Origin: an uncultured Methanosarcinales archaeon | Lineage (GTDB): Archaea; Nanobdellota; Nanobdellia; Woesearchaeales; CAYGWL01 | Reading direction: 5' to 3' | DNA length: 26,196 nucleotides | NCBI GenBank assembly: GCA_964353575.1 | Contig: CAYGWL010000155.1 | Span: 1 to 26,196, forward strand | Part shown: positions 1 through 26,196 of the stretch, in pieces | Layout of the letters: every line of letters begins with the position of its first letter | Position numbering within the stretch: the first letter of the stretch is position 1 | Position numbers and translations under genes: made by a program | The notes under the pieces: model-generated | Seen by the model: the letters and a program-made list of their open reading frames with translations, nothing else | Database searches by the model: none | Told to the model about the DNA's origin: nothing

Positions 1-2
1 TG

Positions 3-944
3 AGAAGTTCAAGAAGCAAAGGCTACTCCGAAGACAACATAAAAAAAGAACTGAAAGAACGAGGCTACAACGAGAAAGAAATAAGCCAAGTGCTAAAGCT
101 TGAAGGCACAGACTCCAGAAAAGCCATTTACTTAATCATCCTAATTTCAGCAATAGCTGTGGGGGCCTTACTTCTAACGGGTTTCATACAAAAACAAACA
201 ACACCAGAGATCACTCGCAGTTCCCAAGATATATTAGCAGAAGTGATTAGTTTCCAAACACCGAAGACATGGTCAGAAGAAGAAAAAACCCAACTATTGG
301 AAGAACTCGAAATATCCTTTAACGAACAATGCTCAGACATAAGTTCTCTCCCATCAGAAACATGCTTCCCCTTTGTCATTTATAGCTATATAACAACAAA
401 GTTGAAACTGGGGACTCTATCAGAAGATGTTAACACAAGTTTATCATATAAAGTTCTAAATATGTGGGAAGATTATTACAAAGGAGTAGAATTTAATAAG
501 GAAGGTTTTGTGATTGAAGAAACCATTACACCTCAAAACTCCATTATCCAATATTACTACTTCATGACTCTGATGCCCAACGAAGAGAAAGACTTCTGGT
601 TTGAAAAAATCTCAGGAGTCTCACCAACAGACATCACAAGAAGGTATCATCTATTAAGGATTTATTGGTATTATTATAACGCAACCAGAGTATCACAAAT
701 CCCAGAGAGTGTAATCAACCAAGAAACTGAAGAAAATCTCTGCTATAACGACTTCTCCATAAAAGAAGATTGGAATGCTTGTGAAATTCTATGTTATTTC
801 AGCATAAAAGACTTCTGCGAAATAGAAATTACGGACCAAGAAAAAGATATAGCCCAACAGAAAACAGAAGTAGAAACGCAAGACCCAGCCTTGCAAGACT
901 GCAAAATCGGACTTCAAAACCTTATCAACACACAATTTTCTTAA
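3..944 (+). CDS. Single-pass membrane protein with Cys-conserved extracellular domain (paralog A1); 5' end truncated by window edge
   Basis: The frame is open from base 3 (RSSRSKGYSEDNIKKELKERGYNEKEISQVLKL...), upstream of the ORF-track start at 90. It aligns with the N-terminus of 8546..9514 (KGYSKDNIKNTLRERGYNEREISEVLKL). A TM segment (AIYLIILISAIAVGALLLTGFI) is followed by shared blocks TCFPFVIYSY, FNKEGF, NSIxQYYYF, FWFEK, RYHLL. Confidence 0.85.
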   Translation, partial: RSSRSKGYSEDNIKKELKERGYNEKEISQVLKLEGTDSRKAIYLIILISAIAVGALLLTGFIQKQTTPEITRSSQDILAEVISFQTPKTWSEEEKTQLLEELEISFNEQCSDISSLPSETCFPFVIYSYITTKLKLGTLSEDVNTSLSYKVLNMWEDYYKGVEFNKEGFVIEETITPQNSIIQYYYFMTLMPNEEKDFWFEKISGVSPTDITRRYHLLRIYWYYYNATRVSQIPESVINQETEENLCYNDFSIKEDWNACEILCYFSIKDFCEIEITDQEKDIAQQKTEVETQDPALQDCKIGLQNLINTQFS

Positions 945-960
945 AACTTAAAAACATTCT

Positions 961-2082
961 TCAAAAACAAACAGGAGTATTCGGAACACTCCACAAACTA
1001 AGAGAAGGATCTGCATTAAAAGGATCAATAACAACAGGATTATCCGGGAATCCTTCTTGGACCTCAAAATGTATGTGCTGAGATCCACTCTCTATTGGGT
1101 AAAGAGATTGAATTGAACGTCCTATCAAATCTCCTTTAACAACCTTTTGTTCTGGCATAACTGAAGTTTCCTGCAAATGCCCATAAAAAAAAGTTCTTTT
1201 ACCAGACTGAATAACAACCATCCAATCATTAGGAAAGTATTCGCCAGAGGTACGATGAACTTGAACCACTGCATAAACAGTACCTGAAACATTTGCAATG
1301 ATGTTAACATCACTATTAAAAACGAAGTCTGTTCCTTTATGATTATTATAAAGATGCTCATTGTTCCATGTTCGAACACCTTCACTAGGATCTAAATCAA
1401 CATAATTCATAACCTCAGGCAAACCATCAACCAAAGGCACATTACCCATATCTTCACACTTTACAAAGAAAGGAATTAGACCAGCAGACAAACCAACATT
1501 CTGAACAAGATCACGATTCACTGTTACTGTTTGAGTTGTAGTTCTTAGATCTATAGTGTTCTCCAAAGATTGATTATAAAAGGGAAAACTGCCATAAGAC
1601 ACCGAAAGACCGTGCTTACCAGCAGAGATGTTGCTAAAATAAGCATTACCATCCGCATCACTAACCGCACACAGACTATCTAAACAAATCTGAAGACTCA
1701 AAGCAGGTTCAGTAGCACTCCTAACACTATTAGTATTCCTATCATTAAAAACATTAAAAGCAACATCATACCTAGGAACAGGCGTAGGACTAGGACTTGG
1801 AGTAGGAGAAGGCGTAGGACTAAAAGTAGCAGTAGGAACAGGACTATTAGTAACAGTAGGACTCGGCTCCAAAGTAAAAGTAGGACTTGGCTGGACAGTC
1901 TCCTCCAAAGTAGGAATAGGAGTCGGAGAATAAACAGCAGTAGGCGTATTGGTAGGATAATCAGGGCTATTATGAGTAGGCGTAGCATTAGGAGTAGGAG
2001 TTGCTTGGCAAGCATACAACAAAGTACTACCTGCAACCAAAAACGCCAAACACAAATTCCTCACCTTATGCGAAAGACCCAT
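961..2082 (-). CDS. Secreted/lipoprotein-like M23-family metallopeptidase with Pro/Thr linker and SdrD-B/Cna-like domain
   Basis: Start moved to the ATG at 2082 (MGLSHKVR), about 24 nt below a TATA box. It has a signal peptide ending LLYAC (lipobox-like), a TP/SP-rich linker, an SdrD-B-like segment (VFNDRNTNSVR...SDADGNAYFSNISAG), and the M23 zinc motifs HKGTD, YGHL and HIH. Confidence 0.85.
   Translation of the reverse strand: MGLSHKVRNLCLAFLVAGSTLLYACQATPTPNATPTHNSPDYPTNTPTAVYSPTPIPTLEETVQPSPTFTLEPSPTVTNSPVPTATFSPTPSPTPSPSPTPVPRYDVAFNVFNDRNTNSVRSATEPALSLQICLDSLCAVSDADGNAYFSNISAGKHGLSVSYGSFPFYNQSLENTIDLRTTTQTVTVNRDLVQNVGLSAGLIPFFVKCEDMGNVPLVDGLPEVMNYVDLDPSEGVRTWNNEHLYNNHKGTDFVFNSDVNIIANVSGTVYAVVQVHRTSGEYFPNDWMVVIQSGKRTFFYGHLQETSVMPEQKVVKGDLIGRSIQSLYPIESGSQHIHFEVQEGFPDNPVVIDPFNADPSLSLWSVPNTPVCF
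1774..2004 (-). repeat. Pro/Thr/Ser-rich low-complexity linker (TPTP/SPTP repeats) within the M23 gene; boundaries approximate
   Basis: Translation TPTPNATPT...SPTPSPTPSPSPTPVP; repeated gtagga/aggact units on the + strand. Confidence 0.85.
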
Positions 2083-2105
2083 AACACCAAGAAAATAAAA
2101 CACCG

Positions 2106-2150
2106 ATATATAAACCTTTCGGTTTTGTAACTACAGAGGTGTGACAAAAA
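2106..2150 (-). promoter_or_regulatory. BRE/TATA promoter plus conserved upstream block, copy 1 of a 45-bp repeat
   Basis: Minus strand reads ...CCGAAAGGTTTATATAT (BRE+TATA-like), about 24 nt above the ATG at 2082. It is 41/45 identical to 10656..10700. Confidence 0.85.
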
Positions 2151-2230
2151 TATCAATGCAAGGTACAGACTCTAAAATTCTTAACAAGCTACATTTATGT
2201 ACCTTTTGGTATAAAATTATCCCCCTCTCA

Positions 2231-2270
2231 ATATATAAATGTTTCTAAAATAATCGAAACATTTAAATAT
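2231..2270. promoter_or_regulatory. Back-to-back BRE/TATA-like elements forming a 17-bp inverted repeat
   Basis: 2231-2247 ATATATAAATGTTTCTA and 2254-2270 TCGAAACATTTAAATAT are reverse complements at 15/17 positions. Each reads GAAACATTTA(T/A)ATAT outward. Confidence 0.6.
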
Positions 2271-2275
2271 CAGAA

Positions 2276-2295
2276 GTAATTACTATAGTAATTAC
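2276..2295. promoter_or_regulatory. Perfect 20-bp palindrome, candidate operator
   Basis: GTAATTACTATAGTAATTAC is its own reverse complement. It lies between the TATA-like box (2255-2269) and the SD (GAGGGGGTG) of the AbrB-like gene. Confidence 0.65.
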
Positions 2296-2314
2296 ATAAG
2301 AGGGGGTGTTGAAG

Positions 2315-2809
2315 ATGGAAACAAAAAATATATATTATTCAACCAAGATAATAAAACAAGGAAATTCTGCATGCATTAGGATTCCCAGTGGTGTGCTCAA
2401 CTATTTGGACTTGGATGTAGGAGACGTTGCCAGTATAAGTATTAAAAGACCTGAAATAATCAATTTGCCAAAAGATCTCTTAGACATATACCGGAAACAC
2501 ATGAGATCCATATCTAAATTCACAGACAAGGAAATGAGCTTGTGTTTCCACTACTTTCAGTTGGAAGGCAATCTGTTAGGGAACATTGACAAGAATATGT
2601 CAGAGAAAGCCAAAGAAATCTTTGAGAGAGCAATAGCAGTGGATAAAGGAAACAAGTTCCTTAAGAGATACCAAGCTTTTAAAAGAGTTATGATAAACTT
2701 GAAAAACCAGAAGAAGGTGATTAAGGCCTTTGAAAAGACCAAATACGGACCAAACTTCAAAAAAGGCCTGGAAATCTCAGGAGCATATGATATATTTTTC
2801 CCTAAATAA
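2315..2809 (+). CDS. AbrB/MazE/SpoVT-family DNA-binding domain protein with helical C-terminal extension
   Basis: N-terminal TKIIKQGNSACIRIPSGVLNYLDLDVGDVASISIK fits the swapped-hairpin AbrB/MazE pattern. The ATG at 2315 follows an SD-like GAGGGGGTG. Confidence 0.8.
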   Translation: METKNIYYSTKIIKQGNSACIRIPSGVLNYLDLDVGDVASISIKRPEIINLPKDLLDIYRKHMRSISKFTDKEMSLCFHYFQLEGNLLGNIDKNMSEKAKEIFERAIAVDKGNKFLKRYQAFKRVMINLKNQKKVIKAFEKTKYGPNFKKGLEISGAYDIFFPK

Positions 2810-3021
2810 ACTTAGGCATTACCAGTTTGACAGGAATCTAAGAAGGTGAATTATTAAGGTTATCTAAAGTGCGAAATTCCAGCATCAATTACCTTCTTTT
2901 TAATGAATAAACGAAAGTTATGTATATTAGTAACCTTCGTTTACTCTATAATTATAGGTATGTACTTAAAAGTTTACCCAAAAAGGTTCAGGAAGAAAGT
3001 TCTGGAGCATCTCAAATAAAA

Positions 3022-3155
3022 GGCTCTGTCCTAAATCTCTTTGTCAACGCTTTGCCCTCCGGGTTTTCTTCTCCTCCCCTTAACTCTGTATGGGGAGGAG
3101 AAGAAAAGTTCACGTAAGTGAACCAAAGCGTTGATGTGACTTTTAGGACAGGGTC
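3022..3155 (+). ncRNA. Candidate structured non-coding RNA (nested stems with multiway junction); family unknown
   Basis: Stems: 3022-3035/3142-3155 (14 bp, 2 G-U), 3044-3054/3124-3134 (11 bp perfect), 3064-3079/3092-3107 (16 bp perfect) and 3108-3113/3118-3123 closing a GUAA (GNRA) loop. G-U pairs and the GNRA loop favour the + strand. Confidence 0.5.
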
Positions 3156-3163
3156 CAAGTAAA

Positions 3164-3182
3164 AAGCAAACCTTTAAAATAG
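3164..3182 (+). promoter_or_regulatory. BRE/TATA-like promoter of the A24 peptidase gene (leaderless start)
   Basis: AAGCAAACCTTTAAAATAG lies about 23-30 nt upstream of the ATG at 3204, which has no SD. Confidence 0.55.
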
Positions 3183-3203
3183 TTAAGCCTCTTTTTTGCT
3201 GTT

Positions 3204-4334
3204 ATGCTCTGGGTGATAGATGCCTTGTCAGTATTGCTTGTTGTAGTTCTTGGCATTGTAACCAGCTATGAGGACGTAAAATACAGCAGGATAAGGAACA
3301 AATGGGTTGTCATGGCAATAATTGCAGGATTTGTTCTTTTGGCATTAAGATTTATTATTATAATGGTTACTGGCACTGGGGTAAATATAAAATACTTCAC
3401 AGAATTCTTCCTGAACTTTTTTATAGTGTTTGTTGTTGGTGTTTTGCTGTGGGAGATGAAGCTTTGGAATCCTGCTGATGCAAAGCTCTTCCTGGCTTAT
3501 GCTGCATTGATGCCCTTGTCAGTTTATGAGTGGGGCTATGTTAACCATTTTCCATCAGCTCTTCTCCTGATTAACACCTTTATTCCGTGCTTTGTTTTTT
3601 ACACTGCTCTTCTCATAATTAAAACAAGCGCCAAAGAAAAGCTTGGCGTGATGAAAGAGGTTCTTCAGCCAAAGAGCCTGCTTAGCTTTTTTGTGTTTGT
3701 GTTCGCCTTTGAGTGGCTCATCAAACTGGTCTTTGGTTTTTTGAAAGTAAAGCCGCAATTTTTGGTTACAACCCTTATGCTCTTTGTTCCCCTGCTCTTT
3801 TTTGAAAAAGTCCTGAAAATTGACAGCTTCAAATTTGCCCTTGCAATCACACTTATGAGATTTATATTTGACTTCAAAAACATCCTGAGTGTGGCAACAT
3901 TGCTGGATATTCTAAAGACATTCGTGACATTTTTCATACTAAGGTATTTCCTGCTTAACCTGAGCTCAAGATTCTTTGCCATGCCTGTCAAAATCAAGGA
4001 ACTTAAGCCAGGCATGATGCTCACAGAAGATTTCTATAAGGAAAAGGGTGAGATTAAGAAGAGAAAGGGCTTCATGCCAATAAGCTATCTCTCAGGAGTT
4101 TTCCAGATGGCGAGAAGAAAGGATAATGTTGTAAGCGCCTCAGAAACCTTGACAAAAGAAGATATTGAAAAGATTAAGAAACTGCATGCCTCGGGAAAGA
4201 TAAAGGAAAGAGCAGTGTATATCTATCAGACTGTTCCATTTGCTCCTTTCCTATTTCTTGGGGTTTTGCTCACACTGATTTTCAGAGGCAACTTCATTAT
4301 AGGATTAAAGATTCTCATAGAAAGCTTTATATAA
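3204..4334 (+). CDS. A24-family (prepilin/preflagellin peptidase-like) intramembrane aspartic peptidase
   Basis: Polytopic membrane protein with first Asp motif SYEDVKYSRIRNKW, second Asp motif WNPADAKLFLA (GxGD variant) and C-terminal VPFAPFLFLG, which is typical of FlaK/PibD-like A24 proteins. Confidence 0.85.
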   Translation: MLWVIDALSVLLVVVLGIVTSYEDVKYSRIRNKWVVMAIIAGFVLLALRFIIIMVTGTGVNIKYFTEFFLNFFIVFVVGVLLWEMKLWNPADAKLFLAYAALMPLSVYEWGYVNHFPSALLLINTFIPCFVFYTALLIIKTSAKEKLGVMKEVLQPKSLLSFFVFVFAFEWLIKLVFGFLKVKPQFLVTTLMLFVPLLFFEKVLKIDSFKFALAITLMRFIFDFKNILSVATLLDILKTFVTFFILRYFLLNLSSRFFAMPVKIKELKPGMMLTEDFYKEKGEIKKRKGFMPISYLSGVFQMARRKDNVVSASETLTKEDIEKIKKLHASGKIKERAVYIYQTVPFAPFLFLGVLLTLIFRGNFIIGLKILIESFI

Positions 4335-4368
4335 ATCAGATTTATACGTTTTATGGAGGGTGGTTTGT

Positions 4369-4770
4369 ATGGATGAAAAAAAGGATGTGAAGGTAATCGG
4401 CAACTTGGAAATAAATAATAATGAAGGGCTTCTTGTTGTTTCTGTTAACCCAAAGATCTACCCATTAAACATAGTCTACTCTGCCTCCTATGTCTTTATT
4501 GACAAGGCATTTGTGGTTATTGACGGCGACCCTAAGGAAGAAATCTTGGTTGAATTAAGACCAAAGGACAAGAGCCAGGACTTGGAGGAGATGGGACGCG
4601 ATTTCAACAACGAGCTCCTGAGCTATGCAGTTTACGAAGCCCAGAGTTTGAAGAATGCTCCAATAAGGGAAGCCATTGTCAAAAGGGCAATGATGATTGG
4701 TGAGGCTGCTGAAGAACCTGAAAAAGAGATTGGTGAGATTAGTAAAAAACATGAAAAAGATAAAAATTGA
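4369..4770 (+). CDS. hxsD: His-Xaa-Ser system protein HxsD-like (copy 1)
   Basis: Pattern VNPKIYPLNIVYSASYVF...DFNNELLSY...IREAIVKRA resembles HxsD, and it lies directly upstream of HxsB. The ATG at 4369 follows SD GGAGGGTG. A TATA-like GCTTTATATAAAT at 4324-4336 overlaps the end of the peptidase gene. Confidence 0.75.
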   Translation: MDEKKDVKVIGNLEINNNEGLLVVSVNPKIYPLNIVYSASYVFIDKAFVVIDGDPKEEILVELRPKDKSQDLEEMGRDFNNELLSYAVYEAQSLKNAPIREAIVKRAMMIGEAAEEPEKEIGEISKKHEKDKN

Positions 4771-5002
4771 TAAGCACAATAATGAAGTGAAGCTAATTGT
4801 TGACACAAAGTTCTATGGAAGGGCTGCTGTTCTTGAAGCATCCAAGGACTTTACACAAAGCTGCTGGGTGTTTGTGGATGGGGACATTGATGACGAGCTC
4901 TTTGTAAGCTTGAAGCCGAAATCAGGCAGCATAAATCTTGACACTTTGGGACAGGAGTTTTACAACTACATGCTTGGAATAATGCAAAATGCCCGTTCTT
5001 AA
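4751..5002 (+). CDS. Short HxsD-like protein (copy 2)
   Basis: Start moved to the ATG at 4751 (SD GGTGAG). VDTKFYGRAAVLEASKDF...LFVSLKPK...LGQEFYNYML parallels copy 1 (VNPKIY...ILVELRPK...MGRDFNNELL). It overlaps both neighbours. Confidence 0.7.
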   Translation: MKKIKIDKHNNEVKLIVDTKFYGRAAVLEASKDFTQSCWVFVDGDIDDELFVSLKPKSGSINLDTLGQEFYNYMLGIMQNARS

Positions 5003-6380
5003 GGACTTGAAAGGGTTCATACCCAATACTGTAAGGGTAAGGAAGATTGGCTCAAAGTATTTGCTTACAGATGACTGCGGCAGATGGCATGCCCTGGACA
5101 AAGAAGAGTATTTTTCATTCTTAAAAGCACAAGTGAGTGACGAGCTTTTTGAAAAGCTTGAGAAAAAAGGCATGGTAATCACTGAGCACAACAAAGAAGA
5201 GGTGATACAAAACTGCAGGAACAAGAAACTGCTTCTTTTCCAGGGAACATGTCTGCACATAATTGTTGCAACACTTAGGTGCAACCATAACTGCCTTTAC
5301 TGCCAGGCAAGCTCAAAGCCCATTAATGCAAAGGAAACAGACATGAGCATGGAAACAGCAAAGAAAACAGTGGACTTCATTTTCCAAAGCCCTTCTAAGG
5401 CAATAACAATAGAGTTCCAGGGAGGAGAGCCTTTATTGAATTTTCCTGTTGTAAAGTTTATAATTGATTATGCCAAAGAACTCAACAAAAAGCACAAAAA
5501 GGATTTGCGCTTTTCCATTGTAACAAACCTGAGCTTAATGAGTGACGAAATCCTTGACTTTCTCATAAAAAACAGGATAGGAATATGCACATCTTTGGAT
5601 GGTCCTGAGATTGTCCATAACAAGAACAGGCCTTATAGCCAGGGGAATTCTTTTGAAATAACCAGCACATGGATAAAGAAGATATTATCACAAAAAGGCA
5701 ATATAAGCGCTTTGGTAACAACAACAAGGCATTCCTTCCCTTATTACAAGGAAATAGTTGACACCTACAAAGAGCTTGGCTTGAAAAGGATATGGATAAG
5801 ACCTGTTAACAGGCTGGGAACAGCAGGGAATGCCTGGAAGGCAATCGGTTACACGCCAGAGGAGTTTTTTGAGTTCTGGAAGAAATGCCTTGACTACATA
5901 ATCAGGAACAAGCTGGACATGACAGACATATTCACAGAATATCTGCTAAAGAAAATACTCACAGGATATGACCCATATTATCTTGACTTAATGAGTCCAT
6001 GCGGAGCAGCAATAGGGCAGATGGCTTATAACCATGACGGAGACATTTACAGCTGCGATGAGGCAAGGATGATAAAAGAGGAAATGTTCCTGCTTGGAAA
6101 TGTGCATGAAAGCGCTTACAAAGATATAATGTCCTCAGACCAAGTAAAGGGTCTTGTGAGCGCATCTGTCAATGACTGCCTGCCATGCGATAACTGTGCT
6201 TACAAGCCATACTGCGGTGTGTGCCCTGTGTGCAGCTATGCCATCTACAACAATCTCATACCCAAGCTTCCAAGCGATTTCAGGTGCCGGCTCCATAAAA
6301 AGCAGTTTGACTATGTCTTTGAAAAGCTTATCTTTGACGAGGATTACAAAAAGGTTTTCATGAAGTGGGTGGGTGTTTAA
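4989..6380 (+). CDS. hxsB: His-Xaa-Ser system radical SAM/SPASM maturase HxsB
   Basis: LHIIVATLRCNHNCLYCQAS (CX3CX2C), FIFQSPSKAITIEFQGGEPLLNF, SPCGAAIGQMAYNHDGDIYSCDEARM and SPASM CDNCAYKPYCGVCPVC. There is an N-terminal extension of about 85 aa, a possible precursor-recognition element. Confidence 0.88.
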   Translation: MPVLKDLKGFIPNTVRVRKIGSKYLLTDDCGRWHALDKEEYFSFLKAQVSDELFEKLEKKGMVITEHNKEEVIQNCRNKKLLLFQGTCLHIIVATLRCNHNCLYCQASSKPINAKETDMSMETAKKTVDFIFQSPSKAITIEFQGGEPLLNFPVVKFIIDYAKELNKKHKKDLRFSIVTNLSLMSDEILDFLIKNRIGICTSLDGPEIVHNKNRPYSQGNSFEITSTWIKKILSQKGNISALVTTTRHSFPYYKEIVDTYKELGLKRIWIRPVNRLGTAGNAWKAIGYTPEEFFEFWKKCLDYIIRNKLDMTDIFTEYLLKKILTGYDPYYLDLMSPCGAAIGQMAYNHDGDIYSCDEARMIKEEMFLLGNVHESAYKDIMSSDQVKGLVSASVNDCLPCDNCAYKPYCGVCPVCSYAIYNNLIPKLPSDFRCRLHKKQFDYVFEKLIFDEDYKKVFMKWVGV

Positions 6381-7920
6381 TTTGGAAGTATCAAACATAA
6401 TGATATATGTGACCAATAACTGCAATCTTGCCTGTCCATACTGCTTTGTCAACAAAGACCCCAAAAGGATGAATCTTGAGACAGCAAAGGCATCAATCGA
6501 CTTCCTCATAGGGCAGGCAAAGAAAAACAAGAACCTCAACATAAACTATTTCGGAGGAGAACCATTGCTTGAGTTTGAGCTCATCAAGCAAACAACAGAG
6601 TATGCAAAGGAGCAGGCGAAAAAGAATAATAAAAACATTGGTTTTGGTGTTACAACCAATGCTACCTTGTTCACACAGGAGATTATTGACTATTTCTGGG
6701 ACAATGACTTTGGCATATTGTTCAGCTTTGACGGCGATAAAGAACAAATAGTTAAAGTTAAAGGCATTAAAGCCTATAGCCAAATGATAAATTCTGCAAA
6801 ACTTCTAAGGAAAAAGGGCTTCAGGCTGCATGCAAGGGTTACTGTTTGCCCGGATGACTTGAGAATGGTTGATTCTGTGAAGCACATAACCCAAGTTGGT
6901 TTTGATGGCATGTCCTTGTGCCCAATGTCAGGAACAGATTCCTGGAATCAGGAGCAAGCAGACAAGGCGTTTATGGAGCTGGCTGATTATTACATCCAAA
7001 ACATAGAGAAAATCAAAATGCTCGAGAGCTATGTTGAAAAAGATTTGTTAGTAAGCATGGAGCTGCAAACACCATCTCAAAGCCCTTGCGGTGCTGGAAA
7101 AGGGCTAATGGCAATGACAGTTGATGGAAAAATACTCCCATGCCAGCATCCGGAAACATGGGAAGAAAGCCATGTATTGGGAAATGTTTTTGACAAAAAG
7201 ATAGATGAGGAAAAGAGAAGGCCTTTCCTTGAATACAAAAGGGATGACTTTATTGGTTGCAATGGCTGTATCGCAAGGTCTCACTGCATAGGCGCCTGCC
7301 CAAACCTTAATTATGACACAAGCAAAAACATTCTCAAGCCCTGGGAAGGCGGCTGTGTATGGACAAAGGCAAGATATAAGGCAGTAAAGCACATTTTTGA
7401 TGAGCTTTATGTTAAGCAAAAAAACCTTCCCTTAATCAGACTTGTGCTGAAAAACATGATTGGCTGGACAAATTATCCGAGAGAAAATGTTTTTGATGTG
7501 AATAGGCTTGAAGCTTATGAAAGCATTGAAAATTTGAAATCTATTTCATTCAAAATAAGCGAGCAGGACTTGAATCTGGAAACAGGAAACAGAATAATCC
7601 AGTTCCTGAATAATATCAAGCAGTCAAATAAAGAGTTAAAAATAACAAGACCTTTGCCTCCCTGCCTCTTTGGCTCAAAATCAATGAAAATCTTCAAGGA
7701 GTTCAACATACCGAAGCAGAGCGGAAAGACGCTTGAGAACCTCAAAACCTCGGACTACATAATAGAATCCTGCGACACAGGCAAAGGCTTCACTCCTCAA
7801 ACAAAGAAGCTTAGGGAACTATACCAATACTACATCAAAAATGCTCAACTGCCTCACAAGTGCGAGGACTGCGTATACAGGATAAGAAAAAAGTGTGATT
7901 ATGCCTATTTTGGGCTTTGA
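6373..7920 (+). CDS. Radical SAM/SPASM peptide maturase with additional C-terminal Cys-containing extension
   Basis: CNLACPYC, YFGGEPLL, TTNATL, then SPASM CGAGKG...DGKILPC...CNGCIARSHCIGACP...C. An extension of about 150 aa contains PLPPCLF and CEDCVYRIRKKC. The start could be the TTG at 6382. Confidence 0.88.
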   Translation: MFNLEVSNIMIYVTNNCNLACPYCFVNKDPKRMNLETAKASIDFLIGQAKKNKNLNINYFGGEPLLEFELIKQTTEYAKEQAKKNNKNIGFGVTTNATLFTQEIIDYFWDNDFGILFSFDGDKEQIVKVKGIKAYSQMINSAKLLRKKGFRLHARVTVCPDDLRMVDSVKHITQVGFDGMSLCPMSGTDSWNQEQADKAFMELADYYIQNIEKIKMLESYVEKDLLVSMELQTPSQSPCGAGKGLMAMTVDGKILPCQHPETWEESHVLGNVFDKKIDEEKRRPFLEYKRDDFIGCNGCIARSHCIGACPNLNYDTSKNILKPWEGGCVWTKARYKAVKHIFDELYVKQKNLPLIRLVLKNMIGWTNYPRENVFDVNRLEAYESIENLKSISFKISEQDLNLETGNRIIQFLNNIKQSNKELKITRPLPPCLFGSKSMKIFKEFNIPKQSGKTLENLKTSDYIIESCDTGKGFTPQTKKLRELYQYYIKNAQLPHKCEDCVYRIRKKCDYAYFGL

Positions 7921-7923
7921 AAA

Positions 7924-7940
7924 GCAAAAGTTTTATAAAC
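7924..7940 (+). promoter_or_regulatory. BRE/TATA-like dedicated promoter of the precursor gene
   Basis: GCAAAAGTTTTATAAAC lies in the 76-nt gap after the second rSAM. An SD-like GAGGT precedes the ATG at 7997. Confidence 0.6.
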
Positions 7941-7996
7941 AAAAATAATTATTATAAGAAGTAAGCTCAAAGGAGTAAAAAAAAGAGGTTATTGTA

Positions 7997-8494
7997 ATGG
8001 AAAGCGTTCTTCCAAAAATAAAGAAAAAGATTTCTAGCTACATAAACAGCGAAACAGGAAGAATAACAAAACAAAGCATAATCACAATAGGAGCATTCAT
8101 AGGAACAGCAGCACTAGCAACACTTGCAACAACAAAAACAGCAAAAGCAGGACTCACAGCAGAACTAAATCCAACAGAAGGAGAAAAAATAAACGTAACA
8201 GGAAAACACGTATCACACGCATCACACCAAGTATCTTGCAATGAAGCATGCGGACAAAGCTGTGGGGAAAATTGTAATCCAATCTGCGAGCAATGCGAAA
8301 CAGGATGTGAGGTATCATGCGAACCGCCCTGTCAGACATTGGAGTGTGGTCAAGGATGTGGCAGTGGAGAGTGCGGAAATTGTGAAAAGGGATGTCAAGA
8401 CTGTCAAACAGCATGTGAGTTAAGCTGTCAACATTGCCAATCTAGTAGTGAACTATGTAGAGAAATACCACACTGTAAAAACGTAACCGGGTGA
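7997..8494 (+). CDS. Putative RiPP precursor: hydrophobic leader + His-Xaa-Ser motif (HVSHASH) + 20-Cys CXXX-repeat tail
   Basis: It lies immediately after two rSAM/SPASM genes. HVSHASH is at 8207-8227 and there are 20 Cys between 8237 and 8476 (11 CX3C and 4 CX2C spacings). The N-region is basic (KIKKK) and is followed by hydrophobic IITIGAFIGTAALATLA. Confidence 0.8.
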   Translation: MESVLPKIKKKISSYINSETGRITKQSIITIGAFIGTAALATLATTKTAKAGLTAELNPTEGEKINVTGKHVSHASHQVSCNEACGQSCGENCNPICEQCETGCEVSCEPPCQTLECGQGCGSGECGNCEKGCQDCQTACELSCQHCQSSSELCREIPHCKNVTG

Positions 8495-8545
8495 ACGTAA
8501 AAAAGGTTTAGGAGTTTATTAAATAATACTAATAATCTTTTAAAA

Positions 8546-9514
8546 ATGAATAATAAAAAAAAAGAATGGGAGAAATGGTTGAATGATTTAAAAGGTAAAG
8601 GTTACTCTAAAGACAACATAAAAAACACTTTAAGAGAGCGAGGCTATAACGAGAGAGAAATAAGTGAAGTATTAAAGCTTGAGGACACAAAACAAAAAAG
8701 AACTATTTATCTGATTCTTTTTATATTTGTATTAGTTGTCAGCGCATTTTTTTTAATTAGCTATATGCAGAAACAAACAACTCCAAGAGTCATCCAAACG
8801 CCTCAGGAAATATTTACAGATGTTATGTTTTCAAACATTACAGCAGACAGAATATCTGTAGAAGAAATAACTTTGTTATTAAAGGAGCTTGAAACTACTT
8901 TCAATACACAATGTTTAGGTGTAAACTCTGTTCCTTCATACACTTGTTTCCCTTTTGTTATCTACAGCTATATTGAAACAAAAAAACAAATAGGCGTGTC
9001 TCAAGAAGATGTCCATACAGAATTGTCTTCTAAAATTCTGAGTCTCTGGAAAGATTACTATAAAAATGCAGAATTCAACAAAGAAGGTTTCATAACTGGA
9101 GAACCATCTTTTGCATTAAATTCTATTGTTCAATATTATTATTTTATAGCGTTAATGCCTGAGTCTGAAAAAGAATTTTGGTTTGAAAAGGTTTCGGAAG
9201 TTTCGCCGACAGATATTAACATGAGGTATCATTTGTTAAAGATCTACTGGGACTGTTTTAATGCTTCCATGCTATCACCAACTACAAATAGTGTGATTAC
9301 CTTAGAAGGGATGGAAAATCTTTGCTATATTAACCGTTCTATAGAGAAAGATTGGAGTGTTTGCAGAGTTCTTAAGTATCTTCAAATAAAAGAATTCTGT
9401 GAAATAGAGGTCACAAGTCAAGAAATAAGCCTTGCTCAGCAGAAATTGGAAATAGAAACACAAGACAGAACTTTACAAATCTGCAAAGAGCAACTACAAA
9501 AAAGAATTTCTTAA
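8546..9514 (+). CDS. Single-pass membrane protein with Cys-conserved extracellular domain (paralog A2)
   Basis: Full-length paralog of 3..944 with six aligned Cys and TM IYLILFIFVLVVSAFFLISYM. A TATA-like GTTTATTAAATA lies about 21-32 nt upstream of the ATG. Confidence 0.88.
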   Translation: MNNKKKEWEKWLNDLKGKGYSKDNIKNTLRERGYNEREISEVLKLEDTKQKRTIYLILFIFVLVVSAFFLISYMQKQTTPRVIQTPQEIFTDVMFSNITADRISVEEITLLLKELETTFNTQCLGVNSVPSYTCFPFVIYSYIETKKQIGVSQEDVHTELSSKILSLWKDYYKNAEFNKEGFITGEPSFALNSIVQYYYFIALMPESEKEFWFEKVSEVSPTDINMRYHLLKIYWDCFNASMLSPTTNSVITLEGMENLCYINRSIEKDWSVCRVLKYLQIKEFCEIEVTSQEISLAQQKLEIETQDRTLQICKEQLQKRIS

Positions 9515-9523
9515 ACATTTGGA

Positions 9524-10633
9524 TTAGTTCTTAGGAGACCAATCAAGTTGACCATTGTACACGATAGCCTTGTCTAAAATCTTTGTAAGACCGCTGCCAT
9601 CAGCATCCATAGTATAAATATCAAGACCAGAAGTGAAAATTATATTTCTGCCGTCAGGAGACCAAGAAATACCTGTCTCCTGCAGGTTGTTATTTGTTAG
9701 TCTTTGTTGTTCACTGCCATCAGCATGCATAACGTAAAGTTCATCACTACCATCCCTAGTAGACATGAAAGCAAGATACTTACCATCAGGAGACCAAACA
9801 GGACTCCAGTCAAGTGCATCATTATTGGTTAGTTGAGCTAAATCGCTGCCGTCGCTGGCATTCATAGTATAAATCTCTAAGTGGTTATTGCGTAAGGAAA
9901 CGAAGGCAATACAGCTACCATCAGGAGACCAAACAGGACGACTACCGTCAGGCCAAGCTTCTTCAGTTAGTCTTACCAGACCACTGCCATCCTTATTCAT
10001 AACATACACATCATCACTGCTATTTTGGTCAGAAACAAAAGCAATTTTTTTACCATCAGGAGACCAAGAATGACTTCGGTCAAATCCGGCATCATCAGTT
10101 AATCTATGTTGATTACCACCATTCGCATCCATAACATAAATTTCTCCGCTACCATTCCTATTAGACGTGAAAGCAATATACTTACCATCAGGAGACCAAG
10201 AAGGACTATAATCCTGCCAGGGACTTTCAGTAAGTCTAGTAATATCACTGCCATCGTCATTCATAGCATAAACATCTTCATTACCTCCTTTTAAAGAAGT
10301 AAAAGCTATTTTTCTGCCATCAGGAGACCAAGAAGGATCATATTCTGGTTTTAGTGTATTAGTCAATCTAACAAAATCGCCACCATCAGCATTCGTAACA
10401 TAAATCTCAGGATTGCCATCTCTCATAGAAGCAAAAGCAATGCGGCCAGCAGAACTCTCCTGCGCAATACTCTCTAAAGCAGAAAACTCTTCAGATGAGT
10501 CAGCATGTGCTGCAGGAGCAGGTTCATATGGTTGATGATTAAAAGGTGAAGCAACTGCCGGCAAAGCCATAGTTCCCAGAACTAAACCGGTTGCTACTGC
10601 TCTCCTCACTTTTTGACTAAGACTAAGACTCAT
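9524..10633 (-). CDS. Secreted TolB-like/PD40 (WD40-like) beta-propeller protein
   Basis: Start moved to the ATG at 10633 (MSLSLSQKVRRA), about 23 nt below a TATA. It has a signal peptide (...LPAVAS), six WSPDG repeats and a terminal WSPKN. The DNA repeat (a/g)cc(a/g)tcaggagacca recurs every 132-135 bp or so. Confidence 0.9.
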   Translation of the reverse strand: MSLSLSQKVRRAVATGLVLGTMALPAVASPFNHQPYEPAPAAHADSSEEFSALESIAQESSAGRIAFASMRDGNPEIYVTNADGGDFVRLTNTLKPEYDPSWSPDGRKIAFTSLKGGNEDVYAMNDDGSDITRLTESPWQDYSPSWSPDGKYIAFTSNRNGSGEIYVMDANGGNQHRLTDDAGFDRSHSWSPDGKKIAFVSDQNSSDDVYVMNKDGSGLVRLTEEAWPDGSRPVWSPDGSCIAFVSLRNNHLEIYTMNASDGSDLAQLTNNDALDWSPVWSPDGKYLAFMSTRDGSDELYVMHADGSEQQRLTNNNLQETGISWSPDGRNIIFTSGLDIYTMDADGSGLTKILDKAIVYNGQLDWSPKN

Positions 10634-10655
10634 GTACAATTGAAAAAACACACTC

Positions 10656-10700
10656 ATATATAAACCTTTCGGTTTCGTTACTACATAAGTGTGACAAAAA
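10656..10700 (-). promoter_or_regulatory. BRE/TATA promoter plus conserved upstream block, copy 2 of a 45-bp repeat
   Basis: 41/45 identical to 2106..2150, exactly 8550 bp apart. Confidence 0.85.
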
Positions 10701-10740
10701 GTTTTGGTTCAAAGAATCAGCCTTGTGCTATTTCGTCTTT

Positions 10741-12273
10741 CTAAGTCCTTTGCTTTGACTGGTTTGACAGTGCCCTGAACTGCATTTCAGATATTGGCAC
10801 AGGGTATACCTGCTGCGCCTTCCATAACTGGCTTTTTGCAAAGGCAGAAACCATGGCTACGGAGGGTACGCTACAATAAATTGGGTCAGGTACAGTACAC
10901 CCTGCAGGCACATATGTTGTGTCTTCCAAAAGCTGGATATTAACAATGGCGTCGTTTATTGCTCCGCTTACTGTAAGTGGCATCACTCTCTTTGGCTCGC
11001 CATCTTTTATAACATATGCTTCACTACAATCTAGCCTGTAAGTTTTATCTTCAGGGTCTGTATGCCCTGCTACGGAAGCTATCACAATCTTTCCTTCCAT
11101 ATCAATATCTTGTGCTGAACCATCCAGAACTATGCAGCTCATCCTAGGCCGCGGGAATATTCCAGAGCCCAGGACAGCATTTCCTACAAATGTGCTTTTT
11201 TCCAGATTCAGGTAGCGCTTTAACCCTTCAGAGTCTGCGTACTCACTTCCCAGGAATCCGACAATCCTGGCACCTTGTATAAGCACCCTTGGTTCTCTCT
11301 TCCTTCCATAAGCATCAAAATGCGAGAATCCCTGCACCCTGAACCCCTCTATCTCCTGTAAAGGATTGTCTACAAAGGTTATGCCTTTATCCAGTGAGGT
11401 TTTATCATCATAAACTATGTCTTGCCCGTATTCAAATACCCCAATCTGCCCGAAGTCTATTGGTTCTATGGGCTCTTCGAAATGATGTCCAAATATTTCA
11501 TGGATTGGTAGGCCGTCAAGTATAACCACATCGTATAAAGACTGTTTTTTGATTCATGCATCCTTTAAGCTTATGAATTCCAACCCTGAAATATTATACA
11601 ATTCATGGAATGCCTGGCTGAAGGATTTCGCATGTTTAATCCTCTTGTCCGGTGTTGGGTCTTGAATATACTTTATTAAGGCGGGCAATCTTGTGAGGTC
11701 ATCATCTGAATTGCACACAGCAGCAGTATGCCTGATTATTGGCAAGGGTTCATCACTATGAGTATAATAGATTTGAAAAAATGGAATTGATTCAATAGCC
11801 ATCCCTCCCTTTGAGTTTACAACAATTCTTTGTTCAACTTTCAAACGCCTCAAAATTGTTGTATCTCTGTGTTGTGCTGTGAATTCAATAAACTCATCAT
11901 CATACATTGTAAAGGTGTCTGGAATGGTTTCTACGCGAAAATCCTGTTCCCTTGGCAATTCAATGCCTTTCGGCTGAAAATCGAATCTGTGAACTTGTAG
12001 GTCCCTTGTAACCTTTACCCTTCCAAAAATAGATGGAGTCAAATCCGCAACCTCTGCCCGGGTATATTCCCCTCTTTTCATCATCTCCTTATTAATACCG
12101 GACCCAGCCCCTATTTGTTGGTCAACTATCTTACCATTCATAAATTCAACAGAGTCAGAAACGGAATTATTGTATCTGGAGACGGTGCTGCTATGCCTTT
12201 TTATCTCACCGTAAAGCAAATCAGCAATCTGCTCCAGTTCCTGGGCTGTTTTAACTGATTCATGCAGTTCCAT
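10741..12273 (-). pseudogene. tldD: TldD/PmbA-family metalloprotease interrupted by one in-frame TGA (pseudogene, sequence error or readthrough)
   Basis: ORFs 11554..12294 and 10741..11529 are in the same frame: ...SLKDA*IKKQSLYDVVILDGLPIHEIFGHHFE. HExxGHxxE is the TldD zinc motif. The fused length is 510 codons from the ATG at 12273, which lies about 24 nt below a TATA-like GGAAACTTTATAAA. Confidence 0.65.
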
Positions 12274-12376
12274 AAAACAAGAGTGATGCCTCAAGCTTTA
12301 TAAAGTTTCCGAATTTATGACTACTCTAAGATAGTTATTTTAATATGGCGTGTTATAAGAAAACACGGTTAAAATT

Positions 12377-12781
12377 TTAACTGCATTTTATCCCGTTCAC
12401 AGTTGCCTTGGAGCTTCCCAGGCATGCCTTGCTGTCTATGGGTATGAGCCTGCCCATGGAGTCTTCCAGGTAAATGTAGAATTCTTTTTCCACTCCGAGC
12501 TCCTGCTTTATGCTGTCATAACTGAGTTTTGACATGCTTTCAAGTCTTGCCTGGTCTATAATATTTCCATCCAGGAATGCTAATTCGTGGTTTGAGCTTT
12601 CGCTGTCAATGGTGAGCTTTTCAAGAATAGCATTTGTTTCATCTTCTGTCTGCGGAACTAATAGAAGGTTTACGAAGAAAACAAGAAGCACAACGAATAT
12701 GACTATGAAAATCCATTCATCACCAGGGCTGACAGCATTGTGCCTTTTTATGCTCTCCTCTTTTTTTTTCAATCCTATCAC
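12377..12781 (-). CDS. Pilin-like single-TM protein, paralog of 12869..13270, with degenerate class III signal
   Basis: It shares LSYDSIKQELGVEKEFYIYLEDSMG with MSYEDLKRQLGIEGGDFCIHFEDEDG of the upstream gene, has an N-terminal hydrophobic helix, and lacks a clear KAQ motif. Confidence 0.7.
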   Translation of the reverse strand: MIGLKKKEESIKRHNAVSPGDEWIFIVIFVVLLVFFVNLLLVPQTEDETNAILEKLTIDSESSNHELAFLDGNIIDQARLESMSKLSYDSIKQELGVEKEFYIYLEDSMGRLIPIDSKACLGSSKATVNGIKCS

Positions 12782-12868
12782 CTTCTTTTCTGATTCTTAT
12801 TATATTTTTATTATGATTGTTTTCTGTTTTTCTGTGCTTCAGTTTCTACTATTATCCCTTTTATTTAA

Positions 12869-13270
12869 CTACTTTTTGGTTTCATTGCAGGGTGTTCCGC
12901 TTATGTCTATCTTTCCAGAGCCTATGCCAACCTTGTTGCCGCTTATGTAGATTATGTTTCCATCCTCATCCTCAAAGTGTATGCAAAAGTCCCCTCCTTC
13001 TATACCCAGCTGCCTCTTAAGGTCTTCATAGCTCATGTTAGCCAGTTCTGAGAGCTTTTGCGAATCTACTTTGTTTCCCTCTATGAATGCCTGCGAGCTC
13101 TTGTTGCCTGCTGTTGTCAGGCTTTCATGGAGCTTTTCTGCTTCTGATGTCATTGCCTTGAGCTGTTCTGACTGTGATTTTAAGCCGGTTATGTAAAAGA
13201 ATCCCAGGATTATAAGGAAGAACATTATAATAGCAACTATGATGTCCGCTGACCATACCTGGGCTTTCAT
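12869..13270 (-). CDS. Class III signal peptide (type IV pilin-like) protein
   Basis: MKAQVWSADIIVAIIMFFLIIL. The ATG overlaps the upstream stop (ATGA at 13267-13270). Confidence 0.85.
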   Translation of the reverse strand: MKAQVWSADIIVAIIMFFLIILGFFYITGLKSQSEQLKAMTSEAEKLHESLTTAGNKSSQAFIEGNKVDSQKLSELANMSYEDLKRQLGIEGGDFCIHFEDEDGNIIYISGNKVGIGSGKIDISGTPCNETKK

Positions 13271-13698
13271 GGGCACGCCTCCTTGTTCAGGCAGATTACT
13301 CCCTGCTGCTTTGATATGTTGTTTTTCCCTTTATTAATTTTTCCTTCAATGTTTTTTGGAAGTGTCAATACGTGCTCAAACTCCTTTGAGCGGTTAACAT
13401 ATTTTATGCTCAGCTCGCTGAAATTTGTTTTCATTTGGCTTGCTGTTGACAGGTTTATTGAGTATATCTTGTCCCTCAGGTCTTTTGGCAACTCAAAGCT
13501 TCTGAAGTAGCCGTTCTCTGCCATCAAGGCAAGGTCTACCTCGTTTTGTATAACTGCCCCGACATCCTTTATGAGCTCCCTGTCCTTCTGCTCCTGAACA
13601 TCAACATATCTGTCAGAAACAACCAGCAGGAATGATGTGAATATAAGGAACATGAAGCTTATCATCATTGCTGATTCAACTGCTGATTGGGCTTTCAT
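13267..13698 (-). CDS. Class III signal peptide (type IV pilin-like) protein
   Basis: MKAQSAVESAMMISFMFLIF: KA|Q cleavage site, Glu at +5, then a hydrophobic helix. Confidence 0.88.
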   Translation of the reverse strand: MKAQSAVESAMMISFMFLIFTSFLLVVSDRYVDVQEQKDRELIKDVGAVIQNEVDLALMAENGYFRSFELPKDLRDKIYSINLSTASQMKTNFSELSIKYVNRSKEFEHVLTLPKNIEGKINKGKNNISKQQGVICLNKEACP

Positions 13699-13703
13699 CT
13701 TGA

Positions 13704-14162
13704 TTATCTTGTAAAGTTTATGTTAACATAAGATGGTGTTCCTTCCACAGCCGCTACTCTTATTACTTTTGCTCCTGGAGCCCAGTCACGTTTTGAGAAG
13801 CTTCCGTTTATGTTAACCCTTGAAAAAAACACTTGTTCAGATTGCTTTCCTCCGAATCTTGTGTAGAAAACAAGCTCATTAACTTTGGGCTCCACTGCCC
13901 AGTTGTTGAATATTGATATGTTATAAACGCCTTCAGGCATTTGCTCATCAATATCCTGCCTTGATGGATAGCCAAGGTAGTAGATGGTTTCTGCAGAGTC
14001 AACTATGTCGTTTCCCATCTTATCTATCTGCCCTGCTTTTATCCTCTCGCTTGAGCTCTGGGCATACTTGTAGAAGATGTAACTTGCAGGCACTATCAGC
14101 GCCATAACAAGCGCTATGACCATCAGATACTCCATGGCTGCCTGAGCTCTCAACAAATTCAC
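13704..14162 (-). CDS. Class III signal peptide (type IV pilin-like) protein
   Basis: RAQAAMEYLMVIALVMALIV: RA|Q site, Glu at +5. The real start may be the TTG at 14153, after SD GAGGTGA. Confidence 0.88.
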   Translation of the reverse strand: MNLLRAQAAMEYLMVIALVMALIVPASYIFYKYAQSSSERIKAGQIDKMGNDIVDSAETIYYLGYPSRQDIDEQMPEGVYNISIFNNWAVEPKVNELVFYTRFGGKQSEQVFFSRVNINGSFSKRDWAPGAKVIRVAAVEGTPSYVNINFTR

Positions 14163-14315
14163 CTCTTTATGCTTTTAATCATGAATTTGGGAATTCATTA
14201 TTTATATTTTGTGTTTTTAGGGTTTTATTTTGTTTTCATTCTTATTTTTAGCGTTACTAATTTTATTCAGCTGTATTATGTTTTTAGTAAAAAAATCAGA
14301 ATTATAAAAAAAAAT

Positions 14316-14792
14316 TTATTCTATTTGTGCTACAAGAACGCCGGTCATGTTGTGACCCACTGCACCAGTAGTGTCTGCGCGATTCCAGTTTATGGTTATG
14401 TCACTATTTAACTTTCCCTTGCCTGCCCTTGATGCTGGCGGAACTGTTGCGCAGGTGTCTATTATGAATTGCACCTCTTCTCCCTGGAGAATACTTGCTG
14501 TGAAATCCTTTGCGCAGTCAAAAACATTGGATTTAACCGAAATGTGTGTTACTGCTACATCATATTGCCAGTTGTTTTCCAGGGTTATTATGACTTGACC
14601 GACTCCGCTTGAGTCAAGCTTGTAGTCCTTGCACTTGAGCCATGTCTCTCCTGTCTCGCATCTTGAGGGCATGAATGTCTGCGGGTTCAGAACACCGAAA
14701 TATGTTAGTGCTCCTAGAACAACCAGAACAACCAGTATTGCCCAGCCATAGGTCATAAGGAATTCCATGGCTGCTTGTGCTTTTCTTGCCAT
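14316..14792 (-). CDS. Probable major type IV pilin (class III signal peptide)
   Basis: MARKAQAAMEFLMTYGWAILVVLVVLGALTYFGVLNP, a pilin N-terminus widespread in archaea. SD GAGGAGG precedes the ATG at 14792. Confidence 0.9.
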   Translation of the reverse strand: MARKAQAAMEFLMTYGWAILVVLVVLGALTYFGVLNPQTFMPSRCETGETWLKCKDYKLDSSGVGQVIITLENNWQYDVAVTHISVKSNVFDCAKDFTASILQGEEVQFIIDTCATVPPASRAGKGKLNSDITINWNRADTTGAVGHNMTGVLVAQIE

Positions 14793-14872
14793 AATCATCA
14801 TCCTCCTCTTTTTTATGTTTTTAAATACGCTTTTCAGATATTATAGTTTGAGACTATTTAAATTTTTCTCTT

Positions 14873-15910
14873 TTAAAGGAACATGCCTGATATTATCTTT
14901 GTTGCGACCAGCATGAATATCTGGAACATGGTCAGGGAGCCTATTAGGAATAAGGGTACGTATTTTATGCCTGCTTTTATTGAGCCGCGCTGTATCATGG
15001 AGACAATCATGGAGGAGCATATGGCTGTCACTATTATAGCATATCTTGAAAAGTTAAGAAACATCTTTGGGTCAAGTTTTATGCTTGAGAAGTTTATGGG
15101 CATGGCTACTGCTGATTCTGCTGAAACACCTCCGAGTCTTGATGAAAATCCCTGCACTATTAGGAGGAACTGGTGCGACAGGGTGAATAGTAGGGGTGCT
15201 ATGATTATTACAACAAAGGTTATGAATATCACATAAGTCAGGTTTGTTGTTGCCATCTCTGACTTTAGCTCCTTTGTGTCTTCTATGTTCTCAACTATGC
15301 GGTCAATCAGATCAGCTATCTTTCCTCCGCCTTTCATTCCCTCAACAATGAGGTTGAATGAGCGCTTGAGCATTGGCGAGTCATACTTGTCTGTGAATTC
15401 CTGCAGTGCTTCTTCTATGTCTTGCCCTGTCATTACACGTTTTGCAACCAATCTCACTTCATTAGCCAGAACATCAAACTCTGGTCTTATGGCTGACCAC
15501 AGCGCCCTTTCAACAGGCATTCCTCCCCTGAGGTTTTCTGAAACAAATCTTAAGAAGTCCTGCAGCACTGCTTCCATGCGCTGGGTGCGGTTGAATATCC
15601 TCATGTCTATATAGAAGTATATGGCAGATATGAAAACCAAAACTATTAAGCCGAGCGCAAGGGCGAAGAATGCAAAGAATATCATGAATTGCAGGAGGAT
15701 GTTAAAGTCCTTTGCTAAGACCCAGGGATATATTTTCAGGATGAAGAGCGCGGATGTTATGAATACAGCTATCCAGAAAAGTCCTCCAAAGACCTTGTAA
15801 GGCACCTCTGTTATGCCTGCCTTGAGCAGGTAGCTCCTTATGTTTGGCCTTATCCTCCTTGGCAAGAATGCCTTTCCAACTTCCTCTGTCAGAAATTCTA
15901 TTATATTCAT
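14873..15910 (-). CDS. Type II secretion system F-family membrane platform (TadC/FlaJ-like)
   Basis: LQDFLRFVSENLRGGMPVERAL...RPEFDVLANEV...GGKIADLIDRI with multiple TM helices; adjacent to the pilus ATPase. Confidence 0.9.
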   Translation of the reverse strand: MNIIEFLTEEVGKAFLPRRIRPNIRSYLLKAGITEVPYKVFGGLFWIAVFITSALFILKIYPWVLAKDFNILLQFMIFFAFFALALGLIVLVFISAIYFYIDMRIFNRTQRMEAVLQDFLRFVSENLRGGMPVERALWSAIRPEFDVLANEVRLVAKRVMTGQDIEEALQEFTDKYDSPMLKRSFNLIVEGMKGGGKIADLIDRIVENIEDTKELKSEMATTNLTYVIFITFVVIIIAPLLFTLSHQFLLIVQGFSSRLGGVSAESAVAMPINFSSIKLDPKMFLNFSRYAIIVTAICSSMIVSMIQRGSIKAGIKYVPLFLIGSLTMFQIFMLVATKIISGMFL

Positions 15911-16728
15911 AGGTTCACCATTGGTCTTGTGCCTCTTATGAGGGATATGAAGCTCAGCTGTATTACTGCGATAAAGAAGAGCAGGGAAAAGAGGAGGCCT
16001 TGGCTTATCTCAAGCTGTATAAATCCTGACAGTATTATGAACATGGTCACTCCTATGGAGGGCATTACGCAGGCAATGACCATGTAGAACATCATGAGGG
16101 AGTTGAGTTTTTTTGAATATGCCTTTATCTCAAGTATCTGCTCCTCGGTTATTGATTTGAGTGTTGCCCTTAAGGGGTCGGCAACATCTGCGCCTGTATT
16201 TAATGACGTAATGATTTGCCATAGTATCCTCTTGAACTTGTCAGATGCATTATATTCCCGTGCAGTTTCAAGGGCTTCCTCTATGGGCGTTCCTGTGTTT
16301 ATTTCATCAACTATCTCCTTGAAATATTCTGCGCACACACCATAGCTCTTTGAGGCATCTATCAATGTGTTGAACAAAGGGTATCCTGATTCCATCTTCA
16401 CCAGGAGATATCTTCCAGCAAAGAGTACCTCCTTGTTTATCTCGCGCTCGCGCTTGCTTATCATGCCGTAGGGCGTCTGCAGTATGAAGAAAATGGTGAA
16501 GGTAAAAGTGAGAGGGAAAACAATGAGCAGCCAAACCAAGGGTATTTCAAGCCTGTCAAACATGAAGAACATGAGCACAGTCATGGCTATTCCTGAAAAA
16601 AGTGCAAGTCTCAGCCCTTTAGCCACAAATTCTTTGGGATTCTGCTTTACCTTGGCTATTCTCAGAAGCCTCTTAAGTCCGGGATTTCCCTTGATTATGT
16701 ATCCTGCCAGATCAAAAATAAGCGCCAC
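15907..16728 (-). CDS. Type II secretion system F-family membrane platform (TadB/TadC-like)
   Basis: EINKEVLFAGRYLLVKMESGYPLFNTL...EIVDEINTGTPIEEALE...TGADVADPL with TM segments. Confidence 0.9.
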   Translation of the reverse strand: MALIFDLAGYIIKGNPGLKRLLRIAKVKQNPKEFVAKGLRLALFSGIAMTVLMFFMFDRLEIPLVWLLIVFPLTFTFTIFFILQTPYGMISKREREINKEVLFAGRYLLVKMESGYPLFNTLIDASKSYGVCAEYFKEIVDEINTGTPIEEALETAREYNASDKFKRILWQIITSLNTGADVADPLRATLKSITEEQILEIKAYSKKLNSLMMFYMVIACVMPSIGVTMFIILSGFIQLEISQGLLFSLLFFIAVIQLSFISLIRGTRPMVNL

Positions 16729-16744
16729 CTCTCTTATTGAAAAT

Positions 16745-16894
16745 TTTAATTATTAAATGTTATTTTTTGTTTTCATTGTTATTGTTTTTTATTTTTGTTT
16801 TTATTGTTGTTGTTGTTATTATTATTTTTTTGTTTTGTTATTATTTTTTATTTTATTATCATACTTTTTATTTTCATTAATTCCGTTTTCTTAT
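16745..16894 (-). repeat. A-rich (AAT/AAC)n low-complexity intergenic spacer
   Basis: Sense (minus) strand reads ...AATAATAATAACAACAACAACAATAAAAACAAAAATAAAAAACAATAACAATGAAAACAAAAAATAACA..., with no usable ORF. Confidence 0.75.
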
Positions 16895-18343
16895 TCAAAT
16901 CTTCAGTTCTCCTACGTAATACTTCGCCATGAGCTTGCCTATTTCATTAACATCAACTATGTTGCGGCTGACCATCCATTTGAGTATCTCAATCTTTCCG
17001 TCTATGTCCTTCTTTATCTCAGGAGGCGTCATGCCAGTATAAAGGTTTAGAGTTTCTAAAATTCTTTTTGCCTCTCTCAGCTTAACGAGCTTGTCTTTTG
17101 AGACATCGAGCTGCATTAGCACGTTCGGGTCGCCCTCAGGTGTTACCTCAGCTATCTGCAATGTTCTCCTCAGCCCGGTTCTTCTGTTCCTGTTCTGCAC
17201 AACTATCATGGATATTACTCCAATCATGCTCTTGTGGACATTTATTGGCGGGTTGGTAAGCCTGGTAATGGTCTCCTCTGCGTTGTTTGCATGCACTGTT
17301 GTGTAAACACTGTGTCCTGTGTGCATTGCCTCGAACAAAACTTCTGCTTCTCTCTGGCGCCTTATCTCTCCCACAATTATCCTGTCAGGCCTCATTCTCA
17401 GTGAGTTTACAACAAGGTCAAGCATTGTGACCTCGCCTTTGCCTTCAGGATTAGGCAGTCTTGTTTCCATTGGAACCCAGTGCAGGCTTTCAGGCAAAGT
17501 AAGTTCTCTGGTGTCCTCTATGGATATTATTCTCTGGTTTGGCGGGAAAAAGTTTGCTATTGCATTCAGTGCAGAGGTCTTTCCGGATGCTGTGCCTCCT
17601 GCGATTATTGTGGACAGCTCGTTCTGAACACCCAGCCAAATCCATGCAGCTGCCTCAAGATTAAGGGTGTTGTTTTTTATGAAGTCTGTTATTGACCATG
17701 GCTTGCTGGCAAACTTTCTTATGGTTATTGTGTTTCCCTTGGTTGATATTGGCGTGAGGGTGGCATTGACCCTGTCTCCTGTTGTCAGGTAAGCATCCAT
17801 GAGAGGCTTAAGCAGGGTTATTTCTTTTCCCACATCCCTTCCTATCATGGTTGCGTAGTGCCTTATCCTGGATTCTTTTGGTATTGTAACGTTTGTCTTG
17901 AGCCATCCGTGCTTTCTGTGGTAAACCCAGACAGGCTCCCTGGATGTGTTGACAACTATTTCCTCAAGGTCAGGGTCTTTCAGCAGGATTTCTATATTTC
18001 CAAGTCCTATGTTCTGCTGTATCACGTGGTTCATGAGCAGGTCTGTTGTCCTTTTGTCTATGTTTGGGAAGTATTTTTTTATGAGAAGCAGGATTTCCTC
18101 CCTGAACCTCTCCTTTATGTCCTCAAGACCAGCAGTTTCTGATATGTTTATGGAGCCAATCTGCACCAATGATATGAATTCCTGCCTGAGCTTCTCAAGT
18201 ATTATCTTGGTTGTGGGGCTTATGTTCAATATTGAGATATTATATGTGGGAGTAACTTCTCCCTCTTCCCAGTAGATGTTAACATCAACTATCATTGAAT
18301 TTACATTCATCTTGTAGCTGTCAATCATTCGTATTTTTTCCAT
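16895..18343 (-). CDS. Type IV pilus/secretion ATPase (CpaF/TadA/FlaI-VirB11 family)
   Basis: Walker A GGTASGKTS, Asp box SIEDTREL, Walker B LRMRPDRIIVGEIR, His box MHTGHSVYTTVHA. Confidence 0.95.
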   Translation of the reverse strand: MEKIRMIDSYKMNVNSMIVDVNIYWEEGEVTPTYNISILNISPTTKIILEKLRQEFISLVQIGSINISETAGLEDIKERFREEILLLIKKYFPNIDKRTTDLLMNHVIQQNIGLGNIEILLKDPDLEEIVVNTSREPVWVYHRKHGWLKTNVTIPKESRIRHYATMIGRDVGKEITLLKPLMDAYLTTGDRVNATLTPISTKGNTITIRKFASKPWSITDFIKNNTLNLEAAAWIWLGVQNELSTIIAGGTASGKTSALNAIANFFPPNQRIISIEDTRELTLPESLHWVPMETRLPNPEGKGEVTMLDLVVNSLRMRPDRIIVGEIRRQREAEVLFEAMHTGHSVYTTVHANNAEETITRLTNPPINVHKSMIGVISMIVVQNRNRRTGLRRTLQIAEVTPEGDPNVLMQLDVSKDKLVKLREAKRILETLNLYTGMTPPEIKKDIDGKIEILKWMVSRNIVDVNEIGKLMAKYYVGELKI

Positions 18344-18344
18344 G

Positions 18345-20309
18345 TTATCCTACCGGCATTGGTTCTGCGTGTGTGGCTGTTTTTAGGGTGGCTATCATTT
18401 CATGCACATCATACTTTGTTTTCTCAACTTCCTGCGACTTCTTCCTAACACTGCCTATCTGCGATATGTTCTGCTCAACAAAATCAAAGAGTGTCTTGTC
18501 CTCAGGGCACTTTTTTCTTAGCTCGTTACTAAGTTTTTGTATCTCAAACGTTCTATCGCTGAGAATTGGAGGGCTCTTTTGCCTTGCAAGAGTTATAGTG
18601 TTTAAAGTGTCCTTGTAAAGATTGAACTCCTGCCTTAAGAGGTTTATCCTCTTTGCAATTGCAGGGTTTTTTTCCACAAAGCCAACAGGCAGCTCTGCGA
18701 ACATTTTTTCAAGTTCATTGAAATGTATCTCGATTGACTCAAACTTCTGGCTCTCTATGTCCTTGTGTATCTGGACCATTAATTGCAGCAGCTCGTTGTA
18801 TTTGTCATTTGCTGCAGGAGTTGCTCTAAGCAAATCTGTGTCAACATCCACCAGGTTCTGCCTGTAAAGTTCAAGTATCCTGTGCCTGAGCTCTGCCTTT
18901 TTCTGGGAGAAGCCAGGAGGAAGCTGGTTGTATTCCTCAACAGCCTTGTTGTAGAGGTTCTGCGCAGAGTCATATTTTTTTAGTTTTGCATACCTGAAGG
19001 CCTTGTCAAGCATTCTGTCTATGTCCACTATCCTGAGCTCTGCGCTCTTAGCCATAACATCGTCTGATTTTGTTGTGAGCTCCTCGTAAGCCTTCAGGAT
19101 TTCCAGCTGGATGTCTGTTTTTTCCTTCATAAATCCCTGCGGCAGCTGGGAGTAAAGAAGCTTTATGTTATCATAGATTTGCTCAGCAACCCCGAACTTG
19201 TTCTGCTGGAGGTTTGCTCTCAGCTCCTTTATGAGCTCCCTTATCTTGGAGGAGTTTTTCTCCAGCTTTGCTTTTGATGCCTCCCTGTATTTTTTTATAA
19301 GCTCATCATAAATCCCAAAGATGCCTTCCTGGAGCTTTATCCTATCGTCAAGGAATCCGTTGGGCAGGCTCTGGTAAACGCTTCCTATCTCCTCATACAA
19401 GCTTATTCCGTAGTTTATGTTTCCCTGGACAATGCAATCCTTAATCCCCTTTATGAGCTCCCTTATCCTCTTCTCTTTTGAATAAAACTCGCTGGATGAG
19501 CGCTGCCTCTGCAACTTTGAAAGGAACTCGTAAAGCTTTATCATGTGCCCCTGAAGCTCCTTCTTCTCACTGAAAAATCCTTCAGGAAGCTTTTCAAACT
19601 CTGTCTTCATCTCGTTGTATTTCTTTATTGCCTCGTCTATATTGTCCTTCTTGATGCCCTGGTCAGCTCCCTTGAGAAGCGACCTTATATTCTTTGATGC
19701 CTGGTCCATGCGCTGTATTGCAAACTTGTCAATCTTTAATCCAAGGTCCTTGTTGAGCTTGACCAGGCTCTGTTCTATCTCCTTCTTTTTTTCCAAGAAA
19801 TCCTTTGGAAGAGCGTAATACACTCCTTTTATCTGGTTATAAATCTCCTGCGCGTTGTCAAACTCCCCGTTTTTAAGGTGGTCATAAGCTCGGTCAAGAA
19901 GGAAGTTTATGTCCTCTGCCTTTTTCATGACATGGGTGACTTCTTTCACCCAAGGCTTTTTCTTCAAATCCTGAATCTCTAATTCCTGAATCTCTTTTTC
20001 CTTTGCTCGCTCTATTGGCTCTTTTTGCTCTTCTTTCTCAAGCATAACAGGAAGCTCTGGCTCATCAAGTTTTCTTGCCTTAGGAACATAAACCATGTAA
20101 GGTGTTGTCATCTGATATTTTATTGAAAGCAAGCCCTCTTCCTCAAGGAAAGTTGCCCATGCCTCAAGCGTTGCCTGAGGAACACCGAGCTTTTTTGCAG
20201 CATCAGCCATAGAAATCTCTTTAACATCCTCCAGGAGTTTCATTAGGAGGTCTGCTTCTGTCTTTACAGTCTCCTGCTTGAAATGAAACTTATTCTCGTT
20301 ATCTTCCAT
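18345..20309 (-). CDS. Large helical-repeat protein with N-terminal winged-helix-like segment, first gene of the pilus operon
   Basis: N-terminus ISMADAAKKLGVPQATLEAWATFLEEEGLLSIKY is HTH/wing-like. There are six repeats of about 74 aa centred on LPKDF/LPEGF/LPNGF/LPQGF/LPPGF/LPVGF. The stop lies 1 nt from the ATPase start. Confidence 0.8.
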   Translation of the reverse strand: MEDNENKFHFKQETVKTEADLLMKLLEDVKEISMADAAKKLGVPQATLEAWATFLEEEGLLSIKYQMTTPYMVYVPKARKLDEPELPVMLEKEEQKEPIERAKEKEIQELEIQDLKKKPWVKEVTHVMKKAEDINFLLDRAYDHLKNGEFDNAQEIYNQIKGVYYALPKDFLEKKKEIEQSLVKLNKDLGLKIDKFAIQRMDQASKNIRSLLKGADQGIKKDNIDEAIKKYNEMKTEFEKLPEGFFSEKKELQGHMIKLYEFLSKLQRQRSSSEFYSKEKRIRELIKGIKDCIVQGNINYGISLYEEIGSVYQSLPNGFLDDRIKLQEGIFGIYDELIKKYREASKAKLEKNSSKIRELIKELRANLQQNKFGVAEQIYDNIKLLYSQLPQGFMKEKTDIQLEILKAYEELTTKSDDVMAKSAELRIVDIDRMLDKAFRYAKLKKYDSAQNLYNKAVEEYNQLPPGFSQKKAELRHRILELYRQNLVDVDTDLLRATPAANDKYNELLQLMVQIHKDIESQKFESIEIHFNELEKMFAELPVGFVEKNPAIAKRINLLRQEFNLYKDTLNTITLARQKSPPILSDRTFEIQKLSNELRKKCPEDKTLFDFVEQNISQIGSVRKKSQEVEKTKYDVHEMIATLKTATHAEPMPVG

Positions 20310-20480
20310 TTTTATAGTTATAACTACTACTGTGACTAAATAAAAGTAAAGTTAATAAAGATTTATAACTACTAAAAAATAGGTTAATTTTTAGGGCAAA
20401 GTCAATTTTGCTATTAATTACTTAAGTTGACTTTACCTATTTTCAAAAAATTTTTAAATAGATCACTTTTACTAATCTTA

Positions 20481-20864
20481 ATGGTTCTTCAAAAGCCCAA
20501 GAGCATGGAGGAATGCGTCTACTACACATACAGGGACCTTGACGGTGGAGAAGTAACTGTGTGGGTTTTAAGGCAGAAGTGCCCAAAATGCAAAAAGGCA
20601 TACATGGGAAAACCGAGAAGTGCCAATGGAAAGGTCAAGACAAGGGCAAATGAATATGTTTGTTATGAGTGCGGCTACAAGGTTGAAAAGCAGGAGTATG
20701 AAGATTCTTTGACCGCTAACATTGATTATTCCTGCCCCAAGTGCAAGAACAAAGGAGAGATTCAGATTCCTTTCAAAAGAAAGAACATAGGCGGGGCTAT
20801 GGCTCTGAGATTCCAGTGCCAGAAATGCAACGCTAATATTGATGTAACGAGAAAGATGAAGTAG
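20481..20864 (+). CDS. Double zinc-ribbon protein of unknown function
   Basis: Four CXXC pairs (CPKC, CYEC, CPKC, CQKC). The start is more likely the ATG at 20481 (MVLQKPKSMEEC) than the TTG at 20427. Confidence 0.75.
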   Translation: MVLQKPKSMEECVYYTYRDLDGGEVTVWVLRQKCPKCKKAYMGKPRSANGKVKTRANEYVCYECGYKVEKQEYEDSLTANIDYSCPKCKNKGEIQIPFKRKNIGGAMALRFQCQKCNANIDVTRKMK

Positions 20865-20878
20865 CAGCAAATAATCTT

Positions 20879-21400
20879 CTAAGAGTATTTTTTAATTAAT
20901 TTTTGGTAATTATTTTTAACAAATTTTCTTGCAAAATCAAAGTCAATATCTGAGTAAGCTTTCTTTAATACACTAAGAATTCGCTTTTTGTTATTTTTTA
21001 ATATATTTTCAAAATACCATTCCCTGCCTTCTGAAGTGCCCATAATTAAACTTGTATTGTCAGCTGAACTTAAAATTCTTGCTTCAATGGATTTAAAATT
21101 CTCATATTTTATGCATTCAACAACTTTTTTAATCTTGTTTTTACCAAATCCTATTTTTTCAAGAAATGTTTTAGCCAGCTTCGCGCTTATTTCTTCATGT
21201 CCTGGTGCAAGCAGTTTTGCTTTTCCAATGTCATGTAAGAGTGCAGAAACTTCAACAACATCTTTGTCACCGCCAACTTTTCCTTGAATCATGAGAGCAA
21301 ATTCCCTAACTTCTAAAGTATGTTTCCAATAAAAATCCTTAGATGTCCATGTGAACAATTTTGCGTATTCTTCAATTTGTCTCCTTAATTTGCCATTCAT
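20879..21400 (-). CDS. HD-domain metal-dependent phosphohydrolase
   Basis: WKHTLEV...VSALLHDIGK...GHEEISA...SADN. Start set at the ATG at 21400 (MNGKLRRQIEEY). The coding region is visibly AT-rich. Confidence 0.8.
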   Translation of the reverse strand: MNGKLRRQIEEYAKLFTWTSKDFYWKHTLEVREFALMIQGKVGGDKDVVEVSALLHDIGKAKLLAPGHEEISAKLAKTFLEKIGFGKNKIKKVVECIKYENFKSIEARILSSADNTSLIMGTSEGREWYFENILKNNKKRILSVLKKAYSDIDFDFARKFVKNNYQKLIKKYS

Positions 21401-21496
21401 GAAAATTATTTGTTTTAAATTATTTAATAATCTTTTGTTAAAGTGTTTATGCATTATCAGTAAACTATATAAAGGACTACCACTTAACTTTCATTG

Positions 21497-23602
21497 ATGA
21501 AAAAGAACAGGATACTTGTAACAAGCGCTTTGCCCTATGTAAACAATGTTCCTCATCTTGGCAACCTGGTGTGCATAATCTCTGGAGATGTTTACACCCG
21601 CTTTTTAAGGATGACTGGAGAAAATGTTCTCTCTGTTCTAGGCACTGATGAGCACGGCACAACAACAGAAGTTAAGGCATTAGCAGAGGGCTTGTCTCCA
21701 AGGGAGATAGTTGACAAATACTTTGAGCTACACAAAAAGGTTTACAAATGGTTCCTGTGCGATTATGACTGCTTTGGAAGAACCTCTTCAAAGAAAAACC
21801 ATGAAATAACCCAGGACATATTCATAAAGCTATTCAGAAAGGGCTATATTATAGAGCAGGAGCTTGAGCAGGCTTATTGCGGAAGCTGCCAAAAATTTCT
21901 TGCAGACAGGTTTGTTGAAGGAACCTGCCCATATTGCAGCTATGAGCATGCAAAAGGCGACCAGTGCGAGAACTGCGGAAAGCTGCTCAATGCACTTGAG
22001 CTTAAAGAGCCGAAATGCGTTGTATGTAGTTCAAAGCCAATAGCTGAAAACAGCAATCATCTCTTCCTTAATCTGCCAAAGCTTGCGCCAAAGCTCAAGC
22101 GTTGGATGAAAAAGGTGGAGAAGGACTGGACAGAGAATGCAAGAACCATGACCTATGCATGGCTAAAGGAAGGATTGAAGCCAAGGTGCATAACCAGAGA
22201 CCTTAAATGGGGAATACCCGTTCCTTTGAAAGGCTTTGAAACAAAGGTTTTCTACTCATGGTTTGATGCTCCTATCGGCTATATCTCAATAACAGCTGAG
22301 TGCAGGGATGACTGGAAGAAGTGGTGGATGGAGAAGGACACCAAGCTGGTGCAGTTCATGGGAAAGGACAACGTGCCATTCCATTCAATACTATTCCCGA
22401 GCTCGCTCATAGGAACAGGCGATGACTGGGTTCTGGTGAGTGTTTTGTGCGCCAATGAATACCTCAACTATGAAACAGGGCAGTTCTCCAAGTCAAGAAA
22501 CATAGGTGTCTTTGGAGATGATGCAATGAACATGGGCATATCAGCAGATGCCTGGCGCTATTATCTTATGATAAACAGGCCAGAGAAGACTGACTCTCAA
22601 TTCTCGTGGAAGGATTTCCAGGAAAAGATAAACAATGAACTGGTTGCAAACATAGGAAACCTGGTGAACAGGACAATATGCTTCATAAACCAGTTTTATG
22701 ACTCAAAAGTTCCGCAACTAAAGAAAAAGGAGATTAACATTGACAAAGAAGTCAAGGCCATAACAGAGCTAATGGAAAATATTGAACTGAAAAAGGCGCT
22801 CAAGGAGATAATGGCTGTGTCAAAGAAGGGAAACCAGTATTTCCAGAACAGCAAGCCATGGGAGGAGATAAAGAAGAACAAGGAGAAGGCAGACAACACT
22901 ATAGCAAACCTTGTTAATCTTGTAAAAGACCTCTCAATACTAATACAGCCATACATGCCAAACACATCAAAGGAGATTCAGGAGCAGCTCAACATAAAAG
23001 AGCTTGAATGGAGCAGCATAGGAAAAGACACCATAAAACCAGGGCACAAGGTAGCAAAGGCACATCCATTATTCAATAAGCGTGAGGGCAAGGATGTTGA
23101 AGAGTTTAAGGTTAAATATTCCGGGAAAAGAAAGGACGAATTTGAAAAGCTTGACCTGAGGGTTGCAAGGATAGACAAGGCAGAGGACCATCCCAAGGCA
23201 GACAAGCTCGTAATTCTTGAAATCAGTTTGGGAAAAGAGAAGAGGACATTGGTAGCAGGCGTAAGGCAGCACTACAGGAACATAGAACTACTGGGAAAAC
23301 ACATAATAGTGTTAACAAACCTTAAGCCAGCAGTTTTAAGGGATGTTAAGAGTGAAGGCATGCTGCTCGCAGGACAGAAGGGAGAAGATGTCAGGCTGCT
23401 TCTTGCATCGGAAAGCAAGCCAGGAGACAAGGTCTACATGGAGGGCTTGTCAAGGGAGCCGGAGAAAGAGATAACAATAGAGGAATTCCAGAAGATAAAG
23501 CTGACAACAAAGCAGAACAAGATAGTCTACAAAAACCATTTCCTGAGAACAGAGAAGGAATACGTGACAGTTGACATAGGCGATAATGCTGTTGTGAGAT
23601 AA
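21497..23602 (+). CDS. metG: Methionine--tRNA ligase with C-terminal tRNA-binding (Trbp111/EMAP-like) domain
   Basis: TSALPYVNNVPHLGN (HIGH), GTDEHG, two Zn knuckles, FMGKDNVPFH, QFSKSR (KMSKS), C-terminal LDLRVARI...HPKADKL...SEGMLLA. A TATA-like AAACTATATAAA lies about 24 nt upstream of the ATG at 21497. Confidence 0.97.
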   Translation: MKKNRILVTSALPYVNNVPHLGNLVCIISGDVYTRFLRMTGENVLSVLGTDEHGTTTEVKALAEGLSPREIVDKYFELHKKVYKWFLCDYDCFGRTSSKKNHEITQDIFIKLFRKGYIIEQELEQAYCGSCQKFLADRFVEGTCPYCSYEHAKGDQCENCGKLLNALELKEPKCVVCSSKPIAENSNHLFLNLPKLAPKLKRWMKKVEKDWTENARTMTYAWLKEGLKPRCITRDLKWGIPVPLKGFETKVFYSWFDAPIGYISITAECRDDWKKWWMEKDTKLVQFMGKDNVPFHSILFPSSLIGTGDDWVLVSVLCANEYLNYETGQFSKSRNIGVFGDDAMNMGISADAWRYYLMINRPEKTDSQFSWKDFQEKINNELVANIGNLVNRTICFINQFYDSKVPQLKKKEINIDKEVKAITELMENIELKKALKEIMAVSKKGNQYFQNSKPWEEIKKNKEKADNTIANLVNLVKDLSILIQPYMPNTSKEIQEQLNIKELEWSSIGKDTIKPGHKVAKAHPLFNKREGKDVEEFKVKYSGKRKDEFEKLDLRVARIDKAEDHPKADKLVILEISLGKEKRTLVAGVRQHYRNIELLGKHIIVLTNLKPAVLRDVKSEGMLLAGQKGEDVRLLLASESKPGDKVYMEGLSREPEKEITIEEFQKIKLTTKQNKIVYKNHFLRTEKEYVTVDIGDNAVVR

Positions 23603-23619
23603 AATTCTTGTTAATTAAA

Positions 23620-23705
23620 TATAAATAATTTTTGGAGTAATAAAAATAATAATAACAATAATAAAAACAACAATAACAATGATAACACTGAAAAAATAAC
23701 AATTC
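23620..23705 (+). repeat. A-rich (AAT/AAC)n low-complexity intergenic spacer
   Basis: ...AATAATAATAACAATAATAAAAACAACAATAACAATGATAACACTGAAAAAATAACA... between metG and ZPR1. Confidence 0.7.
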
Positions 23706-23750
23706 CATCACCAAAAACTATATATACCCAATACTTTATCAGGATGGCGC

Positions 23751-24293
23751 ATGGAAAAGCCAGCAGAGCTCAAGAACCAGCCTTGTCCTATTTGCCGTGA
23801 AAATGCTTTAACGCTTATAGAAGAGGAATATGAGATTCCATTCTTCGGCAAGGCTTACTTATTCTCCATGACATGCTCCAAGTGCAAGTTCCACAATGCA
23901 GATGTTGAGGCAGCAGAGCAAAAGCCCGCCTGCAAGTATGAAATAGAGGTTTCTGGTGAAAAGGACATGAAGATAAGGATTGTCAAGTCAAGCCAGGCAA
24001 CATTGAAGATTCCTTATGTTGTTGAGGTAACTCCAGGACCTGCTTGTGAAGGTTATATAAGCAATGTTGAGGGCGTAATCAACAGGGTAAAACAGCAGAT
24101 TGAGTTTGCTAAAGAATCTGAAGACGAGGATGATGAAGCAAAGGACAAGGCAAGAAAGCTAATAAAAAAACTCAACAGGGTTGTGTGGGGCTCTGAAAAG
24201 ATAAGGATAATAATAGAGGACCCAAGCGGAAACAGCGCAATAATAAGCGACAAGGCAAAAGTAAGCCAGCTGAAAGTGAGTCCAAAACAATAA
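23751..24293 (+). CDS. ZPR1-type zinc finger protein (archaeal single-module)
   Basis: CPIC...YEIPFFGKAYLFSMTCSKCKF...IRIVKSSQAT...GYISNVEGVI...IIIEDPSGNSAII. Confidence 0.92.
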   Translation: MEKPAELKNQPCPICRENALTLIEEEYEIPFFGKAYLFSMTCSKCKFHNADVEAAEQKPACKYEIEVSGEKDMKIRIVKSSQATLKIPYVVEVTPGPACEGYISNVEGVINRVKQQIEFAKESEDEDDEAKDKARKLIKKLNRVVWGSEKIRIIIEDPSGNSAIISDKAKVSQLKVSPKQ

Positions 24294-24335
24294 ATTTTAT
24301 AAACAGCAATAATTTTTTTCTTAAAGGGGGTTTTA

Positions 24336-25130
24336 ATGGTAAAAATAGGCATTATTGGAGGCTCAGGTCTTGATGACCCTAAGATTCTCAAAGAAGCCAA
24401 AGACATAGAGGTAAACACACCATTTGGAAAACCATCATCACCCTTAACCATTGGAAAGATTTCAGGGGTTGATGTTGTTTTATTGGCAAGGCACGGAAGA
24501 AAGCACACCATAATGCCGACAAATGTTCCTAATCAGGCAAATATATGGGCATTAAAAGAGCAGGGAGTTACTCACATAATTGCAACAACTGCCTGCGGAA
24601 GCTTAAGAGAGGAGATAAAGCCAGGAGAGCTTGTGCTTGTTGACCAGTTCATTGACAAGACAACAGAGAGGAAGAAAACATTCTACGAAAAGGACAGGGT
24701 TTGCCATATACCAATGGCTGAGCCATTTTGCAAGGAATTGAGAAAATTGTTGTTAGAAAGTGCAGAAGAATTAAAATTAAGATACCATAAGAAGGGAACT
24801 GTTATAACAATAGAAGGTCCAAGATTCTCAACAAGAGCAGAATCTAATATGTTTCGTATGTGGGGCGCTGATGTCATCAACATGAGCACTGTTCCAGAGG
24901 CTGTTCTTGCAAGGGAAGCAGGCATATGCTACCAGGTCATTGCAATGGCAACAGATTACGACTGCTTTTTAGAGGACAAGCCTCATGTAACCATTGATGA
25001 AGTTTTGAATGTTATGAAAAAAAATGCTGAGAACGTAAAGAAATTAATAATAGCAACAATACCAAAAATAAAGGAGAACCCTGAATGCAGGTGCAGGCAG
25101 GACATAAAAACAGCAATTATAGGTGGTTAA
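24336..25130 (+). CDS. mtnP: S-methyl-5'-thioadenosine phosphorylase (PNP/MTAP family)
   Basis: [56 protein letters not shown]. Confidence 0.93.
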
Positions 25131-25132
25131 AA

Positions 25133-25657
25133 ATGGAACTAAAAGACAAGATAAGAACCATACCGGATTTTCCCAAAAAGGGCATAATGTTCAAGGACAT
25201 AACAACCCTGCTGCAGGACCCTCATGCCTTCAGGCATGTTGTAAGGGAGATGCTGCATTATTTTGACGGCAAGAATGTTAATGTTGTGGTTTCTGCTGAG
25301 AGTCGTGGCTTCATTCTTGGCAGTGTCATGGCTCATGAGCTTCATGCAGGCTTTGTTCCAATGAGGAAGCCTGGAAAGCTTCCTTACAAGACGCTTAAGC
25401 AGGAGTTTGAAACAGAATACAGCAAGGATGCATTTGAAGTGCACGTTGACGCAATAAAAAAAGGCGACAAAGTTCTCATAATAGACGATTTACTGGCAAC
25501 AGGAGGGACAGCAAAGGCAATGGCTGACCTGGTCAGAAAAATGGGAGGGAGTGTTGTTGGCTTGGCATTTCTGATAGAACTGTCCTATTTAAAAGGAAGA
25601 GACATCCTTAAAGGGCATGATGTCTTTTCCCTGATAAAATATGAAACAGAAGAATAA
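25133..25657 (+). CDS. apt: Adenine phosphoribosyltransferase
   Basis: Start at the ATG at 25133. IRTIPDFPKKGIMFKDITTLL, AESRGFI, RKPGKLP, PRPP motif VLIIDDLLATGGT. Confidence 0.95.
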   Translation: MELKDKIRTIPDFPKKGIMFKDITTLLQDPHAFRHVVREMLHYFDGKNVNVVVSAESRGFILGSVMAHELHAGFVPMRKPGKLPYKTLKQEFETEYSKDAFEVHVDAIKKGDKVLIIDDLLATGGTAKAMADLVRKMGGSVVGLAFLIELSYLKGRDILKGHDVFSLIKYETEE

Positions 25658-25668
25658 AGTGAAGTAAA

Positions 25669-26169
25669 ATGGAAAAAAGAGAAGTGTATGAAAAATTAGA
25701 GTGGTCAAAGATTCACCAGGTGGCATGGGACACAGCAAAGAAGGTCATTGAATCTGGCTACAAGCCGGATGTTATAGTTGGGATATCAAGGGGCGGTCTG
25801 GTTCCGGCAAAGCTTTTGTCAGACTTCCTGCAGATAAAGGATGTGCTGACAGTTAAGGCAGACCATTGGGGCATAACCGCAACAAAGGACAAGAAAGCAC
25901 ATCTTGCATACGGTTTGGACACAGATTTAAGCGGGAAAAGGGTGCTCCTAGTTGATGACGTAACAAAAACTGGTGAGTCAATGAACCTCTCAAAAAAGCA
26001 CATTGAGGGAAAAAAGCCAAAATCCATAAGAACAGCTGTGCTTTACCACACAAGAGATTCTGACTACGAGCCAAACTTCTATGGCGCAATTACACAATCA
26101 GACTGGATAATCTTCCCATGGAACTACAGAGAGAACATTGTAAACCTTAAACCGCACATAACAAAATAG
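25669..26169 (+). CDS. Type I phosphoribosyltransferase (archaeal purine PRTase, hypoxanthine/guanine/xanthine-like)
   Basis: PDVIVGISRGGLVPA, PRPP motif VLLVDDVTKTGES, C-terminal WIIFPW. Confidence 0.88.
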   Translation: MEKREVYEKLEWSKIHQVAWDTAKKVIESGYKPDVIVGISRGGLVPAKLLSDFLQIKDVLTVKADHWGITATKDKKAHLAYGLDTDLSGKRVLLVDDVTKTGESMNLSKKHIEGKKPKSIRTAVLYHTRDSDYEPNFYGAITQSDWIIFPWNYRENIVNLKPHITK

Positions 26170-26196
26170 ATTTTTATGTTCATATAGCTCATAAAT

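Follow-up and report, generated by a model that had tools for sequence, protein, structure and literature searches.

A probable leader-cutting role for a specialised prepilin-type peptidase in a His-Xaa-Ser peptide cassette of DPANN archaea

The closest described relatives of the locus analysed here are the bacterial HXS systems (HxsD-HxsB-HxsC-HxsA), which are antiphage in E. coli (Li et al., Nat Commun 2026; PMC13128918) and whose HxsA requires a non-canonical N-terminal cleavage by an unknown protease (PMC13128918). In the same account 99.7% of HXS systems belong to Pseudomonadota, and archaea and a peptidase are nowhere mentioned (PMC13128918). Our window, a stretch of 26,196 nucleotides of archaeal DNA, shares with these systems HxsD, an HxsB over its curated cut-off and an exported His-x-Ser substrate, the bacterial one being N-terminally processed beyond plain signal-peptide removal. 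It departs from them in having no HxsC, in whose stead stands a PapB-like enzyme absent from most relatives of the locus; in its two HxsD paralogues; in an HxsA3-type precursor that lacks a peptidoglycan-binding domain and places a conserved tag of 20 residues ahead of its hydrophobic segment; and in a dedicated A24 membrane protease, here termed A24p. The hosts are archaeal.

A24p resembles FlaK, PibD and EppA (MEROPS A24B) in being a two-Asp, GxGD-type membrane protease with an Arc_PepC domain and no methyltransferase domain, and EppA beside FlaK is a precedent for paralogues with substrates of their own. Unlike those enzymes, it is linked to peptide-modifying enzymes rather than to filament assembly genes, and its presumed substrate carries E rather than K/R at -2 and is charged at +1 and +4. 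TadV and CpaA, which act with Flp prepilins in Tad (type IVc) pili, likewise have no methylase, and the presumed substrates of A24p are also very small, with a leader that ends, as in Flp prepilins, in acidic-x-Gly ahead of a helix; by contrast, no Tad genes lie near A24p, and the GXXXXEY rule for Flp prepilins (PMC10934763) does not describe its presumed substrates. RiPP leader peptidases (C39 domains of ABC exporters, LanP subtilisins, TldD/E and prolyl oligopeptidases) are similarly encoded with maturases and a conserved-leader precursor, but A24p would differ from all of these as an intramembrane GxGD aspartyl protease working at the cytoplasmic face on a membrane-inserted precursor. In the searchable literature we found no paper on archaea in which a radical-SAM RiPP is paired with a prepilin peptidase.

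The cluster opens with A24p (376 aa; 3204-4334, plus strand), whose product scores 36.2 bits against Pfam Arc_PepC (cut-off 23.4) and, against Peptidase_A24, 25.3 bits in hmmscan and 28.6 bits, above the cut-off, in a six-frame search; no NCBIfam model matches it at E <= 0.01. Some A24p homologues carry the JGI annotation 'CpaA'. HxsD follows in an ORF at 4360-4770 (plus strand; TIGR03976, 46.7 bits, cut-off 50) that opens with GTG at 4360; its likely start is the ATG at 4369, 9 nt past GGAGG (4355-4359), and with this start the preliminary description was right to place the peptidase 34 bp upstream of hxsD on the same strand. PF27806, the Pfam HxsD family, is recorded on the HxsD homologues of all seven related loci looked up. 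Next come a small HxsD-like paralogue of ~83 aa (about 4751-5002, plus strand, in an ORF opening with TTG at 4697; NF038315 HxsD_rel, 33 bits, cut-off 41), with a homologue of 76-87 aa in the equivalent place in most related loci; the HxsB radical SAM/SPASM maturase (4989-6380, plus strand; TIGR03978, 476.3 bits, cut-off 370); and a second radical SAM/SPASM enzyme of PapB/ranthipeptide-like type (6373-7920, plus strand; NF047865, 237 bits, under the cut-off of 340). Locus maps put this second enzyme outside the conserved core, only some relatives having a similar one after HxsB or the precursor. It is not HxsC, which is absent from its profile matches. No further protease or transporter lies within 3204-8494, again as first described.

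Three TATA-like boxes punctuate the cluster, all on the plus strand. Two of them are possible promoters: TTTAAAATA (3173-3181), recognised by reading the bases 23 nt upstream of the peptidase ATG, as a candidate for a leaderless transcript, and TTTTATAAA (7931-7939), upstream of the precursor gene, as a candidate promoter of that gene's own. The third, TTTATATAAA (4326-4335), had been suggested to decouple the peptidase from hxsD; it is present, but overlaps the peptidase stop codon (4332-4334) in an AT-rich genome. Gaps between peptidase and hxsD in related loci are short (about 3-90 bp), which fits co-transcription.

The precursor (165 aa; 7997-8494, plus strand) has an N-terminal match to NF038309 HxsA3, a model whose N-terminal part matches 37 of 38 leaders, the window's included; against the whole model it reaches 32 bits (cut-off 65). 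It carries a long tail rich in Cys and no more than two H-x-S triplets. Its leader (residues 1-21, with L-P-K-I-K-K-K-I-S-S-Y-I-N-S-E-T-G; 7997-8059, plus strand) ends at a candidate A24p cut past G21. Residues 22-51 (8060-8149, plus strand) comprise, from the leader profile and an AF2 fusion model, a putative R-I-T-K hinge, a membrane helix (about 23-46) and A49-K50-A51, which resembles a signal peptidase I site. The core (residues 52-165; 8150-8494, plus strand) reads as two H-x-S triplets at 71 and 74 (span 71-76), then 20 Cys spaced in CxxxC-like fashion, and the stop. The first reading of the leader, KIKKK, YINSETG (ending in G21), a hydrophobic helix, A49-K50-A51 and G52, thus stands.

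The E-x-G motif to which that reading drew attention proves strongly conserved. In a gapless, fixed-length alignment of 93 leaders, F-x3-E-x-G-[KR]-I-S-K is almost invariant, with F/Y(-6) in 93/93, E(-2) in 91/93, G(0) in 89/93 (A in the other 4), I/V(+2) in 89/93 and K(+4), here K25, in 87/93. Position +5 is Q/E/K/H, +6 is S/A/N, and +11, here G32, is a small residue throughout (G 78, A 8, S 7). Leaders fused to HxsD have a degenerate upstream P/KKK portion and retain F..E-x-G-x-I-S-K; in the AF2 model of one natural HxsD-leader fusion, E-R-G-N-I-S is the sole non-helical break, running from the leader helix (93-109) to the membrane helix (116-138), and the leader motif is accordingly predicted by the model to be a hinge between the two. 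The residues that follow G21, RITKQ, had been flagged as non-canonical, and the leader indeed fails both the Flp rule (G↓XXXXEY, the arrow marking the cut) and the archaeal one ([KR]-[GA]↓hydrophobic): there is no K/R at -2, and +1 to +6 are polar or charged. Docking of HxsD/HxsB might explain the invariant residues just as well.

Synteny binds the peptidase to this cassette. A survey of A24-hxsD-hxsB order, proposed in the preliminary description, found that all seven homologues looked up (30-51% identity) adjoin HxsD and a radical SAM enzyme, one of the loci in divergent orientation. HxsD and HxsB lie beside A24p in 61 of 80 species-level loci, with linked loci labelled Woesearchaeota, Nanoarchaeota, Aenigmatarchaeota and Iainarchaeum, and within a sample of 401 genomes 27 of 55 A24p copies have HxsB no more than 3 kb away, across about 22 GTDB families as counted from tables. 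Because it recurs in dozens of GTDB families, the association is not due to chance. No Hxs gene is nearby in about 14 of the 80 A24p loci, and no strong leader match was found in 14 of 53 A24p genomes; some of the loci and genomes without such matches are contig ends.

The evidence also supports A24p tracking the precursor leader, even where the radical SAM enzyme lies elsewhere, is absent or is replaced by YcaO. Genomes of the sample that have the leader have A24p in 39 of 40 cases and HxsB in 36 of 40, counts that include related, non-independent genomes, so that Fisher p-values overstate the association. Queried in reverse, from the leader proteins, an A24 gene lay at most 4 kb away in four of four cases, and the window's own genome has one A24p, one leader-bearing gene and no more. 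In six loci A24p directly adjoins the leader gene, and HxsD and HxsB are encoded away from it; another reads A24p-HxsD-HxsD'-leader, with no radical SAM enzyme; and in genome G181, which has no HxsB, A24p and HxsD~leader~Cys-rich fusions adjoin YcaO and a nitroreductase. Within genus g113, three genomes without a strong A24p match have the variant leader E-D-A-K-V-I-D, and a further one, with adjacent A24p, retains E-E-G-K-I-S-K. A rough test for co-divergence showed no signal specific to A24p (rho 0.31 for A24p with leader versus 0.49 for HxsB with leader; partial correlation 0.17). The tie of the peptidase to the precursor is well supported.

The conserved DPANN cassette is A24p - HxsD - HxsD-like - HxsB - HxsA3-type precursor, and we propose with moderate confidence that A24p is a catalytically intact, specialised paralogue within it that cuts the HxsA3-type precursor. 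The N-terminal ~20 residues of the precursor would form a basic amphipathic helix held in the cytoplasm by HxsD while HxsB modifies the C-terminal core, and in this window the PapB-like enzyme would also act, presumably on the Cys-rich C-terminal half of the 165-aa precursor. The hydrophobic segment would insert N-in/C-out, and the Asp dyad of A24p, at the cytoplasmic face, would cut the hinge at F-x3-E-x-G↓[KR]-I-S-K (G21↓R22 here), separating leader from membrane segment; the core would end outside the membrane, freed at A51↓G52 by signal peptidase I or kept by the helix. We infer the order of these steps, the fate of the product and the biological role of the cassette. That A24p cuts the leader is, in our judgement, quite likely; the exact position, ETG↓R, is a plausible but tentative placement that may well prove to be off.

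Alternatively, though we consider it unlikely, the leader may have two parts: an N-terminal tag for HxsD/HxsB docking only, and a Sec signal made of the hydrophobic segment and the AxA site, from which signal peptidase I frees a diffusible peptide. A24p would then be secondary, clearing the leader-plus-helix remnant like a signal-peptide peptidase, or cutting at K-x-G (G32). By eye, an [AVS]-x-A site resembling that of signal peptidase I, often with P/S/T ahead, ends nearly all leaders past the hydrophobic stretch, so core release would not need A24p (a rule-based AxA finder was too permissive to serve as a test); in the same direction point an uncharged core of merely 12-20 residues, the invariably small residue at +11 and leader scores that follow HxsB scores more closely than A24p scores. 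Yet generic clearing leaves unexplained a dedicated paralogue that stays by the leader gene when the maturase moves or is lost, G(0) and K(+4) are near-invariant in HxsD-fused precursors despite a degenerate docking part, and G(0), at 96% G, outranks +11, at 84% G, in conservation.

Both Asp motifs reported at the outset are real: D24, within S-Y-E-D-V-K, and D92, within W-N-P-A-D-A-K-L-F, line up with the Asp pair of the canonical A24 in this genome. D24 is kept in 116 and D92 in 117 of 118 distinct family members, indicating a catalytic dyad under selection, and the invariant positions of the family alignment are D24, I30, N32, W88, D92, K94, L95 and P104. Hydrophobic helices number about 8 in the protein, and its soluble Arc_PepC domain spans residues 259-341 or so; its AF2 model (pLDDT 91.4) finds its best PDB fold match, a weak one (E 0.92, TM 0.52 on target), in FlaK 3S0X. 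It is very unlikely that A24p is instead a non-proteolytic membrane partner of the HxsD-precursor complex, serving as its receptor, scaffold or export platform: the soluble domain could dock cytoplasmic partners and one G181 copy has His for the second Asp, but a near-universal dyad retained together with N32, K94 and L95 is the pattern of an active enzyme.

A pilus operon (12377-20309, minus strand) lies 4 kb from the cluster and, as reported earlier, contains no A24 gene. With a pilus operon also near the cassette in one related locus, the modified polypeptide left after the E-T-G cut, helix included, might join a type IV filament assembled by the pilus machinery encoded nearby. Its mature size, about 50-145 aa after an E-x-G cut, is presumably in the range of Flp pilins, and F(-6), L(-5), E(-2) and G(0) are features that we take to resemble Flp leaders. 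We regard such a fate as very unlikely, however: PilC/ATPase homologues adjoin just 1 of 147 other loci, and pilin homologues a few; K at +1 and +4 would probably fall in the filament's hydrophobic core; no leader matches the Pfam Flp or pilin families; and the genome's own pilins use R/K-A↓Q-x-x-x-E. The broader suggestion of a membrane-anchored or filament-bound rather than diffusible product fares poorly, most leaders having an AxA-type site and pilus genes not being conserved neighbours.

The missing peptidase of that operon also prompts the thought that 3204-4334 encodes a housekeeping prepilin peptidase for its KAQ-type pilins, next to the Hxs genes by coincidence. A search for a separate PibD/FlaK-type enzyme located a canonical A24 (GGGDSK) on another contig, C88, the only A24 of the genome besides A24p and 25% identical to it with the Asp motifs aligned. 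In a sample of 401 genomes from the phylum, canonical A24 (PF01478) occurs in 387 and the A24p profile in 53; in a tree of 28 A24p and 21 canonical sequences a single branch of length 2.86 divides them with support 100/100, and the A24p clade bears the signatures W-[ST]-A-[GA]-D-A-K-L-F and K-I-R-N-K. A24p is an accessory paralogue in a separate clade, distinct from the housekeeping A24. With a canonical enzyme on C88, with A24p confined to Hxs-bearing genomes and with HxsD/HxsB synteny spanning phylum-level labels, a chance neighbour is highly improbable, and the claim that the peptidase belongs to the radical-SAM cluster holds over that of a stray pilin peptidase. A lone A24 and an unconserved A24-hxsB neighbourhood had been named beforehand as refuting this assignment; the genome has a second A24, and the adjacency is conserved. 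The TldD-like metalloprotease encoded at 10741-12294 on the minus strand is extremely unlikely to remove the leader in the manner of microcin B17-type RiPPs: a PmbA/TldD C-terminal domain match lies 2.2 kb from the precursor, but its frame is broken into two ORFs, it is on the opposite strand past an unrelated gene pair, and a homologue was found in 0 of 147 related loci.

Many ultra-small archaea have A24p beside a radical-SAM peptide cassette, whose product may, if bacterial HXS is a guide, be an envelope-located antiviral effector.

Six genes on the plus strand fill positions 3204-8494 of the window, which is one contig (C155) of a 1.09-Mb, 93% complete genome (G000); the named homologues of the window proteins come from Woesearchaeota. 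The first gene (3204-4334) encodes a 376-residue membrane protein matching Arc_PepC (36.2 bits, cut-off 23.4) and Peptidase_A24, the latter at 25.3 bits by hmmscan (cut-off 26.5) and at 28.6 bits, above the cut-off, in a six-frame search; its Atlas cluster is annotated PF01478 and PF06819. We refer to this accessory clade of A24 (prepilin/class III signal) peptidases as A24p. Behind it lie HxsD (ORF 4360-4770, likely ATG at 4369 after GGAGG; TIGR03976, 46.7 bits, cut-off 50), whose orthologues in related loci carry the Pfam HxsD annotation, a small HxsD-like paralogue, HxsD′ (~4751-5002; HxsD_rel, 33 bits, cut-off 41), the HxsB radical SAM maturase (4989-6380; TIGR03978, 476.3 bits, cut-off 370) and a second radical SAM/SPASM enzyme (6373-7920) with a PapB-like best match (237 bits, cut-off 340), among whose listed profile matches HxsC is absent. 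The last gene (7997-8494) encodes a 165-residue precursor, residues 5-35 of which match the HxsA3 N-terminus (32 bits, cut-off 65). Just as the preliminary description had it, the precursor runs from a basic start through Y-I-N-S-E-T-G (ending at G21) and one hydrophobic helix to A-K-A|G (A51|G52), beyond which come two H-x-S triplets and a 20-Cys tail; the TATA-like string that might uncouple the peptidase from hxsD is indeed present, at 4326-4335, but overlaps the peptidase stop codon. A search for RNA runs holding the region found none, and three sediment DNA runs hold 5-7% of sampled words.

The surroundings of the cluster have features of their own. Just upstream lie an M23 peptidase with a Pro/Thr-rich stalk (961-2103, minus strand), an AbrB/MazE-like protein of 167 residues (2306-2809, plus strand) and, directly 5′ of the peptidase's TATA-like box, a hairpin-rich intergenic stretch (3022-3155) for which an Rfam search gave chance miRNA-like matches only. 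A 58-nt direct repeat, 86% identical between its copies (2093-2150 and 10643-10700), precedes two minus-strand genes for secreted proteins; the block between the copies (2151-10642) holds the Hxs cluster, the peptidase and a second membrane-protein/secreted-protein gene pair (8546-10657), and the repeats belong to a duplicated gene pair.

Could the peptidase simply be the cell's housekeeping prepilin peptidase, lying by chance beside the cluster? Looking for a separate A24 gene in the genome, as had been proposed, we found one on another contig (C88), with the canonical G-G-G-D-S-K motif and a higher Pfam score than A24p. The two proteins are 25% identical and both Asp motifs align, S-Y-E-D-V-K in A24p with S-F-T-D-I-K and W-N-P-A-D-A-K-L with W-G-G-G-D-S-K-V. 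Across 118 distinct full-length A24p members, D24 is kept in 116, D92 in 117, and N32 and K94 in all, the second Asp lying in a GxGD-like motif, [ST]-A-[GA]-D-A-K-L-F. A maximum-likelihood tree built from 28 A24p members, together with 21 canonical enzymes of those genomes, splits the two sets at a single branch (length 2.86, support 100/100); among 401 sampled genomes of the phylum, PF01478 occurs in 387 and a profile of A24p (from our family alignment A1, 66 sequences) in 53. On the paralogue, the tree and this distribution we reject the housekeeping reading.

The family is large: clustering at 50% identity leaves 866 representatives at E ≤ 1e-30. The confident AlphaFold2 model made with alignment A1 (pLDDT 91.4, pTM 0.86) shows a membrane core of helices and, at ~259-341, a soluble alpha/beta domain; its best PDB fold match is a weak one to FlaK (3S0X; probability 0.89, TM 0.52 on the target, E 0.92). 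A profile search with A1 against PDB sequences did not reach FlaK, returning a spurious hydrophobic match only, and none of the NCBIfam models matches A24p at E ≤ 0.01; NCBIfam covers the archaeal precursor type (HxsA3) but not this peptidase.

The preliminary description had proposed surveying the synteny of A24, hxsD and hxsB, and the arrangement proved to be well kept. All seven A24p homologues that we looked up (30-51% identity) adjoin HxsD and an HxsB-like radical SAM enzyme, most with the small HxsD-like gene as well and one with the peptidase divergently oriented. A pattern scan with one genome per species yielded 302 relatives, and in the best 80 of these loci, mapped with HMMs built here, HxsD lies beside A24p in 61, HxsB in 61 and a recognisable leader gene in 44. 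HxsB is matched in 51 genomes of the 401-genome sample and occurs together with A24p in 45; 27 of the 55 A24p copies in that sample lie ≤3 kb from HxsB, by tabulated count in ~22 GTDB families. Complete cassettes occur on contigs labelled Woesearchaeota, Nanoarchaeota, Aenigmatarchaeota and Iainarchaeum. A24p is thus almost certainly a genuine, conserved component of the cassette, the core of which is A24p, HxsD, HxsD′, HxsB and the precursor; the second radical SAM enzyme found in the window is an addition to it, most related loci having HxsB alone. Pilus genes were not found as conserved neighbours among the related loci.

Five loci whose record titles are bacterial (L095, L096, L116, L126 and L148: Desulfobacteraceae, Cytophagia, Parcubacteria, Aminicenantes and Falkowbacteria) also bear the A24p-HxsD-HxsB cassette, in some cases with a leader; this may be a true occurrence in bacteria, or the contigs may be DPANN DNA that was mislabelled or misbinned. 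A TldD/PmbA-like metalloprotease gene, split into two ORFs of 262 and 246 residues, lies at 10741-12294 on the window's minus strand; as a candidate leader protease it was rejected, having no homologue in 147 related loci.

Within the cassette, the peptidase follows the leader, the conserved N-terminal tag of the precursor, rather than the maturase. A leader profile built from precursors found beside HxsB gave strong matches in 40 of the 401 genomes, 39 of which have A24p and 36 HxsB; the corresponding Fisher p-values (~1e-41) overstate the association, since related genomes are not independent, and rearranged loci are the stronger argument. Four genomes (G073, G156, G181 and G256) keep A24p and leader without any HxsB, one of them, G073, as A24p-HxsD-HxsD′-leader with no radical SAM enzyme (locus L060). 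On one contig of G035 (L051) the leader gene comes immediately after A24p, and HxsD-HxsD′-HxsB stands on another without a precursor (L036); G376 has A24p and leader at a divergent radical SAM locus (L052) and neither of them at its canonical HxsB locus (L040). Peptidase and leader gene are immediate neighbours, with HxsD and HxsB kilobases off, in G084, L138, L139 and L170, and an A24 gene lies ≤4 kb from all four leader proteins taken from an independent database search. The window's own genome has exactly one A24p and exactly one leader-bearing gene. Comparing HMM scores for co-divergence of A24p and leader gave no A24p-specific signal, in a crude test that scored HxsB against the window's protein.

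The precursors of G181 are natural fusions of an HxsD-like domain, leader, helix and Cys/Gly-rich core (L061:8605-9207, L061:17260-18450 and L067:10543-11163, all minus strand); they adjoin a YcaO cyclodehydratase (235 bits) and a nitroreductase (neighbours at L061:9317-10642 and 10745-11422), with A24p copies 2.6 kb away. One of these fusions bears a C-terminal Hint domain, and in one of the genome's three A24p copies the second catalytic Asp is replaced by His. In many stand-alone HxsD proteins (for example L005:9180-9662, L006:1318-1839, L003:9175-9696) an acidic linker leads into a conserved terminal tail, D-P-x-G-I-A-x-P-W-E-E-K-Y-G, which may be a docking motif; the window's HxsD is without it, and in the fusions the leader takes its place.

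We aligned 93 distinct leaders without gaps, taking the conserved Gly (G21 in the window's precursor) as position 0, which lies 17-20 residues after the initiating Met. The E-x-G motif, whose conservation had been put forward as a check, is well kept, with E at -2 in 91 and G at 0 in 89 (A in the other 4); around it stand P at -15 (80/93), F or Y at -6 (93/93), I or V at +2 (89/93), S or T at +3 (80/93), K at +4 (87/93) and, at +11, G, A or S (78, 8 and 7 of 93). The HxsA3 model NF038309 matches 37 of 38 leaders. Most leaders also show, by eye, an [AVS]-x-A site after an uncharged core of 12-20 residues, often with a preceding P, S or T; we rely here on reading the alignments because a rule-based AxA finder was too permissive, placing a site in 90 of 90 and often the wrong one. 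The relatives' precursors carry long SH-x-SH repeats, often ending in S-H-S-S-Y, and the window's has only its two H-x-S triplets. Short HxsA3-type precursors at eight loci (L007, L012, L029, L050, L052, L069, L083 and L142) stop directly after S-H-x-S-H-S-S-Y (or H-G-T-Y), an ending reminiscent of the modified S-H-R-S-S motif in bacterial HxsA.

AlphaFold2 modelled a G181 fusion with a confident HxsD domain and a leader at pLDDT ~70-78, in which a helix (93-109) is separated by a break of six residues, E-R-G-N-I-S, from a membrane helix that begins at the conserved Lys; this layout suggests that the invariant motif is the hinge where the membrane helix ends on the cytoplasmic side, and there, judging from FlaK and PibD, the active site of A24 enzymes is expected. 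Precursors fused to HxsD keep F..E-x-G-x-I-S-K intact while the Pro and Lys-rich stretch upstream of it is degenerate, as would be expected if the upstream helix were the HxsD docking site and the hinge were read by another factor. A variant leader, F-I-L-E-E-D-A-K-V-I-D-K, with G changed to A and K(+4) to D, occurs in genus g113 (L151:4961-5416, plus strand; L152:3659-4018, L153:68-451 and L155:1-514, minus strand), where three genomes that carry it gave no strong A24p match; E-E-G-K-I-S-K is retained in a sister genome whose A24p lies next to the leader gene, and one genome combines A24p with leaders of both types. As small natural experiments, the HxsD fusions and the g113 variant point the same way, although the g113 case is anecdotal, being essentially one evolutionary event.

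What the peptidase does to the leader is less clear-cut. An archaeal class III signal has K or R at -2, G or A at -1 and hydrophobic residues from +1, and the genome's own pilins read R/K-A|Q-x-x-x-E. The leaders offer G or A at the candidate -1 in 93 of 93, but depart from the rule in having E, D, K or S before the conserved G, E two before it, K or R at +1 and K at +4, with the hydrophobic run starting only from ~+7. What we take to be a likeness to Flp leaders lies in F-L-x-x-E-x-G. The processing motif of Flp prepilins, G|XXXXEY (PMC10934763), is not reproduced, +5 being Q, E, K or H and +6 S, A or N, and no Flp or pilin Pfam model matches any of 38 leaders even at E ≤ 10. That A24p cuts the precursor nonetheless seems probable to us; a cut at G21|R22 falls somewhat short of an even chance. 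Through the AxA-type site, signal peptidase I could release the core without A24p, and we lean slightly towards release at A51|G52; the invariant leader residues could also be a docking site. Retention of the core on its helix is rather doubtful, and entry into a filament very improbable. The preliminary description had the peptidase removing the leader at ETG|R to leave a membrane-anchored or filament-borne product, an inference that is upheld in part: synteny and leader co-occurrence uphold the tie between peptidase and precursor, but the motif violates both the class III and the Flp cut rules, and the filament does not survive as a likely fate.

The nearest known counterpart, the bacterial HXS system, consists of HxsD, HxsB, HxsC and HxsA; HxsA bears a +8 Da modification, undergoes a non-canonical N-terminal cleavage requiring HxsB, HxsC and HxsD, and blocks phage DNA entry from the periplasm (PMC13128918). 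Antiphage activity through a periplasmic effector is known only for the HXS system of E. coli. The same study places 99.7% of HXS systems in Pseudomonadota; the words 'archaea', 'peptidase', 'prepilin' and 'protease' do not occur in it, and the study could not name the agent of the HxsA cleavage (PMC13128918). Compared with its bacterial counterpart, the archaeal cassette lacks HxsC but has two HxsD paralogues, a tagged two-part leader and an A24 protease of its own. PADLOC 2.0 has no specific HXS model and gave generic viperin-like radical SAM matches only. Our full-text literature searches found no paper joining a prepilin peptidase with radical SAM, RiPP and archaea, nor any joining HXS with archaea.

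Textbooks treat prepilin peptidases as enzymes of pili, archaella and type II secretion, and a conserved family of paralogues tied instead to peptide-modifying enzymes would widen the known roles of prepilin-type proteases. A24p is a testable candidate for passing a cytoplasmically modified peptide to the membrane and freeing it from its recognition tag, with the invariant motif and the two Asp residues as clear mutational targets, and the cassette would extend the newly described HXS defence system to tiny-genome archaea in a form with its own protease. We tentatively propose that A24p, HxsD and the F-x3-E-x-G-K-I-S-K tag make up a self-contained module for leader recognition and processing at the cytoplasmic membrane face, reused with HxsB, other radical SAM enzymes and YcaO. 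If true, no prepilin-type (GxGD) intramembrane protease before it would have been assigned to modified peptides as their own leader peptidase, and the two-part signal would be of a new kind; the module might also indicate which processing step the antiphage study of bacterial HXS left without explanation, and an envelope defence resembling HXS would be suggested for DPANN archaea.

Follow-up and report, generated by a model that had tools for sequence, protein, structure and literature searches.

The bacterial HXS antiphage system consists of HxsD-HxsB-HxsC-HxsA (TIGR03976-03979; Li et al., Nat Commun 2026, PMC13128918), and 99.7% of HXS systems are found in Pseudomonadota (PMC13128918). In bacteria, HxsA undergoes cytoplasmic maturation by HxsB, HxsC and HxsD, N-terminal processing and export, and the E. 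coli system depends on an essential +8 Da change on a single HxS repeat (PMC13128918). Curated but unpublished Hxs variants are represented in NCBIfam by HxsA3 (NF038309), HxsA4 (NF038313), HxsD_rel (NF038315) and HxsC4 (NF038332). In the archaeon Methanococcus voltae, the CrpABC system introduces ranthionine crosslinks into the Cys-rich protein CrpA by means of CrpC (TIGR04463) (Dieter et al. 2026, PMC13692751), a SPASM enzyme acting on a protein with C-x-x-Q/D motifs (PMC13692751).

We analysed a stretch of 26,196 nucleotides, referred to here as the window. A preliminary description had assigned it to a DPANN-like archaeon, which is compatible with the 1.09-Mb genome (93% complete), the archaeal A24 C-terminal domains and the archaeal-type pilins of the host. 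The window was found to carry a cluster in the order A24-like peptidase, HxsD, HxsD-related protein, HxsB, second radical SAM enzyme (rSAM2), HxsA3-like precursor and membrane partner. The previously noted position of the precursor 3' of a genuine HxsB and of another radical SAM/SPASM enzyme was seen in the window, and the two HxsD-type genes, the A24-like peptidase at the head and the membrane protein at the end are additional parts. Judged from sequence, the cluster is on balance probably a variant, carried by an archaeon, of the His-Xaa-Ser (Hxs) system for protein maturation by radical SAM enzymes, including enzymatic processing of a cysteine ladder. The features are as follows.

3204..4334, + strand: A24-family (prepilin-peptidase-like) intramembrane aspartyl protease, proposed as leader peptidase of the system from Pfam scores and recurrence
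4360..4770, + strand: HxsD (TIGR03976, 46.7 bits, just below the cut-off of 50)
4751..5002, + strand: HxsD-related small protein, 83 aa (NF038315; ATG at 4751, longer ORF from 4697)
4989..6380, + strand: HxsB radical SAM/SPASM maturase (TIGR03978, 476 bits, cut-off 370)
6373..7920, + strand: rSAM2, thioether-synthase-like radical SAM/SPASM enzyme at the HxsC position (GTG 6373 or TTG 6382)
7486..7917, + strand: C-terminal extension of rSAM2, approximately residues 372-515 (about 150 aa), with five conserved Cys (PLPPC, SCD, KCxxC, C[DN]Y)
7921..7996, + strand: conserved 76-nt spacer with TATA-like TTTATAAA and a purine-rich ribosome-binding site
7997..8494, + strand: HxsA3-like precursor/effector, 165 aa (NF038309)
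7997..8071, + strand: basic cytoplasmic leader, residues 1-25, LPKIKKKISSYxxxExGxIxK (6 K/R, 2 D/E)
8072..8131, + strand: hydrophobic segment, residues 26-45, predicted membrane anchor (Kyte-Doolittle peak of 1.59 at 26-44)
8207..8224, + strand: His-Xaa-Ser dyad HVS HAS, residues 71-76 (H71 and S73 invariant in five homologues)
8237..8476, + strand: cysteine ladder, 20 Cys in 80 residues by Cys counts, unit C-[Q/E/G]-x-x
8546..9514, + strand: mem322, conserved single-pass membrane protein directly after the precursor

The HxsB match spans positions 5-466 of the TIGR03978 profile, and the enzyme, which carries an N-terminal extension, fell within the HxsB clade of the tree (support 99). The HxsD-related protein scored 33 bits with the HxsD_rel model NF038315 (cut-off 41) and had orthologues of 83 and 78 aa at the equivalent position in the related loci L041 and L043, where the HxsD orthologues carry Pfam PF27806 HxsD. 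The peptidase gave 36 bits with Pfam Arc_PepC and 25-29 bits with Peptidase_A24. The same A24 paralogue adjoins HxsD/HxsB in about 13 related loci, with both catalytic Asp residues (D24 and D92) invariant in 12 of them, and A24-HxsD-HxsDrel-HxsB was a recurrent core across related loci.

The precursor ORF contained, just as reported before, HVSHASH (residues 71-77) followed by 20 Cys at residues 81-160 with 11 CX3C spacings. The Cys-to-Cys spacings were 4,4,4,4,3,4,4,4,5,4,5,3,4,3,4,4,3,7,6. The remaining 28 window ORFs have a Cys content of 1.5%; against this background, a run of 85 residues with 20 Cys would be expected with a binomial P of about 2e-18. Residues 81-165 were net acidic (13 D/E versus 3 K/R). 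HxS triplets were limited to two (HVS and HAS); the HxS part of this precursor is a vestigial dyad. The HxsA3 model matched precursor residues 5-35 through its positions 2-32, with a score of 32 bits that stays below the cut-off of 65 because the ladder replaces the repeat part of the model. The match of residues 1-35 to HxsA3 and the proximity of the leader to HxsB support a predicted role of the protein as an HxsA-type substrate. A profile of residues 1-60 (leader and hydrophobic segment) matched 617 representative proteins. In this genome, the precursor was the only gene with this leader. From the positive-inside rule, we infer an N-in orientation of the anchor.

The charged N-terminus with a subsequent hydrophobic segment and the A24-family peptidase first in the cluster would also suit a type-IV-pilin-like subunit, whose signal would be removed by A24, which would be built by nearby pilus machinery into a ladder-exposing fibre, and which would be stapled by the radical SAM enzymes. 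Five pilin-like genes are indeed located 4-12 kb downstream, together with genes for a T2SSE ATPase and for two T2SSF platform proteins (12377-20309), but they are on the opposite strand past two unrelated genes, and a pilus ATPase adjoined none of the related Hxs loci examined. The host pilins have short [K/R]-A-Q signals, whereas the strongly conserved Hxs leader spans 25 residues, with six polar residues from the invariant Gly to the hydrophobic stretch, and a second, more canonical A24 peptidase is encoded elsewhere in the genome (C88). We therefore regard a pilin-like subunit as very unlikely. The leader also departs from the [K/R]-[G/A] motif typical of class III cleavage, which the host's own pilins display, and this weighs against the Hxs interpretation.

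In rSAM2, the radical SAM core is present and the SPASM set of Cys residues is complete, and an RRE was absent from its N-terminus. Its best curated family was PapB (237 bits, cut-off 340), followed by QhpD (183), SCIFF maturase (171), CXXX-repeat (119) and HxsB (102 bits), all below cut-off; the sub-cut-off scores with every curated thioether-synthase family count against the favoured reading. Membership of this enzyme in the SCIFF or CXXX-repeat families was not borne out by model scoring, the values being far below cut-off and those for PapB likewise, nor was that of the Cys tail, which alone matched no family model. rSAM2 residues 8-337 aligned with residues 98-444 of CteB (5WGG; E 2e-37), and the top Foldseek match was CteB 5WHY. 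In the tree, the rare rSAM2 clade (about 9 sequences, support 100) joined the SCIFF-like enzymes (87) and was separate from HxsB (99). By sequence, the clade is related to the thioether-forming SPASM enzymes CteB/SCIFF, PapB and QhpD. rSAM2 is thus distinct from HxsC, its clade grouping with SCIFF/CteB-type thioether synthases. The C-terminal extension was kept in 7 of 8 orthologues and had no match in Pfam or NCBIfam. It shared 27% identity (E 3e-17) with the C-terminus of a DUF362-ferredoxin protein, the gene for which adjoins an rSAM2 orthologue.

The leader was detected in 10 of 60 genomes of the same order, nine of which had HxsB (Fisher P 1.4e-5, the related genomes being non-independent), and it adjoined HxsB in six. 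A member of the rSAM2 clade adjoined an HxsA-like precursor in six independent loci (the window, L103, L104/105, L043, L066 and L067/68), and all six precursors bore the C-[Q/E/G]-x-x ladder. The precursors in HxsB loci without the clade had mostly 0-2 Cys, three had 4-6, and none had a ladder. The six-of-six co-occurrence supports a predicted pairing of the rSAM2 clade with the Cys ladder on HxsA-type substrates. The precursor carried 11 HxS and 13 Cys in L043, 43 HxS and 9 Cys in L067/68, and HxS with 10 Cys in L066, a locus with two tandem rSAM2 copies; the L067 hybrid precursor exceeded the cut-offs of both HxsA3 and HxsA4. The description as a hybrid of HxS and Cys-repeat systems accordingly holds for the long HxS arrays and ladder on a single polypeptide in two loci, whereas the window itself retains only the dyad.

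A profile search of the whole genome found no HxsC (top score of 54 bits, cut-off 268), and rSAM2 fills the slot of HxsC in the bacterial order D-B-C-A (PMC13128918). This exact placement and the lack of an HxsC-like gene would also be expected if rSAM2 stood in for HxsC, modifying the HxS/linker together with HxsB or promoting processing, with the ladder being a non-substrate that binds metal or forms disulfides after export. The acidic tail with 24% Cys has a composition fitting soft-metal binding. Moreover, the ladder-bearing homologues in L014 and L017 had no radical SAM genes on their sequenced flanks, and genome G015 (98% complete) encoded HxsD-leader-Cys-rich fusions although HxsB and rSAM2 matches were absent, indicating that Cys-rich tails of the leader family can exist without these enzymes; both observations also count against the Hxs interpretation with a processed ladder. 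On the other hand, rSAM2 is unrelated to HxsC and groups with Cys-acting thioether synthases, and its clade follows ladder presence irrespective of HxS repeat number (2 to 43). In L042, L045, L101, L067 and L043, an HxsC-like enzyme is encoded alongside the rSAM2 orthologue, so that rSAM2 is an addition rather than an HxsC replacement. A stand-in role is in our view rather unlikely. The orthologues of L042, L045 and L101, adjoining HxsC-like enzymes with no precursor visible beside them, are likewise unfavourable to the processed-ladder reading.

The spacer 7921-7996 was kept in four other contigs and near-identical in L103, L104 and L014, including conservation in L014 although the gene 5' of it is unrelated. 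This conserved spacer with its TATA-like element is compatible with the earlier proposal of an own promoter, and it is probably the promoter of the precursor, which would be transcribed separately, 3' of the A24-HxsD-HxsDrel-HxsB-rSAM2 operon. Between strains, the promoter, leader and HxS dyad showed 90-99% nucleotide identity, while the ladder was entirely replaced; the similarity stopped at, or at most about 15 codons past, the dyad. Four precursor homologues shared the conserved N-terminal 70 aa and had variable tails. The synonymous divergence at the head of the precursor gene was much below that of the neighbouring genes, which suggests recombination. mem322 followed the precursor in L014, L017, L103, L104 and L105, and in L066 a 230-aa homologue (hhalign 96%) is encoded between the precursor and rSAM2. 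A paralogue of mem322 is located at 3-944 of the window.

The own conserved promoter, the low divergence of the precursor head, the precursor/partner pair without enzymes in L014 and L017, and the enzymes without the pair in L041 would fit a circumstantial adjacency, in which precursor and partner form an independent mobile two-gene module that landed 3' of an Hxs operon, the actual substrate of which has been lost or is encoded at another site. However, the N-terminus is an HxsA3-type leader located beside HxsB in many genomes, and the genome holds one leader gene only, so that the search yielded no alternative candidate substrate with this leader. The order of rSAM2, precursor and partner was also repeated in L103, L104 and L105, with the trio linked in the distant L066. 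We consider such an independent module highly improbable.

In the favoured reading as an Hxs maturation system, the leader would be recognised in the cytoplasm by HxsB, which bears an N-terminal extension, by the two HxsD-type adaptors, or by both. HxsB would modify the retained HxS site, and rSAM2 would convert ladder Cys thiols into ranthionine-type thioether crosslinks within the molecule; the carbon partners would probably lie in side chains of neighbouring Glu/Gln or of other residues. From the sequences alone, we infer two chemistries on one substrate. The A24-like protease would then cut off the leader at the cytoplasmic face, by the invariant Gly/Ala before K-I-S-K, and the crosslinked acidic tail would reach the cell exterior on its hydrophobic anchor, beside the partner protein. 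Two further points stand against this scheme: the ladder lacks the PapB-type CX3D register (D/E at +4 for only 4 of 20 Cys), and the crosslinked tail would have to cross the membrane after cytoplasmic modification. The leading guess for function, based on the bacterial HXS analogy and on tail replacement between near-identical strains, is involvement in conflict at the cell surface, in interaction with a virus or a host. Because the tail is acidic, the DNA-binding model put forward for HxsA of bacteria is not transferable.

The cluster is real and conserved, yet a variant of known systems rather than a new kind. The preliminary interpretation is partly supported: comparison favours the HxsA-type substrate, the rSAM2/ladder pairing and the hybrid architecture, but not the family membership or the extent of novelty; the system is less novel than the label 'undescribed' implied, as HxsA3, HxsA4 and HxsD_rel are already in NCBIfam and two 2026 papers treat both halves (PMC13128918, PMC13692751).

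Compared with the archaeal class III signal peptidases (PibD/FlaK/EppA, A24), the window peptidase shares two conserved Asp, a polytopic structure and the archaeal A24 C-terminal domain, and the precursor resembles their substrates in its charged N-terminus, invariant Gly/Ala and hydrophobic segment. The peptidase is, however, a divergent paralogue with borderline Pfam scores, and the leader is long, conserved and RiPP-leader-like, without [K/R]-G/A immediately preceding the hydrophobic stretch; its cleavage is putative. The CXXX-repeat system (TIGR04115) likewise places a Cys at each fourth position along extended segments (in the ladder, 11 of 19 spacings), but rSAM2 stays at 119 bits against its cut-off of 350, the tail matches no target-family model, and the leader and accessory genes are of Hxs type. 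CteB (5WGG/5WHY) and PapB, which join Cys sulfur to carbons of nearby residues, are the nearest solved structure and among the nearest curated families of rSAM2, which has the radical SAM core and complete SPASM Cys set in common with them. rSAM2 differs in its identity of only 26-27% to CteB (structural alignment), the missing RRE (CteB residues 1-97) and the 150-aa C-terminal extension, and its putative substrate, an anchored protein of 165 aa, has 20 Cys and no CX3D register, as opposed to an approximately 45-aa peptide with 6 Cys.

CrpABC is archaeal as well, with a ranthisynthase-type three-cluster SPASM enzyme adjoining a protein-sized substrate that has a conserved N-terminal 'leader' and C-terminal Cys repeats with Q/D/E near Cys. 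In contrast to CrpC, rSAM2 scores 48 bits on TIGR04463 (cut-off 525), lacks the N-terminal RRE and bears a C-terminal domain of novel type. HxsB, HxsD and an A24 peptidase are missing from the Crp cluster, and its repeat unit is 17 or 34 residues versus 4 in the ladder. Among the NCBIfam variants, HxsA3 resembles the window leader and HxsD_rel the second small protein, whereas the ladder, rSAM2 and its C-terminal domain fall under no curated model. The bacterial HXS system differs in its HxsC, replaced in the slot here by a SPASM thioether-synthase-like enzyme, and in having neither two HxsD paralogues nor a dedicated A24 peptidase; its substrate has a peptidoglycan-binding domain instead of a membrane anchor, five HxS repeats instead of two, and basic repeats instead of an acidic Cys ladder, and the window host is archaeal. 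The two systems nevertheless share a true HxsB orthologue, HxsD-type small proteins, the same order of helper, HxsB, second radical SAM enzyme and substrate, an N-terminal substrate region expected to be removed with export of the C-terminal part, and at least one retained HxS site.

The gene order of a helper, HxsB, a second radical SAM enzyme and a substrate was present at 4360-8494 of the window, within a cluster that began with an A24-type membrane protease and ended with a membrane protein termed here the partner. The reading frames from HxsD to the second radical SAM enzyme (rSAM2) overlapped or abutted, as would be expected in one operon. Pfam PF27806 (HxsD) was present on the HxsD orthologues of L041 and L043, two of the related loci used for comparison.

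Hxs cluster of the window, from left to right
3204-4334, A24-type membrane protease, first gene of the cluster
4360-4770, HxsD (TIGR03976, 46.7 bits, cut-off 50)
4751-5002, HxsD-related protein of 83 aa (NF038315 HxsD_rel, 33 bits, cut-off 41)
4989-6380, HxsB (TIGR03978, 476.3 bits, cut-off 370, full-length match)
6373-7920, + strand, rSAM2, radical SAM/SPASM enzyme (top curated family PapB, 237 bits, cut-off 340)
76-nt spacer between rSAM2 and the precursor, containing TTTATAAA (predicted promoter) and a ribosome-binding site
7997-8494, + strand, precursor of 165 aa with an HxsA3-like leader
8546-9514, + strand, partner, single-pass membrane protein of 322 aa with no family match

The open reading frame at 7997-8494 (+) encoded 165 residues, in which HVSHASH occupied residues 71-77 and all 20 Cys fell within residues 81-160, with 11 of the 19 Cys-to-Cys spacings being CX3C (spacing of 4). 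The ORF translation and the HMM scores agreed with the preliminary description, which had placed HVSHASH and a 20-Cys stretch with 11 CX3C spacings downstream of an HxsB-type enzyme and a second SPASM enzyme. As the Cys content was only 1.5% across the 28 other plausible ORFs of the window, the occurrence of 20 Cys in 85 residues was far from chance (binomial P ~2e-18). Only two HxS triplets were found in the precursor. The HxsA3 model NF038309 stayed below its cut-off (32 versus 65 bits), with the match confined to the N-terminal 35 residues (the leader part), and none of the HxsA/A3/A4 models for tandem-HxS substrates reached its cut-off with the window precursor. Residues 26-45 were hydrophobic, and the N-terminus carried 6 K/R versus 2 D/E, compared to 13 D/E versus 3 K/R in the tail. 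We infer an N-in, C-out orientation of the precursor from its sequence.

The membership of the leader in the Hxs systems was supported by its distribution. With a profile of five homologues, in which H71 and S73 were invariant, the leader was detected in 10 of 60 same-order genomes, nine of which also possessed HxsB (Fisher P 1.4e-5, for genomes that are related and thus not independent), and the leader gene adjoined HxsB in the genomes G004, G012, G030, G050, G051 and G056. Among the relatives with this leader, some tails consisted solely of HxS repeats, frequently with H-x-S-Y at the end, and others mixed His and Cys or were fused to Hint domains. A search with the leader-only profile retrieved 617 representative proteins from a library of 1.84 billion proteins. 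Simple counts for the best 150 of the 617 gave 79 HxS-only tails, 6 with HxS and a Cys ladder, 3 with a ladder only and 62 others, indicating that the leader was the mark of a large HxsA3/A4-like family in which Cys ladders were a minority form. An H-x-S-Y (or ...S-W) C-terminus was seen on many archaeal HxsA3-like proteins (L020, L021, L022, L024 and L025), and the window precursor ended in HCKNVTG. A Hint (intein-like, CFP...VHN) domain followed the HxS/Cys-rich stretch in the HxsA-type leader proteins P0189, P0228 and P0264 and at the loci L023 (genome G041) and L029/L065 (genome G015), which suggests autoproteolytic tail release or ligation in such proteins.

HxsC (TIGR03977) was not found in this 93%-complete genome of 1.09 Mb, in which the top score was 54.5 bits (cut-off 267.9); rSAM2, the neighbor of HxsB, gave 29 bits on this model. 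rSAM2 possessed the CX3CX2C radical SAM motif as CNLACPYC (Pfam Radical_SAM, 61 bits) and a SPASM domain (22.8 bits, cut-off 21.5), whose Cys set of C236, C254, C296, C302, C306 and C325 was invariant in 8 orthologues. The closest solved relative was CteB (E 2e-37), and as the alignment began at CteB residue 98, rSAM2 was considered to lack the N-terminal RRE of CteB. An AlphaFold2 model of rSAM2 (mean pLDDT 72.6) also gave CteB as the top superposition, followed by anSME. In the phylogenetic tree, the rSAM2 family formed one clade (SH-aLRT 100) that joined SCIFF-like enzymes (87), apart from 22 HxsB sequences (99). A duplicated HxsB was rejected as the origin of rSAM2, which was 34% identical to the HxsB of the same genome but grouped with the SCIFF-like enzymes; from the tree placement, rSAM2 was neither a duplicated HxsB nor HxsC.

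The family was small, the sample comprising about 9 sequences. Full-length orthologues were limited to about eight database entries with 41-71% identity, and scanning of genome and metagenome contig collections with an alignment of rSAM2 yielded no further members. Beyond the orthologues, the similarity fell to ~33% over the N-terminal two thirds (bacterial SCIFF-type maturases). An extra C-terminal domain was present at about residues 372-515 (window 7486-7917) with five conserved Cys, for which pLDDT was moderate only (40-90) and no meaningful NCBIfam or Pfam match was obtained up to E 10, the rows being far below cut-offs. This domain and the C-terminus of a DUF362-ferredoxin protein were 27% identical (E 3e-17), and DUF362-ferredoxin proteins with such an end were encoded beside rSAM2 orthologues. 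The unannotated Cys-containing domain of ~150 aa is a mobile one, with occurrences at window 7486-7917, L042:7950-9590, L046:4737-6323 and L061:5899-7323. PADLOC, with a 2023 database older than HXS, returned generic viperin-type radical SAM similarity only.

The repeat unit of the ladder, pooled over eight tails, was C-[Q/E/G]-x-x, in which position +1 was Q/E/G in 70% and position +4 was Cys in 49%. The ladder tail alone had no meaningful match in NCBIfam or Pfam up to E 10. The preliminary description had set the cluster beside the Hxs, SCIFF and CXXX-repeat families. The first relation was borne out by HxsB, at 476.3 bits above the cut-off of 370; for the other two, rSAM2 remained below the cut-offs, with 170.6 bits on the SCIFF maturase model TIGR03974 (425) and 119.1 bits on the CXXX-repeat maturase model TIGR04115 (350). 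The SCIFF precursor model gave no match, and the tandem C-x-x-x pattern shared by the ladder and CXXX-repeat substrates was a likeness of pattern only, as no family model matched the tail. The top-scoring family was the PapB-type ranthipeptide maturase NF047865 (237.1 bits, cut-off 340), and the PapB-type Cys-X3-Asp/Glu register was absent from the ladder, in which D/E occupied position +4 for only 4 of the 20 Cys. The CrpC family TIGR04463, with a cut-off of 525, gave only 48.4 bits. Judging from these comparisons, the window system combines elements of HXS and CrpC and is a member of neither thioether family.

The relation of rSAM2 to the ladder was investigated across the related loci. Every rSAM2-family gene located beside an HxsA-type precursor gene was accompanied by a precursor with a Cys ladder, as listed below.

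Loci with an rSAM2-family gene beside an HxsA-type precursor
Window, precursor with 2 HxS and 20 Cys
L103 and L104/L105, rSAM2 end, precursor and partner, with 24 and 12 Cys, respectively
L043, A24, HxsD, HxsD-related protein, HxsB, membrane protein, precursor (11 HxS repeats, 13 Cys) and rSAM2
L066, precursor (HxS repeats, 10 Cys), partner homologue and two tandem rSAM2 genes
L067/L068, precursor (43 HxS repeats, 9-Cys tail) immediately before rSAM2, passing the HxsA3 and HxsA4 cut-offs

At HxsB loci without the rSAM2 clade, most precursors had 0-2 Cys, and three had 4-6 Cys with no ladder. These observations provided good comparative evidence that the rSAM2 clade and the Cys ladder belong together, in line with the central idea of the preliminary description that the second enzyme goes with the ladder. 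There were exceptions: in L042, L045 and L101, an HxsC-like enzyme came after the rSAM2 orthologue and no precursor was seen; L041 had the enzymes and no precursor on its 6 kb, with a MazE/PIN toxin-antitoxin pair inserted at L041:2387-3053 between HxsB and a 70%-identical rSAM2 orthologue; L014 and L017 had the precursor and partner, with the enzymes absent from the sequenced flanks; and the 98%-complete genome G015 had HxsD-leader-Cys-rich fusions with no match to HxsB or rSAM2. Chance adjacency, which the exceptions of L014, L017 and L041 would fit, is improbable given the HxsA3-type leader, which adjoins HxsB in other genomes; it is the least probable of the explanations considered, below the HxsC replacement discussed next. 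That main rival, in which rSAM2 only takes over the role of HxsC and the ladder remains available for metal binding or disulfides, is consistent with the location of rSAM2 directly after HxsB in a genome without an HxsC match; the SCIFF-like tree placement and the recurrent pairing point the other way, and we regard it as rather unlikely. The cluster is very probably of the Hxs maturation type, with a second enzyme specialized for ladder-bearing substrates.

The tandem rSAM2-family genes at L066:904-3877 encoded proteins of 497 and 492 aa and followed one hybrid precursor and the partner homologue. The L066 protein was a relative of the window partner; the Cys-rich membrane proteins of L043 and L067 were rejected as such (hhalign probability 0.8%), and they represented a second membrane-anchored family with 15-16 conserved Cys, found with long-repeat hybrid precursors (L043:5574-6317 and L067:4332-5231). 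In G015, an HxsD domain, leader, anchor and Cys-rich tail occurred in one polypeptide beside A24 peptidases (L065:4605-5207 and 13260-14450).

Nucleotide comparison revealed a conserved head and a replaced tail in the precursor. The final 270 nt of rSAM2 were identical in L103 and the window (100%) and the first 62 precursor codons nearly so (99.5%), and the alignment collapsed directly after HVSHASH, the ladders of 85 and 118 residues being not homologous in detail. In L104/L105, identity was 90-91% as far as position 8224, beyond which similarity resumed only in the partner gene (70%). L014 was 92% identical over the spacer and leader despite an unrelated upstream gene, with only 66-69% in the partner gene. 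The synonymous divergence was 0.20-0.23 for the leader (62 codons only, with wide error), compared to 0.44 for the rSAM2 end and 0.97-1.38 for the partner gene. Either very fast ladder turnover or a recombination event that broke at the HxS/ladder junction could explain the pattern. Tandem-repeat slippage was rejected as the source of variation since TRF detected no tandem array at the DNA level within the ladder. A diversity-generating retroelement was judged unlikely because the tails varied in length (47-118 residues), no alignable template was present, and no reverse transcriptase occurred among the window ORFs scanned. The near-identical predicted promoter, leader and HxS head, together with wholly different ladders, point to selection for surface diversity in an archaeon with a tiny genome.

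The A24 peptidase, HxsD, HxsD-related protein and HxsB formed a recurrent core across the related genomes. On Peptidase_A24 (PF01478, cut-off 26.5), the Hxs-linked A24 copy scored 28.6 bits when the genome was searched and 25.3 bits with hmmscan, and the putative catalytic residues D24 and D92, the latter in a D-x-K-L motif, were invariant in 12 Hxs-linked paralogues. As a second, more canonical A24 gene was located on another contig of the same genome, the findings fit a dedicated role for the Hxs-linked copy. The linkage of a prepilin-type protease with a RiPP-like leader suggests, as a prediction, leader removal and export by a route not yet described. A pilin-like fibre would also account for such a protease; the short [K/R]-A-Q signals of the pilins in this genome differ from the conserved 25-residue leader, and the fibre is improbable, more so than the replacement of HxsC by rSAM2.

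In the proposed maturation of a ladder-bearing substrate, the conserved 25-residue leader would be bound in the cytoplasm by HxsB and/or the HxsD-type adaptors; a possible pairing of two adaptors with two enzymes is attractive because rSAM2 is without an RRE. HxsB would act at the retained HxS site, rSAM2 would make thioether links from the ladder Cys, and the A24 paralogue would cut off the leader near an invariant Gly/Ala. The acidic, stapled tail would then be shown outside the cell on the hydrophobic anchor, next to the partner. We slightly favor this chain as a whole, from leader binding to outside display. A further extension is tentative and rather doubtful, namely that rSAM2 forms dense thioether staples on a membrane-anchored, protein-sized effector with a dedicated A24 leader peptidase, and that the stapled tail serves as a fast-exchanged specificity module with a co-varying partner at the surface of an episymbiont. 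If true, two radical-SAM chemistries would operate on one protein along with a new class of RiPP-type leader protease, and the system might serve for contact with a host, or be a diversifying archaeal equivalent of the HXS barrier to virus entry.

Several other features were observed in the window. A type-IV-pilus-like locus was located at 12377-20309 (- strand), 4 kb from the Hxs cluster, and included the following genes.

Genes of the pilus-like locus
12377-14801, - strand, five small proteins that begin with a short class III signal ([K/R]-A-Q)
14873-16728, - strand, two T2SSF platform genes
16895-18343, - strand, T2SSE ATPase
Within 12377-20309, - strand, TPR-like protein of 654 aa

A duplicated arrangement was present at 3-2150 and 8546-10700, in which a partner paralogue (3-944) faced an M23 peptidase (961-2103) and the partner (8546-9514) faced a TolB-like beta-propeller protein (9524-10657). 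Both minus-strand facing genes had in common a 58-nt upstream/5' module with 86% identity (2093-2150 and 10643-10700). In L014, an M23-like protein faced the partner instead of the TolB-like protein. A PmbA/TldD-type metallopeptidase C-terminal domain was encoded at 10741-11529 (- strand), preceded by a second ORF at 11554-12294, which had been taken earlier for the N-terminal half, separated by a stop. TldD/E are capable of peptide-leader processing.

HxsA-D were reportedly defined by Haft's TIGRFAMs, and NCBIfam also includes HxsA3, HxsA4, HxsC4 and HxsD_rel. No function was assigned to Hxs before 2026, and then for the four-gene form of proteobacteria alone: Li et al. (Nat Commun 2026) demonstrated that E. 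coli HxsD-HxsB-HxsC-HxsA stops phage DNA entry, that HxsA undergoes N-terminal processing and export and acquires a mass shift of +8 Da at a single HxS repeat, and that HxsD is bound by HxsC (PMC13128918). The bacterial order D-B-C-A is kept in 99.6% of systems, and 99.7% of HXS systems occur in Pseudomonadota (PMC13128918). In Methanococcus voltae, the SPASM enzyme CrpC forms ranthionine crosslinks on the Cys-rich CrpA, whose repeats contain C-x-x-Q/D (Dieter et al. 2026; PMC13692751). Neither the rSAM2 clade nor an Hxs-type precursor carrying a Cys ladder was found to be described in the open-access literature. The window system is predicted to extend radical-SAM crosslinking of whole proteins, of which CrpC is the single archaeal case shown to date, to another, unrelated clade of enzymes, and to separate HxsB-dependent from thioether-type chemistry by nature. 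The archaeal form would offer a natural dissection of which enzyme acts where on the substrate; in the window, the HxS part is reduced to a dyad. The feature is real and conserved, and is a variant of known systems rather than categorically new: compared with the proteobacterial Hxs, the archaeal form retains HxsB and HxsD, drops HxsC, and gains an enzyme of the thioether-synthase lineage together with a matching Cys ladder.
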